Assembly: GCA_039028615.1 (NCBI GenBank)
Contig: JBCCHT010000008.1
Coordinates: 192,001-256,000, forward strand
Length of the DNA: 64,000 nucleotides
Source: Myxococcota bacterium
GTDB taxonomy: Bacteria > Myxococcota_A > Polyangia > Nannocystales > Nannocystaceae
Direction: 5' to 3'
In this document: positions 1-64,000 of the stretch, in pieces
Position numbering within the stretch: position 1 is the stretch's first letter
Layout of the letters: every line of letters begins with the position of its first letter
Notes under the pieces: model-generated
What the model was told of the DNA's origin: nothing
Seen by the model: only the letters and a program-made list of their open reading frames with translations
Databases searched by the model: none
Translations under genes and position numbers: made by a program

Positions 1-542
1 CCGACGAGCATCGCGGTGACCGAGGCGAACAACAGACCAATGAGCCGCCCGTAGTGCCCTTTGGCGAACGCGATCGATCGACGCATCGCGGCCATGACCG
101 GTTGCTGCTCGAGCAGCACCGCCTCGTGGATGTACAGCGTGCGGGGCCACGCCCAGGGGACGAGCACGAGCACCAGCATGGCCACCCCGAGGTAGATGCG
201 ACTGACGATCAACGCCCCGATGAACGTGGGCAAGCGGCGAGCAAAGGTCCGCAGCACGGCCCGGGCGGTCACCTCGGGCTCGAACATCATCTGGCTGGCA
301 GCCACCGTGAACACGCCGTGGAGGACGGTGGTCAGGGCGATGGCGAGCCACCAGACCTCACGCCACGCCCAGTCTGCGCCGCGGTGCAGCGCGAAGCAGC
401 CCAGGGCCGCGGGCAGCAGCAGCCCCAGCGACAGGCGCAGGTACGTCCCGCCACCCACCGAAATCTGCCAGCGCAGCGCGAGGTCGAGGGTCTCCCCCAG
501 CGTACGCGGGCGCAGCACGATCTGAGCCTGCGCGAGGTTCAT
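1..542 (-). CDS. Membrane protein of the RDD/SpoIIM gene cluster, partial (runs off the left edge)
   Basis: My translation from the ATG at 542 is MNLAQAQIVLRPRTLGETLDLALRW..., followed by hydrophobic segments. The start overlaps the SpoIIM stop (ATGA). Confidence 0.7.
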   Translation of the reverse strand, partial: MNLAQAQIVLRPRTLGETLDLALRWQISVGGGTYLRLSLGLLLPAALGCFALHRGADWAWREVWWLAIALTTVLHGVFTVAASQMMFEPEVTARAVLRTFARRLPTFIGALIVSRIYLGVAMLVLVLVPWAWPRTLYIHEAVLLEQQPVMAAMRRSIAFAKGHYGRLIGLLFASVTAMLV

Positions 543-1555
543 GCCGCCCCCGCTTCGGCCTGGGCCGGCCGTGCTCGGCCCGCGAAGCCCAGGTAGCTGA
601 ACACGAGCACCCACAGCGAGGCCGCGACGCCCCACTTGACGGGGACCGGCACCGAAGACGGCGACCAGAAACCCTCGATCAACGCCGCGATGCCCAGCAT
701 CAGCGCCGCACCCAAGACCAGGCGCGCCAGCGCGGGCGCATGGCTACGCAGCGAGGCCAACCGGGTGGCCCCGCGGGTCTGGACGAGCGCAAAGCCCATG
801 CGCAGCCCCGCACCTCCGGCGATGACGATGGCCGTCAGCTCGAATGACCCGTGCCCCATGGCAAAGGTGAGCAGGTTTCGCAGCGCCCCGTCTTCGTGCC
901 ACAGCCAGCCCAAGGTGGCGCCGAGATAGAGCCCGTTGAGTACCAAGAAGAACGCACTCCCCAAGCCGCCCGCAATGCCGGTCGCGAAACAACGGAAGGC
1001 GATGCCCACGTTGTTGTACACGTAAAAGCCGGTCATCATCGTGTCGCTGCTCTGGCTGCGGCCCTGCTCGAACCCCTCGAGATAGGACTGGGCCGTGGCC
1101 TCGAGCTGCTCGGGGGGCAGCACGGTGGTGGCGAGGCTGGGGTCGAGCACGGCGGCGATGAGCACCACCACCATGGGGATCACGAACAGAGCGCAGGCGA
1201 TGGCCATATAGGCCCAGGACTCGCGCACAGTCCGGGGGAAGTCCTGGGCGATGAGCTCCCAGACCGCCCGGAAGCGATAGGGCTCGGCCCGGTACAGCGC
1301 GCCGTGGGTCCGCACCGCGAGGGCATCGAGATAGGCGATGCGATCCTGGGGAAAGCTGGCCCCGCGCACATGCACGAGATCGGCACAGACCTCTCGGTAC
1401 AGCTGCCCGACGCGAGCGATATCGGCCGGGTCGAGCTTGTGCAGCGGACGATCGGCCACGAGCAAGGCCTCGAGCGCGCTCCACGAGCCCCGCCGCTGCT
1501 CGACGAACGCGTCCGGGTCCGCGGGACGCGTGGTGCGATGCTCCGTGGCACTCAC
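539..1555 (-). CDS. Stage II sporulation protein M (SpoIIM/DUF95) family membrane protein
   Basis: C-terminal part of ORF 539..2251 (FVEQRRGSWSALE...LYREVCADL...YNNVGIAF...HGSFELTAIVIAGGAGL...AALIEGFWS). A GTG at 1555 overlaps the RDD stop. Confidence 0.85.
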   Translation of the reverse strand: MSATEHRTTRPADPDAFVEQRRGSWSALEALLVADRPLHKLDPADIARVGQLYREVCADLVHVRGASFPQDRIAYLDALAVRTHGALYRAEPYRFRAVWELIAQDFPRTVRESWAYMAIACALFVIPMVVVLIAAVLDPSLATTVLPPEQLEATAQSYLEGFEQGRSQSSDTMMTGFYVYNNVGIAFRCFATGIAGGLGSAFFLVLNGLYLGATLGWLWHEDGALRNLLTFAMGHGSFELTAIVIAGGAGLRMGFALVQTRGATRLASLRSHAPALARLVLGAALMLGIAALIEGFWSPSSVPVPVKWGVAASLWVLVFSYLGFAGRARPAQAEAGAA

Positions 1556-2334
1556 GATTGAACGTCCGTCGCAGCCGCAGAGGCGCCGACCGGCTGGGTC
1601 GCGCGGTGATGGACCAGGGCCAGGAAGCGGCCGGGATCTCGATAGCGAACGCCGAGACGCTCGGCGATGCGCGGGGCGAGCAGCTCGGCCAGCTCTTCCT
1701 CGCGGGCCGGGGCCAGCGTGTTGCGACGGGGCACGAAGCGCTCGAGGGCCCGCCGCTCGTCGGCCTGCAGCGGCACCCGGTGGGGCAGCGTGGCCAGCTC
1801 GTCGGCGGTGGGCGGCACCTCGTCGGCCTGTCCTCGCAGCAGTCGGGCTCGATTTTCGTGGATGACCACCGTGCCCGCGACCATGTCTCCGAGCCGCCGA
1901 AAGCGAGGATCGATGCTGGAGCACACGATGCCCACGCAGCCACCCACGGGCAGCCAGTCCGCCGCCCGCAGCAGATTGCGCAGCACCGAGTCGACAAAGC
2001 CCATGGGGAAGCCGCCCTCTTTGACGGTACGCAGGGCCAGCACGCGCTTGCCCGGGGTCTGGCCGCTCCACATGCTCTCGAGCAACACGTAGTAGCCCCA
2101 CTCGACCACGAAGATCACGATGAGGGCCATGCCCGTGGACTGCTCGTTGAACGCGCTGCTGCCCTCGGCCATCGAGATGAGCACGAGCAGCATGAGCACG
2201 ATGAAGCCGCGAATCAGCCCGTCGATGGCATAGGCGAGACCGCGCCGCCACGGCCCCGCCAGCCGCAGCCGCAGCGTGACGTGCTCGGGGGTCTCGATGC
2301 TGACGGTGGTGTCGAGGGGCTCACGCATGGACAA
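1552..2334 (-). CDS. RDD family protein
   Basis: IETPEHV...LAGPWRRGLAYAID...GQTPGKRVLALR...RNLLRAAD...RRLGDMVAGTVVI. Confidence 0.9.
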   Translation of the reverse strand: MSMREPLDTTVSIETPEHVTLRLRLAGPWRRGLAYAIDGLIRGFIVLMLLVLISMAEGSSAFNEQSTGMALIVIFVVEWGYYVLLESMWSGQTPGKRVLALRTVKEGGFPMGFVDSVLRNLLRAADWLPVGGCVGIVCSSIDPRFRRLGDMVAGTVVIHENRARLLRGQADEVPPTADELATLPHRVPLQADERRALERFVPRRNTLAPAREEELAELLAPRIAERLGVRYRDPGRFLALVHHRATQPVGASAAATDVQS

Positions 2335-2346
2335 CCGGCGGGCCCG

Positions 2347-2874
2347 CTACTCGGTGGGCGACCAACCGGCCATCACGACCTTGGTGTTGGCCATGCGGTC
2401 GTGCAAGCAGCGTTGCTCGGAGCCGAAGATCCACAGCACGTTGACCAACGAGATGAGCGGACCCACCGCGGGAATGACCGCCAACAACGAAAAGGGCAGG
2501 TAGCGCAGGGCGAACAGGTGGCCGGCCGAGGGCGGCTCGTTGCTGTTGACGTCGACCATCCGCAGCCCCAACGCCCGCTTGCCCACCGTCTGGCCCGACT
2601 GAAGGAAGTACCACTGCACCGCTGCGAACACGACCAGGCCGATGAGCGAGGTGATGATCGTATTGATGAAGTCCGGCTCCGGGTTGTCGAAGTCCAGCAA
2701 CCCCAAGGCGATGAGGATGGCGAAGTTGGGGATCGTCAGCGCGAAGCCATCGATGATGGCCGCGCCCAAGCGAGAACCACGGCTGGCCAGCGGCGGCTCG
2801 AGGCCATCGCCATGAAAGGACGGCTGGTTCGTTTGATCTTCGACCGGAGCTTGGTAGGGGTTGATATCGTTCAT
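2347..2874 (-). CDS. RDD family protein
   Basis: NPYQAP...LASRGSRLGAAIID...GQTVGKRALGLRMV...QRCLHDRMANTKVV. Confidence 0.9.
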   Translation of the reverse strand: MNDINPYQAPVEDQTNQPSFHGDGLEPPLASRGSRLGAAIIDGFALTIPNFAILIALGLLDFDNPEPDFINTIITSLIGLVVFAAVQWYFLQSGQTVGKRALGLRMVDVNSNEPPSAGHLFALRYLPFSLLAVIPAVGPLISLVNVLWIFGSEQRCLHDRMANTKVVMAGWSPTE

Positions 2875-3027
2875 GGTGGGGCTGCCCGTCTACTAGTGCA
2901 CCACCCCCTTCATTTCAGACAAAGCACTCCGAGTTTTCCAAAATGGGACATTCGTTCGGGTCACGTCGGCGGCCCGGCGCCCACCGGACGGCCAGCCGCA
3001 ACGGCTAAAACGGCCCTGGACGCCCCT

Positions 3028-4266
3028 CTACTGCTTCTGCACGGCGATTGCCGAGGCCCCGCCCAGCACGTGCAGGAACTGGTTGAAGTGGCCGCGCTCG
3101 GAAACGCGAGCCGCCTTGCGCAGCACCTCCTGCACCGATCGCGGCTCCCGACGCTGCAGCCATCGCAGCAGCCACCGCGCCCCACGAGTGTCGGGCAGCT
3201 CGAACGAGTACCCATTGGCCGCGACGATGAGCGCGTCACCGGCCTCCGCTCGCTCGAGCCACAGGTCGGGCTGCGGCGCGATGACGTCGGCGGCGGCGAG
3301 CTTTCGAAACGCCCAGGGTGCCGGCAGCACTCCGCCCGCGGTCCGAACCCGCAGCCAGTGATGCAGCTGATCGCGATGCAACGCACCCGATGCCAAGACC
3401 TCTGCGAGCCGATCGAGCGGTGCGGTGAGCTCGGGCGGCGCCTGCTGTCCGTCGGCATCGGCGGGCAAGGCCATGGTCGGCGGCACGCCCATCCCCGAGA
3501 CGGTGCGCTCGAGATGCGTCGCCAAGGTTCGATGCATGATGCCGATGCTGAACGACGCCCCCAGCCCCCCGTCGGCCGTCGCCACATGCCAGGCGTTCCG
3601 CGGCCAGTAGGCGAGATCGCGGGTGCCCAGGGTGAGCGTCTCGGCGTCGTGCTGGTACTCGGTGGCCTCGGCCGCGGCGCGGGTCCGCAGGGTGGGCACG
3701 CCGGGCCGCGGAAAGTAGTCGTCGTCCCACACCAGCATCTGCTTGTGGCCCTTGACCGCGAACGCCATGGTGTCGGTGAAGTCGCGGTGGATCCCGCCCG
3801 GCGTAGCCCCGTAGTTGCCCAAGAACAGCGCGGTGTCGGTGGTGCACACGGGTAAGCCGACGCGCCCGTAAAACCCCCGCAAGAAGGTTCGGACCCGGCG
3901 CCACGCCCCGACGTGATGCCGGGTCAGATCGTTGAAGATGACACCGTGCGGCCGCCCCTCGCTGAGTCGATCGAGCCGCCGCGCGTAGCCGGCCAGGCTG
4001 CGATCGGAGGCGCGGGGCATGAACAGCCCCAGCTCCTTACCCGACTCGAGCTGCCGATCGTCGACATAAAAGCGCGCCCGAAACTGGTCGGGCCGCTTGG
4101 CGCCCTGCACCAGCGCATCGAAGGCCTCCTTGGCCGTCAGCATCGGGCGCGTCAGCGGAGTTCGCATGACGCCGGGGCGCTGCGACCAGAGCCGATCGAC
4201 GAAGTCCGACCAGAAGGGCTCGAGGGCTAGCGATTCCACGCGTTCTTTTCTTCGGGAGGTGGCCAT
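3028..4266 (-). CDS. JmjC/cupin Fe(II)/2-oxoglutarate oxygenase (RoxA/YcfD-like) with a C-terminal winged-helix-like region
   Basis: GGIHRDFTD...AVKGHKQM...LAYWPRNAWHVA gives the HxD...H triad. Start taken at ATG 4266; GTG 4239 is an alternative. Confidence 0.8.
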   Translation of the reverse strand: MATSRRKERVESLALEPFWSDFVDRLWSQRPGVMRTPLTRPMLTAKEAFDALVQGAKRPDQFRARFYVDDRQLESGKELGLFMPRASDRSLAGYARRLDRLSEGRPHGVIFNDLTRHHVGAWRRVRTFLRGFYGRVGLPVCTTDTALFLGNYGATPGGIHRDFTDTMAFAVKGHKQMLVWDDDYFPRPGVPTLRTRAAAEATEYQHDAETLTLGTRDLAYWPRNAWHVATADGGLGASFSIGIMHRTLATHLERTVSGMGVPPTMALPADADGQQAPPELTAPLDRLAEVLASGALHRDQLHHWLRVRTAGGVLPAPWAFRKLAAADVIAPQPDLWLERAEAGDALIVAANGYSFELPDTRGARWLLRWLQRREPRSVQEVLRKAARVSERGHFNQFLHVLGGASAIAVQKQ

Positions 4267-5327
4267 GTTCGTCCGTGGGCGGCGTAGAACTCTTCGTACT
4301 CGCGGTATCGGCCCATGCCGGCCACCGCCTCGAAGGCGGACAGGCGCGTGCAGCCGTAGGGGGCCTGCACCGCGTCGGGACACAGGGTGGCGAACGCCTC
4401 GCGGAGCAGACCTTCGAGCTTCCAGTAGCGCTTGGCGGGTGTCTCGTAGCTCCGGTAAAAGGCCCGGCGAATGCGGTGGAACTGCTTTTCGGCCGCCTCG
4501 TCGATGAGCGACTCGTGGGCGAAGCGTGAGCCCACCGCCTGGCCGTAGGGGCCCAAGTGCAGGTTGTCGCCGAGAAACTTCGCGTAGCGATTGCGACCGA
4601 AGCGAACGTTCACCGACAAGCTCGTGGTGACGTACTCGATGTGGTGCCACCAGGCGGGCGGGATGTAGACCGCCTCGCCCGGCTCGAGGAAGAAATCGTA
4701 GCCGCCGACGAAGCGAACGAACTCGGCCCGGTCGCGCTCGCTGAAGTCACCGAACTGGATGAAGCTCTGGTTCTTCATCGGCAGCATGCGCAGCGACTGC
4801 GAGGGCGGCACCAGCAGGATGCGCTTGCGACCGAAGACCTGGTAGAGGATGACGTGGCGTAGATCGCCGTCGTAGTGCATGTGGGCGTAGTTGCCCTCGC
4901 CCGCGCCGAAGATCATCGACAGGACCTCGTCCTCGCCCGGCGGCATGCGAGCGTACGCGGGCAGCGTGAACAGGTCGCGCAGCATGCCCGGCGTGTCGAG
5001 CTCGCTGCACAGCAGATCGGTGGCCGGGTTTCGCTCGAGGCGTCGCAAGTAGGCGCCGAGCTTCGATGGTTTGGGGGCGACCGGGGGCGGCGGCGGCGTG
5101 CCCCGCTGGTAGGCCCTAAACATCCCGCGCGAGGCCTCGGGCTTGATCTGCACGGGCAGCGACGCGAGCCTGCGCTCGGCCTTCGCCCGCGTGTCGATGC
5201 GGCGGATCGGGTCGCCCGTGTAGAGGTTGGTCAAGATCACGGGGCGCTGCGTCGCCAGGTAGCGGCGTCGCATCTGGCCCGGGCTCGGCGCCTCGATCCG
5301 GCGAATGCGTCGGTTGGCGTTCATCAT
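4227..5327 (-). CDS. JmjC/cupin-like (FIH/Cupin_8-type) Fe(II)/2-oxoglutarate oxygenase
   Basis: YLATQRPVILT...AHMHYDGD...QVFGRKRILL...LEPGEAVYIPPAWWHHIEY. The ATG at 5327 lies 1 nt after the radical SAM stop. Confidence 0.88.
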   Translation of the reverse strand: MMNANRRIRRIEAPSPGQMRRRYLATQRPVILTNLYTGDPIRRIDTRAKAERRLASLPVQIKPEASRGMFRAYQRGTPPPPPVAPKPSKLGAYLRRLERNPATDLLCSELDTPGMLRDLFTLPAYARMPPGEDEVLSMIFGAGEGNYAHMHYDGDLRHVILYQVFGRKRILLVPPSQSLRMLPMKNQSFIQFGDFSERDRAEFVRFVGGYDFFLEPGEAVYIPPAWWHHIEYVTTSLSVNVRFGRNRYAKFLGDNLHLGPYGQAVGSRFAHESLIDEAAEKQFHRIRRAFYRSYETPAKRYWKLEGLLREAFATLCPDAVQAPYGCTRLSAFEAVAGMGRYREYEEFYAAHGRTWPPPEEKNAWNR

Positions 5328-5328
5328 C

Positions 5329-7062
5329 TCAAGCGGGGATCGCCTCGGCGCCGAGCTGCACGTGCCATGGCTGGGCCGCACGCCTTCCTGGGACCTCGAG
5401 GTCGTGCTCGAAGCGGAAGCGGTGCTCGGGGCGACTTTCGTCGGCCACGTGCGCGTGTAGGCTCGTGAGCGTGTGCCAGTGCTCGGGCTGGTCTCGCAGG
5501 CTCTCGACCACGCGGTACTCGATGGCGTCGCGCACCACGGCGGCCGCCTCGGGATCGGGCGCCCGCGCCTGGGCCCAAGCCGACAGCGCCCGACCGAAGC
5601 GCGCCACGTTCGTCATCAGGGCATGGTCGTCGAGGGCGTCGAAGAACGAGGCGGTGAAGATCTCGGTGAAGAACGCCCCGCCCGGCCGCACCTGGTACGT
5701 ATCGAAGAGCCGAGAGATCACGGGATACATCTGCTCGATGAGCATGGAGACCAGGTGGGCGCGCAGCATGTCGGCCGGGCTGAACTGCGGCGTCTGGCGG
5801 GTCACATGCGGGCTCACGTCGTCGTAGCGAAGGCCGAGCTCCTTCGCGGTGGCCCGGAACTCGGTGCCGGGCAAGACCTGCAGCGGCTGCAGAGCCATGG
5901 GCGCGCCGGGCTGGACGCCCTGGATGTAGTCGATGCCCTCGAGAAAGTCCTGCAGGGTGTCGCCGGGCAGCCCGTAGATGAGGTCCCAGCGCAGGTTGGG
6001 GTTCTCGCCCAGCTTACGGATGTTGCCTTCGAGCCGCTGCAGGCTAGTGGGGCGACCGATGGTCTTGAGGGTCTGGCGGTTGACGCTCTGCAGCCCCACG
6101 CCGAAGTGCAGGCGCCCCTGGCGGAACAGCTCGCGGCACTGGTCGGCCACCAGGTCGGGCAACATGTCGAGCTTGATCTCCGTATGAAGGTTTCCGTCGG
6201 TGAACTCTTCGAGGAAGAACCGGAAGATCTCGAAGGCTCGCTCCTTCCGCACGGTGAGGATCCCATCGGCAAAGTAGACCGACTTGATCCCCAGATCGCG
6301 CACATGAGCGAGTTCCTGCAACACTCGATCGATGTCGAAGTATCGCATTCTTCCCCCGTCGTTCTTGGGGTACTGGCAAAAGGCACAATTGACCGGACAA
6401 CCGCGAGAGGTCTCGACGATCACCGAAGGCCGCCCCTCGCGATGAAAGCGAGTCAGCAGCTCTTGTACGGTTGCCCCCAAGATCGGTGACGGGATTTCGT
6501 CGAGATTCTCGATATAGTCGCGGCGCTTGCCGCGGACGATCTCGTCCCCATTCCGAAAGGCGATGAAAGGGACACCGTGAAACCCAGCCTCGCCCGCGAG
6601 GGTCAGGCCGGTCGACGGCGCGAGGCCGAGCCACGCGAGCAAGAAGCGGCGAAACGCCTGCTCGCCTTCGCCATCGATCACGTAGTCGAGCTGCGAGTGC
6701 TGCGACAGCAGGCTCTCGCTCTCCCCGTAGGTATCGGGGCCGCCGGCCACGATGGTGAGCTCCGGGCGTAGCTTCTTGCAGACCGCCGCCACCGCCAGCA
6801 AGAAGCCCGCGTTCCAGCAGTAGAGCGATAGGCCCACGATCGTGGGCGATTGCGCGATGATCTGCCGAGCCGTGTCGATGCACGCGCGCGCGTGCGCCTG
6901 GCGATCGCGGTGGGTGACGGCGAGCACCGGGTGATGGATGAACTCGCAGCGCTCGGCCACGCGCTCGTCGAGGCACGCGTAGTTGCGCAGCAACCGGAAG
7001 GGGGTCGACGAAGCCTCGAAGCTCGGCCCCTGGCTCACGAACACGATGCGTACTGGGTCCAT
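5329..7062 (-). CDS. Cobalamin (B12)-dependent radical SAM enzyme (class B methyltransferase-like)
   Basis: N-terminal B12-binding region (IVGLSLYCWN...IVAGGPD...DYVIDGEGE), ETSRGCPVNCAFC (CxxxCxxC), GLQS, DLIYGLPGDT, LQVLPGT. Confidence 0.92.
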   Translation of the reverse strand: MDPVRIVFVSQGPSFEASSTPFRLLRNYACLDERVAERCEFIHHPVLAVTHRDRQAHARACIDTARQIIAQSPTIVGLSLYCWNAGFLLAVAAVCKKLRPELTIVAGGPDTYGESESLLSQHSQLDYVIDGEGEQAFRRFLLAWLGLAPSTGLTLAGEAGFHGVPFIAFRNGDEIVRGKRRDYIENLDEIPSPILGATVQELLTRFHREGRPSVIVETSRGCPVNCAFCQYPKNDGGRMRYFDIDRVLQELAHVRDLGIKSVYFADGILTVRKERAFEIFRFFLEEFTDGNLHTEIKLDMLPDLVADQCRELFRQGRLHFGVGLQSVNRQTLKTIGRPTSLQRLEGNIRKLGENPNLRWDLIYGLPGDTLQDFLEGIDYIQGVQPGAPMALQPLQVLPGTEFRATAKELGLRYDDVSPHVTRQTPQFSPADMLRAHLVSMLIEQMYPVISRLFDTYQVRPGGAFFTEIFTASFFDALDDHALMTNVARFGRALSAWAQARAPDPEAAAVVRDAIEYRVVESLRDQPEHWHTLTSLHAHVADESRPEHRFRFEHDLEVPGRRAAQPWHVQLGAEAIPA

Positions 7063-7093
7063 CCGCGGCACTTCAGAGCACAAAGAGAAGGGT

Positions 7094-7115
7094 GCCAGCC
7101 CCCCGGGGGGCTGGC
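7094..7115 (-). terminator. Perfect 22-bp palindrome, probable attenuating terminator or stabilising hairpin between the precursor gene and the radical SAM gene
   Basis: GCCAGCCCCCCGGGGGGCTGGC, followed on the minus strand by ACCCTTCTCTTTG. Confidence 0.55.
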
Positions 7116-7286
7116 CGAGCCATGATCTTCACGCTGGGCGCAAGCGACCATGGCGACATCGCGAAACCGCGAGGTCGATGCATGCGGTGGCAATTGCCTT
7201 CAACCCTGGAGGCTGGGCGGCGCCCCACCACGTTGCGTTGATGTAGACGTCACACTCGGGGTGTCGGCCCTCCCCGAATGACTCGC

Positions 7287-7457
7287 TCAGGCGTTCGTGA
7301 AACGGGTGGTAAACCCACCGATCAGCGTCAGCTCGAAGCTGCAGCGGTAGTAGCCGCCGGTCACCTCGAGCAACTGATCCTCGTCGAGCTCCTCGGTCTG
7401 CTGAGTCACGACCTTCTTCTTGACGACGAGCTTCTTCTGTTTGTTCTTCTTTTCCAT
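7287..7457 (-). CDS. RiPP precursor peptide, 56 aa, with a double-glycine leader (not in the ORF track)
   Basis: My translation is MEKKNKQKKLVVKKKVVTQQTEELDEDQLLEVTGG-YYRCSFELTLIGGFTTRFTNA*. An AGGA RBS precedes the ATG. The leader fits L(-12)..L(-7)..V(-4).GG. Confidence 0.88.
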   Translation of the reverse strand: MEKKNKQKKLVVKKKVVTQQTEELDEDQLLEVTGGYYRCSFELTLIGGFTTRFTNA

Positions 7458-7659
7458 CTGTTGTCCTACTGTATTTCCCGAGCTCGGTCTTCGAGCCCGA
7501 GCTGTGGAACTACATTAAAGCAGTCCCGTCGTGTCCTTGTTATGGACAGTTTGGAATGTACTTAACAGGAAAACCTGGTTCAAGTAGAAATTCGTGGAAT
7601 CGGACACATCCGGGTGTTAGTCTTCCCGCCTACCCCACGTTATTCTCGAAGTACTCGTA
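7458..7659. promoter_or_regulatory. AT-richer divergent promoter region of the RiPP cluster
   Basis: Non-coding gap between the divergent precursor and lanB genes, visibly lower in GC, with an AGCTCGG/CCGAGCT stem near 7481-7503. Confidence 0.5.
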
Positions 7660-10600
7660 ATGACAGAGTCTTTCGTCTTCCGACGGCCAATTCTCCCGCT
7701 GAGTGCCCTCATCGACGCCGGAGCTTGTCAGTCGTCAACTAAGCAAAACGAGCACCTTTCCGAGCGTATCGACAGTGAGTGGCACTATCTGCGTAATTTG
7801 GTGACGGCACCATTGCTGCAACAAGCGCTGCACATTGCCAGCCCCAATGCGCTCCAAGCCCTCGGTGAAGAGTCGAGCGACCGGAAGCAACAGAAGAAGA
7901 TCGAACGCACACTTGCGCGCTATCTGTCGCGTATGACGTGGCGATGCGAACCCTTTGGGCTATTCGCAGGCATCGGCACTGGCACAATTAGCGAACGCAC
8001 CAATCTACACCCGGGCAAAGATCTCCGCCTTCGCCGCCATACCCGGCTCGACACCGGGCTGGTCGCCGATGTCGCCGCGCGCCTGCAGTCCCACCCGGAT
8101 GTGCTCCGAACCCTACGCTACTTCCCGAATTCGAGCGTATTTCGGGTCGCCGAGGGCGTGCGACACCTCGCCGCGCGCCCGACTTCGCGCGGGCGCACCT
8201 TCGATCTCGTCGCGCTCGAGTCTTCTGCGCCCATCGTGGCTGCGCTGGACTTCTGCCGACGAGGTGTGCCCTTTGCCGCCGTGGCAGACTATGTGGCCAC
8301 CGAGTTCGAGGCCGAGCACGAAGAAGCGATCGAGTTCGTGGAATCGCTCATCGAGAGTCAGACTCTGGTGAGTGAACTCGAGATCACCCTGACCGGAATC
8401 GAGCCCACACTGGCGCTGTGCGCGGCGCTGACCGAGCACGAAATCCCGGTGGCCGCCGCCGTCTGCGAGCACCTTCGCGCGATTCATGATGCGATCGAGT
8501 CCATCGATGGCACTGCGGTCGAACGCATCACGCTCGATGCTCAGCGCACGCTCGAGCACCGTGTCCGTGAGCTGGCCGGGCCCGACTACTCGGGGCCGCT
8601 GCTTCAGGTCGATCTGCACTTCGAAGGCGCCACGCCCACGCTGGGGCGCGACGTCGTGCGACAGCTTCGACGAGTCGCCGAAGTCCTGCCGTGGTTCGGT
8701 ACGCGCCAGCGCGGGGCCGAGGCGTTCGCGACTCGCTTCATCGAGCGCTACGGCTACGCCGAGGTGCCCCTGTTGGAAGCCGCGGACGAAGACTTCGGCA
8801 TCGGGGTCGCCACGTCGCAGCGCTCCTTGTCTCCGCTGCTCGGCGGCATCGTGTTTCCCATCGCCCTGGCCGTGGACCAGCCCAGCACCTGGGCCCCGCG
8901 TCACGAGTTCCTGCTCGAGCGCCTCAGCGGGGCGCTCCGCCGCGGCGAACGGGAGATCACCATCACCGCCGAAGACGTCGAGGCGCTGAGCGAGGTCGAG
9001 GACGCTCCCCTGCCGCTGCCGTCGGCGCTGTCGGTGCGGGCCACCGTAGTGGGGTCTGCGTCGCAGGTCGAGTCGGGTAAGGCGCGGGTGCTCGTGCGCG
9101 GCGTCGAGGGGCCCTCGGGAGCGCGGTTGTTGGGCCGCTTCGCCCACGGGGACCCCAAGCTCGCCGACGAGGTTCGCGAGCATCTGCGGGCCGAAGAACG
9201 ACTCGATCCCGAGGCCATCTTCGCCGAGATCGTGCACCTGCCCGAGGGACGCCAGGGCAACGTGTTGCTCCGCCCCGTGCTGCGCGAGCACGAGATCCCC
9301 TACATGGCCCGCAGCGGAGCGCCGCTCGACAAGCAGATCCCGCTCGACGATCTCATGGTGTCCGTCTCGGGCAACTCCGTGGTGCTGCGCTCGCGTCGGC
9401 TCGGCAAGCGCATCGTGCCGCGGTTGTCGACGGCCCACAACTACGACAACCTGCGGGCGCTTCCGCTGTATCGCTTGCTGGCCGCGATCCAAGACCAAGG
9501 CTGCGAACCCCGGGTCAAGTTCGAGTGGGGCCCGCTCGAGAACTCGGAATTCCTGCCGCGAGTGGTGTACGAGCGGGCGATCCTCAAGCCGATGACGTGG
9601 CGAGTCTCGGGTCATCGGCTCTCGCAGTGGGCCGCGCTCGAGGGGCAGGCCCTGGCCGATCACACCGCCGCGCTTCGCAAGGAGCTGGGGCTTCCTCGCT
9701 GGGTCATCTTGGCCTCGGATGTCGACGATCCGCTCGCGGTCGATCTCGAAAGCCCGATCATGCGCGAGTCGTTGGCTCAGATCCTTCGGCGGCGCACCTG
9801 GGCTCGCTTCACCGAGATGCTGCCCGGCCCCGACGAGCTGTGCTCCGATGGCCATGTGCACGAAGTCGTCGTGCCCTTGGTGCGCGACACTCCGCCCCGC
9901 GAGGTGCCTCGGGTCGAGCCGGTCGAGTCGAAGCTCCGCTACTACCCGCCGGGCAGCGAGTGGCTCTACGCGCGGCTCGTCGCCGGCCGCGGGTTGCTCG
10001 ACGACGTGCTGCTCGAGTTTCTGCCCGTGGTCTCGCAGGTGTTGGGCCAGCAGCAGGCCGACCGCTGGTTCTTCGTGCGCTACAACGACCCCTCGTGGCA
10101 CCTACGGCTGCGCCTGCACGGCGAGCCCACCCGGCTGTGGAACGAGGCCCGGCCCCGCCTCGACGAGGTCGCCGCGCGGCTCGTGGCCAACGGCACGCTC
10201 AGCGACTTCGAGTACTGCACCTACGACCGCGAGCTCGAGCGCTACGGCGGCGACGCCACCACGGAGATCTGCGAGCACATCTTCAACGTCGACAGCACCG
10301 CCATGGCGCGCATCGTGGCGCACGTGAACGACAGCGGGCAGGCCGACCTTCGTTGGCACGCGGGGCTCGTGGCCACCGATCGCATGCTCGACGACCTCGG
10401 CTTCGACCGGGCGGGCAAGATCGCGGTGCTCCAGCCGCTGCGGGACCTCATGGCCAGGGAGTTCCAGCTCGAAGGCGCGCGGGGCCGCTCGCTGAGCAAG
10501 AAGTACCGGAAGCTGCGCGGCACCGTCGAAGCCCTCGTCCAAGACCGCAACCACTCCGCCGCGCTGGCGCCGATCCACCAGATCCTCGACCAGCGCTCTG

Positions 10601-10797
10601 CTGCCCTGGTTCCCCTGGGCCAGCACCTGCGCCGAGCCGAGAGCACGCAGCCGCTCGATCGAGTCGGCTGCGCGCTGCTGCACATGCAGCTCAACCGCCT
10701 CTTCGACAGCTTCCAGCGCGAGCACGAGATGGTGCTCTACGACTTCCTGTACCGCCACCATCATTCGCAGTCCAAGCGCAGGACGCCCGGTCGATGA
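7660..10797 (+). CDS. lanB: Class I lanthipeptide-type dehydratase with fused glutamylation and elimination domains
   Basis: YLSRMTWRCEPFGLFAG, LQVDL, GPSGARLLGRF, PRLSTAHNY, FLPRVVYERAIL; C-terminal EWLYARL, WFFVRYNDPSWHLRLR, YDRELERYGG, LLHMQLNRL; 1045 aa. Confidence 0.95.
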   Translation: MTESFVFRRPILPLSALIDAGACQSSTKQNEHLSERIDSEWHYLRNLVTAPLLQQALHIASPNALQALGEESSDRKQQKKIERTLARYLSRMTWRCEPFGLFAGIGTGTISERTNLHPGKDLRLRRHTRLDTGLVADVAARLQSHPDVLRTLRYFPNSSVFRVAEGVRHLAARPTSRGRTFDLVALESSAPIVAALDFCRRGVPFAAVADYVATEFEAEHEEAIEFVESLIESQTLVSELEITLTGIEPTLALCAALTEHEIPVAAAVCEHLRAIHDAIESIDGTAVERITLDAQRTLEHRVRELAGPDYSGPLLQVDLHFEGATPTLGRDVVRQLRRVAEVLPWFGTRQRGAEAFATRFIERYGYAEVPLLEAADEDFGIGVATSQRSLSPLLGGIVFPIALAVDQPSTWAPRHEFLLERLSGALRRGEREITITAEDVEALSEVEDAPLPLPSALSVRATVVGSASQVESGKARVLVRGVEGPSGARLLGRFAHGDPKLADEVREHLRAEERLDPEAIFAEIVHLPEGRQGNVLLRPVLREHEIPYMARSGAPLDKQIPLDDLMVSVSGNSVVLRSRRLGKRIVPRLSTAHNYDNLRALPLYRLLAAIQDQGCEPRVKFEWGPLENSEFLPRVVYERAILKPMTWRVSGHRLSQWAALEGQALADHTAALRKELGLPRWVILASDVDDPLAVDLESPIMRESLAQILRRRTWARFTEMLPGPDELCSDGHVHEVVVPLVRDTPPREVPRVEPVESKLRYYPPGSEWLYARLVAGRGLLDDVLLEFLPVVSQVLGQQQADRWFFVRYNDPSWHLRLRLHGEPTRLWNEARPRLDEVAARLVANGTLSDFEYCTYDRELERYGGDATTEICEHIFNVDSTAMARIVAHVNDSGQADLRWHAGLVATDRMLDDLGFDRAGKIAVLQPLRDLMAREFQLEGARGRSLSKKYRKLRGTVEALVQDRNHSAALAPIHQILDQRSAALVPLGQHLRRAESTQPLDRVGCALLHMQLNRLFDSFQREHEMVLYDFLYRHHHSQSKRRTPGR

Positions 10798-11291
10798 GCG
10801 CCGAAGCGATCGTCGTGGGCCTGCTCGGGCTGTGGGTCGTGGCCGCGGCCCTCGTGCAGGTGCCGTGGGGCTCGCGGTGGGTGCCCAACGTGGTCATGAC
10901 GCTCTTTCTGCCGGTCTGGACTCTGTTCACCGACCCGATGATCGCGTTCGACTACGGCCTGTACTGGCAATCGCGGGGCAAGGGCGCGGACGAAGACGAG
11001 TGGGAGCCAGTAGAGATCGCCGCCCCACGCGGCCTGCTGAGCGCGCTGTGGAACCCCCGCAAGCGCATGGCGGCGCGCTTCCGTGCGCTGGTGGCCCTGG
11101 TCACCGCGCTGCGCATGCAACGAAGGACCGACGCGATCCCCGACTCGGTCGCCTACCGGATCCTCGAAGAGCACGTTCGCAGCCAACGCAGCAACCGCGA
11201 TCCCTTCGTGTTCGCCATCGTCATGACCGACCCGCGCGACGACGAGGCCGAGCCCCACTTTCTCTACGTCTCCGAGCGGTGTGAATCGTGA
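10794..11291 (+). CDS. SdpA-like / HTTM-partner membrane-anchored protein
   Basis: MSAEAIVVGLLGLW (TM)...LPVWTLFTDP..FDYGLYW...W...R...LWNPRKR, resembling the PxWxFFAP...WNP motif. ATGA overlap with lanB. Confidence 0.65.
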   Translation: MSAEAIVVGLLGLWVVAAALVQVPWGSRWVPNVVMTLFLPVWTLFTDPMIAFDYGLYWQSRGKGADEDEWEPVEIAAPRGLLSALWNPRKRMAARFRALVALVTALRMQRRTDAIPDSVAYRILEEHVRSQRSNRDPFVFAIVMTDPRDDEAEPHFLYVSERCES

Positions 11292-12124
11292 TCGCTCCGA
11301 TCGACAGCACCACGGCGCTGCGCCTGGTCGAGGTGGTCCTGGGCGCGAACCTGCTGCTCGCCTCGCTCGAGTACCTCGCGCAGCATGCCGACTTTCGCCC
11401 CGGCGGCCTGGCCTACGGCGGTGCGACCTTCCGCGGCGGCGGAGGCCTGCGGCGGGTCAACCGGGCCGTCGCCTCCGCCCCCTTGTTTCCGTTGCTCAGC
11501 GCGGTGCGGGGACTGGGCGCCATCGCGTTGATGGCCGGGGTCGTGCACGGCTCCGCCCTCCCCGTGCTGATGGTCGGCCTGTGTGCGCTGACCGTGGCCA
11601 TGAACATGAGCTTCGTGTTCGGCACGGATGCCTCCGATCAGATCAGCCTGCTCGTGCTCTTCGGCCTGACGGTGGGCGCCCCCTTCCGCGACAGCGAGTC
11701 CATTCGGCTGGCCACGCTGTGGTTCATCGCGCTGCACTCGGCCATCTCGTACATGAGCGCGGGGTGGTCCAAGCTGCGGATCCGCGAGTGGCGAGACGGT
11801 CGCTTCGTTCGCAGCGTCGCCACGTGCGAGCTGTACGGCCATCCGTGGACCCAGCGGGCGCTGTCCGGCCAGGCGATGGCCGTGCTCGCATCGTGGGCGA
11901 CCATGGGGTTCGAGGTCCTGTTCTTCCTCGCGATCGTGGGCGGTCCCGTGCTCGCCCCGGCCGTGCTCGTGGTGGGGTTCCTCTTCCACCTGAGCAACGC
12001 GGTGTTCATGGGCCTCAACCGCTTCGTCACCGCGTTCCTGGCCACCTACCCCGCACTGTGGTTTTGCGGGCAACGCCCCGAGTCGTTCCTCGATCTCGCC
12101 GCCGTCTTCACCACGGGAAGCTAG
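11288..12124 (+). CDS. HTTM-domain (SdpB-like) polytopic membrane protein
   Basis: GTDASDQI, YMSAGWSKL..EWRDG, WATMGFEVLF, FHLSNAVFMGLNRF; several TM helices; GTGA overlap. Confidence 0.8.
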   Translation: MIAPIDSTTALRLVEVVLGANLLLASLEYLAQHADFRPGGLAYGGATFRGGGGLRRVNRAVASAPLFPLLSAVRGLGAIALMAGVVHGSALPVLMVGLCALTVAMNMSFVFGTDASDQISLLVLFGLTVGAPFRDSESIRLATLWFIALHSAISYMSAGWSKLRIREWRDGRFVRSVATCELYGHPWTQRALSGQAMAVLASWATMGFEVLFFLAIVGGPVLAPAVLVVGFLFHLSNAVFMGLNRFVTAFLATYPALWFCGQRPESFLDLAAVFTTGS

Positions 12125-12126
12125 CC

Positions 12127-13350
12127 ATGCCCGATACCGCCGCCAACTCTGCCCCCATGCCCGGGCTCGGTGCCCTGCTGGGCATGGACGACCTCGCGCC
12201 GTTTTTTCGCGAGCACTGGCCCGACCGTCACTGCCTCACCCACGGCTCGGTCGAGCGGGTCGGCGAGCTGGGCCACGTGCCCGAGCTGGCCAGCGTCGAT
12301 ACCCTGCTCGAGGCCGTGGACGACGAGATCCTGGTCATGCCCAACCATCTGCCGGGTGAAGGCTACGGCGGGGGTGTGCCGGTCAAATCGTCGGCCGCCC
12401 GGGCGCTGTTCGCCTCGGGGCTGACGCTGTGGATCAAGCGACTCGACAAGTCGATCCCGTTCTTTGCGCGCTTGCGCTCCCGCTTTGCCGCCGACCTGGG
12501 CGTGGCCGAGTCCGACGTGCACCCGCAGCTGTGGGTCTCCCCCAAGGGCAAGGCCACACCGCAGCACTTCGATGCCGCCGAGGTGTTCGTGTTCCAGCTG
12601 CGGGGGCACAAGCGCTGGCGCGTCGCGCCCAACGACGAGGTCCGCTACCCCATGATCGACTCGCAGCTCAGTCGCATGCAGCTGCGTCGCGCCGACACGC
12701 AGCTCGACCTGCAGCCCGGCTCGTTTCTCTACCTCCCGCGCGGTCACTGGCACCACACCGAGGCGCTGTCCGAGTCCTGGTCGATCACCCTGTTCGTCAA
12801 GGCGCCGAGCTGGCTGCGAGTGCTGCAAGAGCACCTGTTCCGCGAGCTGGGTAAAGACGAACGGTGGCGCAAGCCGGTCGCGGTGGCCTCGCCCGTGGAG
12901 GGCTATCGGCGCGAGTCGGCCGCAGAACTCGGCACACTGCTGGGCGAGCTGGTGCACGAGTTCGCACCGCAGCACGCGGATGCGATCTTCGAGGCGGCCC
13001 GCCGCGGGGTGACCGGCCGAAGCCGAGCCGCCCGCGAGCGCTCGCGGACACGGCCGTATCGACGCATCGAAGGCAGCACCGTCGAAGTCGAGCGCGGCGG
13101 CTCGATGGTGGTGGTGCGGGTGAGCTCTACCGAAGACACGATCACCGAGCTGGAGCTGTCGGCCGAGCTCGAGTCCATCGTGCGGTGGATCATCGAGCAC
13201 GAGGGCGCCTTCAGCCCGGTCGATCTCGACCCGTTGCTGCACGAGATCGCGGGCGACGCCTTCTCGCGAGCGCTGTACACCAACCAGTACCTGCCCACGC
13301 TCTTGCACGAGCTGTATGATGCCGGGCTGCTCGGTAGCGACGAAGAATGA
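12127..13350 (+). CDS. JmjC/cupin (Cupin_4, RoxA-like) oxygenase
   Basis: FFREHWP...TPQHFDAAEVFVFQLRGHKRW...LQPGSFLYLPRGHWHHTEA...APSW; C-terminal part of ORF 11281..13350. Confidence 0.9.
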   Translation: MPDTAANSAPMPGLGALLGMDDLAPFFREHWPDRHCLTHGSVERVGELGHVPELASVDTLLEAVDDEILVMPNHLPGEGYGGGVPVKSSAARALFASGLTLWIKRLDKSIPFFARLRSRFAADLGVAESDVHPQLWVSPKGKATPQHFDAAEVFVFQLRGHKRWRVAPNDEVRYPMIDSQLSRMQLRRADTQLDLQPGSFLYLPRGHWHHTEALSESWSITLFVKAPSWLRVLQEHLFRELGKDERWRKPVAVASPVEGYRRESAAELGTLLGELVHEFAPQHADAIFEAARRGVTGRSRAARERSRTRPYRRIEGSTVEVERGGSMVVVRVSSTEDTITELELSAELESIVRWIIEHEGAFSPVDLDPLLHEIAGDAFSRALYTNQYLPTLLHELYDAGLLGSDEE

Positions 13351-14513
13351 GCGGCTCCGCTCCGCTCGGCCTCTCCGCCCTGTTCGCCCCGCTCTCCGAC
13401 CGCGACTTCCTCGAGCGGCACTGGCCGCACATCGGGTTGGTGCAGCACGGCGATCCCGAGCCCTGGACCTCGCTCACCGCCGAGCCTCGACTGGCCAGCC
13501 CTCTCGCGCTCGCGCAGGTGCATGCCGGGCCCATCCAGACGCTGGGCACCACCGACGAGGGCGGTCACGCCCAGCGGGAGGTCGCACGGGAGCAGGTGCC
13601 GACGCTGGTGGAGCAGGGCAAGAGCCTGAAGTTCGACGGTGTCGATCGAACCATCGAGGAGGTCGACCGCATGTGCGAGGCGTTGGCCAGCGACCTCGGC
13701 CTCGAGCGCTCGACCTGCTACTGCCAGGCGTTCTTGTCGGGCAAGGGTGAGCGCGTCGCCCTGCACTTCGACTCGGTCGAGGTCTTCGTGCTGCAGCTGC
13801 GCGGGCGCAAACGCTGGACACATGCACGCAACGACGAGGTTCGCTTTCCCCTCAACCCCTGGGCGCCAGGGGTCCAGAGCAGCCCCGACCACGGCATCGT
13901 GGCGCCCGATGGCTTCGATCCCGACGTCGACACGGAGTCCGCCGTGTTGCGGCCGGGCTCCGCGATGTTCGTGCCCCGCGGGTGGTGGCATGGCACCGAG
14001 GCCCTCGACGACGACTGCGTCTCGCTTTCGTTCATGGTGCACACACCGACGTGGATCGAGGTTGGGTTGGCCGCCCTGCGCAAGCGCTTGATGGCCTCTG
14101 AGGCCTGGCGGCGGCCGATCGCGCACGATCTATCGAAGGCGTCGGGGTTGCTCGAGTTCGTGAACGAGGCACAGGGCATGGTCGACCGCGCACAGCAGCT
14201 GGCGGGGCAGCTGGCGGCGATGGACCTTGCACCCAGGCGACCACGGCAGCTCCACGCGGACATGCAGCTTCAGCTGCGACCGGACACGACTCTCGAGACA
14301 TTCGTCGAAGATGGGCGGGTCGTCGCCTGCATCACCCGCCCGGGCGTGAAGCGACGAATCGCCGTCGGTCCCAAAGGCGCCGCGCTGTGTCGCTTCATCG
14401 TCGAGCAGCCGGGGCCGTTTTCGGTGAGCCGTGCTCGCGATGCGGTCTCCGAGCTCGACGCCGACCGCATCCTGCTCGCGCTCATCCGCCTGGGCGCGCT
14501 TCAGCCCTCGTAG
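13347..14513 (+). CDS. JmjC/cupin (Cupin_4, RoxA-like) oxygenase, paralogue of the upstream gene
   Basis: FLERHWP...LHFDSVEVFVLQLRGRKRW...LRPGSAMFVPRGWWHGTEA...TPTW; ATGA overlap. Confidence 0.9.
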   Translation: MSGSAPLGLSALFAPLSDRDFLERHWPHIGLVQHGDPEPWTSLTAEPRLASPLALAQVHAGPIQTLGTTDEGGHAQREVAREQVPTLVEQGKSLKFDGVDRTIEEVDRMCEALASDLGLERSTCYCQAFLSGKGERVALHFDSVEVFVLQLRGRKRWTHARNDEVRFPLNPWAPGVQSSPDHGIVAPDGFDPDVDTESAVLRPGSAMFVPRGWWHGTEALDDDCVSLSFMVHTPTWIEVGLAALRKRLMASEAWRRPIAHDLSKASGLLEFVNEAQGMVDRAQQLAGQLAAMDLAPRRPRQLHADMQLQLRPDTTLETFVEDGRVVACITRPGVKRRIAVGPKGAALCRFIVEQPGPFSVSRARDAVSELDADRILLALIRLGALQPS

Positions 14514-14514
14514 C

Positions 14515-16506
14515 TCACTTGCTCGCGGGCACCAAGCACACGCAGCGCCCACGCCAAAGCTCGATCATCTCCTGCACCAACGCCTCGAACTTCGCCCCCT
14601 GGGTCGGCAGCCCGAGCTCGTCCACCAACGCCGCGATCGTCTTTTGTCCATCGGCGGCACTCAGCACCGCAAACGCCTCCACGCTGACCTGAGCGGTGGG
14701 CGGCTTGAAGTCGGGCGAGGTCAACGTCCCCACCCGATGCACGTCGCCGCGCTTGACCAGCTCTTGGTAGACCGTCAGCGACGGCACCAGCTGCGCATGG
14801 TCCCGCGTGCCGACTTCACGCTTCTCGATGATGTGCTCGCCGATCACCAACGCGTCGAGCTCGGTGGTCAAAAACGCCACCATCGCGTCATGGGCCGTCT
14901 GCACGATCGGCTCGACGGCGTTGTTGAAGGAGGTATTGAGCACGACCGGCATCCCCGAGCGCTCACCGAACGCCTCGAGCAACCCGTGAAAACGCGGGTC
15001 GACCTGCTCGCGCACCACCTGTACCCGAGCCGTGCCGTCGACATGGGTCACCGCGCCGAGCGAGGGCCGATGAGGCTCCCGCACGGGCGCGACGAAGCCC
15101 ATGAACGACAGGTCGCTGTCGTCCTCGGGGATCTCGAAGTAGGTCCGCGCCGCCGCCTCGGTGACCGCGGGCGCAAAGGGCCGATAGCCCTCGCGCAGCT
15201 TGACCGCCCGATTCACCCGATCCCGCGTCCCCGCCTCGCGCGGGTCGGCCAGGATGCTGCGGTGCCCCAGCGCTCGCGGCCCGAACTCGGAGCGCCCCTG
15301 AACCCAGCCGACGATCTTGCCCTGGTGCAGCAGCGCCGCCGTGTCGGCACAGATCTGCTTCGAGCGCCGCGCGTGCACCCACCCCGCCCAGCGGTCGATC
15401 TCCGCGGATGGATCGCCGACATCGGGCCCCAGGTACGCATGCTTCAGCCGACGCGGCGCCGCGGCGCCGTGCCCGAGCCGACGACACACCTCCAACGCTG
15501 CACCGAGGGCTCCGCCTGCGTCGTGCGAGGCTGGCTGCACGAAAATCCCGTCGAACTCGCCCGAGGCCAACAACCGACCATTGAACGTAGAGTTGTGGGC
15601 GACACCCCCGGCCAAGCACAAGTGACGCTCGCCCGTCGCTTCGCGAAAATGATCGACGATGTGCATGGCGAGGGTCTCGAGGGTGGCTTGAATGGCCGCC
15701 GCGATATTGCGATGTGCCTCGGTGAAGGCCTCGCCCCGATGACGCACATCGGCGAGCACCCCAGCCTTCTGCAGCCGCGTGACCCAGGCATAAAGCGGCG
15801 CGACTTCGTAGGCGCCCTCGGGCTTCAGCTCGTACAGCGACGCGAAGGCCTCGGCGTGCACGGAGGGATCGCCATAGGGTGCCAGCCCCATGACCTTGTA
15901 CTCGTCGAAGCGCCGATAGCCGAGCAGGCAGATGAGGTCGCGATAGAGGTCGCCAAGCGACTGCGCCCCAGTATAGGTCTGCAGGCGCTCGAGCTCGCCG
16001 CCGCCGTGGGCCCGAAACACCATGCCCGAGTTGCCGTCGCCACCACCATCGATGACGACCACCAGCGCGCGCTCGAAGCCGCTGCAGGCGTAGGTGCTAC
16101 GCGCGTGGGCGATGTGGTGATTGACGAAGTGCAGGCGCGCGGACACGTCGACGCCGAACGCATCGAGGAAGGGCTGGGCGGCATAGGTGCGGGCACCGAG
16201 TTCGTCGGCCCCGTTGGCGCGACCGACCATCTCTTGGATGGACTCGAAGTCCCACGTGGGCTTGGACCAGTTGTTGGCGACGGCATCGACCTCGTCGAGC
16301 CCCACGCCCGCGATGTCGAGCACGGCCCGGATGGCACGCTCGGGGAAGTAGTTGCCGTGCTTGACCCGGGTGAGGCGCTCGTCCTCGACCGCGGCGACGA
16401 CATCACCATCGCGCACGACCACCGCGGTGGCGTCGTGAAAGCCATATCCGAGGCGGTTGTCTTGGCCGAGCCGGCGACGACCACCATGAAATCCAAGCAC
16501 GATCAT
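14515..16506 (-). CDS. Carbamoyltransferase (NodU/CmcH/TobZ family) with a C-terminal extension
   Basis: [85 protein letters not shown]. Confidence 0.95.
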
Positions 16507-16528
16507 GAAGGTCGAAGTCTACGTCACT

Positions 16529-17020
16529 TCACCCTCGTGGCCACACGCAAATGGCAGTCTCACAGTCGAGGCAATACTCATTGAATTCGCAAATCATGCC
16601 ATCAGGACAAGCGTGCTCACCATCGCACGAAAGCACGCATCCATTCTCCCACCATCCCGAGTGTGGCCGACCAAAGACCGCACAATCGGGCACGGCGTTG
16701 CCCGTGTCTGCGGCCGGGCAGTGGCTCGGCTCCGAGCACACCGCTCCGCACTGGCCGAGGGCCTCGAAACACTCGGGCGTGGGCTTGTAGCACTCGGCGG
16801 GGCCATCATTGGTGCACGGGCCATAGGGTGTATCCGCGGGGACGACTCCGTCGAAGTCGACGGCGCCGCTTCCGTCGAGTCGTTCACCCGAATCCGACGA
16901 AGCATCACTGTCGGAGTCATGGGAGTCGGTGTCTTCACCGAGGTCGACGGCGACCGGGTCATCGACGGCACAAGCGACCGCACAAAGGAACAATGAACTG
17001 GAGAGCAACCAACGAGACAT
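16529..17020 (-). CDS. Small Cys-rich lipoprotein
   Basis: MSRWLLSSSLFLCAVAC lipobox, acidic linker, C-terminus with more than 10 Cys. Confidence 0.7.
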   Translation of the reverse strand: MSRWLLSSSLFLCAVACAVDDPVAVDLGEDTDSHDSDSDASSDSGERLDGSGAVDFDGVVPADTPYGPCTNDGPAECYKPTPECFEALGQCGAVCSEPSHCPAADTGNAVPDCAVFGRPHSGWWENGCVLSCDGEHACPDGMICEFNEYCLDCETAICVWPRG

Positions 17021-17560
17021 GACAAACCTCTGGGGGCAGGAGGTGTGGTGAATTGCAGAACGACCTCGCGCGCCGATGAAGGGGGCATCGACGACGGGGA
17101 CCCGCGACGCGCTGCGACCGGGGGCGGGTGCAGACGACGACCGCGATGGCACGATGGCCATGGGCTCGAGCGTGGGGGACGACGCGCCCGGGCACCGCAG
17201 ATGGGCCCGAGCTTGCGCATGATGTGCACGCGGCCGAAGGGCCGCGGGCGGCGGAAGGGTCAGGCCGCGAGCGTCAGACCCGGGCCGGAACCGAAATTGC
17301 CTGAGGAACGGTCAATTCATGCGCGAAAACAGGGATTTGGGTTTTGGTGGGGGACTTGATGGGCACAATGGCCGTGGATCACGACCGAATTCGCTTCTTT
17401 GCTTCCAAATCTAACAAACAACGTTTCAATTCAGCTGGGCTTTCACCCTCTAGTCGATCAGGGGGATCCACCTAATGGCACCCGGGGAGGCCCGGGATTC
17501 ATCGCGCGGGCGCTCCCTCTACCGCGCGGGGGTGAATGCAGCCGAAGCTATGGGGGGACA

Positions 17561-18709
17561 ATGAAATACGGATACGGATGGCTAGCGATGGTTTTGGCAC
17601 TCGCCGCGTGTGACGCGGACACGGATGCCAATGATGATGGCAACGACAGCGGCGCCGAGCAGTGCATGGTCGACGAGCCGCTGGTGGTGGATGCGCTGAG
17701 CGAGAGAAATTGTGTGCCGGCTTCAACTGATTACCAGCCGTTAACCGACGCCGAAAACGACGCCTGGCCCGCCTGTCTCCCCGATGACGGCGCCTATCAC
17801 CTCGTCGACGCCACCCCCAGCTCCATCGCGCGCGTCGAGGCGTTCGAGCAGATCATGGAGGCGCTGGCCGACGACTCGCCGAGCGCCGATGCGTTCACCG
17901 AGGCCCGCACGATCTACTCGATCGAAGAGGGCCTCGAGTCGCGGCTCGTTCGTCGCGAAGACCATCACTACGACCCGGTGCCCGAGGCCGATTGGGTCGA
18001 GGGTGTCGACGCGGACAAGCAGTGCACGGTCGAAGAGAACGTCGCGGCCTACCCCGAGCGCTGCGCGGGACCGGGACGCATCGCGCCGATCCTCAACGAG
18101 GCGTTCGCCGCCGGGCAGACCGGTGATGGCATCGCGGCCGTCAACAAGGCCCAGGTCGAGGCCGCGCTGCTGTGGTTCATCCACCTGTCGGTCTACAAAG
18201 AGGCCAACACCTGCCTGCCCAAGGGCAAGGACTGTGACTCCAGCTGGGCCTACTACACCGGTGGCCACGATCGAAACGGCGGCATCGGTCTGTCGCGCGT
18301 GGTCCAAGGCCACTCCGACCTCGCCCACCAGCGCATCTGGGACGGCTTCACCGCCTTCCGTTGCTGGCGCGAGCTGTACCCCGATGCCACGACCCTCGAG
18401 GAGCTGTCCGAAGACGGGGTCATGTTCCGCGAGATGGCCGATGCTCAGCTGAGCGAGGCCCTGTGGTACGGCTGGGCGCTCATCGTCCGCGATCGCCTCG
18501 AGCAGCTGGGCAACAGCTGCGGCGACCAAGCCGAGGCCAACTGGGCGTTCCTTCAGATCGCCGGCCCGGTGCTGAGCGAGCAAGCCGGGCGCGTCGACGC
18601 CAACGCCAACGGGTCGCTGACCTCCTTGTGGAGCCAAGCCGAGCCGCCCGCGGCCGAGGACGTGACCGCGGCCATCGCGACGATCGACTCGATCTTCGGC
18701 TGCGGCTAG
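17561..18709 (+). CDS. Lipoprotein, possibly FEA1/imelysin-like iron-uptake fold
   Basis: MKYGYGWLAMVLALAAC lipobox; CDSSWAYYTG resembles the WDExWAFY motif. The function is an inference. Confidence 0.65.
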   Translation: MKYGYGWLAMVLALAACDADTDANDDGNDSGAEQCMVDEPLVVDALSERNCVPASTDYQPLTDAENDAWPACLPDDGAYHLVDATPSSIARVEAFEQIMEALADDSPSADAFTEARTIYSIEEGLESRLVRREDHHYDPVPEADWVEGVDADKQCTVEENVAAYPERCAGPGRIAPILNEAFAAGQTGDGIAAVNKAQVEAALLWFIHLSVYKEANTCLPKGKDCDSSWAYYTGGHDRNGGIGLSRVVQGHSDLAHQRIWDGFTAFRCWRELYPDATTLEELSEDGVMFREMADAQLSEALWYGWALIVRDRLEQLGNSCGDQAEANWAFLQIAGPVLSEQAGRVDANANGSLTSLWSQAEPPAAEDVTAAIATIDSIFGCG

Positions 18710-18742
18710 CCACCGAATTCCCAATCCACCCGCATCCACTGG

Positions 18743-18782
18743 GGAGCGCTCGCACTTTGCGCGGGCGCTCCTTTCTTTTTTC
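18743..18782 (+). terminator. Intrinsic terminator
   Basis: GGAGCGCTCGC...GCGGGCGCTCC stem followed by TTTCTTTTTT. Confidence 0.8.
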
Positions 18783-18866
18783 GAAAATCGGTTAATGGAT
18801 TCGTGGCGCTGACGTGACCCACCCTCGTGAAGGCCCCTCGCGGGCCCCCACAGGACCCAACGACCC

Positions 18867-19895
18867 ATGACTCGAATCGCAACCTTGGCATCTCTGACCG
18901 TCACCCTCGCCCTGCCCGGGTGCGTCATCGACCATCAGCTGGGCGAGACCGCCGCAGACGGCTCCACCGGGGGCACGACCGGGGGCTCGACCGGAGACGG
19001 CGCCATGGAGGACGGCAGCTCGGCCGACCCCAGCGCCACGAGCGGGCAGCTCCCCACCGTCTCGAGCTCCGTGACGGCCAGCGGCGACGACTCCGGTTCG
19101 TCGATCACCGCAACCAGCGACGACGGCGGCATCCCCACCGAGACGGCCACCGACACCGAGGGCGAACCCAACTGCGAGGAGGACCCGCGGTACATCGCAT
19201 GGAACCAGGATTCCTTCGATGCACTGCCGGGCATCGAGGCCAGCTTTGCCGCTGCGCTGTCGGGAGACTGTCAGCTCACCAATGCCACCCAGGACCCCGG
19301 TGAGGGTCATCTGTGGGCGATGGAACTCGACTGCCTGCTCTCGGGCCATCTCGACGGTGACGACTCGATCGTCGACCAGGACTTCACCATCTCGCTCGAC
19401 GGCAGCTCCAGCGATCCCTGGATGAGCTGGATCGACGAGGTCGACGCCGAGAACCTCGAGCTCCGCGTCGTGCTCGATTGGTGGGGGATGGGCTGGAACC
19501 GCTATCTCGTGCTCAGCGACTCTTCTGGCGTGTTGCTGGACTTGGTCGCGGCCGAGTACGTCAATCCGACGCAGGAGGGCTCCCTGGTCGACCAAGCCGA
19601 AGAGCTGGTGAACGGCCAGGCATGGCACGGGGCGCTCGACGTCGACATCGTCGATTCCGATTGCACTCCCGGCGGGACCTTCTGCAATGACGAGCCCAGC
19701 GCGGTCGTGTTCGAGTCCCTCGACGGAGGGGACGCGGTCCAGCTGGAACCAAACCAAAGCACCGAGATCGCGACGACCGATCCGGATCGGGTGTATCAGG
19801 CCGCCGTCGTCACGGCGTTCCAGATCCCGCCGCCGGGATGCCCCGACACGCCCAACGGATCGTACGACTTCGCCCTGTGGGCGCTCGAGCTGTGA
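18867..19895 (+). CDS. Hypothetical acidic lipoprotein
   Basis: LALPGC lipobox, Ser/Thr/Gly linker, GC-biased codons. Confidence 0.75.
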   Translation: MTRIATLASLTVTLALPGCVIDHQLGETAADGSTGGTTGGSTGDGAMEDGSSADPSATSGQLPTVSSSVTASGDDSGSSITATSDDGGIPTETATDTEGEPNCEEDPRYIAWNQDSFDALPGIEASFAAALSGDCQLTNATQDPGEGHLWAMELDCLLSGHLDGDDSIVDQDFTISLDGSSSDPWMSWIDEVDAENLELRVVLDWWGMGWNRYLVLSDSSGVLLDLVAAEYVNPTQEGSLVDQAEELVNGQAWHGALDVDIVDSDCTPGGTFCNDEPSAVVFESLDGGDAVQLEPNQSTEIATTDPDRVYQAAVVTAFQIPPPGCPDTPNGSYDFALWALEL

Positions 19896-19919
19896 TCGCC
19901 CGCGCTGGGCGACGAGCGA

Positions 19920-20948
19920 TTGCCCGCTCGAGTGCCGCAACGGATACTCGGGTCTCGGGTGCTGGCTTCGTTCCTCTGCGCATGGTGCCTCGGCCCGGTC
20001 GGCACCTCGACTCCGGTGCAGACCCGCTGGGAGACCGTACCCGCGTGCGTCGACGCGGTGCGGGTCTCCCCCCGGGTCGTCGCGCTGATGGGCAGCGCAC
20101 CGGGCGAGCCGGTGCGGCTGTCGTTGGGTGCGGTGGAGCACGAAGAGGGCTGGCGGGTCTCGCTGGCGCTGGAGCGCGGGGACCTGTCGGTCACCCGAAC
20201 GCTCGAGGGCCGCGACTGCACCACGCTGACCGAGGCGGTGGCGTTGGTGGTGGCGGTGCAGCTCGACGCGGCTTCGGTGATCGAGCAGGTGCCCGTGCAG
20301 ACGGTCCGACCGCCGACCGAACGCCCCCGCGAAGCTCCGCCTGCCCCCGAACAGCGCCCGGCTCCGCCGCCCACGGTGTCCCCTCGGACGAGCGGGCCCG
20401 CGGATGCTCCCGTGCGTCCGCCGACCCGACGCTCGCGTCTCCGCGCGCACCTGGGAGCCTCGATCGCAGCCGAGCGCGGCATCTTGCCGGCTGCGGCCGC
20501 GTCGTTCGAGGTCAGCGCAGGCGTAGCCTGGCCTCACGCCCGCCTCGAGTTCGGTGCCCTCAGCTCGGTCGGCCCCGATGCCGCCGCCGCCACGCTGCCC
20601 TCGGTGGGCGGTCGCTTCCGACTCTTTGCGGGCACGCTGCGAGCCTGTGGGATCTTGGGCGAGCGCCGATTCCAGCTCCCGCTGTGCAGCACGGTGGAGC
20701 TGGGCGACCTGCGAGCGGTCGGCACCGGGTTGAGCACGCCCGAGACCATCGATGCCCTTTGGATCGCGCTGGGCGTCGGTGCGCGCCCGCAGTGGCGACT
20801 GGGGCCGAGGCTCGCGCTGGGTGGCCTCGTCGACGTGGTCTTGCCCGTACAACTGCATCGCTTCTCCACCGCCGAAGGGGGCCTCGTGCACGCAGTCGCC
20901 CCCGTGGCCACCCGCCTGGGCGTGGCCCTGTCGCTGCGGCTACCGTGA
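19920..20948 (+). CDS. Hypothetical exported protein of the kind found beside myxobacterial ECF genes (beta-rich C-terminus)
   Basis: RTLEGRDCTTLTEAVALVVAV motif, Pro-rich linker, amphipathic beta-strands; start uncertain. Confidence 0.6.
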   Translation: MPARVPQRILGSRVLASFLCAWCLGPVGTSTPVQTRWETVPACVDAVRVSPRVVALMGSAPGEPVRLSLGAVEHEEGWRVSLALERGDLSVTRTLEGRDCTTLTEAVALVVAVQLDAASVIEQVPVQTVRPPTERPREAPPAPEQRPAPPPTVSPRTSGPADAPVRPPTRRSRLRAHLGASIAAERGILPAAAASFEVSAGVAWPHARLEFGALSSVGPDAAAATLPSVGGRFRLFAGTLRACGILGERRFQLPLCSTVELGDLRAVGTGLSTPETIDALWIALGVGARPQWRLGPRLALGGLVDVVLPVQLHRFSTAEGGLVHAVAPVATRLGVALSLRLP

Positions 20949-20964
20949 CGGGAGCACGGCGCCC

Positions 20965-22164
20965 ATGACGTCTTCGAGCCCACCGGACGCCTCGATCGCG
21001 GCGTTGTTCGACGAGCACTGCGGCTTCGTGTGTCGGGTGCTGCGGCACCACGGGATCGACGACGCCACGCTCGACGACGCGGTGCAGGACGTGTTCGTCA
21101 CCGCATATCGACGATGGTCGAGCTTCGAGGGCCGCAGCAGCGCGCGCACCTGGCTGTTCGGCATCGCCCGTCGGGTCGCCGCCCGCTACCGTCGCTCGGC
21201 CAGCACCCGGGCCCGGCACCTGTCGACGACCGCCGCCGCCCAGGCCTCCGACGGCATCGACGAACCATTCGCCCGGGCCCAAGCCGCCCAGAGCCTCGAC
21301 GCGCTGCTCCAGGGCATCGACCGCGAAAAACGCTCGGTGTTCGTGCTGTGCGAGGTCGAAGGCATGACCGCGCCCGAGGTTGCCGAGGCGCTGGGGCTGC
21401 CCGTAGGGACCGTGTATTCGCGACTGCGCGCGGCCTGGCAGGGCCTCGGCCGCGAGGCGGATCGCGAGCAACGACGGCTGCGCCGCGAGCTGACCCGCAC
21501 CCGACCCGAACCCGCGCCCGAGCGACGCCGCCGCATGTGGGGCCTGGTCAGCGCCGGGCTGACACCCCTCCACGCGGCGCCGATCGCCACCTCGGCGAGC
21601 TGGCTGGCGCAGATCAAATGGGCCGCGATCGGCGGCGCGGTGGCAACTGGGGTGCTCGGTGCGCGTGTGGCCATGGTGCGCGAGGCAGAGCCCTCGCCGC
21701 GCCCTGCGACGGTCACCGCCGTCGCCCCCTCGGAGCCGGGCCGACGCCCGCGCTCCGCTCCGCCGCCGACCCGGGATCCCGCCCCTTCGATCGACCCCGC
21801 CGCACCGGTCATGACTGCCCGCCCCACTCCGTCGCGCCCCGCCGTGGCACGCCCCGACCCCGCCGTACCGACGCCCCACGCTGCCTCGACGCGAGCGGTG
21901 CGCCCTTCGGCACCCAGGCCCACGGAGACGCTGAACCAGGAACTGGTGCTGCTGCGCGGCGCTCAGCAGGCGATTCGCGAGGGCCGAGGCCCGGCTGCGC
22001 TCGAGCTGCTCGAACGCCACGCGCGACAGTTTCCCCGCGGCCAGCTCGCTGGTGAGCGCCGCACCGCACGAATCAACGCCCTTTGCGCATCGGGACGACC
22101 CGAGGACGCATCACGCGAAGCCGAGGCCCTGGGTCGCGACCCAGCGACGGCCTGCTCCTCGTGA
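20965..22164 (+). CDS. ECF sigma-70 factor with a long C-terminal extension (TM segment, Pro linker, TPR-like tip)
   Basis: DDAVQDVFV, FEGRSSARTWLFGIARR (region 2); EVAEALGLPVGTVYSRLR (region 4); ELVLLRGAQQAI...HARQFPRGQLAGER. Confidence 0.85.
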   Translation: MTSSSPPDASIAALFDEHCGFVCRVLRHHGIDDATLDDAVQDVFVTAYRRWSSFEGRSSARTWLFGIARRVAARYRRSASTRARHLSTTAAAQASDGIDEPFARAQAAQSLDALLQGIDREKRSVFVLCEVEGMTAPEVAEALGLPVGTVYSRLRAAWQGLGREADREQRRLRRELTRTRPEPAPERRRRMWGLVSAGLTPLHAAPIATSASWLAQIKWAAIGGAVATGVLGARVAMVREAEPSPRPATVTAVAPSEPGRRPRSAPPPTRDPAPSIDPAAPVMTARPTPSRPAVARPDPAVPTPHAASTRAVRPSAPRPTETLNQELVLLRGAQQAIREGRGPAALELLERHARQFPRGQLAGERRTARINALCASGRPEDASREAEALGRDPATACSS

Positions 22165-22225
22165 TTCGTGGGCTTCTGGAGGGATCTTAGCCTTGCAAAA
22201 CTCACTCTGCTACCCTGCCCCCGTG

Positions 22226-22864
22226 ATGCCTTGGATTCGCGTTCTCTCGCTGTCGATCGCTGCGCTGGCCCTGGGCGCGGGCTGCCAGAACAACACGATC
22301 CAGCTCGAGTTCGACACGGACGGCAACCCGCCGATGACCGACGACTCGACCGGCGACGACGACGGTTCGATGACCACGACGCTCACCACCGCGGCCGAGT
22401 CGTCGACCGGAGCTCCGGTTGGCTCGAGCACCTACCTCCTCGCGGTGAGCACGCCGCTCGACCCCAGCCTGCCCTTCCAGGGCCTGGTGACCATCACCGA
22501 ACAAGCCGGGACCATCGACCTGTCCGTGCAGTGGCTCAGCCTCGACATCGGCAGCCGCACCTCGCCGCGCGAGCTGGTCGGCACCGTGTACACCTACTCG
22601 ATTCCGATCGACGACACCGGGTTCATCTACTGGGACGCCGGGCTCATCGACATTCCCGCCGCCGCCAACCCGATCACGGGGCAGGACGTGACCACCTCGT
22701 TCCTGGCCGGCGCCACGCCCATCGGCGACCCCGCGTACTGCGGCGAGGTGGCGGGAGACATCGTGACCCCCGCGCCGCTGTCGCTCGCCGGGTCGACCCA
22801 CGCCATGACCGAGGTCGCCGGGACCGCCAACCTCCCGACCGACTTCCTCAGCTTCTGCCCGTAG
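22226..22864 (+). CDS. Hypothetical lipoprotein
   Basis: MPWIRVLSLSIAALALGAGC lipobox; IPAAANPITG motif. Confidence 0.75.
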   Translation: MPWIRVLSLSIAALALGAGCQNNTIQLEFDTDGNPPMTDDSTGDDDGSMTTTLTTAAESSTGAPVGSSTYLLAVSTPLDPSLPFQGLVTITEQAGTIDLSVQWLSLDIGSRTSPRELVGTVYTYSIPIDDTGFIYWDAGLIDIPAAANPITGQDVTTSFLAGATPIGDPAYCGEVAGDIVTPAPLSLAGSTHAMTEVAGTANLPTDFLSFCP

Positions 22865-22873
22865 CCGCGTCGC

Positions 22874-23287
22874 ATGGCCCGCGCTCCCATCATCCCGGCC
22901 ATTCGCTACCGGGATGCCCCGGCCGCGATCGAGTTTCTGTGCGAGGCCTTCGGCTTCGTTCGCCACCTCGTCGTGCCCGGTGAGGGCGACACCATCGCGC
23001 ACGCGCAGCTGCGGCTCGGCCACGGGATGATCATGGTGGGCAGCGCCCGCGAAGACGAGTTCGGTGCGCTCAACGTCGGGCCCGCGCAGGCCGGCGGCGT
23101 CACCCAGAGCGCCTACGTGGTGGTCGAGGCCATCGAGGCCCACTACGCGCGCGCCAAAGCGCACGGGGCCGAGATCGTCATGGACCTCGAGGACCAAGGC
23201 GGCCGCGGACCGCTGTACGTCGCACGAGACCCCGAGGGGCACGTGTGGAGCTTCGGTTCCTACGACCCTTGGGCGGGCGTCGAGTGA
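22874..23287 (+). CDS. VOC/glyoxalase/bleomycin-resistance (PhnB-like) protein
   Basis: YRDAPAAIEFLCEAFGF, HAQLRLG, ARAKAHGAEI, RDPEGHVWSFG. Confidence 0.9.
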   Translation: MARAPIIPAIRYRDAPAAIEFLCEAFGFVRHLVVPGEGDTIAHAQLRLGHGMIMVGSAREDEFGALNVGPAQAGGVTQSAYVVVEAIEAHYARAKAHGAEIVMDLEDQGGRGPLYVARDPEGHVWSFGSYDPWAGVE

Positions 23288-24318
23288 CCAACGTGCCGCC
23301 TCGAGCGCTGGTCGACGCCCCCGAGGACGCAGAGGCCTTTCGGGCCCATGCCGCCGTCCTCAAGGCGCGAAACGATCCGCGGGGCGAGTTCATCGAGCTC
23401 CAGCTCCAGCTGGAAGACGAGACCCTCGACGACGACACCCGCACCGAGCTGGCCACCCGGCAGGCCGACCTCCTCCACGCCTGGAAGCACGAGTGGCTCG
23501 GTGCGCTGTTCGAGTTCTTCGGCGACGAGGACATCGGCTACGGGTTTCGTCGCGGGTACCTCGACAACCTGGGCGCCGACCTCACCGATACACAGCTCGG
23601 GCAACTCGGCGAGCACCGCTTGCTTCGCGAGCTGTGGCTCCACGGCAGCGAGGTCACCGACGCGGGCGTGGCCCACCTGCGGGGGCTTCCCGGGCTGCGT
23701 ACGCTGGCGCTGAAGGCCAGCGGCGCCACCGATGCCGGCCTCGCGATCGTCGGAGAGCTGACGACCCTGCAGTCGCTCTACGTGTCTCGTCGGCGGGCGA
23801 CCGATCCCTTGTCCTTCAGCGCCGCGGGTATCGAACACCTGCGGGGCCTCACCGGGCTTCGCGATCTATCTCTGAGCGGACTGCCGGTCGCCTACAGCTT
23901 GGCCCACCTGCGGGGGCTCACCGCGCTCGAAGACCTGGACCTGTCGAAGACCTGCGTGAACGACACGGATCTGCCGCCCCTGGCCGGCTTCACCTCGCTG
24001 CGGCGCCTCGAGCTATCGGAGAACGCGGTGACGGACGCGGGATTGGTTCACCTGCGGGAGCTGTCGTCGCTCGAGCACCTGTCGCTGGCGCGGACCGAGA
24101 TCACCGACGCCGGGTTGGCCCACCTGCGGGAGCTTTCTGCTCTGCAGTCGCTGTCGCTATGGGACGACGCGATCACCGACGACGGGCTCGTGCACCTGCG
24201 CGAGCATGCTGCACTCACCAATTTATCGCTGGTGAGCACCCGGGTGACCAAGCGGGGCGTGGACGAGCTGAAGGCCCACCTGCCCGGCTGCAAGATCGAC
24301 ATGTGGATGGCCTTTTAG
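23284..24318 (+). CDS. Leucine-rich repeat protein with an N-terminal TIGR02996-like domain
   Basis: DPRGEFIELQ, then about 9 repeats of the 24-aa type LxxLxLxxxxITDAGLxHLxxL; GTGA overlap. Confidence 0.85.
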   Translation: MTNVPPRALVDAPEDAEAFRAHAAVLKARNDPRGEFIELQLQLEDETLDDDTRTELATRQADLLHAWKHEWLGALFEFFGDEDIGYGFRRGYLDNLGADLTDTQLGQLGEHRLLRELWLHGSEVTDAGVAHLRGLPGLRTLALKASGATDAGLAIVGELTTLQSLYVSRRRATDPLSFSAAGIEHLRGLTGLRDLSLSGLPVAYSLAHLRGLTALEDLDLSKTCVNDTDLPPLAGFTSLRRLELSENAVTDAGLVHLRELSSLEHLSLARTEITDAGLAHLRELSALQSLSLWDDAITDDGLVHLREHAALTNLSLVSTRVTKRGVDELKAHLPGCKIDMWMAF

Positions 24319-25424
24319 GGGTAGTGCGCGACGAGCTGGAGATCGTCGAAGTAGGCGTCGCAGAAGTTCCCCGCCGACTTGCGGCAGCACAGCTCGACCT
24401 GGATGAAGCGGGTGCCCTCGGGCGCGGGTCGCTCGTCATCGAACGAGGTCCACTCGTCGTCGAGGTTCCACTCGGAATCCCACGACTCGGACACCGCCAT
24501 CATCTCGTCGCGGTAGTGCACCAGCATGCGACCTTCGTCGTTGGCGACCTGGAGGCTTCGAACCTGCCCCGCGAATGAAAACCGCATCAGCCCCATGTCG
24601 ATGGTCGATGCCCACGCCGAGACGTCGACCGTCTGCCTCAAGTACAAGGGGGTGTCGTTGGGGCCGGTGTCGGCCCCGATGAAGTTGGATCCTTCGACCG
24701 GATCGACGTCCCCGAAGGGCTCGAAGGTCGCCCACTCGCCCGTGCCGTCGCTGGTCCAGCCGGGCGGGGGACTCCCCACCATCTCGCCGCCGGGATTGAC
24801 GAGCAGGTTGGCGCTGCTGCCCGTGCCGCCGCCCGCCAAGGGCCGCGTGACGTCGGGCCCCTGGTCATAGGCCAGCGCCAGCATCACCGCGTGCAAACCG
24901 ACCTCCATGGGCGTGAACGCGACGCTGACCGTGCAGGTATCGTCCACGTCGAGCGTGTCGCCACAGCTTCCCAAGAGCCCGGGGAACTCGCCGCCCTCGT
25001 AGGCAAAGTGCGGGGACAAGGGGAGCCCGGTGAGGCCGGTGGCCATGCCGTCGCCGACGTTGGTCACCGTGAACGAATGGAGGAGTGACTCGCCCAAGAC
25101 GACGTCACCGAAGTCGTAGACCGGCCCGTCCGAGATCTCGAGCTGCGGGACCCCGGACGCGGTCGTGCCCTCGGTCGTCGCGGACGGCGAGCCCGAGCTC
25201 GACGTTTCGCCGCCCGTGGCGTCGTCGGCCTCGTCGGTCGTCCCCGAGCCCGGGTCGGGGGTCATCGACGTGGTCGCGTTCGGCGAGGCCCCTCCGCTGG
25301 AGCCCGAGCCGCCGTCGAGCCCCGAAGGGGGCGGACCGGGCTGCCCGATGCAGGCGACGATCGAGGCCAATGACGCGATCGGAGCGACGGCTCCGAACCT
25401 CCAAGACCTGCTTCGCCGCCCCAC
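24315..25424 (-). CDS. Lipoprotein with an Ig-like (choice-of-anchor D-like) domain and a jelly-roll carbohydrate-binding-like domain
   Basis: SIVAC lipobox; YDFGDV..FTVTNVG..CTVSVAFTP; NLLVNPGGE..LRQTVDVS..AYFDDLQL. Confidence 0.7.
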   Translation of the reverse strand: MGRRSRSWRFGAVAPIASLASIVACIGQPGPPPSGLDGGSGSSGGASPNATTSMTPDPGSGTTDEADDATGGETSSSGSPSATTEGTTASGVPQLEISDGPVYDFGDVVLGESLLHSFTVTNVGDGMATGLTGLPLSPHFAYEGGEFPGLLGSCGDTLDVDDTCTVSVAFTPMEVGLHAVMLALAYDQGPDVTRPLAGGGTGSSANLLVNPGGEMVGSPPPGWTSDGTGEWATFEPFGDVDPVEGSNFIGADTGPNDTPLYLRQTVDVSAWASTIDMGLMRFSFAGQVRSLQVANDEGRMLVHYRDEMMAVSESWDSEWNLDDEWTSFDDERPAPEGTRFIQVELCCRKSAGNFCDAYFDDLQLVAHYP

Positions 25425-25437
25425 CTCGGCTCGAATG

Positions 25438-28400
25438 CTAGCACCGACCCACCGCAGTGGGGACCGGGGAAACCCGGGGGCCAGGGACCGCAGGGGGTCG
25501 AGCCGGCATCGCTTGCACCGTTGCTCCGCGGCGGTCGACCTCGCCGACTCCAGGTGCCTTGCGGCCGCTCATCTTCGCCAACAGGTCATTTTGGAGTCGG
25601 CGGAAGATGGCATCCGAACTCAAGGGGTTCTTGCGCTGCGCTTGGAACTTGTCGACGCACCACTTGAAGTTGCCCTCCAGCGTGAAGTCGGCGAGAGCCG
25701 GATCCGCCCGACAGCCCTCGGCAATCTCGCGGGCCTTGGCGTAGATCTTCTGGAACGAGACATCGACCGCGGTGGCATCGGCGGGCACCCGCGAGCTCTT
25801 GCCGTAGACCTCGAGCCACTTGTCCGCCCGAGCCCGTTGCTCGGGGGACAAGCGCGACGCCAGGCGATCGAGCTGCTCGCGGTAGACCTGCTCGGCGCCC
25901 TCCCCGAAGAGCTGTCGGCAGTGCCGGAGGATGTTGTACACGCCGTCGGTCGTGTCCTGGGGGCACTCGGCCTGCTCGATCCGCAGCGACACGTAGTCTT
26001 CGAGGTCGCCGTAGTCCTCGGCCGCACTCGGCCTTTCGAGGACATTGGCCGACAGCAGGTGCATGATCCGGTAGTTGGTCGACTTGAGGTGGTTCATCTG
26101 CTCGAGCCGAGCCGAGTCCCCCGCCTCGCCCCGGTACCACTCGAACTCGTGCCGATAGTAGTCGAGGGCGCGCTCGTAGATCTCGGTCATCTCGTCGGAG
26201 TAGAAGCCGCTCGAGCGGATCAGCGTCCAGACCTTCGACCGCTCCACGCTCTCCCGCGTGATGGCGGGGGCGTCGTTTTCGGCGCCGAGCTCGTTCGCGT
26301 CGTCGACGTTGAAGATCATCGCCTCCACGGTGAGCAATAGCGGGAAGCACTGCCAGAACTCGTCGCGGCTCCAGCCGTTGCCCTGGTAGTACACATGGTA
26401 CGAACAAAGGACGTTGCGGAGCGCTCGGCGGATGGAATCGAGCGGCAGGGTGTCGAGGTCGAAGGGATCGCGCTCGCTCGTCACCGGCTTCAGTATCGCC
26501 GCGGGCATCGCCCCCGGCCGGGTGAACCCGGCGATGCCCTGGGCCAGCTCGCCGACCCACGTGCGCATCGCTTCGTTCTGCCGCCCGAGTGCCTGCTCGA
26601 GCCGCCCCAGGTCCTCCACCACGTCGGCGAACAGCGCTTCCAGCCTGCGCAGAGTGTAGTCCAGGCTCCCGTGCTCCTCGAGCACCGCCAGTAGCCGTCG
26701 CTTGTCCTCGTCGGTCTTGTCGGCCTTGGCAAAGACCTCCATGAATACGTCGTAGGTGTCGGGATGTTCACCGATGCAGTGCACGACCGGATACGAGAAC
26801 TTCCCTTCGTCGAAGTCCGAGGCCATGCCGCCCTTTTTGGCGAAGTATGCCTCCGACGTGAGGTCGAGGTAGTCGTCGCGCACCTGGAAGAACACGCCGA
26901 TGTTGTCGGAAAAGCGCAGCACGGTGTCGTGAATGTCCGAGGAGACCGCCCGCGGGCTCAGCTCCAGCAAGCACGCCGCGAACACCCGGAAGAAGCTGCC
27001 CGTCTTGTTGGAGACCATCGCGAGGTAGGCGTCTTCGCTCGGGCACTGGCCCTTCTCGCGGAAGTACACGTCGTGGCTCTGGCCCACGTGCGCCCGCGCC
27101 GACTCCTCGAGGTACGCCAGCAGGCAGCCCTCGCCGAGGTTGAGGTAGGTCGACAGCAGGATCTGGAAGAACGAGGTGTACGCGGCCCCCAACGCCTGGT
27201 TCGTGCCGAACTGCACGTGGGCGCTGGCCTGCGTCCGCCGCACGTCCGTGTCGTCCATGACGTCGTCGATCAGCAAGGAGCAGTTGTGGATGCACTGCCC
27301 CGTCTCCAGCAGGTGCGCCATCTGATCGGTCGCCACATCGAGCCAGGCGTTGATGGCCATGGCGAACTTGACGCGATGCCCGCTGCCCTTCTTCTCCGTG
27401 GTGTACAGCAGGGGATCGAAGATCGGGTCCTCGGTATCGAGGTACGTGCCCAAGTTCGACGGGAACGACAGCGGCATCTTGTCCACCATCGTCATGTCGA
27501 CCCTGGACCACTCGCGCACGCGCTCGGCGAGCCGCTCCTTCATGACCCGGGAGCTGCCCTCGAGACCCTGGCCCCCGAGCAACAAGGGCAGGAGATCGAG
27601 GCCCCCGTGCTTGCTACTGAAGTCCTGCAGCAGGTCCATGGCCGCCCCATAGGCCTCGTCCAGGGTGTTCTGCAGCGACCCCTCGAACTGCATGAAGGGC
27701 ATCAGCGTGTCGATGAAGGCCTCGATCAGATCGGGCTCCACCAGGTCGAACATGTGGGGCTTGCCCTCGGCGAAGAGCAGCTCGTCCATCTGCACCAGCG
27801 GCTGGAGCATCCGGGTGACCTTGTCGTGCTTCTCCGTGAAGATCTCGCACGGCGCTCCCGAGTACTGCGCGTCCCTCAGCACCGCGTTGGCCGCCCGCCG
27901 CCCGCTCTCGTTGGCCGACTCCATGGTGGCCACATAGGCCGAGGTCCGGGTGAAGTCGCCCGCGATGTACAGGTTAGTGATGGCGGTCTCGTTGGTCGGT
28001 CGGTTGTGCCACGACGCGACCTTGTTCATGAACAGCGGCGTCTCGTTGTACGACTGGTCGTCCCCGGTCAGGTGAACGCCCGGGTCGACCTCCGAGTGCA
28101 GGACCTCCATCTGGGCGAAGCTCGCCGCGTACGCCTCGGGCGCGTAGGCCCGCAGCTGCGCCTCGACTTCTTCGATGAGCTCGGCCTTGGTGCAGTGCTT
28201 GGCCGGCTTGCGGACCTCGATCCCGGGCGCGTCCCAGTCGGCGATGATCAGCGACAAGATCGCGCCGTAGTCCTCGCTGTCGAAGCGCTCGTCCCAGAAG
28301 TCCGTCTGCTGGATGCAGGAGATCGACCACGGAGAGCTGCAGAAGCCGAGGTGCCCCCGCGGCATGTCCATGGGCTGCTTCAGATACAGCTGCAGGCCCG

Positions 28401-29274
28401 TCTGCCAGTCCGACTCCAGCGCGGGGAGCTTCTGGAGCATGGGGTCCTTGGCCACCATCGCCTCGGGCAGCAGCGCCTCCAGGTTGGCGTGCGGAATGGC
28501 CAGGACGTAGTAGTCGGCCTCCTCGGTGAACGAAGTCCCATGCTGCGTGAGCTCCAGCCCGGTGATCTGCTCGCCGTCGTGGCGGATCTTCTCCACGGTG
28601 ACGTCCTGGTGAATGACCACGCCCAGCGACCGCAGGTGACGTTCCCAGTAGTCGAACCACGTGTCGTTGGTGGGGCCCTCGAGAATGTCCAGGCCGGGGT
28701 TCACCAGCAGCCGATTGATGCTGTAGCTCATCGCGCGAACGGAGACCTCGGTCGAGTGCACCGAGGCCGTCGCCTTGGCCATGTTCTTGAAGAAGTGCAC
28801 GACCGTCTCGGACTCGCCCTGCAGGCTCTGCTCGACGTAGTCGTCCCAGTTCGTGTCCCCGAGCTCGCCCTCGTGCCGCGCCTTGCACGAACTCATCGCC
28901 TTGATCCACGCGACCGGAGGCCGAATGGGCACGGGCTCCGGCTTCACGAACGAGAACGAGTAGTCATCGATGGTGAGCTCGTCGACCGCGGTCAGGTGCT
29001 CGAACACGGTCTGCCCTGCCTCTTTGCCGGGGATCCGCGCCAGCGTGTGGTGCAGGTTCTCGTACCAGCGCAAGAAGAACCGAAAGCCGTGCTCGGCGGC
29101 GTGGCTCCCACCGTTGAGATAGAAGCTGCGGGCCTTGCCCCCCAGCTCCGCGTTGCGGTCGTAGACCGTGACGTCGAAGCCACGCTCGGCCAGCTCGTGC
29201 GCGGCCGTGAGTCCCGAAATACCTCCGCCCACCACCAATACTCGGGCGGGGCGTAACTCGCCTGTGTTCACCAT
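25438..29274 (-). CDS. Three-domain fusion: FAD oxidoreductase (HpnE/carotenoid desaturase-like), trans-polyprenyl (GGPP-type) synthase, and an isoprenoid-synthase-like C-terminal domain
   Basis: GGGISG dinucleotide fold, EHGFRFF, LYIAGDF..TMESANESG; HNCSLLIDDVMD..RR, GQ, KT, FFQVRDDYLD, DFDEGKFSYP; C-terminal NVDDANE and KSTNYR. Confidence 0.85.
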   Translation of the reverse strand: MVNTGELRPARVLVVGGGISGLTAAHELAERGFDVTVYDRNAELGGKARSFYLNGGSHAAEHGFRFFLRWYENLHHTLARIPGKEAGQTVFEHLTAVDELTIDDYSFSFVKPEPVPIRPPVAWIKAMSSCKARHEGELGDTNWDDYVEQSLQGESETVVHFFKNMAKATASVHSTEVSVRAMSYSINRLLVNPGLDILEGPTNDTWFDYWERHLRSLGVVIHQDVTVEKIRHDGEQITGLELTQHGTSFTEEADYYVLAIPHANLEALLPEAMVAKDPMLQKLPALESDWQTGLQLYLKQPMDMPRGHLGFCSSPWSISCIQQTDFWDERFDSEDYGAILSLIIADWDAPGIEVRKPAKHCTKAELIEEVEAQLRAYAPEAYAASFAQMEVLHSEVDPGVHLTGDDQSYNETPLFMNKVASWHNRPTNETAITNLYIAGDFTRTSAYVATMESANESGRRAANAVLRDAQYSGAPCEIFTEKHDKVTRMLQPLVQMDELLFAEGKPHMFDLVEPDLIEAFIDTLMPFMQFEGSLQNTLDEAYGAAMDLLQDFSSKHGGLDLLPLLLGGQGLEGSSRVMKERLAERVREWSRVDMTMVDKMPLSFPSNLGTYLDTEDPIFDPLLYTTEKKGSGHRVKFAMAINAWLDVATDQMAHLLETGQCIHNCSLLIDDVMDDTDVRRTQASAHVQFGTNQALGAAYTSFFQILLSTYLNLGEGCLLAYLEESARAHVGQSHDVYFREKGQCPSEDAYLAMVSNKTGSFFRVFAACLLELSPRAVSSDIHDTVLRFSDNIGVFFQVRDDYLDLTSEAYFAKKGGMASDFDEGKFSYPVVHCIGEHPDTYDVFMEVFAKADKTDEDKRRLLAVLEEHGSLDYTLRRLEALFADVVEDLGRLEQALGRQNEAMRTWVGELAQGIAGFTRPGAMPAAILKPVTSERDPFDLDTLPLDSIRRALRNVLCSYHVYYQGNGWSRDEFWQCFPLLLTVEAMIFNVDDANELGAENDAPAITRESVERSKVWTLIRSSGFYSDEMTEIYERALDYYRHEFEWYRGEAGDSARLEQMNHLKSTNYRIMHLLSANVLERPSAAEDYGDLEDYVSLRIEQAECPQDTTDGVYNILRHCRQLFGEGAEQVYREQLDRLASRLSPEQRARADKWLEVYGKSSRVPADATAVDVSFQKIYAKAREIAEGCRADPALADFTLEGNFKWCVDKFQAQRKNPLSSDAIFRRLQNDLLAKMSGRKAPGVGEVDRRGATVQAMPARPPAVPGPRVSPVPTAVGRC

Positions 29275-29353
29275 GATGGAATCCCATGACCGAGGCGGGG
29301 AGAGCCGCCTCGCGCGAGTGGAGTCCCGACCACTGCCGAATCCTTTCAAGCAA

Positions 29354-29397
29354 TCGTCCCTTCGCCGCCCGAAGAGCTCGGGCGGCGAAGGGGACGA
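29354..29397. terminator. Long hairpin downstream of rtcB
   Basis: TCGTCCCTTCGCCGCCCGA-AGAGC-TCGGGCGGCGAAGGGGACGA (19-bp stem with one bulge). Confidence 0.6.
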
Positions 29398-29410
29398 AAT
29401 GGCGCCGAAA

Positions 29411-30829
29411 TCAGGCCTTGAAGGTCAGCAGCGGTCGCATGCGCGCCACTCGGCTCACGACCCCCGCCTGCACCTGCACATCGACCACCGGGGTGATCGG
29501 TTTGTAGGCCGCGGGGGCCTCCTCGATCATGCGCTCGGCCTTGAGCGTGATGCACTCTACGCCGTCGAGCCCGAGATCTCGGGGGCCCTTGCGGCCGACC
29601 TCGAAGCGGCTCAGGGCACGACCCGCCCCGTGCGAGGCCGAGCTCAGGTAGCGGGCGTTGCCACGGCCCACCGCGAGGTACGACGAGTGACCCATCGACC
29701 CCGGGATCAACACCGGCTGTCCTTCGTGGGCCGGCGTGGCCCCCTTGCGGTGCACGAACCGGTCCCCCTCGCGCAGCACGATGTTGTGGGGCACGTCGAA
29801 GACCAGCGGCGCCTCGAGGTCAGGCCGATAGACCTCGCGCATGCGCAGCCGAACCAGCTCGGCCAGCAGCAGGCGATTGAGGAACGCATAGTTGGCCGCG
29901 CTGTGCACCGCCCCCAAGTACTGCGTCGCATCGTCGCCGTGCAGCGCGAAGATTCCCGCCTCGGGGTGCCGGACCCCGGTCGGCCAGCGCCGCCGTGCGC
30001 GATCGATCCACGTGTTGCCGACGTGGCGGCCGACCCCGCGCGACCCGGTGTGCACCATGAACGCCACCTGCCCCCGCCGCACGCCCCACTCGAAGGCACG
30101 GCGCGGGTCGAGGATCTCGTCGACCACCTGCAGCTCGAGGAAGTGGTTGCCACCGCCCAGCGTGGCCAGGGTCGGGTCGCGCAGCCACGATCGAGAATCG
30201 TCGACCAGCGCCTCGGGAGCATGACGGGCATCCCCGAGGAAGCTGCCGAGCTCGTACACCCGCGACAGGTCATCCCATAGCTGGGTCAGCTCGCTGCGGG
30301 CGAGTGCACCGCCGCGGGCCGTGCCCTGGGATTCCAGCCACCCCACGCAGCCCTCACCAAAGAGCGCGCGCATGGCCGCGGGCGTCATGGGCAGGTCGCG
30401 GGTCCCCAACAACAGGTCGCCGCGCAGGCGCTCGACCAGCGCCTCCTTGTGTGCGGTGAAACCATCGATGTCGAGGTCGGTCACGTGCAGGCGCATGCCG
30501 CAGTTGATGTCGGTACCGATGGCCTGGGGCACGACCAGGTCGGTCGTGGTGGCCACCACCGCCCCCACCGGAACGAGGTGCCCGGCGTGGAAGTCCGGCG
30601 TCGCGCAGACCGAGCACACCTGCCCACCCTGCGGATGCCCCACGCTCGCGAAGGCCATGAGCTGGTGCAGCGCCTTGGACTCCAGCGGGAACCCAGGCGG
30701 CAGCAACAGCTCGGCGGAAGGAATGTCGGCACGGCCGGATCGGCGGATCCGGACGCCATGGGCGGTGGATTGAAGATCGAGGCCTTCGCGGGCCAGGGCC
30801 GCGAAGACGCGAGAGAGTCGCTTGGACAT
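29411..30829 (-). CDS. rtcB: RtcB family RNA ligase
   Basis: TPDFHAG..PVG, IGTDINCGMR, TLGGGNHFLE, HTGSRG, HNI, HRKGATPA, IPGSMG, SASHGAGR, EEAPAAYK. Confidence 0.93.
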   Translation of the reverse strand: MSKRLSRVFAALAREGLDLQSTAHGVRIRRSGRADIPSAELLLPPGFPLESKALHQLMAFASVGHPQGGQVCSVCATPDFHAGHLVPVGAVVATTTDLVVPQAIGTDINCGMRLHVTDLDIDGFTAHKEALVERLRGDLLLGTRDLPMTPAAMRALFGEGCVGWLESQGTARGGALARSELTQLWDDLSRVYELGSFLGDARHAPEALVDDSRSWLRDPTLATLGGGNHFLELQVVDEILDPRRAFEWGVRRGQVAFMVHTGSRGVGRHVGNTWIDRARRRWPTGVRHPEAGIFALHGDDATQYLGAVHSAANYAFLNRLLLAELVRLRMREVYRPDLEAPLVFDVPHNIVLREGDRFVHRKGATPAHEGQPVLIPGSMGHSSYLAVGRGNARYLSSASHGAGRALSRFEVGRKGPRDLGLDGVECITLKAERMIEEAPAAYKPITPVVDVQVQAGVVSRVARMRPLLTFKA

Positions 30830-31035
30830 GATTGGCTGCTCCTGGCGACGCGCCGAGCGAGCCGGAGGCCCGCCCTCGCATCGCCCTGCTCGAGACGAAA
30901 CGAAGTTCGACCCGGGTCCACCCCCGCGAAAACGCGGGAGGACACGGGGTCCACGAGCGAGGTCAGCAGCCAGCATCCCTCGCAGTCGCGCAGTATGACG
31001 CGCTCGCGAGGCGAAGCAATCAAATCTTTGTCGAT

Positions 31036-32202
31036 TTATTTTTGGGCGGTGCGTCGCGGCGGCGTCGGCTTGCTCGAGTCGCCCCCATCGTCGAAGTCGA
31101 GCAAGGTCGACGCCCCCAGGCCCAGCACCACCCCGAAGACGGTGGCCGCCACCAGCGAGATGCGGCGCGTCCCCGGGCGCTGGAGGGCCCGCTCCAGCTC
31201 GACCAGCAGCGGCTGCATCGTGCGGTAGCGATCCTCGGGGCGATAGGCCATGGCCCGCACGATGGCCTTCCGCAGGCGTCGGGGCACCGGGCTCCGCCGC
31301 GGGAAGGGCTGCACGTCGCCGTCGAGCACCGCCTTGGCGTACTTGCCCTTGCTCCGCCCCTTGAACGGCAGCTGGCCCGTCAGCGCTTCGTACAGCGAGA
31401 CCGCGAACGCGAACTGATCCGATCGAGGATCGGAAGGCATCGAGCGGATCTGTTCGGCCGGCATGTAGGCGGGAGTGCCCAGGCGGGCGCCCGCTGGGGT
31501 GAGCGTGTTGCCGCCTTCGCTCACCGGCAGGTCGTCGTTCGTGGCGCGCCGCGAGTCGTCTTCCTCGGCGCTGCGGTTGGGCTTGGTGATGGCCTTGCTC
31601 CGCGCCACCACCGGCTCCCCCGAAGGGCGAGAGCTCCGACGATCGAGGGCCGGCTTGGCCAGGCCGAAGTCGACGACCTTGGGCACGCCCTCTTCTCCGA
31701 GCAGCACGTTCTCCGGCTTGAAGTCGCGATGCACCACCCCGCGAGAGTGCGCTGCCATCAGACCGCGACCCGCGTGGAGGAAGACCTCGACGATCTCCTG
31801 CCAGGTCCGGCGCTGGCGTAGCCACTCGCGAAGCGTCTGACCATCCACCAGCTCCATGCCGATGAACGCGTCCTCGCTCACATCGTCCACGCCGACGTCG
31901 AAGACCTGCACCACATTGGAGTGACACAGGCGCGCGACCACCTGGGCTTCACGCAGCAATCGCTGCCGAGCGCGTGCACCCATGTTGTCGCTGCCTCGTA
32001 GTCGCTTGATCGCGATCATGCGATCGAGGCCGGGGTCGTAGGCGCGATAGACCTCGCCCATGCCTCCTCGACCCAGCAGATCGAGCAACACGTAGCGACC
32101 GAGCCGATGCGCGGGCGGACGTTGGGGTCCCGTGAAACGACCACTCTCCGACAACGTGCGTCGAATCAGTCGCCCCTCGGAGCCCGACCAGGATGCACGC
32201 AT
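31036..32202 (-). CDS. Ser/Thr protein kinase with a C-terminal TM segment
   Basis: LGRGGMGEVY, IAIK, HRDFKPEN, DFG, GTPAYM, SDQFAF; start uncertain. Confidence 0.92.
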   Translation of the reverse strand: MRASWSGSEGRLIRRTLSESGRFTGPQRPPAHRLGRYVLLDLLGRGGMGEVYRAYDPGLDRMIAIKRLRGSDNMGARARQRLLREAQVVARLCHSNVVQVFDVGVDDVSEDAFIGMELVDGQTLREWLRQRRTWQEIVEVFLHAGRGLMAAHSRGVVHRDFKPENVLLGEEGVPKVVDFGLAKPALDRRSSRPSGEPVVARSKAITKPNRSAEEDDSRRATNDDLPVSEGGNTLTPAGARLGTPAYMPAEQIRSMPSDPRSDQFAFAVSLYEALTGQLPFKGRSKGKYAKAVLDGDVQPFPRRSPVPRRLRKAIVRAMAYRPEDRYRTMQPLLVELERALQRPGTRRISLVAATVFGVVLGLGASTLLDFDDGGDSSKPTPPRRTAQK

Positions 32203-32637
32203 CCCGGAACCTGCACTTCCGTCTCCCACAACCCCGCAAAAAAGAACCTAGCAGAACACCGTCAGTGGTTTTATCAGGCCCGCCCCTACCGGTTCGCCCA
32301 CGCGCAGTGACGAACACAACGGCGGCCGATGCAAGACCACGGGCGCTGTCGGACTTCCCCTCGCGTTCCCAAAACAGGAGGCGAAATGCCCCATTTCTTT
32401 CAGGCTGGGCCGCTCGCCCCGCCCGTCATTCCAACACGTGGTGAGGGTTACCCCCAAGCAGTGATGGCGCCGCGACCGGTTGTCAGGCGTCAACGACTCA
32501 TCGACATGCGCTCGAAGGTGGTGGGGTCGATGTACGTAGATCGGGCCAGCACCACGACACGACGTCGGTAGAATTTTCGATCGCGTGTTTCGACCACGAT
32601 GCTCGAGTCGACGTACTCGGCGGCGACCGATCGAAGT

Positions 32638-32767
32638 CGCGTCGACGAGTCCGATGCACGACCCCTCCGATCGATCGAACGAGCGAGCGATCGCGTCGAC
32701 GATTCGGATGCACGACCCTCGAGTCGAGCACGCGACCGCGTCGACCCTTCGGATGCACGAACCTCGA
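32638..32767. repeat. Three degenerate direct repeats of about 30 bp
   Basis: CGCGTCGACnnnTCsGATGCACGAmCC at 32638, 32692 and 32737. Confidence 0.75.
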
Positions 32768-32832
32768 GGCGAACCAGCACGTGCGACCCGAAGCGATGTC
32801 GCGCGGCTCCTGCCCTTCGTCGATTTCGTCGC

Positions 32833-32861
32833 TTGCGGATCCCGATCCACCGCGCTAGCTT
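32833..32861 (+). promoter_or_regulatory. Sigma70-like promoter for the leader-hflX-ABC-F operon
   Basis: TTGCGG-17 nt-TAGCTT, 35 nt upstream of the leader ORF. Confidence 0.45.
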
Positions 32862-32895
32862 GTGTAGCCAGTCGAACTCCTTCAGGAGTGATCTC

Positions 32896-32919
32896 ATGGA
32901 CTGCTTCCACTTCGTCTAG
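32896..32919 (+). CDS. Putative leader peptide (uORF) MDCFHFV
   Basis: AGGAG-7 nt-ATG GAC TGC TTC CAC TTC GTC TAG, followed by hairpins and a TTCTTTTT tract upstream of hflX. Confidence 0.55.
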   Translation: MDCFHFV

Positions 32920-33090
32920 TCCGCTCTTTTCGAGCCGAGTCCCCCCTTTGACTCGATCGTCTCGGCGATCGCGCGATCTTCTTTTTGGTTCGCGCGCCCG
33001 AGGCCCCGGACGACGATTCACCGTCTAGAGCCCGTGTTCCCCGTTTGCGGGGGCCTCGGCCGCGGACCGGTGCGTCGACGAAGAGGCGCC

Positions 33091-34470
33091 ATGAAATTCC
33101 ATTCGAAACCCGTAGAAGAACACCAAGAAGTCCCCCTTTCCGACGACGGCCGCTGGGAGCAGCTGGTCTCCCACTGGCACGCACGACAACCCGGCGAAGC
33201 ACCACGCACTGAAGGCAGCAACGCTTGCTACGTGGTCTCGGTGAGCCAATCGCCGACGGCCGAGCGCACCGAAGCTCGGCTGGCCGAGATCGCCGCGCTG
33301 GTCGAAGCCCAAGGCGATGCCGTCGTCGGCCGCGAAGTCCTGCACCGCGCCCGGCCCGATCCCCGGACCTACCTCGGGCGCGGCGCGTCGCGGCAGATTG
33401 CCCAGCGGGCCGCCGACTGCGGCGCTGACATGCTCGTCGTCGATGCCGAGCTGTCTCCCTCGCAGACCCGCAACCTCGAAGATGCCACCGCGCTGCCGAT
33501 CTGTGATCGCGAAGCGGTGATCCTGAACGTGTTCCAGTGCCACGCAAAGACCCGCAAGGCTCGGATCCAGATCGAGATCGCCCACCTCCAGTATCTCCGC
33601 CCGCGGATCCGCGGGCTGGGACTGCAGATGGACCAGCAAGCGGGCGGCATCATGGCGGGACGAGGTCCCGGAGAGACGGCGTCCGAGTTGCTCGCGCGTC
33701 GGCTCGACGGGCGACTGTCCATGCTGCGCAAGGCCTTCGCTCGGCTCCAGCGGGCGGGGCAGACCCAGCGCAAGAGCCGTGACGACTGCCAACGCGTCGT
33801 GCTCGTCGGCTACACCAACGCCGGCAAGACCTCGCTGATGAACGCGCTCACCGGGGCGGGCCTGTCGGCCAAGGACATGCCCTTCGAGACCCTCGACACC
33901 ACCTCGCGCTGCCTCACCCGCCACGGCGGTGACGTCGTGCTCAGCGATACCGTGGGCTTCATTCGTCGGCTCCCCACGCGGCTGCTCGAGAGCTTCGAGT
34001 CCACGCTGGCCGAGCTGTGCGAGGCGTCGGTCGTCGCGGTGGTCGTGGACGTCTCCGATCCCGAGCTGGAGATGCACCTGGAGACCACCGACGCGATGAT
34101 CGCCCGACTGGGAGCCGAACGGATCCCCCGGATCGTCATCTTCAACAAGCTCGATCGACTGGAGCGGGAGCCGCCGCGGGAGTTCTTTGAACGACACAGC
34201 CGCGGGTCGCCCCATGTGGTGCTCAGCTGCCACGACGAGGCCGCCACCGACCGGCTTCGGCAATCGCTCATCTCGCTCGCCCGCGCCCAGTACCGCCGGG
34301 CGCGGGTGTTCCTGCCCTACGCCGCCTCCGATGCCACGGCCAAGGCCTATGCCACTTGCCGGGTACTCGAGTCCAAGGCGACGCCCGACGGGCTCGTGCT
34401 GACCCTCGAAGGCCCGCCGCACCTCGTCGAGCAGATCCGCCAAGCGGGCAAACAAAGGCGACAGTCATGA
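33091..34470 (+). CDS. hflX: Ribosome-splitting GTPase HflX
   Basis: ELSPSQTRNLE, GRGPGET, VGYTNAGKTSLMN (G1), FETLDTT (G2), DTVGF (G3), NKLD (G4). Confidence 0.93.
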   Translation: MKFHSKPVEEHQEVPLSDDGRWEQLVSHWHARQPGEAPRTEGSNACYVVSVSQSPTAERTEARLAEIAALVEAQGDAVVGREVLHRARPDPRTYLGRGASRQIAQRAADCGADMLVVDAELSPSQTRNLEDATALPICDREAVILNVFQCHAKTRKARIQIEIAHLQYLRPRIRGLGLQMDQQAGGIMAGRGPGETASELLARRLDGRLSMLRKAFARLQRAGQTQRKSRDDCQRVVLVGYTNAGKTSLMNALTGAGLSAKDMPFETLDTTSRCLTRHGGDVVLSDTVGFIRRLPTRLLESFESTLAELCEASVVAVVVDVSDPELEMHLETTDAMIARLGAERIPRIVIFNKLDRLEREPPREFFERHSRGSPHVVLSCHDEAATDRLRQSLISLARAQYRRARVFLPYAASDATAKAYATCRVLESKATPDGLVLTLEGPPHLVEQIRQAGKQRRQS

Positions 34471-36020
34471 CCGCACTCCTCAACGTCAAAGGCCTCGGCC
34501 TCCTCACCATGGAGGGCCGAGCCCTGTTTCGCGACCTGCACTTGTCCCTCGGGCGGGAGCAGGTGGCCATCATCGGGCGCAACGGAGTGGGCAAGTCCAC
34601 CTTGCTCGCCATGCTCGCCGGGCAGCTTCGGCCCGACGAAGGGCACGTCGAGTCGTCCGTGACGCCCTATCTCGTGCCGCAGCATCCGAGTCGGCACGAG
34701 GCGAGCACGCTGCTCGAACATTGGCAGGCTCGTGTCCTCGAAGACCCGCAGATCGATCGACGGATCGAGGGTCTGGTGCATGCACTCGGGCTCTCGCCGC
34801 TCGCCTCCATCACCGAGACCGAGGGGCTCAGCGGCGGCGAGCTGCGCAAGCTTCATCTGCTGGGGGCCGAGCTGGCGCAGCCGCGGCTGTTGCTGCTCGA
34901 CGAACCCAGCGAAGACCTCGACGACCTCGGCGTGCAGTGGCTGGTGCGCTGGCTGCAGAGCTTCGAGGGCGGGCTACTCGTCGCGTCTCACGACCGGAGA
35001 ATCTTGCGGGCCTTCGAGCACTTCTTCGTCGTGGCCGAGTCGGGGTGTCGATACCTGGCGGGGCCCTTCGACGAACTCGAGCGTACGCTGGAGCGAGAAG
35101 CCGAGGAGCAGCAGCGACAATACGCCCGCAACCTCTCCACGCTGGCCGCGGCCGAGCGACATCACGAGACGGTCTGTCGCAGGCGGGCCCGCAAGAAGAA
35201 CGTGGGACGGCTCCACGAACTCGCTCGCTGCACCCCGCGATCGCGACTCAACGGCAAGCGCAGCTATGCCCAGCAGAGCCAGGCCAGGGCGGCCAAGATC
35301 CGGGAGGCCCGGATCAGCGCCGCGCGAGGCTGGGCCAAGGCGACCCGACGGGCCCTCGCCGTCACCCTCCCGCTGGAGCTGCCCACCCCCGAGGTCGGCG
35401 TCGGCGATGGGACGCCCGTGATCGAGCTGCGCGACGTGGGACTCGCAATCGACGGTCAGCCCCTGTGCGAGGGACTGAATGCGGAGCTACGGCGAGAGCG
35501 GGTGGCCGTGGTGGGTCCCAACGGTGCGGGGAAGACCAGCGTGCTGCAGGTCATGCTCGGCGAGCGTACGCCCACCACGGGCGCAGCTCGGTGTCGTCGG
35601 GCGCGGATCGGGTCCATTGCGCAAGGGGCCACCGACTGGATGAGCGACGACTCCCTGGTCGAGTGCCTGGCCGCGCAGCGTCCTGAAGCATCGCTCGACG
35701 CCATTGCCCGCACGCTACTGCTGCATCGGTTCCCGCTCGCCCTCGCGCAACGGCCTCTGCGCTCGCTCAGCCCCGGAGAGCGAGTCCGAGCCGCGCTCCT
35801 GTGCCTGTTCGAGCGGGGGGCAGAGATCGAGTCGCTGGTGCTCGACGAGCCCACCCACAGCCTGGACATCGTGGGCGCGCGGGCGCTGGCCTCCGCCCTC
35901 GCGGCCTGGCCCGGGGGGTTGGTGGTGGCCAGCCATGATCGCGAGCTGCTCGAGGCGATCGGCATCGACCGCACGATCACGCTCGAGTCGACTCACCGTT
36001 CGCGGGCCGCGGCCAGGTGA
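34467..36020 (+). CDS. ABC-F family ATPase (two ABC domains, no TM segments)
   Basis: GRNGVGKST/LSGGE/LLLDEP and GPNGAGKTS/LSPGE/LVLDEPT, separated by a basic helical linker; ATGA overlap with hflX. Confidence 0.88.
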   Translation: MTALLNVKGLGLLTMEGRALFRDLHLSLGREQVAIIGRNGVGKSTLLAMLAGQLRPDEGHVESSVTPYLVPQHPSRHEASTLLEHWQARVLEDPQIDRRIEGLVHALGLSPLASITETEGLSGGELRKLHLLGAELAQPRLLLLDEPSEDLDDLGVQWLVRWLQSFEGGLLVASHDRRILRAFEHFFVVAESGCRYLAGPFDELERTLEREAEEQQRQYARNLSTLAAAERHHETVCRRRARKKNVGRLHELARCTPRSRLNGKRSYAQQSQARAAKIREARISAARGWAKATRRALAVTLPLELPTPEVGVGDGTPVIELRDVGLAIDGQPLCEGLNAELRRERVAVVGPNGAGKTSVLQVMLGERTPTTGAARCRRARIGSIAQGATDWMSDDSLVECLAAQRPEASLDAIARTLLLHRFPLALAQRPLRSLSPGERVRAALLCLFERGAEIESLVLDEPTHSLDIVGARALASALAAWPGGLVVASHDRELLEAIGIDRTITLESTHRSRAAAR

Positions 36021-37195
36021 TGGCCCTGGGTGCGACGCTCTCGCCACGCCCGGGTCAGCTCGGCCTCGGCGTCGGCGGGGGCGCGCACGCTCCACCCTTC
36101 GCGGTCCTCCCATAGGCCGAAGCGCTCGAGGGTGCGCACCGCATCGGGGGCGTCGAAGTCGACCTCGACATCGAAGCACTCGGCCAGCCACGCCGCAGCC
36201 GTCTCCGCCAGGCTGGACTCGTCGTGGACCTCGCCCCCGCGGATCAACGCATACGCGAGCAACGACTCCTTGAGTTCCTCGTGCCCGATGTTGGCGATCA
36301 GCCGATCGAGCACGCCCGAGCCGTTGGCCACGTTCTGGTAGTAAAGGTGATGCGTCATCTGAGATAGGCGCACGTGCTTGGCTCGGCGGTACCCGAGGAT
36401 CGATCGCACCGACAGCCCGCCCAGCGCCGCGACGGCCAGCCACATGAACTGGGTCGCGGCCACCGTGGTCTCGAACATGCGCAGCAGCAGGCCTCCCATC
36501 GCGCCCAGGCTGCCGCCGAACACCTTGAAGCGATCGAAGGGGCTCATCGCCACTTCCGCGTGGGGGAGCAGGGCCTCCACGTCGGCCACCGGAATCTCGC
36601 GAAAGAGCTTGAGGTTGAGGTCCTCTTCGCCCTGCGCCTGAAAGACCACCGCCAAGCGTCGGTACAGTTCGATCTCGTGCTCGCGGCCCTTGATCGGTCG
36701 CCGCAGGCTGCGGATTGCACGGTGGGTCGTCGTGCGGCCGCGGACCCATAGGTCGATCCACTGCAGGCGATCGGGATTGACCCGGATGCGGATGCCGTGC
36801 GAACTCGCGGCCCCGACCGCCGCTTCCATCTGGACCTCGTCGAGCCGCTCGTAGTTGGCCTTGTCGAGCACGTAGGCCAGGAGGTGTCGGAGCTCCGCCG
36901 CCCGTTCGCTCAGCTGCTCGGGGTCGCCGACCAGCAGCGTGTCACGGGCCGGGTTGTGGGGATCGTAAGCGCGCTCGAGGCCGCGGCGCAGCGCCTCGAT
37001 CTCCTGCCCCACCACACCCTCGAGACCTTCGCTCACCGCCTGCAGCTCGTCCGGCGTGCAGCCGAAACGATCGGCGTCGTCGATCAGCGCCGACAGCAGG
37101 TCGTCGGGGCGAACCGGGATGTACCGATCGTCGGGGAGCTCCACCCCCATGCGGGACACGGGGGTGGGAACGCGGCGGGCGAGGACCTTGCTCAT
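35993..37195 (-). CDS. TMEM143/DUF3754 family protein
   Basis: RYIPV, LDKANYERL, LKLFREIPVADVEALLP, LYYQNVANG, EELKESLLAY, VDFDAPDA. Confidence 0.75.
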   Translation of the reverse strand: MSKVLARRVPTPVSRMGVELPDDRYIPVRPDDLLSALIDDADRFGCTPDELQAVSEGLEGVVGQEIEALRRGLERAYDPHNPARDTLLVGDPEQLSERAAELRHLLAYVLDKANYERLDEVQMEAAVGAASSHGIRIRVNPDRLQWIDLWVRGRTTTHRAIRSLRRPIKGREHEIELYRRLAVVFQAQGEEDLNLKLFREIPVADVEALLPHAEVAMSPFDRFKVFGGSLGAMGGLLLRMFETTVAATQFMWLAVAALGGLSVRSILGYRRAKHVRLSQMTHHLYYQNVANGSGVLDRLIANIGHEELKESLLAYALIRGGEVHDESSLAETAAAWLAECFDVEVDFDAPDAVRTLERFGLWEDREGWSVRAPADAEAELTRAWRERRTQGHHLAAARER

Positions 37196-37210
37196 GCAGG
37201 CGCAGGCAGT

Positions 37211-38188
37211 TTACCCGCGGATTCCCGAGATCACCTCTGCCACCGCGCTCGTGTCTCGGATCCAGCGCATGCTCCAATACACGACCGTATCGACGTCCAG
37301 CCCGCGTGTGGCCTCGATGGTGGCCCCCATCGCCGACTCGATGGACGGATGCCCGGGAACCCCCGACTGCTTGTACGCCGCCAGCCCCATCACGATGGGC
37401 TTTTTGAACGACTTCGCCCAGCGATCGTAGAAGCGGCGCGGGGCGGTCTCCGGCTTGAGCCCGCTGCCCGACGTCACATACACCTGCGGCACCGCGTACT
37501 CGCAGAGCGCCGCCAGCGGCCCCAGCTTCGCCACCGGGGCGAACCCGATGCCCGTGATGCCCATCGGGCACGACAGGCTCGCGAACTTCTGGCCGATCAG
37601 GGTCGCCGCCGCGCGGTGGGTCATCGCGTTGCGGGCCTGGTTCCAGGGCTCCTCCGCGTCCCACATCAGGGAAGCGGCGCCCGTGTCCTTGCACAGCGGG
37701 ATCAGGATCTCCGCCGCCCCCTCGATGTAGCTCTCGAAGGGCATCACCCAGCTCATCAAGTGGACCTCGATGTTCTTCGCTGCCGCCGCGTTGGCCAGCG
37801 CCACGATCTTCTTGCGATCGAAGATGTCGAAGGGCTTGTCCGTGCGCCACTTCGAGTGATCGTTGATCACGATATCGATCCGGTTGATCCCCTTCGACGC
37901 CGCAAAGTTCACCGTGTCCCGGGGCTTCTTGAGCGCCCGCGGCCCGCACCAAGCCCCCACCGTCTTGATCGACTGGGCCGTCTGCAGGTTCGTCGCCTCG
38001 TCGTGGATCGCCATGATCTCCCACGCCGGGGCGCCCTTTTTTGTGCGATCGGCCGCGTACGCCTGCACTGCCGCCAACGTCTTGCGGCCGAAGTGACCGT
38101 CGACTCCGACGGGGTAGCCCAGCTGTCGGAGGCTTCGTTGCAGCGCCGAGACCTGCGGCCCTCGGTCTCCCAGTTGCAGTGATTTCAT
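37211..38188 (-). CDS. Peptidoglycan-binding domain protein with a hydrolase-like (TIM-barrel-type) C-terminus
   Basis: LQLGDRGPQVSALQRSLRQLGY..VDGHFGRKTLAAV; DAEEPW and PQVY motifs. Confidence 0.75.
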   Translation of the reverse strand: MKSLQLGDRGPQVSALQRSLRQLGYPVGVDGHFGRKTLAAVQAYAADRTKKGAPAWEIMAIHDEATNLQTAQSIKTVGAWCGPRALKKPRDTVNFAASKGINRIDIVINDHSKWRTDKPFDIFDRKKIVALANAAAAKNIEVHLMSWVMPFESYIEGAAEILIPLCKDTGAASLMWDAEEPWNQARNAMTHRAAATLIGQKFASLSCPMGITGIGFAPVAKLGPLAALCEYAVPQVYVTSGSGLKPETAPRRFYDRWAKSFKKPIVMGLAAYKQSGVPGHPSIESAMGATIEATRGLDVDTVVYWSMRWIRDTSAVAEVISGIRG

Positions 38189-38292
38189 CGCTCGCTCCTC
38201 TTCAACGTCACAATAGGCCCCCGGTCGTGACATTGGCAAACCGGCCGCATACGGCCCCCGCCCAGCCATGGCATCCTCGGCCCGTGCCTCCC

Positions 38293-38892
38293 ATGCGCCT
38301 GTTCGGAACCGTCACCTCGCCCTACGTCCGCCGCGTACGGATCGTCGCCCAAGAGCTCGGCCTCGCGCACGAACTCATCAATACCGCCGACGACGATGGC
38401 CAGGCCGCCATGCGGGCTCTCAACCCCCTATGGAAGATTCCGACCGCCCAGCTCGGCGATCAGACCGTGTTCGACTCCGAGGTCATCAACGAGCACCTCA
38501 TGCGAACCCACGGCCCCGGCCCCCTGGCCTCCTTCGACCCCGCCGACCTCGAAGCCCGCAACGTCATCACCGTCGTCGATGGTGCCCTCGATGCTCTGAT
38601 CAACACCTTCTATCTCGGCAAGGATGGGGTCACCGGGGAGCAGGCGAGCTACGTGGCCAAGCATCACGGGCGGGCTCGTGCCTCGATGGAGTGGTTGGAT
38701 GCGCGGGTCGATGGGGCGTGGCTGAGCTCGGCCAAGGCGTTCGGGGTGGTGGAGATTGCCGTGTGCACCGCGCTCGAGTGGATGCGGTTTCGGGATGCGT
38801 ATCCCGTGGGGGACCATGCGAAGTTGGTCGGGTTGATGGAGCATCATGCGGGGCGGGAGAGCCTGGTGGCGACTCGGCCGCCTGCGGGGTGA
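38293..38892 (+). CDS. Glutathione S-transferase family protein
   Basis: TSPYVRRVRI, LNPLWKIPT, FDSEVINEHL. Confidence 0.88.
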   Translation: MRLFGTVTSPYVRRVRIVAQELGLAHELINTADDDGQAAMRALNPLWKIPTAQLGDQTVFDSEVINEHLMRTHGPGPLASFDPADLEARNVITVVDGALDALINTFYLGKDGVTGEQASYVAKHHGRARASMEWLDARVDGAWLSSAKAFGVVEIAVCTALEWMRFRDAYPVGDHAKLVGLMEHHAGRESLVATRPPAG

Positions 38893-38973
38893 CGGGGGCG
38901 TAGCGGCGTGTGGGGGCGGTTTCGCGGGTTGCGGGGCGCCCGGCCGGAGGCGTGGTAGGTTGGGGTCGGCGGG

Positions 38974-39150
38974 ATGATCTCGAAGACTCTGGCGTTGATC
39001 TTCATCGGGGCGGTGGCCGGGCGGGTGTTTCTGCGGCCTCAGCTGAAGGAGCTGGGGCGGTGGTTTAGTCATTTTGTGGATGTGGCGTTGGTGGTGATTG
39101 CGGTGGTTTATGGGGTGCAGCTGGTGATGATGCTGAGCCGCACCTGGTGA
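38974..39150 (+). CDS. Small two-TM membrane protein, 58 aa (not in the ORF track)
   Basis: My translation is MISKTLALIFIGAVAGRVFLRPQLKELGRWFSHFVDVALVVIAVVYGVQLVMMLSRTW*. Confidence 0.55.
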   Translation: MISKTLALIFIGAVAGRVFLRPQLKELGRWFSHFVDVALVVIAVVYGVQLVMMLSRTW

Positions 39151-39163
39151 AGCGTGATGAACC

Positions 39164-39207
39164 ACCGAGGGTGATCTTTCACCGGTCGTACCTGACCGAG
39201 GGTAATC
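39164..39207 (+). repeat. Left-flank repeats of the HUH transposase
   Basis: ACCGAGGGTGATC (39164) and CCTGACCGAGGGTAATC (39191), the reverse complement of the right-flank core. Confidence 0.75.
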
Positions 39208-39418
39208 TCCTAGCCACCCCATAACCTGTGTGGCCCGCAGACGAATCAGCCATCGTTGACCTCTCCCTCGAGCTGGACGTTGGGACTTTCTGCCCGCCAA
39301 CCCACGGGGAAACTTGAATCAGACGTGAAATCGTCCATCCGACACCCGAGCGATCGCAACGAAACCAATGCAAGCAGGCGAGCCAAGGCCCGCCCACGCT
39401 TCCCCAAAACTTCCGATT

Positions 39419-40315
39419 CTACGGAGGAGCCTCGCAAGGCACTCCAAACTCGATGCGGAGCTTGTAGGTGCCATACGGAAACACGACATCACGCTCGTCC
39501 GCACTAAACCGCTTCCGCGCCGACCGGTAGTCCTCCTCGAACTTCTGGTTGCGCTGGATCGCTTCGACCCTCGCCCAACGAGTCCGACCAGCCACCCGAG
39601 GCCGCATCCCTTTCCGAGGCGCACGCGTACTCGGAGAGTCGGTCGTCCTTTGCCGAAGCACGCGCTTCATCCCGAGAAACGCCCCACCCTCTTTGCGAAT
39701 CCGCCGGGCGTTCGTCATCTCCCGACTTCGAACAACACGCCGAATCTCGCGGCGAAGCCCGCCATCATCCAGCTCTGGACGGGTCGCAGCGGGCCGCGTC
39801 AACACCACGGAGACTTCGTCCGGCATCTCGTCCGAGAAGAAATGATCCGGTCGCCGAAATCGTCGCTCGCGACCGTACTCCCAACTCCAGCTACACAGCC
39901 CCTCATAGTCCTTCGCATACCTCACCAAGCCCGCTTCATTCGCATTGCACAGCGTGTACACACACTTGTCGAAGATGTCCTCGCCTTCGCAAAGTGCAGG
40001 AGCGCAGTAGGGCTCGACCGACCACAGAGCCTCCCACCGCCCTTGGGCTGCATTGAGCGTGCGAGCCACCAAGCTGTTGAAATCCCGCATGAATGCCGGC
40101 AGCTCGCCGAGCGGATCGGTCAGGACCAGGTGGTAGTGGTTGCTGAGGAAGATGAACTCGTGCAGCTCGATGCTGAACTTCTCACGCACGTAACCCAGGC
40201 AATACGCGAGAATCCAACGCGTCTCCGGGGTCGGGAGTAGGAAGAACATCCGATACATGGTTCGGCGCTGAACCATGACGGATTGGCCTTCGACGACGCG
40301 GCGCGGGCAGGTCAC
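39419..40315 (-). mobile_element. Y1 HUH transposase (RAYT / IS200-like)
   Basis: MTCPRR start, HEFIFLSNHYHLVLTDP (HUH), LWS..Y, YTLCNA..AGLV (catalytic Tyr), FPYGTY tail. Confidence 0.85.
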
Positions 40316-40367
40316 GAGCAGCTTATCGACCGACCTCCCTCCACCGTTGCGTCAACGGGGAGGAACC

Positions 40368-40403
40368 AAAAAACGGCGCTTTGGTGCCAGCCCAAAGCGC
40401 CGT
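40368..40403 (-). terminator. Intrinsic terminator of the 40492-43278 gene
   Basis: 12-bp stem ACGGCGCTTTGG/CCAAAGCGCCGT next to an A run (U tract on the minus strand). Confidence 0.8.
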
Positions 40404-40407
40404 CATT

Positions 40408-40481
40408 CTCCTTGGATTCGTTACCCTCGGTCAGGATCCCCCAGCCCCTCCTTGGATTCGTTACCCTCGGTCAGGATCCCC
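40408..40481. repeat. Two perfect 34-bp direct repeats (40-bp period), right flank of the transposase
   Basis: CTCCTTGGATTCGTTACCCTCGGTCAGGATCCCC at 40408 and 40448. Confidence 0.9.
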
Positions 40482-40491
40482 TACGAACAGC

Positions 40492-43278
40492 CTACGCCGT
40501 AGGCTCATCCACCTTCACCGGATACTTCCGCACCCACCCCAGCGCCTTCAGACACCGAGACCCCCACAGCAACACCGGCATCAACACCACCCCACCCAGC
40601 GGCACGAGCAGCATATCCATCGCCGTAATGTTCCCATTATCCACATCCACCCCCGGCAGCACATGCTCGAGCGCGATGTACCGCACCAGGAACGCAAACC
40701 CAACCGGGAACAACAACACCGCCACGGTAGCCAGCGACCCGAGGCTCCAGAACGACTTGTACCGAGCAAAGGGCTGCCCCCAGTGGAAGCGTGCGCGCAG
40801 GATCTTCCGCATGGTGCCGATGAAGAACACCATCGAGAGGATGTAGATCGCGATGCACCCGACGAGCAGCATGATCGCCCCCCCGAGCGAGGCGTAGAGC
40901 ACGAAGCCCGACGCCTCGGTGAGGAGGATGTACATGACGGTCATGAACGAGAAGCTCATCAACACCTCGATGAGCGGCTCGACGGCGAGTGACAGGAACA
41001 CGCCCACCAACAGCAGGAACGCGACCATCACGAGCAAAAAGGGACCCACGAGCTTGAGCTCGGCGAAGATGGTCGCCTTCGCCCCCGCCACCATGTCGGC
41101 GTCACCCCCCTGCGCGGCCTTGGCCGGCGCCGTGGCGATGTTCACCAGCGTCTCCCGCAGCGGGATCATGTAGAGCACGACCGCGAGCAGGGACATGAAT
41201 AGGGGCACGTAGCCCATGATCCAGTCGACGTTGCGATAGAACCCAAAGACGGTCTTGAAGTTCTTGATGTGGTCCTGGAGCATCGCGGCGTTCTTCGCCA
41301 GGGGGCGAAGCTCGGGCTCCTTGAGCTGGTCGACCCAGTGCTCGGCGACGAAGGCCGAGAACGCGAGGTGACGGGCATCCTCGTCGACGCCCGAGGCCTC
41401 GAGCACGGTGCGCAGCGGCGTCTTGATGAAGTCGAGCCGCTCGCGGCTCATGGCGCTGAGGTCCTCGACGTACTGGTCCTTCTCGAGGACGTCGAAGACA
41501 CCATTGGCGACGACCATCTTCGGGCTGGTCGACTGTGTCGCCACCTTGCCCTGGACGGTCCGCATCACGAGCAACGTGCCGCCCAGCAGCGCGACGGTGA
41601 CCGCGAAGGTGACCGCCGCGATGATGCTGGCCTTCCACAGCTGCGCGCTACGGTCGGGATACTGCTTGGTGAGCCGCAGCGGCATGAGCAGCACGATGAT
41701 CGAGCCGATGCCGCCAAAGATCGCCAGGATGATCAGGATGATGCGGAAGCTCCGCGCCTGCGCGGCCTCTTCCTTCTTCTGCAAGACATCGATGACCTTG
41801 GTCCGCGCGAGCCCGAGCCACGCCCGCAGTCGCTCCTTGGAGATGTAGGCGGGGTTCGAGACCGGGTCCGTGTGCGAGGCCTCGGACATGCAGTCGACCA
41901 TGTCCTGCAGGCCGCTGGCGTCCGTCATGTTGTCGAGCTCGGGATGGTCCTCGATGCACGAGGTGGACAAGGTCTGGATCGAGTGCAGCGGCATGGTCAG
42001 GAACATGCCGATGAGCAGCTCGCCGTTGGCCTCGATCTCCTCGTCGGTCATGGGGTTGCCCGACTCGGTCAGCTCGGTTTGGATCTCCTGGAGCATCTCC
42101 CCGGAGATCATGCCGAAGGCCTCGAGGAACGCGTTGACGAGCTCGTTCTCGCCCAGGCACTCGTACAGCGCGTCCTGCTCCTGCTGGGGGCAGGCCTCGC
42201 GCATGGCCTTGATGTCCTCGACCGACAGCAGCGACATGAGGCCGCGGAACTCGACGTAGAGGTCGGGACCGAAGACGGCTTTCTTGTCCTTCTGAATCCC
42301 GAGGTAGACCTCGGTGACTTCGTCGTTGGTGACGAGGCAGCTGCTGAGGGTCTCTTCGACCTCCATGCACTCCTCGCTCTCGAGGCCGTTGTTGAAGGCA
42401 CACTCGGCCCAGGTGCCCCCCTCCTCTTCACAGTTGGAGGCGAGACCGTCGAGCTGCTCGGGCGTCATGCGGTTGGGCAGCTCTTGATCCATGTAGGTCA
42501 GGATCGAGGCGACGACGGCCCGGGTGTGAAGCGTGTCGAGCAGCTCGGTGACCTCCTCGGTGTCGAGACACTCGATGGTGGCCTCGAGGTCCTCCTGCGG
42601 GCAGGCCTCGAGCAGCGCCTGGTAGTCCTTGGGACGAAGGAAGGTGGTGATGACCTTGGGCAGGGCGTCGAGCACCTCTTTGGGCAGCAGCGCGAGCGCC
42701 TCTTCGGGGTAGTCGATCTCGCCCCCCTCCCCACCAGCACCAGCACCAGCACCCGCACCCGCTTCGGCCTCGGCGAGCAGCTCGGGGTTCTCGACGACCT
42801 CGGTAATGCAGGCGGCCGTGTCCTCGGCCCCTTCGCATGCGTTGGCCAGCGCCTGCAGACCCTCGTTGGTCTGAGACAGCAACAGATCCGCGTGCTGCTC
42901 GACGGCCGGGGCGCCGAAGATCTCATTCAGCGACTCCAGCACGTGGTTGGTCACCGCCCCGATCACCTCGGTCGCGTCGGCATCCGCCTGCAGGCAGCCA
43001 GCGAGCGCCTCGAGATCCTGCTGCGGGCAACGTTCCTCCAGGAACTCCCGGTCCTCGTCGGCGATCGCAGAGTCGACCCCGGGCCCGAGGAGCTGAGCCA
43101 GCGGGCTTGCCGCGTCTTCGGGTTGGGCACTCGCGGTGCCGACGAAGGAACACAGGACCGCGATGAACGCGAACCAGCTGGCGACGAAGCCGCGAAACGT
43201 CGTACCGCGACCGCGCCGGGTCGCGAGGGAGGAGTCACTGACTGGTTCTGAGCGCCAAATCTTCGGAATCACTGACAT
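40492..43278 (-). CDS. Large membrane protein with an acidic, Cys-paired repeat ectodomain
   Basis: Signal peptide (..ASAQP), three CPQxDxxAxxxCL repeats, about 7 C-terminal TM segments. Confidence 0.8.
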   Translation of the reverse strand: MSVIPKIWRSEPVSDSSLATRRGRGTTFRGFVASWFAFIAVLCSFVGTASAQPEDAASPLAQLLGPGVDSAIADEDREFLEERCPQQDLEALAGCLQADADATEVIGAVTNHVLESLNEIFGAPAVEQHADLLLSQTNEGLQALANACEGAEDTAACITEVVENPELLAEAEAGAGAGAGAGGEGGEIDYPEEALALLPKEVLDALPKVITTFLRPKDYQALLEACPQEDLEATIECLDTEEVTELLDTLHTRAVVASILTYMDQELPNRMTPEQLDGLASNCEEEGGTWAECAFNNGLESEECMEVEETLSSCLVTNDEVTEVYLGIQKDKKAVFGPDLYVEFRGLMSLLSVEDIKAMREACPQQEQDALYECLGENELVNAFLEAFGMISGEMLQEIQTELTESGNPMTDEEIEANGELLIGMFLTMPLHSIQTLSTSCIEDHPELDNMTDASGLQDMVDCMSEASHTDPVSNPAYISKERLRAWLGLARTKVIDVLQKKEEAAQARSFRIILIILAIFGGIGSIIVLLMPLRLTKQYPDRSAQLWKASIIAAVTFAVTVALLGGTLLVMRTVQGKVATQSTSPKMVVANGVFDVLEKDQYVEDLSAMSRERLDFIKTPLRTVLEASGVDEDARHLAFSAFVAEHWVDQLKEPELRPLAKNAAMLQDHIKNFKTVFGFYRNVDWIMGYVPLFMSLLAVVLYMIPLRETLVNIATAPAKAAQGGDADMVAGAKATIFAELKLVGPFLLVMVAFLLLVGVFLSLAVEPLIEVLMSFSFMTVMYILLTEASGFVLYASLGGAIMLLVGCIAIYILSMVFFIGTMRKILRARFHWGQPFARYKSFWSLGSLATVAVLLFPVGFAFLVRYIALEHVLPGVDVDNGNITAMDMLLVPLGGVVLMPVLLWGSRCLKALGWVRKYPVKVDEPTA

Positions 43279-43511
43279 TGTGGGACTTTCTTCGCGGAAA
43301 CCAACCAACGTCGTGCCCCTGACGTCGCGGCCACCGCAGCGAAAATACCGACCTGGGCCGGATCCATTCAAACCGCGCCGAGAAAACGAACGTCCCAGTT
43401 TCGGTCACCTCACGACCCAATCTGAACGTCCGGGGCGACTTCGCCCCACCCGGCCGCGCGCGTGTAGGCACGCGGTGTACCTAGGCGTCCATCGACCCCG
43501 AAAAACCCCGT

Positions 43512-44216
43512 TTAGACGCCTTGGCCTTTGTCCAGAGCCCCGCGATCGCGCAGCTGTTTTTGCTCGCTGTATCGCACGGTCAGCGCGTCGGCTCGGTCCC
43601 GCATCAGCAGGGTGATGCGGAACAGCTCTTCGCAGACGTCGACGACCCGATCCCGCAGGCTCGAGGGCTTCATGCGGCCGTCGTCGTCGAACTCCTGCCA
43701 GGCCTTGGGCACCGAGGACTGGTTGGGAATGGTGAACATCCGCATCCACCGACCCAGGATGCGCAGCTGATTGACGGCGTTGAAGGACTGGGAACCACCG
43801 CTGACCTCCATGACGGCCACGGTCCGCCCCTGGGTCGGTCGCACGGCACCGTCGGACAGCGGCAGCCAGTCGATCTGGTTCTTGAACGCGGCGGTCATGC
43901 TGCCGTGCTGCTCGGGCGAGATCCACACGTGCCCCTCGGACCAGATCGAGGCCTGGCGCAGCGCGACCACGGCGGGGTGATCGTTGGAGGTCCGATCGAA
44001 GACGGGCAGCGCGTGCGGATCGAAGACCCGTACCTCCGCGCCGAAGTGGGTCAACACGCGCTCGACCTCTCGCGCGAGCTTGCGGCTGAAGCTGGTCTCC
44101 CGCAACGAGCCGTAGAGCACGAGGATCCGAGGCGCGTGGGTGCTGCCCGTGATCCCCAGCGCCTCCATGACCGAGGCGACCGAGTGCGACGGCAAGTCGT
44201 CTTCGATGAAGCTCAT
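43512..44216 (-). CDS. arsH: ArsH NADPH-dependent FMN reductase
   Basis: [78 protein letters not shown]. Confidence 0.95.
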
Positions 44217-44262
44217 GACCGGGACCTTCGCCGCGCGAGGCCCGGGAATCAAGAGCGCCCGC

Positions 44263-45093
44263 TCACTGGGAGATGCAGTACAGGCGCGGCGCCGCGCTGC
44301 ACGGCAGGGGCACCGAGGTATCCAGCCACAGATCGTTGGAAGTGGGCAGGCCTACCGTGCCCAGGACCGAGACTTCGTCCGAGGTCCAGCCGTCGCAGTC
44401 GTCGGACATCGAGCCCGTCCACGCGAGATCTTGCACGGGTACGAGCATGCCCGACTCGTCGTAGCCGGGCAGCGCCTGCAGAGTGCCGGACAGCAGCTCC
44501 GCCTGGTCGAGCGCGAGCGTCTCTCCCACCGTGTTGACGACTTCGCCGAGCACGTCGATGCGAGCGGACAGCGGCGTCCCGGCATCAGCGAGCACCGCCA
44601 CCCAGGGCACGTTCCTCACGCCAACCCCGAGCCCTTCGCACAAGGCGTCGGCCCCGGCCAGGCTGCCGATCTCCATCGCCGACCAGTCCATGGAGGTGGT
44701 GAACAGGATATGGGCCGGGCCACTCGTGCCGCTGCTACTGCTCTCCTCGCCCGCAGTGGTGCCGCTGCTGCTCTCGTCCCCCGAGGTCGTCGACAGCTCA
44801 TCGCCCCCCGACGAGGTCGAGTCGGCCATGGACGTCGTGGGCGAGGTCGTGGCCGTGGTCGTCGAGGTCGTGCCCGGCTCGAAGGGCTCGCACACGCCTT
44901 GGCTGCACACGAGCCCCGGGCTGCAGGTGCCGTTGGGGAAGCACGCACAATCCAGCGAGCCCTGATCGCACGCACCCGTGGTGAGCGTCTCGTTCGTTTC
45001 GTTGCCGCTGGTGCTGGTCACCGGGGCGGTGTCTTCGAAGCAGCCGCTGGCCGTGACGAGGCCGAGCCCGGCCAGGAGATAAGCTAAGCGCAC
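44263..45093 (-). CDS. Lipoprotein with a DUF1554-like C-terminal domain
   Basis: VTASGC lipobox; [26 protein letters not shown]. Confidence 0.7.
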
Positions 45094-45262
45094 CGCAGGA
45101 CTATAACGCGCTGCCGCCGATCCGCGCGTGGCGCAACTCCCCGAGCCGCGAGCGGCCGAACCTCGGCCACCTACCGCGAAAATACGAGCCGTTGTGGTCC
45201 GTAGCGCAAAATACCGGTGCACGAGACTGTCAGCCCTGGAGCATGGGAACGTTGAACCGGCC

Positions 45263-46249
45263 ATGCTGGTTCCCTCGCACTGGCAATCCCTTCCCCCCGT
45301 GTCGGGCGTGCGTGTCGATCGCTACGCGCAGCCGGGCCTGGTGGTGGGTCGATTCCGCTGCGAAGCCGCGTCGCCTCAGTGGCACGCCGACAACGCGATC
45401 GGCCCCGCCCACCTGGTGGTGATTCCCCGACGCGCGGTCGAGATCTGCCAACAGGGTCGCACGCGGGTATTGGCCAGCCCGGTCCGGGCGACCTTCTACC
45501 ACGCGCACCAGTCCTACACGCGCGGCCTGGTCGACCCGCACGGCGACGAGTGCACGTACTTCGGGCTCTCCGCACCGCAGTGGTCCGCGATGGTGCACGA
45601 GATTCGAGGCACCACCGACATCGATCCGGACGCGCCCTTCGACTTCGGCAGCGGGCCCATCGATCCCACTACGTGGCTTCGCCATCGCGACGTGCTCGCG
45701 CTGCTCGACGACCCCGCCCCGCTGTCCCCCGATCGCATCCTCGAAGAGGCGAGCGAGCTAGTCTTCGGGCTGCTGTCAGCCGCGATCGAAGCGGCTGGCC
45801 ATCGGCGCCACCGGCCGAACAACGCGGCCCGAGCTCGCCGACTCGAGCTGAGCCTGGCCGTCGAGGCGTTGCTGCTGGAGAACTTCCGCGAGCCGCTTTC
45901 GTTGTCGGACATCGCCGAGCGCGTGGGCGCGTCGCCGTTCCATATGGCCCGGGTCTTCCGCGAGCACACCGGGCGCAGCATCCACGCCGTCCGCCACACG
46001 CTGCGGCTGCACGCGTTGTTGCAGCGCGTCGGCGAGCCCGGACTTCGCCTGGCCGACTTGGCCCTGGAGCTCGGTTTTTCGAGTCACGCCCATCTCACCG
46101 ACCAGTGCCGCAAGGCCTTTGGGTGCACGCCTACGGCCCTGCGCCGCGACCCCTCCCGGTTGCGGCAATGTCGCGGTCGGCTGACGAAAACCACGAGCAC
46201 GATCGTGGAAGCGGCCACAGGCAAGCAGAGCCTAGTGTCGCGTCGATGA
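45263..46249 (+). CDS. AraC family transcriptional regulator
   Basis: LSLSDIAERVGASPFHMARVFR; LADLALELGFSSHAHLT..CRKAFGCTP. Confidence 0.92.
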   Translation: MLVPSHWQSLPPVSGVRVDRYAQPGLVVGRFRCEAASPQWHADNAIGPAHLVVIPRRAVEICQQGRTRVLASPVRATFYHAHQSYTRGLVDPHGDECTYFGLSAPQWSAMVHEIRGTTDIDPDAPFDFGSGPIDPTTWLRHRDVLALLDDPAPLSPDRILEEASELVFGLLSAAIEAAGHRRHRPNNAARARRLELSLAVEALLLENFREPLSLSDIAERVGASPFHMARVFREHTGRSIHAVRHTLRLHALLQRVGEPGLRLADLALELGFSSHAHLTDQCRKAFGCTPTALRRDPSRLRQCRGRLTKTTSTIVEAATGKQSLVSRR

Positions 46250-47802
46250 GCCGAGCTCGACTTCGTCCGTCGATCCTTGCCCTGATCTTCGGTGTCGGGC
46301 TCCTACCCGGGGCGGTCGACGCCGCCCCGGGTGATTTCGTCGAAGACGACGTGCAGCTGCTGTGGCAGGCCCAAGGAGAGCCGGGCTCGCAGTTCGGGTG
46401 GGCGGTGGCCGAGCTCCCCGACATCGATGGCGACGGCGCTTTGGCGGCGGTAGTCGGCGCGCCCGCCCACGACGAAGGAGACGGCCCCGCCGGTCTGCTC
46501 GTGGTGCTCTCCGGTCGCACGGGAGACGAGCTGTTTCGGTTCAACGGGGCCCCGGGTGCGTCGTTGGGCTACGCGATGTCCGACGCGGGCGACGTCGATG
46601 GGGACGGCCTGCACGACATCGCAGTGGGCGCTCCGGCCGAAGCCTCGACGGGCCGGGTCTATGTCTACTCCGGCCTCGACGGCCAGACGCTGCTGACCCT
46701 CGACGGCGAAGAGGCCGGGGACTTTTTCGGTGCGGCGCTGGCCGGACCCGGCGACATCGATGGCGACGGCTACGACGACGTCCTGGTGGGCGCGCCTCGA
46801 GCCACGCCAACCGGGCGCGCGTACGTGATCTCGGGCGAGGACGGCTCGACGCTGCTGACCCTCGATGGCCCCGCGCCGGGCCTGCGCTTCGGCAGCGCCA
46901 CCGCGCCGGTCGGCGACCTGAACGGGGATGAGGTCCCCGACCTGTTCGTGGGCGATCGCGACGCCGGTAAGGACTCGTCCGGTCGCGCCTACGTGCTGTC
47001 GGGCGCCAACGGAAGCATGCTGTTCACCCTCGCGGGCGGCAAGGACAGCCGCGACTTCGGGTGGTTCTTCGTCGCGACCATCGGGGATGCCTCGGGCGAT
47101 GGCATCCCCGATCTGTACGTCGGAGACTTCGCGTCGGTCGCGGGGGGCAACAACAGCGGGCACCTGCACCTGTACTCGGGCGCCGACGGAAGCGAGCTGC
47201 TGAACGTGGTCGGCGCGGGGGCGGGCCAGGGCCTCGGACCCGGCCGGGGCGCGGGGGATGTCGATGGCGACGGTCGACCCGACATCGCGGGCGGCTCCTA
47301 CATCTCGAGTGACGGCGCCCCGCAGGCGGGCAAGATCAACCTGTTCAGCGGGACCGACGGCACGATCCTACGCACGATCACCAGCCTCGAGCCGGGTGAG
47401 CAGCTGGGCTTCGACGCGGTGGGTATGGGCGACGTGGACGGCGACGGTCGAGTCGACCTGCTCGCGGCCGCGGCCAACGGCAACGCGGTCTACCTCGTCG
47501 CGGGCACGCTGCCCAAAGCCCCGCCGCCGCCCCCCGGCGGCACGACCACGGGAGCGGGCGACGAGTCCTCGGGCGGGGGCGCGAACGAAGGTGATGACAC
47601 CAGCACGCCAGGGAACTCGACCGAAGTCGACTCCGAGCCGGGCGAAGGCGGCGGAGGACTCACCACCAGCCCCGCCGCCGACCCCGAAGAAGCCTCCGGC
47701 TGCAGCTGCAGCGCGTCGACGCCCTTCGAAAGCCCGTGGCCGGGCGTCGGCCTGGGCCTGCTGGTCACCGTGCTGCTCGTCACCCGCCGCGTTCGAGGGT
47801 GA
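46246..47802 (+). CDS. FG-GAP/integrin-alpha-like repeat surface protein with a MYXO-CTERM-like anchor
   Basis: Repeated GDVDGDG.xDIxVGAP; C-terminal SGCSCS...TM...RR. Confidence 0.88.
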   Translation: MSRARLRPSILALIFGVGLLPGAVDAAPGDFVEDDVQLLWQAQGEPGSQFGWAVAELPDIDGDGALAAVVGAPAHDEGDGPAGLLVVLSGRTGDELFRFNGAPGASLGYAMSDAGDVDGDGLHDIAVGAPAEASTGRVYVYSGLDGQTLLTLDGEEAGDFFGAALAGPGDIDGDGYDDVLVGAPRATPTGRAYVISGEDGSTLLTLDGPAPGLRFGSATAPVGDLNGDEVPDLFVGDRDAGKDSSGRAYVLSGANGSMLFTLAGGKDSRDFGWFFVATIGDASGDGIPDLYVGDFASVAGGNNSGHLHLYSGADGSELLNVVGAGAGQGLGPGRGAGDVDGDGRPDIAGGSYISSDGAPQAGKINLFSGTDGTILRTITSLEPGEQLGFDAVGMGDVDGDGRVDLLAAAANGNAVYLVAGTLPKAPPPPPGGTTTGAGDESSGGGANEGDDTSTPGNSTEVDSEPGEGGGGLTTSPAADPEEASGCSCSASTPFESPWPGVGLGLLVTVLLVTRRVRG

Positions 47803-47805
47803 GCG

Positions 47806-48675
47806 CTACCAGCCGCAGCCCACGGCGAAGAAGTCCTCCTTCGCCTGATCGAGGGCCTCGATCCACGCCGTCCACCAGTCGCGGGCGCGCATGACGAAGT
47901 CCGCGACCTCGGGATCGGCCATCGCCGCCGCCTCCATGGCGCTGCTGTCGAGATCGATGGTGCCGGTCGCATTGCCGAGCCCGGGGATCCGGTTGGCCAA
48001 GCGGGGATAGTCGGGCAGCTCGGCCCACTCGTCGCTCATGTCCTGGGGCAGCAGCCCGGGCAGGTCGGACCAGGCCTCGATCCACGTCATCTCCCCCGCG
48101 TCGTTGAAGGTGAACTCCTCGTAGATCGGGCAGGGCCCTTCTTCGTACTCGAACACCACATAGCAGCGCGCGAAGGGCTGGACCTCGAAGAACCGACAGT
48201 CGCGAATGGGCACCGTGGAGGGATCGATGGCCCGTAGGGTCTCGGCGGTATCGATGAGCGCGTTGTCGCCGTAACCGGTCAGCAGGAGCCACGGCGGCCA
48301 CTCCCAGCGCGCGACCTGGGGGTGATAGTTGGGCACGCTGTCTCGCGGCGCATCGATGTCCAGCGTGTCGAAGTAGGCCTCGGCCTCCGCCACGTAGTAC
48401 TCGGGCGGCATGGTCGGCTGCAGGCAGGCCGCGGTCGCGCCTTCGGTGCCCGGATCGACGCAACCCGGCGGCAGCTCGACCTCACCGCTGCTGGCCCCGC
48501 CCCCCGACGAGTCCGCGGGCGCGTCACCACTGCTGGTCTCCGTCGCGCCTCCATCGTCGGTGGCACTGGTGGTCTCGGCCTGCGGTGCTGCGTCATCGCT
48601 CGGGCACGCGGCCAGGGCCGCAGCCGTCAGCAGCCCGAGCGCAGTACGAATCGTCGTGGGACAGGCGCGTGACAC
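47806..48675 (-). CDS. Hypothetical lipoprotein
   Basis: ALAAC lipobox; conserved-looking ARWEWPPWLLLTG and CPIYEEFTFN. Confidence 0.75.
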   Translation of the reverse strand: MSRACPTTIRTALGLLTAAALAACPSDDAAPQAETTSATDDGGATETSSGDAPADSSGGGASSGEVELPPGCVDPGTEGATAACLQPTMPPEYYVAEAEAYFDTLDIDAPRDSVPNYHPQVARWEWPPWLLLTGYGDNALIDTAETLRAIDPSTVPIRDCRFFEVQPFARCYVVFEYEEGPCPIYEEFTFNDAGEMTWIEAWSDLPGLLPQDMSDEWAELPDYPRLANRIPGLGNATGTIDLDSSAMEAAAMADPEVADFVMRARDWWTAWIEALDQAKEDFFAVGCGW

Positions 48676-48762
48676 CGCTCCACCATAACGCCAGTGACTC
48701 GCACAAAACCACTCGCCGCCGCCCTCGAGCCGTGAGCGAGCGAGGGCTCGAGAGGACCTCGT

Positions 48763-49383
48763 TCAGCGACGCTTCTCGGAGATCTTCCGACCATGCATGA
48801 CACGGCGCTTGGTCGTGCGCTTGAGCTTGTCGTCTCGCCGCACCCGAAGTCGCGCCCGATGACCGGCGCGCACCCGGTAGCTCTTGCCCTCGATGGCCAC
48901 CTCCAGCTCACCGCGTTCGTTCCGCGTCCCGTGCAGTCGATAGACATCCTGCGGGTGCGTGCCCTCTTCTTCGGGGCCGAGGTTGAAGGTGATCGAAGTG
49001 CCTTCTTCGAAGCTGATGTCGATCGACTTTTCGTCCCACTTCACCGCCACGCCGGGCGTTCCCTGACGAATGACGATCTGCTCGATGTACCGCCCGCGGC
49101 GAACTCGAATGCGCCCGTGGGCGAGGCTGTCGTCGCGGGACGTCACCTCGCGTTGCAGCACCAGGCGATCGGAGACGAAGTACTGGAGCTCGGCGGGGGA
49201 GCGTCGGGGAGGCCGTGCATCTGCCTGCAGTCCGGGCAGCGTGGAGTCGTGGTGCGCCACGATCCCCAGCTCATACGCCTCTCGCATCGGCTGGGTGAAC
49301 CAGACCTTCTGCGCGCATCCACTGCACGCTACGGCCACCGCCAACCCGAGCCACCGTTGGTTTCGACGATCTCTTCCATCCAT
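48763..49383 (-). CDS. Hypothetical lipoprotein
   Basis: ACSGC lipobox; LQYFVS, TPGV, ISFE. Confidence 0.65.
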   Translation of the reverse strand: MDGRDRRNQRWLGLAVAVACSGCAQKVWFTQPMREAYELGIVAHHDSTLPGLQADARPPRRSPAELQYFVSDRLVLQREVTSRDDSLAHGRIRVRRGRYIEQIVIRQGTPGVAVKWDEKSIDISFEEGTSITFNLGPEEEGTHPQDVYRLHGTRNERGELEVAIEGKSYRVRAGHRARLRVRRDDKLKRTTKRRVMHGRKISEKRR

Positions 49384-49531
49384 TCGATTATTCAAACTAA
49401 GTGGAGCAACTGTCGCTCTCAAGTGGCGGAGCGCACGGTGCCGGGTCGTGGTGACGCCGCGCACTCCCACCGTGGATCCACGCGGGGGGATTCCCCCTCG
49501 AAGCGGCCCCGCGGGATGTTATGCAGCCGAC

Positions 49532-49882
49532 ATGACCACCGCTCGAGGCATCGTCCAGCTTCGCGTCCGAACCAATGCGCCGCGACACGAAGCCATCCCG
49601 GCCATCACCGAGGCGATGACCGAGAGCGGCATCCTGCTGGAGGACTTCCAAGAGTTCTCCAACACGATGATCACCTACCGCTTCGAGATCGACCAAGCCG
49701 AGGTCCCGGTCTTGCGCGAGCGCTTGGTCGCCGCGGACTTCGTGCTCGAGGATGTCCCCGAGGACGATCGCGACGACGAAGCCGTCTCACCCGACGACGA
49801 TGGTTTCGTCCGAGCAACTCTCCAACTGACTTTTCCCAACGAAGATGGTGACCGCCGCAATCCCAACCCGGACCTCGGCTAG
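49532..49882 (+). CDS. Small hypothetical protein (ACT-like fold possible)
   Basis: MTTARGIVQLRV...DFQEFSN...LQLTF; typical codon bias. Confidence 0.6.
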   Translation: MTTARGIVQLRVRTNAPRHEAIPAITEAMTESGILLEDFQEFSNTMITYRFEIDQAEVPVLRERLVAADFVLEDVPEDDRDDEAVSPDDDGFVRATLQLTFPNEDGDRRNPNPDLG

Positions 49883-49894
49883 CCTCGAGCTCTT

Positions 49895-50536
49895 CTACGA
49901 AGCGCGACGGTAGCGAGCGGCACAGCAGCGAGCCATGTCGTCGGCGACGAGACGCCGAGCGGCCGCGGCCAGCTTGCCTCGCAATCGCTGGCGACGTTTG
50001 TAGAGCGCGGCGGCACTGCTACCGAGACGAGGGGCGAGCTCGCATACCGGAGCTTCACCGAGGGCCATGTCGCGCAGCAAGATGTGATCGAATTGGTCGA
50101 GCCGAGGCGCAGCGAGATCGACGATGCGATAGACGAGCTGGCGATGCTCGAAGCTCGAGGTCCCGCCATGAGAGACCGGCTCGGGTAGGCCACGCTGCTG
50201 GGCGATTTCCCGCGAGCGTCGCTGGCGACCGGCCCACATGCTCATGATTCGCCAGGCCTGCTGCCACGCGACCATCCGCAGGAACGGGCCGAAGGAGCCG
50301 CGCTCGGGATCGAAGGTACGAAGCCGACGACAGGTGTCGTCGAGCAGCCAGCACCAGACTTCCTGGGCCAGCTCGCCGGCATCATCGTGGGAGCAGGCGC
50401 GACCGGCGACCTGCCGGGCGATACGAAGGACTTGGGGTTGATAGTGGTGGCAAAGGCGGCTCAAGGCGGCCGAATCGCCGCTCAATGCATTCTGGACGGT
50501 GGTGGAGTCCAGATCCGAGTTGGAAGGGGGCGTCAT
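49895..50536 (-). CDS. ECF-type sigma-70 factor
   Basis: ALSGDSAALSRL, ELAQEVW, FDPERGSFGPFL, ELAPRLGSSAAALYKRRQRLR. Confidence 0.75.
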   Translation of the reverse strand: MTPPSNSDLDSTTVQNALSGDSAALSRLCHHYQPQVLRIARQVAGRACSHDDAGELAQEVWCWLLDDTCRRLRTFDPERGSFGPFLRMVAWQQAWRIMSMWAGRQRRSREIAQQRGLPEPVSHGGTSSFEHRQLVYRIVDLAAPRLDQFDHILLRDMALGEAPVCELAPRLGSSAAALYKRRQRLRGKLAAAARRLVADDMARCCAARYRRAS

Positions 50537-50674
50537 TACAAAGGCGTTGTCGACCTCCTTCGAAAATCGTTGCGTGCGGAAACCGCGCGAAACGTAACTT
50601 TCTTTTCGAGCACCCCGTACCCATCGGCTCAGTGACCGAAGCCATTGGCCGGGGTGCTCCTGCAGACCCCGCGC

Positions 50675-51808
50675 TCAGGGATTGATCACCCACGCCTCGT
50701 GGGTGTCGACGGCGCCGAAGGCCTCGGTCGTGGCGCCGCCGGGGATGAACACGATCTCACCCAACACCGCCGCACCCGTCCCATGGCGAGGGGTCGGCAT
50801 CGGGTCGAGCACCGTCCAGCCCACGTCCGGCTCGAACACTTCCCAACTCTCGAACACTCCCGTCGCCGCGCCGGCGTTGCCCTCGCCTCCTGCCACGAAC
50901 AACTGTCGACCTCGAACCGCACCCGCTTGTCCCCCACGCGAAGTCGGCATGGGCGGACCCTCGCTCCACTCGTCGTTGGCCGGATCGTAAATGAACAGAC
51001 GATCGCTATGGCCTTCGATGGTGCCGTCACGCCCGCCCGCGACATAGACGAGGTCACCGATCGCTCCGGCCACCATGTGATCGCGCGGCTGCGGCAAGTC
51101 GGCCATCGGCAACCATAGGTCCGCCGTGCAATCGTAGGCCCACGCGTTGGTCACCGCCGTGCCTTCGCGCAGCCCTCCGATCACGAAGATCGTCTGGTCG
51201 ATCACCGCCATGCCACTGGCGCCGCGCTCGGTCCCGACCGGCATGGGTGTCGTCTCGGTCCACGTGTCCGCACTCGGGTCGTACGCGAAAGCGCGACCGT
51301 CGACCGCAAAGTCGAAACCCGTCAGAAAGCCCACGACATGGATACGCCCGTCGACCACCGCCGCGTTGGGATGGTGCATCGGCACGGGAAGCTCTGCGAC
51401 ATTTCGCCACGCTTCCATCGTTGGATCGTAGGCTTCGACCGCCGCCGAGATGGATAGATCTTCGGCGATTCCACCCAGCACATAGACCTCGCCTTCGAGC
51501 GCTACGACGGACGTTTCTTGTCGAGGACCACCCGCGACAGGAGCGAACGTGACCCACTGACCGTCGACGCTCGACGGCCCACCGCTGCTCTCCGAGCCCG
51601 TCTCGTCGATTGCCTCTGTCGTGCCGTCTGTGGTCGTTGACGAGCCTTCCGTCGTCTCGCTCGTCGTCGTTCCCGTGCTCGTAGATCCGCCCGCGGGAGC
51701 GCCGTCGTCCGAGCCGCAGGCCGCAACGATGAGTCCCCCGATCACACATGAAAGAAGGTTCGTCGTCGGTCGCGAAGACCGGGTGGCTCCTGTGAAGGTC
51801 TCGTTCAT
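50675..51808 (-). CDS. Kelch-repeat lipoprotein
   Basis: IVAAC lipobox; six repeats of the VYVxGG..YDP..W..MP..R type. Confidence 0.9.
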   Translation of the reverse strand: MNETFTGATRSSRPTTNLLSCVIGGLIVAACGSDDGAPAGGSTSTGTTTSETTEGSSTTTDGTTEAIDETGSESSGGPSSVDGQWVTFAPVAGGPRQETSVVALEGEVYVLGGIAEDLSISAAVEAYDPTMEAWRNVAELPVPMHHPNAAVVDGRIHVVGFLTGFDFAVDGRAFAYDPSADTWTETTPMPVGTERGASGMAVIDQTIFVIGGLREGTAVTNAWAYDCTADLWLPMADLPQPRDHMVAGAIGDLVYVAGGRDGTIEGHSDRLFIYDPANDEWSEGPPMPTSRGGQAGAVRGRQLFVAGGEGNAGAATGVFESWEVFEPDVGWTVLDPMPTPRHGTGAAVLGEIVFIPGGATTEAFGAVDTHEAWVINP

Positions 51809-51912
51809 GGAATCGTCCTCACCGTGAAAAAGCTACCGTAACCAAGGTCGGCTCTCTGCATAAGCCCCGAAGCGCGGCGCGTTCACACGCCGCTCGCGAG
51901 AGGTACTGGCTG

Positions 51913-53439
51913 ATGCACACACGCTTGATGATCATGTTGTCCTTGGTTTGCGCTTCGAGCCCGGCGATGACCGGCTGCGTCATTGATGGCGGAGACGGCG
52001 CTGAGGGAGATAGCTCGGGCGGACAAGACGAGACTTCCACCACCGGTGATGCCACCCCCGCGGACGCGGGCGACGAGACCGCCGGAGACGAGACCGCCGG
52101 AGACGAGACCGCCGTCGCCACCGATGGCGACACCGACGGAGAGACCGAAGGTGAGACCGAAGGCGACACCGAAGGCGTCGAGACCGAGACCTTCCGCGTC
52201 ACCATCACCAACGCGACTCGCTACCTGTCGACCACGGTGTTCAACACCCCGGTCGGCGGCAAGAACCCCGCCCCGCTGGTCAACGTCGGCGACTCCTACC
52301 AGGCGACCTTCTACGCCGTCCCCGGCGCCCGCCTGAACTTCGCCACCATGTCCGCCGCGACCAACGACTGGTTCTTTGCCCCCGAGGGCAACGGCATCGC
52401 GCTCTTCGACGGCGACGGCAACCCGAACACGGGCGACATCACCGATCAGGTCGATCTGTGGGACGCGGGCACGGAAGAGGAAGACCCGGCCACCATCGCC
52501 ACCGTCAAGGGCGGAGCCGAGGCCGGCGACCCCGATGACGACGACTCCGTCCGCGTCGTCATGGCCGACGTCTCCGGCTCGCTCACCGCCGACCTCGCCT
52601 ACGAGGACGGCGAGTTCACCCTCACCCTCACCCGCGAAGGCGAGGCCATCCTCACCCCGGGTCTGGTGATGGTGCACTCCGCCGACAACCCCTTCTTCGT
52701 CGAGGGCGACTCCGATGCCGGCTACGGCCTCGAGCTGCTCGCCGAAGCGGGCAACCCGATGGACCTGTACAACTTCTTCAACGAGGCCGGTGAAGACGGA
52801 GCGCCGCTGCGGCTGTCCTCCTCGCTCTCGCCGCTTTCGCCGGGCTTGGTCTACACCTTCCCCGGTGGCGACGGCGACCCGCTCTTCGTGCAGGGTGAGG
52901 CCGCGGGCAAGGACTCCGGCGTCGAGGAGCTCGCCGAGGCGGGCAATAACATGGTCGCCTACGACTTCCTCACCGGGGCGGGTTACTCCGCTGGGCTGAG
53001 CGAGAATGAAGGCGGCGTTGGAGCAGGTGGGGCACTCACCTTCACCGTCGAGGCCGAGCCGGGCGACAACCTCGGCTTCGCCACCATGTTCGTGCAGTCC
53101 AACGACTGGTTCCTCAGCTTCAACAACGACGGCATTCCCCTGTGGGATGAGGACGGCAACCCCATCGACTCGCAAGACGTGAGCGTGGAGGCGTATCTGT
53201 TCGACGCGGGTACCGAGGCCGACGAAGCGATCGGGTTCGGGCCCAACCAGGCGCCGCGACAGCCCGACGCCGACGCGGGCGAGCCCGATGAAGACACGAC
53301 GATTCGGCGCGTCACCGAGATCGACGACGTTCAGTTCGGCAAGGGCCTGATCGAGAGCGGTCCCGGTGTGGTCGCGCTGCATGATGCCCGTGGTGGCTAC
53401 AACCTCGTGACCGTCGAGGTTGAGCGAGTCACCGAGTAA
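51913..53439 (+). CDS. Spondin-domain lipoprotein (tandem spondin_N-like domains)
   Basis: FATMSAATNDWF..LWDAGTE and FATMFVQSNDWF..FDAGTE; LAEAGN twice; GDETA three times in the linker. Confidence 0.85.
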   Translation: MHTRLMIMLSLVCASSPAMTGCVIDGGDGAEGDSSGGQDETSTTGDATPADAGDETAGDETAGDETAVATDGDTDGETEGETEGDTEGVETETFRVTITNATRYLSTTVFNTPVGGKNPAPLVNVGDSYQATFYAVPGARLNFATMSAATNDWFFAPEGNGIALFDGDGNPNTGDITDQVDLWDAGTEEEDPATIATVKGGAEAGDPDDDDSVRVVMADVSGSLTADLAYEDGEFTLTLTREGEAILTPGLVMVHSADNPFFVEGDSDAGYGLELLAEAGNPMDLYNFFNEAGEDGAPLRLSSSLSPLSPGLVYTFPGGDGDPLFVQGEAAGKDSGVEELAEAGNNMVAYDFLTGAGYSAGLSENEGGVGAGGALTFTVEAEPGDNLGFATMFVQSNDWFLSFNNDGIPLWDEDGNPIDSQDVSVEAYLFDAGTEADEAIGFGPNQAPRQPDADAGEPDEDTTIRRVTEIDDVQFGKGLIESGPGVVALHDARGGYNLVTVEVERVTE

Positions 53440-53495
53440 CGAGGCCCGGCTCGTGGGGTGCCGGCGCTCGAAGGGGAGCGTCGGACCAACCGGGT

Positions 53496-53541
53496 GCGAC
53501 CCGTCGATGGAAGGGGCTCCATCGACGGGTCGCCTTTTTTT
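53496..53541 (+). terminator. Intrinsic terminator
   Basis: Perfect 16-bp stem GCGACCCGTCGATGGA/TCCATCGACGGGTCGC followed by CTTTTTTT. Confidence 0.9.
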
Positions 53542-53731
53542 GGTTCTCGCGACCACGATGACGTTGCCTAGCTCACGTCCGATGCCCCACGGCGTGCGTT
53601 CTTTGGCCATCTACGCCGCTTTTTCCCACCGGGCGCCCAATTAAGCCGCCTTTAAGGAGCGTCGGAGCCGCCCCACTGCTTCACTCGCCGAGGTCAGGGT
53701 CGAAGCCCACCGGCTCCAGCACGACGGCAGC

Positions 53732-54118
53732 ATGTTCCAAATACGCCCCCAGCAGGTCGAAGCGCTGTGCGCCTCTCGGCGGACCGAGTTCGAGGAACGA
53801 CTCCACGCGCATCTGTCTCGTTGCTTTCGCGCGGTCACGCGTCGGATGAGCGATGCGGAGCTCCTGGAAGTGATCCGCCACGGTGTCACCCGAGCGTCCG
53901 GCTACGGGATCGAGTCTGAGCTGGGGATCTGCAGGTACCTCAACTTGATGTTCGTGTTCGGCCGCGACTTCGACCGCAATCCTCGGTTGAGCTGGGCGCG
54001 AGAGATCCTCGACGGCGCCCGGATCCACCGCAGCCTCTCCCGCATCGACCACCTGTGCCACGAAGCGGAAGCCCACCTGGCGCACGCGCAAGGCCTCGGC
54101 TCTCGGGAGGCGGCATGA
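53732..54118 (+). CDS. Hypothetical protein resembling T6SS effector-adaptor (DUF4123 C-terminal-like) proteins
   Basis: IRPQQ..F..RL..HL...RASGYGI...YLNLMFVFGRDFD..P..WAREIL. Confidence 0.55.
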   Translation: MFQIRPQQVEALCASRRTEFEERLHAHLSRCFRAVTRRMSDAELLEVIRHGVTRASGYGIESELGICRYLNLMFVFGRDFDRNPRLSWAREILDGARIHRSLSRIDHLCHEAEAHLAHAQGLGSREAA

Positions 54119-54456
54119 CGATGGAGTCCCTGACCACGGCCGACCAGGCCGCCCGCGGTACGTTCTCGAACCGACCGATGAAGATGAGGTCGCAGCCCTG
54201 CGGCAAGCAGGGCAACCCCGGGCCTCCCCCTACGCGGTCGTCCAACGCCGACTCTTGGCTGCGGATCGAGCTGGTCGACGACGACGATGAGCCATGCGTC
54301 GGAGAGCGCTTCCGTGTCGAGCTACCCGACGGCTCCACCATCGAGGGGACGATCGGCCCGCAGGGGTGGGTGGAGCTCGAAGGTATCGATCCGGGATCGT
54401 GCACGGTGACGTTCCCACGCCTCGACGAGTCGGCGCTGAGCCGATGCTCGGCCTAG
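54115..54456 (+). CDS. Transthyretin/carboxypeptidase-regulatory-like small protein (VgrG C-terminal-like)
   Basis: WLRIELVDDDDEP..ERFRVELPDG..EG.IGPQG..LEGIDPGSCTVTFP; ATGA overlap. Confidence 0.6.
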   Translation: MTMESLTTADQAARGTFSNRPMKMRSQPCGKQGNPGPPPTRSSNADSWLRIELVDDDDEPCVGERFRVELPDGSTIEGTIGPQGWVELEGIDPGSCTVTFPRLDESALSRCSA

Positions 54457-54493
54457 AAGCTCGAGCCCCCCGCTGCAGTTTGGATTTGAACGC

Positions 54494-55150
54494 ATGAGCA
54501 AGACGGTGCAGGCCAGCGACCACGACTGTATTCACAGCATCGCGTACCGAGAGGGGATGAAGGCCGACAAGCTCTGGGAGAGCAACGAGGCGCTGAGCGA
54601 GACCGGGCGAGACCCGTTCGTGCTGAAGCAGGGGGACACCGTCAAGCTCACGACCTTCGCCGTTCCCTCCCATCAGGTGCAGACGGCCAAGACCCACCGG
54701 TTCAAGCTCCACGGCACTTCGATGCGGGTACGGGTGCAGCTCGTGTTCGCCGGTCGCCCCATGGCCAAGCGCAAGGCCACAGTCTCCATCGATGGCAAAG
54801 CCGCGAGGGCCTACTTCGCCGATGCCCAGGGTTGGCTCAGCTTCAGGATCTCCCCCGGCGTCCAGAAGGCGACGATCGAGCCCGAGGGTTTTCCGACCCC
54901 GTACACCTTGGAGCTCGGCCGAATGGACCCCGTGACCGAGATCAGCGGCGTTCAGCAGCGACTGCAAACACTCGGGTACTACCGGGGGCGCGTCGACGAC
55001 GAGGCCGGCCCAATCACCGATGATGCGCTGGTCCGGTTCCGCCGCGCGCAAGGCATGCCCGCGATCGAAAAACCGGCCTACGAAACGCTCGTCGATGCCG
55101 CCGTGAAAGAACGACTCGAAGCCTTCACCCGAGGGAAGCCGCGCTCATGA
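54494..55150 (+). CDS. LysM-like plus peptidoglycan-binding domain protein
   Basis: DCIHSIAYREG..LW..N..L..R.P.VL..GD; LGRMDPV..ISGVQQRLQTLGY..GP.T..ALVRFRR. Confidence 0.7.
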   Translation: MSKTVQASDHDCIHSIAYREGMKADKLWESNEALSETGRDPFVLKQGDTVKLTTFAVPSHQVQTAKTHRFKLHGTSMRVRVQLVFAGRPMAKRKATVSIDGKAARAYFADAQGWLSFRISPGVQKATIEPEGFPTPYTLELGRMDPVTEISGVQQRLQTLGYYRGRVDDEAGPITDDALVRFRRAQGMPAIEKPAYETLVDAAVKERLEAFTRGKPRS

Positions 55151-57327
55151 ACATCGCCGTCAAGGAGGGTGAGACCCTCGCCAGGTTTGCCAAGCGCATC
55201 GGGTCTACGGTCGATCAGGTCATCGACGGAGATCGTCGGCTCGCCGGCAAAGACGGTGGCTACGTGCCGGATACGGACGGCATCAAGGTCATCACCGTCA
55301 AGGTGAAGCAAGAGCCGGTCCTCGAGGACGAGACGCTGCTCGCCTTCTGCCGGCGACTGAAGGTCAAGCAGTCCCACCTCGAAGTCCTCAATCCGGGGAT
55401 CGTCAGTGGCCTCACCACCGAGACGCACCCCATGCGGCAGATGAGCGCGCTGCAGAAGATCAAGCTGCTCGACAGGAACATCGAAGAAATTACCATACTC
55501 GACCTCGGGGCCCCGAGGCTTCCGGTCGCCGCAGAGCCGCTGCGAGGCCACAGGAACCCCGACTACCGGTGGCTCACGTACGAGACGCTGTTCAACCAGC
55601 GACCGTTTCGAAAGACCAACAAGGGCCGCGAGATGGGGCTCTATCGGGTCCCCCTCGATCGCGTGCGGGTGTTCGTCCGCGAGGGCATCGAGCCGGAGCA
55701 GCTCTCCACGTTGACCAAGGCGTTCTTTCCCGAGCTCGAGCCCGCGCAGCTCGCCACCCTCTCCGCCACGGAATGGCCGTGGAAGGACACTCCGCGCCAA
55801 CCGTCGAGCGTCGAGATGAGCGCGCCCGTCGTCGCGGCCAACCGCCAGCAGAACGTCCTTCACCTCCCTCCGTTCGCGGTGTTTCCGTACAACTTTCACG
55901 ACAACTCTACATCGTCCGAGGCGATCGGCACGAAGGACCGTACGAAGTTCGGGGCGCCCATCGAGCGCCTCGGTGATCGCTGGCAGTTCTGGAAGACCGC
56001 CTCGCGCAGCTGCATCGTGGAGCTCGGAGACATGACCGAGGCGGCAAAGCGGTGGCCCGTCACGAGCGATCCTTGGCCGTATCCGGCCAACCTGCTCAGT
56101 CAACAACCGCGAGACCAGGTCGGTTCTCGAGAGCGGGAGCGGGAGTTCGACGACGGCGAGATCGCGGCGTTCGACCATGCCCGAGCGAGACGAGCGTACT
56201 CGGTCAAGACCGGGGTGATGTTCGTCGGCTCGACCGACCAGCAAGGCGCGCACAAGGACCAGCTCGAGCTGAACTCGATCATCGCGTGCCTACGCAGTGA
56301 TCTGGTCGCGAGCCGGGGTCTCAATTCAAAGAAGACTGGGCTCATCGTCCAGACGGAGCTCCTCTCCGTCACCGATCGCAACATGGAGAACCCGGACGAG
56401 CCCGGCGATGGGTACCAAGTCAGAGACATCTCGGGCCTCGATCCAGAAAAGCTCTATATTCCCCCGATCAGCATTCCCTACCTGGATCGAAATCTAGTGC
56501 AGCATTGCCGGAGGTTCGAGCATGTCGCCGATCCTACGTGGCTCGAATTCTGGGGCGAGACGTTCGCGCACGCTCTGGGGCGGGCGAAGGCAGTGCTCAT
56601 GCTCCACTACGGCCTGCAGATGCTGACTCCCAACTCGCAGAACTGGCTCTTGGAGTTCGAGCCGGGCACTCCGCCAGAGCCCACGGGAGTCGTCGTCGTA
56701 CGCGATCTCGGAGACGCTGCGCTGCACCGCGAGGTCATCTGGGCACGCTACGGAGGTCGCGGGCTCCCGCCTCAGCACGACCTTAGAGATGAAGCCGAGA
56801 AGGGGGCGGCCGAGAAGCTACTGACGACCCTCGACCACCCGACGATCCGGTACGAAGCGGAGGCGCTCTCGGCCGCAGAGGACCCGAGCGGAGACAAGAA
56901 CTATCCGCAAGAAACCGGTTCCACCGAGGTCCGTCAGTTCGGGCCGCGCGGCACTCGGCTGCTATGGCACCGATACTCGACACTCAGCCGAGCATCATCC
57001 TTGGTCGTGGAGACGGAAAACGACCTCGACGCACGCGCCCGGGGGTGGCAACACGTCGCGGCTGCGATGTCCTTATGGGGCGTTGCCCACGCACGAGGGT
57101 ACATCCGAACCGTCGAAGAGCTGCTCCGCACGAAACTCGAGATCGATCTAGACGCAGCTCCTTCTCCCGAGCGGTATTTGGGGCTCGCGGACGATGAGTT
57201 CAAGAAAGCCGAGAAGTTCTACGAGCAAGACCGCGAATGGGAGGACGGCGAGGCCAACGGGATCAGCACGATCGTCCATCAGCACCTCATGAGCGAAGAG
57301 GGCCAGAACGCGATCCGAGAGCTCTAG
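55147..57327 (+). CDS. Large protein with degenerate LysM repeats and an IucA/IucC-like C-terminal domain
   Basis: VKEGETLARFAKRIG; LEVLNPGI; YSVKT..., LHYGLQMLTPNSQNWLLEF, VVVRDLGD. Confidence 0.6.
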   Translation: MNIAVKEGETLARFAKRIGSTVDQVIDGDRRLAGKDGGYVPDTDGIKVITVKVKQEPVLEDETLLAFCRRLKVKQSHLEVLNPGIVSGLTTETHPMRQMSALQKIKLLDRNIEEITILDLGAPRLPVAAEPLRGHRNPDYRWLTYETLFNQRPFRKTNKGREMGLYRVPLDRVRVFVREGIEPEQLSTLTKAFFPELEPAQLATLSATEWPWKDTPRQPSSVEMSAPVVAANRQQNVLHLPPFAVFPYNFHDNSTSSEAIGTKDRTKFGAPIERLGDRWQFWKTASRSCIVELGDMTEAAKRWPVTSDPWPYPANLLSQQPRDQVGSREREREFDDGEIAAFDHARARRAYSVKTGVMFVGSTDQQGAHKDQLELNSIIACLRSDLVASRGLNSKKTGLIVQTELLSVTDRNMENPDEPGDGYQVRDISGLDPEKLYIPPISIPYLDRNLVQHCRRFEHVADPTWLEFWGETFAHALGRAKAVLMLHYGLQMLTPNSQNWLLEFEPGTPPEPTGVVVVRDLGDAALHREVIWARYGGRGLPPQHDLRDEAEKGAAEKLLTTLDHPTIRYEAEALSAAEDPSGDKNYPQETGSTEVRQFGPRGTRLLWHRYSTLSRASSLVVETENDLDARARGWQHVAAAMSLWGVAHARGYIRTVEELLRTKLEIDLDAAPSPERYLGLADDEFKKAEKFYEQDREWEDGEANGISTIVHQHLMSEEGQNAIREL

Positions 57328-57571
57328 CGGGCTCGGGAGGTGGCAGCAGGGCTCGAAGCTCGACGAGGGAGTCGCTCCCCAGGGCGTGAAGTGGCCTGAC
57401 AGGATCACGCCGAGGCTGGTACCTGGAGGTCTACATGACCCAAGAACCCGACGACGTGTGCCGGGTGCATACGTGGGCTGTGCTGCCTCCGGGCGAGACG
57501 GCTCGCACGCTCATCCCCGGCTCGCCGCCACGCCCTGGCGGCCGGAACGACCCCCGGCACACGCTCGCGAC

Positions 57572-58597
57572 CTACCCTCCGGGCGAAGACATCTGAAGGC
57601 CGTTGTAGATGTCGTTGCCCGCAGCCGGCACGCACTTGCCCTTCGCCTCGTAGTAGACCTCTTGCCCGACCGCGCACCCGTGCTCGTCTCGGAATAGGAG
57701 GTCGTCGGCGGTCGTCGGCGCGGAGATGCTCTCGCAGCGGGTGCCGTTCCAAACTTCTTCATTGGCACGACAGTTGTGCTCGTCGACGACGAGCAGGGGC
57801 ACGAAACCGTCCGCGTCGGGTGCGTACGCATCGGGATCGAAGTCGGCGATCGCCTGCAGCCCGAGCCGAAGCGGAACCCGGCATTGTGGAGTGAGCGAAC
57901 CGGCTCGCTGCGCCTCTTCGCAGCTGGCCGCCAGCCCCTCGCTGGACACCAACTCCCCCACGTACGCATTACCGCCCCCCGCCCCCACGCCGAACACCGT
58001 CGCCGCGGCTGCGATCTCCCGCGTCTTGCCCGTAACGAGCGCGAAGCCACCGAGGTAGATGCGATTGACGACATGCGTCGCGCGGTCGCAATCCTGACCG
58101 GCGAGCGAACTCTGCTCGTAGCGCTGCCCGATGGGCAGCGTCATCATGCCGGCGAAGCGATAGTCGGTTCGAATCGAGTTTCCCACGGCGAGCTTGCCCT
58201 CGAGGGCCGCCGCCCCGAGCGGCAGCTTGGCGAACAGCTCCGTCTGGTTGGACGCGATCCTCGTCTCGTTGCCCGGGTACGCCGAGAACGAATATCGCCC
58301 CTGGCCGATACAGTTGGGCAAGACCTCGAGCTTCACGTCACAGCCGTTGGCGGAATAGCGAACCGCCAGCACGCCCTGCTCGCTCATCGCCGCGACATTG
58401 GCCCGAAAATCCATCGCCAGCCCCATCAGGTCCGGCTGCTGGCTGACGGACGACTCGTCACAGCGGTCCCCGAACGCCGGGCCCCGTCCGTCGACATCAA
58501 CCCCGCCCTCATCCGGCCGCTCGGGAGACGGGCTCCGGCAGCTGGACATCGAAACGAGTGCGGCGGTGAGTGGAACCGAGAACAGCAATGAGCGCAT
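57572..58597 (-). CDS. Hypothetical Cys-containing lipoprotein
   Basis: MRSLLFSVPLTAALVSMSSC lipobox; VRYSANGCDVKLEVLPNC; DCDRATHVV. Confidence 0.7.
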   Translation of the reverse strand: MRSLLFSVPLTAALVSMSSCRSPSPERPDEGGVDVDGRGPAFGDRCDESSVSQQPDLMGLAMDFRANVAAMSEQGVLAVRYSANGCDVKLEVLPNCIGQGRYSFSAYPGNETRIASNQTELFAKLPLGAAALEGKLAVGNSIRTDYRFAGMMTLPIGQRYEQSSLAGQDCDRATHVVNRIYLGGFALVTGKTREIAAAATVFGVGAGGGNAYVGELVSSEGLAASCEEAQRAGSLTPQCRVPLRLGLQAIADFDPDAYAPDADGFVPLLVVDEHNCRANEEVWNGTRCESISAPTTADDLLFRDEHGCAVGQEVYYEAKGKCVPAAGNDIYNGLQMSSPGG

Positions 58598-58844
58598 GGG
58601 GGACCCTCGTCGTCCTGCTCGGACGGGCGTTGATGACCGTCGCATCTTTTCGTGCGCGCACCAAGGCTCGGCCAACGCTACCGAACGGCACATGGCGCAG
58701 GCCTCGAGCCCATCCTGGTCGTCTCAGGGCGCGGAAACCCGGCTCTGCGCTTCAGCAGGCACCGCGACGGCCGATTTGCCGCCGCGCTGCGTGGCCGCTA
58801 TGTTTGCGTATCGCGACGCGTCGGCGCCGTCGATCGAGGAACCA

Positions 58845-59120
58845 GTGGAGCACAAGCTTCGAACGCTCGTCCGCACCGATCACTGCAAGATCGACCACTG
58901 CCAGTGCGGTGCGGTTCATATCTCCGTGGGCAATACCACCGTGCGTGTCCAGACGAACAACGCGCGAGAGCTACGGGATGCGCTCGTGCGTGCCATGGCC
59001 GAGATCGACGCGCCCAACACCACGACGGCCACCGTGCGGCCGAGAGTGGGCGGGCCGTTTCGGATCGTGCTGCCCGATGATCCCGAGCAGGACGACGGGG
59101 ACGATCCGCAGTTTCACTGA
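58845..59120 (+). CDS. Small protein with a CxCGxxH motif
   Basis: GAGGA RBS before the GTG at 58845; HCKIDHCQCGAVHISVGNTTVR. Confidence 0.55.
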   Translation: MEHKLRTLVRTDHCKIDHCQCGAVHISVGNTTVRVQTNNARELRDALVRAMAEIDAPNTTTATVRPRVGGPFRIVLPDDPEQDDGDDPQFH

Positions 59121-59190
59121 GGCGAGCGGGCGCGCTCGGTGACGCCTGCCTACGGAGGCAAGCGGCTCGCGACCACGCACTCGATGGCCG

Positions 59191-60456
59191 TCACAGCTCT
59201 GCTCGCGCAATGGCCCCAGGGCCTTTACCTGTCCCCGGATGCTCTTCGTATTGACCAACCATCGCGAGCAGCTTTGAGTCCGTAACCTCAGGGCAAGGCT
59301 CCGCCGATGGGATCGACCGAGCTCGTTTGGGCAACAAGGTTGGCAGACCGTCGACCTGCACGCTCGGATCCTGGAAGAACTGGTGCCGGATCTCGCGCCC
59401 GAGAATCTCCGCCAGGGCGGACGGCACTGCGTTCCCGACTTGCTTGTGCGCCGAGAGGTTGTCACCCACGATTTCGAAGTCCGCGGGAAATGTCTGCAGC
59501 GCACACAGTTCTGCTGACGAGAGCCGTCGATTCTTCCAATGGAACGGCCCAATTGCAGGCCCCGGCTGAGCAGTGATCGTCGGCGCCGGCAATCGCTTGG
59601 CAATCTTGTAGAGCATTGACCAATACCTCCGCCGCCAGCCGAAGAGCTGGAGCCCTCCCCCACGATCCGTGTGGTAGAGGTAGTTCATCCCCTCAGGGAT
59701 ACTTGGAAGCAACGCCGCGTACTTTCCCTTTGGCTGTAGCTCGGTGGTGTCCGGTTCCGGCAAACGACCGATGGCATCCCATGCACAGAGAGGACGTTTT
59801 CTCGAGGCATGTCCTTGTCGAGGAGTCTCGACACCTCCCTTCGCCATGTCGATCTTGGCGGGAAGGTTGTGTGTAGGGGTAGGAAAACGAAAGAGCTTCC
59901 CACCGCGGTGCCCGATGACGAAGACGCGTTGACGAACCTGTGGGACTCCGTACTCGACCGCGTTTAGCTGTTGTGCTGCGAAAGAATAGTTCGTCCCGTG
60001 CTTTGCGTTGATGTCCGCAATCGCCCGCTCAAGTAACTGCAACCCCTCGGCCTTTGCACTGAAGGCAAGCCCAGGCACGTTCTCCAGCAAGAACACCTCA
60101 GGTAGGGTGTCTTCGAGCACTCTGAGGTAGGCGTGTAGCGTTTTCGCGCGCGGATCGTTCAACCGCTTGGCGTCACCTGTATGCCAGTAGCCGGATTTCG
60201 AGAAGGGTTGACATGGAGGGCCACCTGCAAGAAGCCGCGGCTCGCCCCGTCGTAACCCAGCTCTGTCGAGGATCACATCGCTCCTGCCCTCGTCTCCATG
60301 GATGTCACCGTGGATGATCTCCCAGCTTCGATTCTTCCGCAGCGTGGTCACGGCGTCCTGGTCGAACTCGACCGCGACACGAGTCGAAAAACCTGCGGCC
60401 TCAAGCCCGAGGTCGAGACCTCCGGCCCCAGTGTAGAGACTGATGACGCTGAACAT
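59191..60456 (-). CDS. DNA (cytosine-5) methyltransferase
   Basis: SLYTGAGGLDLG (motif I), GGPPCQPFS (IV), ENV (VI), QVRQRVF (VIII), QTFP (IX), QVGNAVP (X). Confidence 0.95.
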   Translation of the reverse strand: MFSVISLYTGAGGLDLGLEAAGFSTRVAVEFDQDAVTTLRKNRSWEIIHGDIHGDEGRSDVILDRAGLRRGEPRLLAGGPPCQPFSKSGYWHTGDAKRLNDPRAKTLHAYLRVLEDTLPEVFLLENVPGLAFSAKAEGLQLLERAIADINAKHGTNYSFAAQQLNAVEYGVPQVRQRVFVIGHRGGKLFRFPTPTHNLPAKIDMAKGGVETPRQGHASRKRPLCAWDAIGRLPEPDTTELQPKGKYAALLPSIPEGMNYLYHTDRGGGLQLFGWRRRYWSMLYKIAKRLPAPTITAQPGPAIGPFHWKNRRLSSAELCALQTFPADFEIVGDNLSAHKQVGNAVPSALAEILGREIRHQFFQDPSVQVDGLPTLLPKRARSIPSAEPCPEVTDSKLLAMVGQYEEHPGTGKGPGAIARAEL

Positions 60457-60568
60457 CCGGCCATGTCTTCGTACCAAATCTGAAAACAGCCGGCAACGCC
60501 GCATGGATCGATTGGGCCGTAAGGGGGACACGCAGAGGTCACGATCGGCCCGAATTCTAGGTAACCAT

Positions 60569-62668
60569 GTGGGGGTGTCCCCAAGAGCAGCTCTTGCATC
60601 CTGGCTTGCGTCTCACTCAGGCGGATTATTGGAGATCGAGGGGACGGGTAACGGCTGGCCAGCCAAGATGAAGATCAACCTGGCGGGTCGTTGGGTTCCA
60701 GCCGCTGTCTACATCGGACCCATCGGGGAGTCCCATCGCAAACGAAGCGATGAGCGCCGTTTCCAAAACCCAGGCCAAGACCGTCCGATCAGCGATGTCG
60801 ATGGAGGAGTGCCGCTTCTTCTCGGCGTCTGGAACCCCGAGGACGATCGCGAGGCCGTGCTCGTGGCATTCGATGCCTATCGCCGCGTGGGACTACGAAC
60901 GCGTTTCTCAATGTTCCTGCCGGCCTCTTTGCTCGACGATGCGCAAGCAGAGGGCAGTGCGGAGCACGAAAGCACCTCGGGAGAGCTGATCCAAGCCTTC
61001 CCCGTTTCGCGGCTCTGCGACTACCTGGGTACGCTATTCGATCCCGGGCTCATTGAATCCGCGAACACAACGAACGGCTCCAGACCGCTGGCCGTGTCCG
61101 ACGCGACCTCGAGTTCAGCGGTGCATATTCGGCCCAAAGTGGGGATGTACGCCGCTTTCGCACGCTTGAACTACAAGCCGTGGTTCGCACTGGCCGAGTT
61201 CGTCGACAACGCAGTGCAAAGCTACCTCGCGCATCGGTCTCAGCTAGGTGAAGAACCCCTTCAAGTCGATATCCGAATTGACGACACAGAGATCGTGGTC
61301 TCGGACCGCGCCGCGGGAATTCCTTGGTCTCAGTTCCCGCGCGCATTCAGCCCTAGTCAACCACCACCGGATCCCTCCGGCCTATCGGAGTTTGGTCTCG
61401 GTATGAAAGCGGCGGCCTGTTGGTTCGCGAACACTTGGTCGGTTCGGACCTCGGCCCTCGGTGACCCTGTCGAGCGTCAGATCCGATTCGACGTTGCCCG
61501 AATCACTCAAGCGGGGATCGAGCATCTGGAAGTGGAGCAACGGCCTGCACCCGCCGACAGTCACTACACAATCGTCACACTCTCCAATCCAAGGGTTCGC
61601 CTGCGCACCCGAACACTGAGCAAGATCAAGGCCCACCTATCGAGCATCTATCGAATCCTGATGGAAAAAGGCCTTGTCAAACTGACCGTTGAGTCGGCGT
61701 CAAAGAAGGAGCAGCTTTCGTTCTCTCGGCGAGACGTTCTCGAGGCTCCATACTTCCGCGAGCCAAACGAAAAGCCCCGAATCTGGAAAAAGACCTTCCA
61801 CATCGATCTTGGAGGAGAGAAGAAAATCACCGGATGGGCCGCGTTGCTGGAAAAAGGAAGCGCGTCCCGTGCCGGACTCAGCGTCTTCAGAAGAGACCGA
61901 CTGATCCAAGGCAGTGACGACGAAGCCTATCGACCCCTCCGGCTATTTCGTAGCCCCAACAGCTATACCTATCAACGACTCATCGGAGAGCTTCATGTCG
62001 AGGGCTTCGACGTCAGTCACACCAAGGACGGAATCCAGTGGGGTGGCTTGGAGCACGAAATGCTCTCTCGGCTCAAGACAGAGTTGAACTCGGACGACCT
62101 GCCGCTCCTGAAGCAGGCCGAAGGATACCGGGTGCGGCAGAAGGCCCGCGAGTTGCCTACTACCTTTGGTGCAGAGGCCCTTCAAGGCGCAGGTGCAGAA
62201 CTTCGCGGCAACGGAGCCTCCCAGACCCTGGCACAGCCGCTCGACGCCCCATCGGAAGCGACAACGAACTCAACCCTCGAGAACAAAGAGACAGAGCCGG
62301 AAGAAGAGGCTCGAGAACTCCAAGGGTTCGAGACCACCGTTCGTGTGCTCGATGAAGAATGGCGTGTTCGACTAAAGCTCGTGTCCGATGCTTCGCTCGA
62401 CTGGTATGGCGTGGAAGATGTCTCTGCGGAGGGGGGCACACACTTCGACGTTTGGATCAACCTCGGGCATCCTTTCAGCGAATCCTACGTCAACAGCGAC
62501 GAAAACACTCTGGGCCCGGTTGTTCGATTAGTCGCGGCCATGGCCCTTGCAGAGCAGGCTGCGTTTCGTGGCGGGGTTCGGCGGGCATCGATGCTGCGCC
62601 ACAAGGTCAACGGCCTCCTACGAGAGCACTTCGGTACACTTACTGGCGAGGATGGCGCTACAGGATGA
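60569..62668 (+). CDS. MORC/MutL-like GHKL ATPase with an extra N-terminal domain
   Basis: LNYKPWFALAEFVDNAVQS, DRAAGI, LSEFGLGMKAA, SVRT; start uncertain (the ORF opens at 60443). Confidence 0.85.
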   Translation: MGVSPRAALASWLASHSGGLLEIEGTGNGWPAKMKINLAGRWVPAAVYIGPIGESHRKRSDERRFQNPGQDRPISDVDGGVPLLLGVWNPEDDREAVLVAFDAYRRVGLRTRFSMFLPASLLDDAQAEGSAEHESTSGELIQAFPVSRLCDYLGTLFDPGLIESANTTNGSRPLAVSDATSSSAVHIRPKVGMYAAFARLNYKPWFALAEFVDNAVQSYLAHRSQLGEEPLQVDIRIDDTEIVVSDRAAGIPWSQFPRAFSPSQPPPDPSGLSEFGLGMKAAACWFANTWSVRTSALGDPVERQIRFDVARITQAGIEHLEVEQRPAPADSHYTIVTLSNPRVRLRTRTLSKIKAHLSSIYRILMEKGLVKLTVESASKKEQLSFSRRDVLEAPYFREPNEKPRIWKKTFHIDLGGEKKITGWAALLEKGSASRAGLSVFRRDRLIQGSDDEAYRPLRLFRSPNSYTYQRLIGELHVEGFDVSHTKDGIQWGGLEHEMLSRLKTELNSDDLPLLKQAEGYRVRQKARELPTTFGAEALQGAGAELRGNGASQTLAQPLDAPSEATTNSTLENKETEPEEEARELQGFETTVRVLDEEWRVRLKLVSDASLDWYGVEDVSAEGGTHFDVWINLGHPFSESYVNSDENTLGPVVRLVAAMALAEQAAFRGGVRRASMLRHKVNGLLREHFGTLTGEDGATG

Positions 62669-64000
62669 CTCGCTACACGATCAGGCCAGGGAGCAGCTCT
62701 ATGACAGACGAGACGAATCACTGGGGCCCAGTCTGCGGTGACACGACGCGAGCGCTGGGTGAGTACCTAGTGAGAGAAGGGGAGTTGCCCGAACCGGCTG
62801 CTTTCGAACGCATTGTCGAGGAATCGGTGCGTCTCTTAGGTAATTGCGGACCTTTTCAAGGGGAGGACCAGGTGACGACCGGTTTGGTACTCGGCTATGT
62901 CCAAAGCGGCAAGACGATGTCGATGACTACCGTAGCATCCCTCGCTCGTGACAATGGTTGCAGGTTGGTCGTGCTACTTGCCGGCACGACCACCAATCTC
63001 CTCAAGCAAACCGCGCGCGAGCGAGTGCGCCCCTACCTCCTCAATCGGCCGGATCAGAGGCGAGGGTGGATTCTGATCGACACAGTCGAATCAAGAGACC
63101 TGAGCAGCTACTCCTCTATTCTCCGGGACCGAATCCGTGACTGGCTAAGTAGTGATGTACCAGAGAGGCGGAAGCGCCCGGTATTCATCACCGTAATGAA
63201 GAACCATTCTCACTTGAAACAACTAAGCCAGCTACTGAACGGGCTTCCCATGAAAGGCGTACCGTGCCTAGTCCTTGACGACGAGGCAGACCAAGCCGGG
63301 CTTGATACAAATGCCAGCAAGCGCGCGGCGGGCCAGAGTTCGCTGGAAGCTTCAACGACTCATCAGCGCATCGCTGCGATCCGGGCGGAGCTACCGCACC
63401 ACACCTACTTGCAGTACACGGCGACACCACAAGCACCATTGCTCATCAGCCTCACCGATATGCTATCCCCCGACTTCGCTCACGTTCTGACACCAGGGGC
63501 TGGATACACAGGTGGGCGGGCGTTCTTCGTCGAGAACCCAAGGCTCGTAGTCGAGCTGCCACCAGGGGATCTGTTCAATCCGAATAGCCCCCCCAGCACA
63601 CCTCCCGATTCCCTTCAGCACGCGATGCAGGATTTCCTGATCGGAGCCGCGGTCGTCGCAGTTCGCAACAGCGGTGGTGTTCGGTCCATGCTGGTCCATC
63701 CTTCTCAGCGAAAGGACGACCACCAGACCTTCCTGCGATTCGTAAACAACCTGCTAACATCGTGGAAAGACCAGCTGCGGTTGCCCCAAACGGACCCGTC
63801 GCACGTCGCATTGATGGAAGACTTGGGCAGCGCCTACGAACGGGTCGCGGGAAGCGGGCTCTCTGACATCCCTCCATTTGAAGACTTGCGCGATGAGCTA
63901 AGGTGGGTGCTCAAGGACGTAAGAGTATGGCGCGTAAACTCAGAGGACGGCCGCGAAGTCGACTGGGGTGCAGCCCCTTCGCATATCCTGGTCGGCGGCG
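62665..64000 (+). CDS. Z1-domain SF2 helicase-like protein, partial (runs off the right edge)
   Basis: My translation from ATG 62665 (ATGA overlap) includes GLVLGYVQSGKT, VVLLAG, MKN, LVLDDEADQAGLD, YLQYTATPQAPLLI, SMLVHPS. Confidence 0.88.
   Translation, partial: MTRYTIRPGSSSMTDETNHWGPVCGDTTRALGEYLVREGELPEPAAFERIVEESVRLLGNCGPFQGEDQVTTGLVLGYVQSGKTMSMTTVASLARDNGCRLVVLLAGTTTNLLKQTARERVRPYLLNRPDQRRGWILIDTVESRDLSSYSSILRDRIRDWLSSDVPERRKRPVFITVMKNHSHLKQLSQLLNGLPMKGVPCLVLDDEADQAGLDTNASKRAAGQSSLEASTTHQRIAAIRAELPHHTYLQYTATPQAPLLISLTDMLSPDFAHVLTPGAGYTGGRAFFVENPRLVVELPPGDLFNPNSPPSTPPDSLQHAMQDFLIGAAVVAVRNSGGVRSMLVHPSQRKDDHQTFLRFVNNLLTSWKDQLRLPQTDPSHVALMEDLGSAYERVAGSGLSDIPPFEDLRDELRWVLKDVRVWRVNSEDGREVDWGAAPSHILVGG

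Follow-up and report, generated by a model that had tools for sequence, protein, structure and literature searches.

The window analysed here, a stretch of 64,000 nucleotides from a Myxococcota bacterium, holds at positions 3028–16506 ten tightly packed genes flanking a GC-poor divergent promoter region (Table 1). All ten are present in the order and orientation given by the first-pass annotation of this DNA; one of its reading frames, 10832–11284, is wrong, the true gene being 10794–11291. Nine of the ten gene calls, among them the precursor, JmjC2 and JmjC1 (start 4239), match proteins on record letter for letter, the exception being LanB (998 aa in record P0004 versus 1,045 aa in our call). 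Adjacent genes abut or overlap: LanB and the 165-aa protein have ATGA in common, the 165-aa and HTTM-like proteins GTGA, and JmjC3 and JmjC4 overlap by 4 nt. Sharing start and stop codons in this way favours co-translation. The convergent carbamoyltransferase was said to have its stop 1 nt from that of JmjC4, and a single base (14514) does lie between the two ends, 14513 and 14515. The AT-richer intergenic stretch noted earlier is also real, with a GC content of 0.53 at 7501–8000 versus ~0.68 around it. A sigma-70 consensus was not found in the 7458–7659 spacer, so the promoters are placed from gene layout only. A GC-rich hairpin with a T-rich tail lies between the precursor and radical SAM (rSAM) genes; its palindrome (7094–7115) is present in both the minimum-free-energy and centroid folds, four overlapping terminator-like calls fall there versus 0.8 expected, and it is a possible attenuator. 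An independent 41.5-kb Logan contig, from the same sample as the source, covers the whole cluster with 0 differences, in support of the locus as a unit.

Table 1. Genes and other features of the cluster, in window coordinates
Feature	Position	Strand	Placement
JmjC1	3028..4239	-	leftward operon
JmjC2	4227..5324	-	leftward operon
B12-rSAM	5329..7062	-	leftward operon
GC-rich hairpin + T-rich tail	7075..7115	-	between precursor and rSAM genes
Precursor	7287..7457	-	leftward operon
Divergent intergenic region	7458..7659		GC-poorer; presumed promoters, both operons
LanB	7660..10797	+	rightward operon
165-aa protein	10794..11291	+	rightward operon
HTTM-like protein	11288..12124	+	rightward operon
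JmjC3	12127..13350	+	rightward operon
JmjC4	13347..14513	+	rightward operon
O-carbamoyltransferase	14515..16506	-	convergent to JmjC4

The precursor is a peptide of 56 aa, encoded once in the genome by an ORF with AGGA upstream, and consists of a double-glycine leader, MEKKNKQKKLVVKKKVVTQQTEELDEDQLLEVTGG, and a core, YYRCSFELTLIGGFTTRFTNA, which has the 21 residues proposed at first pass if cut after LEVTGG. The core is aromatic- and Arg-rich, with one Ser, five Thr and a single Cys (Cys4) beside Ser. Its leader aligns with the KKLxLxKETL...GG leaders of 36 peptides whose genes adjoin related LanBs, in 25 of the 80 LanB-relative loci, which favours a ribosomal peptide (RiPP) cluster here; 27 of the 36 family cores carry 3–10 Cys, versus one in this core. 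LanB itself is full-length (1,045 aa), with glutamylation and elimination domains (Pfam Lant_dehydr_N 2.4e-149, Lant_dehydr_C 2.5e-55) and PDB matches to MibB, MadB and NisB, and is 35%–42% identical to the 80 fetched relatives. Most members of this lineage combine Cys-rich cores with LanC and a C39 transporter. On sequence grounds LanB and the leader clearly go back to an ordinary lineage of class I lanthipeptides.

The four JmjC Fe/2OG oxygenases have an HxD...H metal triad and a Lys that are invariant in a six-paralog alignment, and they represent at least three subtypes: JmjC3 and JmjC4 are YxbC/CzlI-like, JmjC2 is FIH/JMJD5-like and JmjC1 is divergent. JmjC3 (407 aa; Pfam JmjC_2 2e-18) has a C-terminal domain and matches YxbC best in the PDB (7ZCC/1VRB, E 6e-20), then MINA53, NO66 and YcfD. 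For JmjC4 (34% identical to JmjC3; JmjC_2 1.8e-16), an AF2 model (pLDDT 94.7; strands 307–339, then helices 341–381) retrieves YxbC first with Foldseek (E 1e-22) and then the ribosomal oxygenases NO66, MINA53 and YcfD, a result in keeping with a RiPP cluster. NO66, MINA53 and YcfD are protein-residue hydroxylases. JmjC2 (365 aa; Cupin_8/JmjC type, Pfam Cupin_8 E 1.5e-16) has JMJD5 and FIH as its nearest solved structures (E ~3e-10). JmjC1 (403 aa; JmjC/cupin Fe(II)/2OG type), which is extended by ~110 aa at its C-terminus, scores 23 bits against JmjC_2, barely above the cut-off of 22, and has no match among PDB sequences at E ≤ 0.01.

The B12-binding rSAM enzyme (577 aa; Pfam Radical_SAM 9e-21, B12-binding 5e-9) belongs to class B, and its C222-x3-C226-x2-C229 motif is conserved without exception across the alignment. 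Its best NCBIfam match, under the family's cut-off, is to KedN5-family C-methyltransferases. TokK and CysS are its closest relatives of solved structure, and C-methylation of an unactivated carbon is therefore its most likely activity. According to the BipD report (PMC12707348), B12-rSAMs of RiPP pathways can cross-link instead, so the +14 Da shift predicted at first pass is not secure. The O-carbamoyltransferase (663 aa; Pfam Carbam_trans_N 2e-40, Carbam_trans_C 2e-65) is of the NovN/GdmN type, aligns over its full length, C-terminal 100 aa included, with NovN (9S2T, E 1e-150) and GdmN (7VYJ, E 9e-147), and also matches TobZ. The substrates of NovN, GdmN and TobZ are aminocoumarin, ansamycin or aminoglycoside small molecules, whereas the only plausible acceptor encoded nearby here is a peptide. 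Domain assignments were obtained for all enzymes in support of the cluster, and the set first described (four JmjCs, their triads intact, with the B12-rSAM and the O-carbamoyltransferase) is borne out.

The two remaining genes encode a partnered small protein and membrane protein. The 165-aa protein has a hydrophobic N-terminus and belongs to no named family; it had been called SdpA-like, for which its sequence gives no support, there being no Pfam or NCBIfam match at E ≤ 10, and in the Atlas it leads to hypothetical proteins and, more remotely, to DUF5819. The second is a polytopic HTTM/SdpB-like membrane protein of 278 aa. The earlier HTTM call draws weak support from family and fold likeness but finds no Pfam HTTM match in the protein itself: the SdpB family (TIGR04033) is matched at E 1e-8 with 35 bits (cut-off 178), the nearest Atlas clusters have HTTM in 11%–32% of members, and a homolog in locus L016 matches Pfam HTTM at E 2.6e-5. 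By structure, TM-scores reach 0.78 to an Atlas cluster that is 84% HTTM and 0.82–0.86 to the N-terminal part of 600-aa α/β hydrolases. Homologs of the small protein (27%–28% identity, with a FLPxW.FF.DP motif) lie directly upstream of HTTM-like homologs in L016 and three other loci (L015, L018 and L019). In these four relatives the pair has overlapping stop and start codons and its neighbours are signalling and other unrelated genes; the pair is a stand-alone two-gene module, found also in non-RiPP contexts, which counts against the self-contained cluster proposed here.

The first-pass annotation had reported neither LanC nor YcaO, and neither is seen in the ORFs scanned, over a range that starts 20 kb before the window and ends ~34 kb inside it, nor does a C39 domain occur over the same range. 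PKS, NRPS or sugar genes that might supply a small-molecule scaffold are likewise absent from the scanned ORFs nearby. Within the cluster we find no LanC, C39 transporter, other transporter, protease or immunity gene, the last three absences weighing against a self-contained cluster.

Relatives 79%–98% identical to eight of the ten proteins agree in the length of their longest contig (16,178 bp, in a metagenome), and from this equal value we infer that their genes lie on one contig. In this relative the precursor is identical at 55 of 56 positions, versus 89% identity for LanB, 88% for the rSAM and 79% for JmjC4; the 165-aa protein is 94% identical. Such conservation favours the cluster. The 16,178-bp value is seen for the rSAM relative and for those of JmjC2 and JmjC3 (≥90%), and a ~90% relative of the carbamoyltransferase is grouped with a protein-cluster member that has it. 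Synteny at 79%–98% identity says little on functional coupling. Conserved co-occurrence, suggested as a check at first pass, is found in this one close relative but in no distant genome, and the genomes searched held no further copies. Searches with the components mostly count against the proposed cluster. The other nine proteins have tblastn matches in only three of the 80 LanB-relative loci (one rSAM, two carbamoyltransferases); the rSAM has no match at E ≤ 1e-50 in 400 genomes of the class; JmjC3, in 400 genomes of the phylum, never exceeds 32% identity where most of its length aligns, and the few matches that go higher (up to 40%) are short and partial; and the HTTM-like protein has homologs in 10 of 60 relatives, with the rest of the cluster in none of eight loci fetched. 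On the supporting side, a B12-rSAM-like gene lies 3–4 kb from the best JmjC homologs in three of eight fetched loci, and a 41%-identical rSAM homolog on a metagenome contig lies downstream of a Nif11-type GG-leader peptide.

With the LanA-LanB-LanC-LanT lineage of class I lanthipeptides (Myxococcota, Acidobacteriota, Actinomycetota), the cluster shares a full-length LanB, a homologous KKLxLxKETL...GG leader with the same GG cleavage motif, and a Ser/Thr-rich core; it differs in having no LanC or C39 transporter, one core Cys, a Thr-to-Glu change at the LanB glutamylation residue, and four JmjCs, a carbamoyltransferase and the HTTM-like pair in addition. The JmjC enzyme CzlI of curacozole acts on a RiPP precursor, in which it hydroxylates Phe, and, like JmjC3 and JmjC4, has B. 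subtilis YxbC as its best structural match (PMC11575548). Biphenomycin pathways, which also pair a JmjC with a B12-rSAM, use the JmjC/cupin enzymes BipG and PbsQ to hydroxylate Orn. By their descriptions, CzlI and BipG/BpmG/PbsQ are, as here, Fe/2OG enzymes of the JmjC type whose genes adjoin that of a precursor. Both pathways differ in having one JmjC each and no LanB; what defines their classes is azole-forming enzymes or an MNIO, and BipD cross-links instead of methylating. In myxobacterial crocagin (PMC10070186), the dioxygenase CgnC works beside the carbamoyltransferase CgnI, combining Fe/2OG hydroxylation of core residues with O-carbamoylation of a ribosomal peptide; the parallel drawn at first pass, hydroxylation then carbamoylation, holds as a precedent. 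Crocagin differs in requiring the peptide-binding CgnB and CgnE, in its 3-residue core, and in having no LanB or rSAM. A polytopic HTTM-like protein with a small protein in a peptide-maturation operon also recalls, in its gene arrangement, LinG/LinL(/LinE) of linaridins and SdpA/SdpB of B. subtilis, and hybrid LanB + LinE/G/L clusters are reported in three Streptomyces (bioRxiv 10.1101/2020.07.09.196543). As a lead, the fold likeness to the N-terminal part of α/β hydrolases may fit a LinH-like architecture. The cluster differs from linaridins in having no α/β hydrolase (LinE), and from SdpA/SdpB in an SdpB match far under cut-off and in the module's non-RiPP contexts in relatives.

Taken together, these results support the RiPP cluster originally proposed around one precursor, with a full-length LanB and no LanC. 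We consider it likely to be a self-contained cluster that arose from a class I lanthipeptide LanA/LanB pair, in which LanC and the C39 transporter were lost or never gained and oxidative and other tailoring enzymes were recruited. The gene combination was held at first pass to be undescribed, and we found no account of it in the published literature searched, but every enzyme type has RiPP precedent; with LanB and the leader coming from the class I lineage, a new RiPP class is unproven.

Judging by homology throughout, two divergent operons would be transcribed from the GC-poor spacer, and the hairpin 3' of the precursor gene may cut read-through into rSAM-JmjC2-JmjC1. LanB would bind the KKL...L..GG-type leader and dehydrate some of the Ser and Thr residues of the core to Dha/Dhb, via glutamyl-tRNA-dependent glutamylation and elimination. 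Each of the four JmjCs would hydroxylate one side chain of the core, the rSAM would most likely C-methylate an unactivated carbon (or else form a cross-link), and the NovN/GdmN-like enzyme may O-carbamoylate a new hydroxyl, possibly after leader removal. The HTTM-like protein and its partner could provide a membrane-associated step, either SdpAB-like maturation or export or a LinG/LinL-like suspected modification, and removal of the leader would fall to a C39-domain transporter, of which the genome encodes three outside the cluster. We expect a mainly linear peptide that has no more than one ring and is dehydrated, poly-hydroxylated, carbamoylated and probably methylated.

The product could still be a lanthipeptide, with Cys4 and LanB-made Dha/Dhb forming one (methyl)lanthionine ring, spontaneously or through a LanC-like protein elsewhere, and the other enzymes serving as ordinary tailoring. 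The ancestry of LanB and the leader, the Ser beside the Cys and the five Thr would fit, LanC is present in five of eight sampled LanB-relative loci, and an Archangium MAG (L049) encodes single-Cys cores together with LanC, B12-rSAM and LanB. The genome does have LanC-like matches, but its only ones are on other contigs (C14 and C1), where they adjoin partners of their own (one inside a 1,072-aa frame, the other ~1.4 kb from another LanB-like gene), the 290-kb contig of the cluster has none, and a single core Cys is far from the 3–10 usual in the family; we regard this outcome as unlikely. Somewhat less probable again is that the precursor, LanB, rSAM and JmjCs alone make the peptide, the carbamoyltransferase, the pair or both being neighbours with other tasks, for instance in a small-molecule pathway, in export or immunity, or in membrane housekeeping. 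To have nine proteins act on one core, as first proposed, is an extrapolation, the pair being a separate module (with signalling and unrelated neighbours in four relatives and a sub-threshold SdpB match) and the carbamoyltransferase, on the opposite strand, having as its closest full-length matches NovN and GdmN, which act on small molecules. Yet the pair sits between lanB and JmjC3 with overlapping codons, the carbamoyltransferase ends 1 nt from JmjC4, it and the small protein are both retained in the relative with the 16,178-bp longest contig, scaffold genes are absent nearby, and crocagin offers RiPP O-carbamoylation as precedent.

The likely reading, a self-contained cluster, also takes LanB to be a dehydratase, which is not certain because Glu97 occupies the position of a Thr (NisB T89, MadB T95) listed as essential in NisB (PMC12241602). 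Thr stands here in 116 of 120 homologs, and Glu in none but this LanB and its 89%-identical relative. LanB might thus be inactive apart from leader binding, or carry out other aminoacyl-tRNA-dependent chemistry; amino-acid-adding LanB-like enzymes (PEARLs) are named in PMC11212132. We think this very improbable, as the other eight of the nine listed residues are intact, the three in the elimination domain included, LanB is full-length and 89% conserved in the relative, Thr abounds in the core, and one homolog each with Ala and Met indicates that the site is not absolutely fixed.

Ten genes are resolved at window positions 3028–16506 by ORF, GC3 and domain analyses, in the arrangement that the first-pass annotation gave (table). 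Starts and stops overlap or abut along the whole cluster, one base separates the stop of JmjC4 from that of the carbamoyltransferase gene, and the spacer between the divergent operons is GC-poorer (0.53 at 7501–8000). Nine of the ten gene calls are letter-for-letter identical to proteins on record; the LanB record has 998 aa against 1,045 in our call. ORFs, domains, record-identical calls, overlapping starts and stops and the GC-poor spacer therefore confirm the earlier observation, apart from one misplaced frame (10832–11284) where the 165-aa protein is encoded.

Genes of the cluster, with window coordinates
Gene product	Position	Strand	Basis
Precursor, 56 aa	7287–7457	−	ORF, GG leader
B12-binding radical SAM enzyme (rSAM)	5329–7062	−	Pfam domains
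JmjC2	4227–5324	−	Domain scan
JmjC1	3028–4239	−	Domain scan; barely above Pfam cut-off
LanB, full length	7660–10797	+	Lant_dehydr_N E 2.4e-149, Lant_dehydr_C E 2.5e-55
165-aa protein	10794–11291	+	No named family
278-aa polytopic membrane protein (HTTM-like)	11288–12124	+	Sub-threshold SdpB-family match
JmjC3	12127–13350	+	Domain scan
JmjC4	13347–14513	+	Domain scan, model
Carbamoyltransferase	14515–16506	−	Carbam_trans_N and Carbam_trans_C; convergent on JmjC4

The genome (G000; 12.27 Mb in 94 contigs) carries the window at C8:192001–256000, with a mean GC of ~68%. The cluster is flanked on the left by a minus-strand RDD/SpoIIM/DUF4129-DUF4350/MoxR/DUF58 block and on the right by three familyless ORFs, followed by an ECF sigma factor and unrelated genes. 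The three consecutive ORFs right of the cluster (17399–20948, + strand; 436, 342 and 342 aa) have good GC3 and match no Pfam family. The ORF scan, which began 20 kb upstream of the window and reached ~34 kb into it, detected no domain of a LanC, YcaO, C39 peptidase, ABC transporter or protease. Across the whole genome, LanC-like (PF05147) matches occur on contigs C14 and C1 only, other LanB-like matches on C1, and three C39-domain proteins on C18 and C1, none of them in the cluster.

Relatives of eight of the ten genes in ENA assemblies are all listed with a longest contig of 16,178 bp. In this set JmjC2 and JmjC3 are each 90% or more identical, the rSAM 88%, the precursor 98%, LanB 89%, the 165-aa protein 94%, JmjC4 ~79% and the carbamoyltransferase ~90%; the shared longest-contig value makes it very likely that one syntenic copy exists in this closest relative. 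JmjC1 and the HTTM-like protein have no partner within their 90% clusters. A second carbamoyltransferase and a JmjC4 variant are both listed with a 9,827-bp contig. Co-occurrence of the gene set very likely extends to one close relative; no more distant copy was found, and the combination is therefore rare. The case for its functional unity comes from the operon structure, not from broad co-occurrence across genomes. We considered chance adjacency or a binning artefact and rejected it, as one Logan contig spans the cluster and the relatives of eight genes share a single longest-contig value. Among sequencing runs, the stretch was found only in its probable source run, which is labelled marine metagenome, and no RNA run is listed. 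Comparison with the contigs of three runs at 80% likeness returned a single source contig of 41.5 kb, all remaining matches being short and at motif level, and the closest relative was not found among them. We conclude that the cluster is genuine, has clear boundaries and is amenable to experiment.

LanB carries the glutamylation and elimination domains of a class I dehydratase, both Pfam matches lying far above their cut-offs. Besides the 89% relative, the nearest LanBs are 35–42% identical and come from Acidobacteriota, Myxococcota, Planctomycetota, Actinomycetota and others. A single-sequence scan of genome contigs returned no relatives; an alignment-based scan succeeded, and 80 loci with LanB relatives were retrieved. 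Eight sampled loci include five with LanC and five with a C39-ABC transporter, and none of the eight has a JmjC or HTTM domain. When the other nine cluster proteins were compared by tblastn with all 80 loci, only three were matched (one by the rSAM, two by the carbamoyltransferase). The accessory set was therefore not inherited with LanB. An Archangium sp. MAG contig (L049:740–10376) holds a class I lanthipeptide cluster with LanC, LanB, a luciferase-like oxidoreductase, a B12-rSAM fused to DUF5825 and three tandem precursors with single-Cys cores of 16–17 aa, which shows that LanB, B12-rSAM and Cys-poor cores occur in myxobacteria with LanC present. On the Corallococcus exercitus chromosome (L079:2000–14200), a LanB relative lies with two GG-leader precursors (two Cys each), a C39-ABC transporter and two neighbors (921 and 242 aa) without a Pfam family; the ORFs scanned there yielded no LanC, and this is possibly another LanC-less case.

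We mapped LanB onto NisB and MadB (H1008 through the family alignment only) and compared it with the essential NisB residues listed in a published study (PMC12241602). Eight of the nine listed there are kept (R91, R95, D131, D318, R493, R818, R861 and H1008); the ninth, a Thr listed as essential for glutamylation (NisB T89, MadB T95), is replaced by Glu97 (window 7946–7948). Among the best 120 homologs this site is Thr in 116, Ala in one and Met in one, with Glu found only here and in the 89% relative. There is a small chance that Glu97 would alter or abolish dehydratase activity. The variant offers a natural experiment on a position regarded as indispensable.

The precursor gene is single copy in the genome, has AGGA upstream of its ATG, and encodes the leader MEKKNKQKKLVVKKKVVTQQTEELDEDQLLEVTGG and the core YYRCSFELTLIGGFTTRFTNA (1 Cys, 1 Ser, 5 Thr, 2 Tyr, 3 Phe and 2 Arg). 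In the closest relative 55 of the 56 residues are identical and the last alone is changed, despite less conserved enzymes (LanB 89%, rSAM 88%, JmjC4 79%), which argues well for the small ORF being a genuine gene. Double-glycine leaders typically carry hydrophobic residues at −4, −7 and −12. The leader here has the motif, with V−4, L−7 and L−12 (the Pfam match is weak, E 0.037), and cleavage after GG would be its natural reading. A regular-expression search found 36 peptides with a KKLxLxKETL...GG leader in 25 of the 80 LanB-relative loci, their cores containing 0 to 10 Cys (three or more in 27 of the 36). In an alignment with these, our leader shares K9, L10, L24, L29, G34 and G35 and differs by a four-residue insertion and by KKVV in place of KETL. 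Since it aligns with leaders encoded beside LanB relatives, leader and LanB share one lineage. Between the precursor and rSAM genes (7075–7115, − strand), a GC-rich palindrome without mismatches (GCCAGCCCCCC/GGGGGGCTGGC) runs into a T-rich tail; this element looks like an attenuator, and would set the precursor-to-enzyme ratio.

To which known class does such a cluster belong? Of the marks of class I lanthipeptides it has LanB and lacks LanC, with no LANC_like domain in the ORFs scanned. The marks of thiopeptides and pyritides are likewise absent, Pfam detecting no YcaO, cyclodehydratase or stand-alone [4+2] pyridine synthase in the cluster and flanking ORFs; the first-pass annotation had reported LanC, YcaO and pyridine synthase as missing, and this holds for the ORFs scanned. 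A TIGR03891 match falls on the C-terminal domain of LanB itself. Linaridin clusters encode the alpha/beta hydrolase LinE, the transmembrane protein LinG and LinL. No alpha/beta hydrolase is encoded here, and a likeness to LinG/LinL is at most hinted at by an Atlas lead for the HTTM-like protein; the cluster cannot be placed with the linaridins. By its gene content, the predicted pathway resembles a tailoring-rich class I lanthipeptide type that lacks the cyclase.

The rSAM contains both B12-binding and radical SAM Pfam domains above cut-offs, as class B enzymes do, with an invariant CxxxCxxC motif (C222/C226/C229). Its best models are the KedN5 family (NCBIfam, below cut-off) and the solved structures TokK and CysS, and because all of these are C-methyltransferases, C-methylation is the favored reaction for this putative enzyme. 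A different outcome is described for biphenomycins (PMC12707348), in which BipD, a B12-rSAM encoded beside a JmjC protein, forms a C–C cross-link instead. The rSAM belongs to a small subfamily in metagenomes (38%–49% identity). No homolog at E ≤ 1e-50 was found in 400 genomes of the class (five from the same genus and 71 from the same family among them), and a metagenome scan with the rSAM alignment returned eight short contigs, none with other cluster genes. On a 2.8-kb JGI metagenome contig (L140), an rSAM homolog (41% identical) lies ~1.4 kb downstream of a Nif11-type double-glycine-leader precursor (53–446) that a frameshift seems to have split.

In an alignment of JmjC1–4 with two paralogs encoded upstream of the window, the HxD...H triad and a Lys are invariant; the double-stranded beta-helix fold is confirmed, by modeling, for JmjC4 only. 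JmjC3 and JmjC4 are 34% identical, and their PDB matches are Bacillus subtilis YxbC (7ZCC/1VRB, E 6e-20), then MINA53, NO66 and YcfD. JmjC2 matches JMJD5 and FIH (~3e-10), and JmjC1 has no PDB sequence match. YxbC, JMJD5, FIH, MINA53, NO66 and YcfD hydroxylate residues of proteins or peptides. An exhaustive search with JmjC4 found 3,708 proteins at E ≤ 1e-3 and 28 at E ≤ 1e-30. Its model, built on a 62-sequence homolog alignment (pLDDT 94.7), has YxbC as best Foldseek match (E 1e-22), followed by ribosomal oxygenases, whose chains align over 410–458 columns. Ribosomal oxygenases end in a C-terminal winged helix; in the C-terminal domain of the JmjC4 model, strands (307–339) precede helices (341–381), an order also seen in winged helices and RREs. 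Pfam found nothing relevant in the C-terminal segments of the JmjCs, rSAM and carbamoyltransferase, and pairwise BLAST found weak likeness only among the tails of JmjC3, JmjC4 and the upstream JmjC. A 2025 survey (PMC12710340) describes fusions of RREs to JmjC (PF08007) and notes that JmjC homologs of bacteria occur in RiPP-like surroundings. Peptide precedents are CzlI, which converts Phe to Tyr in the curacozole precursor and, like JmjC3 and JmjC4, has YxbC as top structural match (PMC11575548), and BipG and PbsQ, which hydroxylate Orn in biphenomycins (PMC12707348, PMC12257519).

The carbamoyltransferase matches Carbam_trans_N and Carbam_trans_C over nearly their whole profiles, giving the Kae1-like N-terminal and YrdC-like C-terminal architecture, and its residues 1–661 align with NovN (E 1e-150) and GdmN (E 9e-147), and with TobZ in part. 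It looks like a natural-product O-carbamoyltransferase. An RRE in its C-terminal ~100 residues was considered and fails because NovN and GdmN carry the same C-terminal domain; a model of these 108 aa from a two-row alignment reached a pLDDT of 42. In the crocagin pathway (PMC10070186), the substrate of the carbamoyltransferase CgnI is a ribosomal peptide that has been hydroxylated and may already have lost its leader.

The 165-aa protein had been called SdpA-like, for which its sequence gives no basis: it has no match at E ≤ 10 in NCBIfam or Pfam. The HTTM call for the 278-aa protein fares partly better. It has no Pfam match, PF05090 (HTTM) included, and scores 35 bits against the SdpB model TIGR04033 (cut-off 178), short of an SdpB assignment; a homolog (L016) reaches 24.4 bits against Pfam HTTM (cut-off 27.7), and in the ESM Atlas the protein has a TM-score of 0.78 to a cluster with an HTTM share of 84%, and also resembles the N-terminal part of 600-aa alpha/beta hydrolases. 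Homologs of 29%–40% identity occur in 10 of 60 relatives. Four of the loci retrieved have a small-protein homolog (16%–28% identical, FLPxW.FF.DP motif) directly upstream, its stop overlapping or abutting the next start. The pair's neighbors are genes for signaling proteins, a peptidase, tRNA synthetases and the like, with no RiPP genes, so that the two form a self-standing module, inserted here into the lanB operon. SdpAB is required for SDP toxin production (PMC5719810), and HTTM-type LinG is required with LinL and LinE for linaridins, three Streptomyces clusters combining LinG/LinL/LinE with LanB and LanC (bioRxiv 10.1101/2020.07.09.196543; PMC9927463).

The first-pass annotation had proposed a new RiPP class. 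No published account of this gene set was found in the open full texts searched; each enzyme type has RiPP precedent, and the proposal of a new class awaits a structure. One reading, which we regard as rather unlikely, takes the cluster for a new RiPP family whose LanB-made dehydroamino acids do not go into lanthionine rings. They would instead be combined with as many as four JmjC hydroxylations at specific sites, the hydroxyls so formed being O-carbamoylated or ether-cross-linked to Dha/Dhb, and the HTTM-like enzyme and its partner performing an undescribed modification or leader removal. In this reading the lineage-specific Glu97 of LanB may mark altered chemistry, and the pathway could take in the two JmjC genes and the sulfotransferase gene that lie 8 kb upstream. 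If the predicted peptide is made, a class I dehydratase and leader would be re-usable without a cyclase as an entry to a heavily oxidized linear peptide. It would also yield four new hydroxylases of peptide residues, spread over three JmjC subtypes and each with a defined 21-residue substrate (possible biocatalysts), a second example of ribosomal-peptide O-carbamoylation, and a tractable setting in which to assign a function to the widespread small protein and HTTM-like module.

Several nearby or similar loci were noted. Upstream of the window (L040:8910–15510, equal to G000:C8:180910–187510), a histidine kinase and a LuxR-type response regulator precede a three-gene operon for a Cupin_8/JmjC protein (254 aa), a sulfotransferase (270 aa) and a JmjC protein (390 aa), separated from the cluster by a ~7.5-kb MoxR/DUF58/RDD block. 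The 390-aa JmjC is 36% identical to JmjC4, and its homolog in the close relative (P0134, 83% identical to it) is JmjC4's second-best match among 1.8 billion representatives. This operon may be a further tailoring operon (hydroxylation and O-sulfation); no second precursor candidate was found beside it. Within the window, an unusual 1,328-aa ORF (25438–29424, − strand) fuses an FAD amine-oxidase/desaturase-like N-terminal part to a polyprenyl synthetase domain. Another oxygenase-rich cluster is found in a genome of the same phylum (L131:4187–18170, on G136:C70, 54% GC), where no precursor was identified. It encodes an rSAM that matches the B12-rSAM described here at 25% identity and has no Pfam B12-binding match, together with three JmjC/cupin proteins, a 2OG-Fe(II) oxygenase, two methyltransferases, a GNAT, a TPR protein and a 1,021-aa ABC transporter.

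Follow-up and report, generated by a model that had tools for sequence, protein, structure and literature searches.

A 56-aa open reading frame (ORF) in a myxococcotal genome sits in a rare RiPP cluster that works like a hybrid of LanB and linaridin pathways yet fits neither the class I lanthipeptides, the linaridins, the pyritides nor the pearlins. The ORF lies on the minus strand at 7287..7457 of the window, the whole 64,000-nt stretch of DNA that we analysed. Its sequence features identify it as a real gene for a predicted RiPP precursor, and a small gene that is ordinary in itself. On balance we lean, if only slightly, towards this ORF being the single precursor of the surrounding cluster, with a product that is linear, densely modified and not a lanthipeptide.

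The precursor gene and its leader

The gene carries the expected signals for translation and export. Translation of 7287..7457 returned the peptide that a first-pass annotation of this DNA had read on the minus strand, a 35-aa leader that joins a basic segment to a double-glycine motif, followed by a 21-aa core. Its AGGA ribosome-binding site is indeed present at 7464..7467, with the ATG 6 nt downstream. Residues L-12, L-7 and V-4 precede the first GG (G-2, G-1), the hallmark of a double-glycine leader. The residue counts given earlier for the core (1 Ser, 4 Thr, 1 Cys, 2 Tyr, 3 Phe, 2 Arg and 1 Asn) are correct, and the core also holds one Glu that had been left out. The divergent intergenic region upstream (7458..7659; 202 bp, 48.5% GC) contains no match to the sigma-70 consensus promoter. 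Downstream of the stop codon, a structured minus-strand spacer (7085..7280) contains a hairpin at about 7253-7280 and a terminator-like stem at 7085-7104. It folds with a z-score of -2.72, equalled in stability by 3 of 200 shuffles, and draws four overlapping terminator-like calls against 0.5 expected, suggesting a possible transcript stabiliser or attenuator.

Codon usage, motif rarity and conservation all point to a coding gene. Third-position GC is 0.86 against 0.30 at the second position, in a 12.3-Mb genome of 68% GC. The synonymous-codon score of 0.137 compares with 0.10-0.28 for nine neighbouring genes and ranks within the top 4.9% when set against 23,238 ORFs 45-70 aa long, whereas the overlapping antisense ORF scores -0.64. 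Of the genome's 69,855 small ORFs, 5 contain the double-glycine pattern, and each of five shuffles contains none; this rarity is partly circular because the pattern was composed with this precursor in view. Three of the other four matches adjoin RiPP enzymes: LanC, LanB-like and P450 genes; a JmjC gene; and radical SAM with MNIO genes.

The peptide is more conserved than the enzymes around it. An identical 56-aa peptide exists as a called protein in the collection that we searched, and its orthologue P0272, found on six contigs, differs at the last residue alone (55/56, 98.2%). Orthologues of five enzymes (LanB, LinL, LinG and two JmjC proteins) are 87.7-93.9% identical, an excess for the precursor with binomial P 0.02 and Fisher P 0.04. 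The precursor and these five orthologues probably share one contig, as the longest contig is 16,178 bp for all of them; for the carbamoyltransferase orthologue it is 9,827 bp. With one close orthologue, core residues cannot be ranked by conservation. A homologue search with the precursor found nothing outside its own protein cluster, and the best Pfam hit was sub-threshold (E 0.037). Among the sequencing runs listed, the stretch occurs in a single run, labelled marine metagenome, and in no RNA run; of three runs compared with it, the possible source run alone contained it.

The basic leader segment tracks LanB, in keeping with the hybrid leader proposed in the first-pass annotation. We examined 30 LanB loci from related genomes and hand-picked 18 candidate precursors from these and one further locus of the same genome as the window; 13 loci gave none. 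Ten of the 18 candidate leaders contain a K-K-L-x-[LIV]-x-K segment, as does the window precursor, compared with none of seven double-glycine leaders of its own genome that have no LanB neighbour. Two or more Cys occur in 16 of the 18 candidates, and a LanC match occurs at 22 of the 30 LanB loci, six of them by construction of the profile; among the eight loci with no LanC match, five have LanB at a contig edge. The two Cys-free candidates belong to loci in which LanC was not found, L048 and L053. A profile of 11 LanB-adjacent leaders missed the window precursor when run against 83,153 small ORFs with hits accepted up to E 50, probably on account of its longer spacer.

L048 (G048:C1370, 1849-10981), from the same genus, encodes a Cys-free, Pro-rich double-glycine precursor, a 175-aa membrane protein, an HTTM protein, a LanB with the usual Thr, two oxygenases (TauD-like and 2OG) and a methyltransferase, with no LanC on its 12.7-kb contig. 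Pairwise comparison of its small and HTTM proteins with the window pair gave no significant match, and profiles matched only weakly, so we regard it as a parallel combination of LanB and HTTM and not as an orthologue. At L053 (G219:C77, 8600-14509), the neighbours of LanB are a Cys-free candidate precursor and two genes of unknown function, with no LanC in 20 kb.

A LinL/LinG pair among tailoring genes

The cluster spans 13.5 kb (genes 3028-16506), with two divergent arms plus a single convergent gene. The minus-strand arm comprises JmjC oxygenase B (412 aa, 3028..4266), the JMJD5/FIH-like JmjC oxygenase A (365 aa, 4227..5324), a radical SAM enzyme that depends on B12 (577 aa, 5329..7062) and the precursor. 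On the plus strand, LanB and two membrane proteins of 165 and 278 aa are followed by the YxbC/ROX-like JmjC oxygenase C (407 aa, 12127..13350) and JmjC oxygenase D (388 aa, 13347..14513). A NovN/GdmN-type O-carbamoyltransferase (663 aa, 14515..16506, minus strand) converges on this arm and likely belongs to the cluster. All four JmjC proteins keep the HxD...H motif, and the radical SAM enzyme has an intact CxxxCxxC motif, with the C-methyltransferases TokK and CysS as its closest solved relatives.

JmjC D may also bind the leader. Its C-terminal domain is predicted to form beta-strands followed by three helices; the single-sequence fold has a mean pLDDT of 45 and is of high confidence only at residues ~305-388. 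This part of the model matches the PbtF RRE (Z 8.5, rmsd 2.7, 79 aligned residues) and also the winged-helix domain of the ROX protein MINA53 (Z 8.8), making it RRE-like in the model, yet not specifically so. A Pfam search of four C-terminal pieces detected no PqqD/RRE family. RRE-fused JmjC proteins and carbamoyltransferases have been described (PMC12710340).

A JmjC, sulfotransferase, JmjC trio (L001:12753-15510; C8:184753-187510) lies upstream of the cluster, some 7.5 kb away; at 36%, its last JmjC is the nearest paralogue of JmjC D. We saw no precursor at the trio, and we rejected its genes as cluster members, since an unrelated operon intervenes.

By sequence comparison, the membrane proteins encoded after lanB are homologous to linaridin LinL and LinG. 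The LinG homologue (278 aa, 11288..12124, plus strand), an SdpB-like HTTM protein, is 33-37% identical to linaridin LinG, with direct E values of 1e-19 to 1e-23 and profile E values of 1e-70 to 1e-82. The LinL homologue (165 aa, 10794..11291, plus strand), DUF5819-like and SdpA-like, was recognised by profile, hhalign and structural neighbours. It matches linaridin LinL directly at E 6e-6 to 0.002; a profile made from three LinL proteins alone scores it at E 3e-15, hhalign gives 99.8%, and shuffled sequences reach at most 3.1 bits. Its structural neighbours are DUF5819-like (TM 0.53-0.65), and two motifs conserved in the family deviate from the consensus in this protein. Pfam returned no family for either protein, and the LinG homologue reaches 35.2 bits against the 178.4 required by the SdpB model (TIGR04033). 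The references came from three plasmid loci among 19 matching records. Two are linaridin-type clusters whose precursors carry PxxxTP, and the third is a Streptomyces atratus LanB/LanC/LinG/LinE/LinL hybrid; we assigned the LinG, LinE and LinL labels of these loci from gene order and domain content. LinE itself is absent from the cluster, and two LinE queries gave only fragments at E 0.002-0.006 on other contigs. Four of the best 150 relatives of the 278-aa protein are fused to alpha/beta hydrolases, which is the architecture of LinH (bioRxiv 10.1101/2020.07.09.196543; PMC9927463).

The LinG homologue is predicted to adopt the membrane-domain fold of GGCX. Its model (pLDDT 94) finds vitamin-K-dependent gamma-carboxylase in all of its best 15 structural matches, with TM 0.56-0.64 across the best ten. 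K162, W168 and F246 do not vary across 104 aligned relatives, and their spacing is that of K189/W195/F273, the three residues assigned to the pocket of a DUF5819 + HTTM complex (bioRxiv 10.64898/2026.08.19.745780).

Elsewhere, this HTTM subfamily usually has another partner. It is encoded at at least 13 loci among the 120 pattern loci listed, none of which showed LanB, and 11 of the 13 (L062, L077, L078, L100, L102, L125, L126, L131, L068, L099 and L133) adjoin a gene of a 280-330-aa family. That partner was not found in the genome of the window, leaving the 56-aa peptide as the only local candidate substrate of the LinL/LinG pair. The 280-330-aa proteins are conserved in an N-terminal domain and in a C-terminal Leu/Arg motif, and they also have a hydrophobic segment that varies. 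Their genes lie upstream of LinL/LinG-like pairs in several phyla, and they are possibly a family of large RiPP precursors. Related genomes also contain stand-alone LinL/LinG-like pairs (L028-L030), with no RiPP genes seen in their ORF lists.

A LanB altered at a glutamylation residue

The LanB of the window is altered at one residue of the glutamylation site. The full-length protein (1045 aa, 7660..10797, plus strand) has both the glutamylation domain (PF04738, E 2e-149) and the elimination domain (PF14028, E 3e-55). Nine residues essential in NisB are kept in MadB (PMC12241602). Aligned to MadB, MibB and NisB, the window LanB keeps eight of the nine (R91, R95, D131, D318, R493, R818, R861 and H1008). 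At the position of MadB Thr95, where the glutamylation-essential Thr normally stands, it has Glu97. Among 119 LanB homologues this position is Thr in 115, Met in two, unmatched in one and Glu in one, the orthologue. The Glu is also missing from 11 further aligned LanBs, three of which are among the 118 other homologues. A search of metagenome contigs with the Glu-variant pattern gave five matches, none a LanB, and a LanB-based scan of genome contigs for related loci gave 119 pattern matches, none confirmed. Judged from these alignments, the Thr-to-Glu change is fixed in this LanB lineage and rare.

This change and the LinL/LinG pair, both unremarked in the first-pass annotation, make its assignment of the core Ser and Thr as LanB targets less certain. 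LanB with Glu97 may no longer be a glutamyl-tRNA dehydratase and may serve as a leader-binding scaffold or eliminase, leaving all dehydration and epimerisation to LinG and LinL. Glu97 is common to the orthologue and absent from all the other LanBs compared, the metagenome search found no further LanB with it, and deletion studies tie linaridin Dhb to LinE, LinG, LinH and LinL (bioRxiv 10.1101/2020.07.09.196543), all of which favours such a change of role. Against it, LanB retains both domains and the remaining eight essential residues, and the protein diverges at 54 of 247 conserved columns, which suggests that one substitution may be tolerated or compensated; we consider a repurposed LanB unlikely. 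The LinG fold and its conserved Lys raise a different prospect, a quinone-dependent carboxylase with the single core Glu, or else a C-alpha, as its target, in the manner of GGCX and MloH, and the DUF5819 + HTTM complex has been proposed as a split carboxylase (bioRxiv 10.64898/2026.08.19.745780). That account also gives such pairs just half of the GGCX clamp, and the nearest characterised kin by sequence are linaridin LinG and LinL, for whose products the literature covered mentions no carboxylation. Carboxylation strikes us as very unlikely.

Proposed pathway and product, and relation to known systems

In linaridins, LinG and LinL homologues have been reported to abstract C-alpha protons and epimerise residues, LinE is a suspected leader hydrolase, and CypH and CypL reportedly dehydrate, epimerise and remove the leader. 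Salinipeptins contain D-amino acids with no known epimerase (PMC10125368; PMC10849128). In the pathway that we propose, the basic leader segment would dock on LanB and the JmjC enzymes through their RREs; the predicted complex of LanB residues 1-745 with the precursor scored 0.28 against a mark of 0.32, which speaks neither for nor against such docking. Core Ser and Thr would become Dha and Dhb through LanB, through LinG/LinL or through both, the four Thr being the candidate Dhb sites. LinG/LinL would take C-alpha protons and epimerise core residues, and the four Fe/2OG enzymes would hydroxylate side chains, with Phe, Arg, Asn and Tyr as candidates. The B12 radical SAM enzyme may then C-methylate the core and the carbamoyltransferase may cap a hydroxyl. 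The cluster encodes no C39 peptidase, other peptidase or exporter, and C39 domains have three matches elsewhere in the genome; a C39 peptidase-transporter encoded there would cut at G34-G35 and export the 21-mer. Such an enzyme acting in trans would remove the leader and so make LinE dispensable here. The product would be linear and contain dehydro residues, probably D-amino acids, and residues that are hydroxylated, methylated and carbamoylated.

Other fates of the peptide fare less well than this linear 21-mer. As the first-pass annotation held, the cluster has no LanC (no PF05147 match among its genes) and a core with one Cys makes a multi-ring lanthipeptide impossible. One thioether ring could still form if the Cys, which is kept in the orthologue, added to a downstream Dhb, either spontaneously or through a cyclase encoded elsewhere. 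The two PF05147 matches of the genome, a LanC-like gene and a LanM, lie outside the cluster on contigs C1 and C14. Each sits in a separate locus among neighbours of its own, the LanC-like gene, which matches weakly and in part, lies next to a degenerate LanB and another precursor, and the Cys precedes every Ser and Thr of the core; we judge a single ring quite unlikely. A shorter product could be the eight residues that follow the second GG, or else an aromatic N-terminal unit cross-linked by the B12 radical SAM enzyme by analogy with biphenomycin. It would suit the conservation of that GG, the three of four Thr that lie after it, and BipD, a B12 radical SAM biaryl coupler that occurs alongside a JmjC enzyme (PMC12707348). 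The residues before the second GG (E-7, F-8, Y-12) miss the cleavage consensus, which speaks against the cut site suggested there earlier, and conservation cannot decide the matter because the orthologue is identical at this point. With no dedicated protease in the cluster, and C-methyltransferases as the best family and structure matches of the radical SAM enzyme, we find a short product highly improbable. That the ORF is untranslated, or is no substrate of these enzymes, is barely credible: the leader profile did miss it, but its codon use, ribosome-binding site, rare motif, conservation above that of the enzymes, and the RiPP enzymes beside three of the four other pattern matches all tell against this.

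The cluster shares features with several classes and belongs to none of those considered. A full-length LanB with both domains is a class I lanthipeptide feature, but LanC is missing, there is one Cys, and eight of nine essential LanB residues remain. LinG (HTTM) and LinL homologues are linaridin features, but LinE, LinH and the PxxxTP motif are absent, the precursor having no Pro. A thiopeptide or pyritide calls for two Ser-derived Dha, a [4+2] synthase and a split LanB; here there is one Ser, LanB is fused, and no second elimination-domain gene or YcaO is among the cluster genes. The pearlin (PEARL) type lacks the elimination domain, which is present here with R818, R861 and H1008.

The closest described case, among the sources covered, is that of the Streptomyces hybrids, three strains of which combine LanB and LinE/G/L with LanC and Cys-rich cores (bioRxiv 10.1101/2020.07.09.196543). 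Like the S. atratus / S. xiamenensis type (L194), the window cluster has one small precursor and LinG and LinL homologues directly after LanB. Unlike it, the cluster has neither LanC nor LinE, one Cys instead of several, a double-glycine leader, the gene order linL-linG and Glu where the S. atratus LanB has Thr, and it adds four JmjC enzymes, a B12 radical SAM enzyme and a carbamoyltransferase. Linaridins (cypemycin, legonaridin, salinipeptin, corynaridin) share the LinG/LinL pair and a hydrophobic, linear, Thr-containing core, whereas the window has LanB and no LinE/LinH hydrolase, PxxxTP motif, LinM or LinD. With class I lanthipeptides (NisB, MibB, MadB) it shares the full LanB and the basic K-K-L-x-L-x-K plus double-glycine leader, a type common in the family of the window genome, and differs in its missing LanC, single Cys and altered glutamylation-site Thr. 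GGCX/MloH, the DUF5819 + HTTM pair and Bacillus SdpA/SdpB resemble the window pair in fold, Lys/Trp/Phe residues and two-gene arrangement. The window LinG falls below the SdpB cut-off and lacks the lumenal domain of GGCX, and the substrate of the pair, compared with GGCX/MloH and SdpA/SdpB, appears to be a short RiPP precursor. Carbamoyltransferases, JmjC hydroxylases and B12 radical SAM enzymes also act on the RiPP cores of crocagin (carbamoyltransferase CgnI, PMC10070186), biphenomycin (JmjC peptide hydroxylase BipG, PMC12707348; BipD) and curacozole (JmjC peptide hydroxylase CzlI, PMC11575548); core enzymes and precursors differ, and the likeness lies in the enzyme types as described.

The literature covered, which took in few subscription journals, yielded no cluster that joins LanB to LinG/LinL while lacking LanC and LinE; such cases may be listed in the supplements of Georgiou et al. 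(bioRxiv 10.1101/2020.07.09.196543). It is possible, if fairly doubtful, that the cluster represents a new RiPP class in which LinE-free LinG/LinL perform C-alpha chemistry (epimerisation and dehydration) on a double-glycine precursor, LanB has changed its job (to scaffold, eliminase or other aminoacyl transfer), and the 21-mer consists mostly of modified residues. The locus bears on how LinG and LinL dehydrate and epimerise peptides with no cofactor familiar from other RiPP enzymes. Nature here places the pair next to a separate dehydratase and leaves out LinE, making its own reaction testable on a defined 56-aa substrate, and the GGCX-like fold and conserved Lys suggest a quinone-dependent base that can likewise be tested. 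A natural LanB variant, changed at an essential position, and four JmjC enzymes that would share one short core add to the value of the locus.

Several other RiPP loci came to light. L037, L041 and L051 combine LanB and LanC with one or more arginases and two to three JmjC genes, L051 also having a B12 radical SAM gene, and are candidates for making ornithine-containing hydroxylated lanthipeptides; JmjC and B12 radical SAM genes thus occur beside LanB/LanC as well. At L050 (G036:C1), two LanB genes flank LanC, one with a degenerate elimination domain. The genome of the window (G000) holds at least eight further double-glycine small ORFs: C16:137269-137448, C17:22591-22974, C63 (L187:10108-10299), C21:42842-43126, C1:256686-256979, C1:732204-732404, C27:93154-93297 and C16:199944-200375. 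Four of these adjoin JmjC, radical SAM and MNIO, YcaO/TfuA with radical SAM and JmjC, or LanC-like, degenerate LanB and P450 genes.
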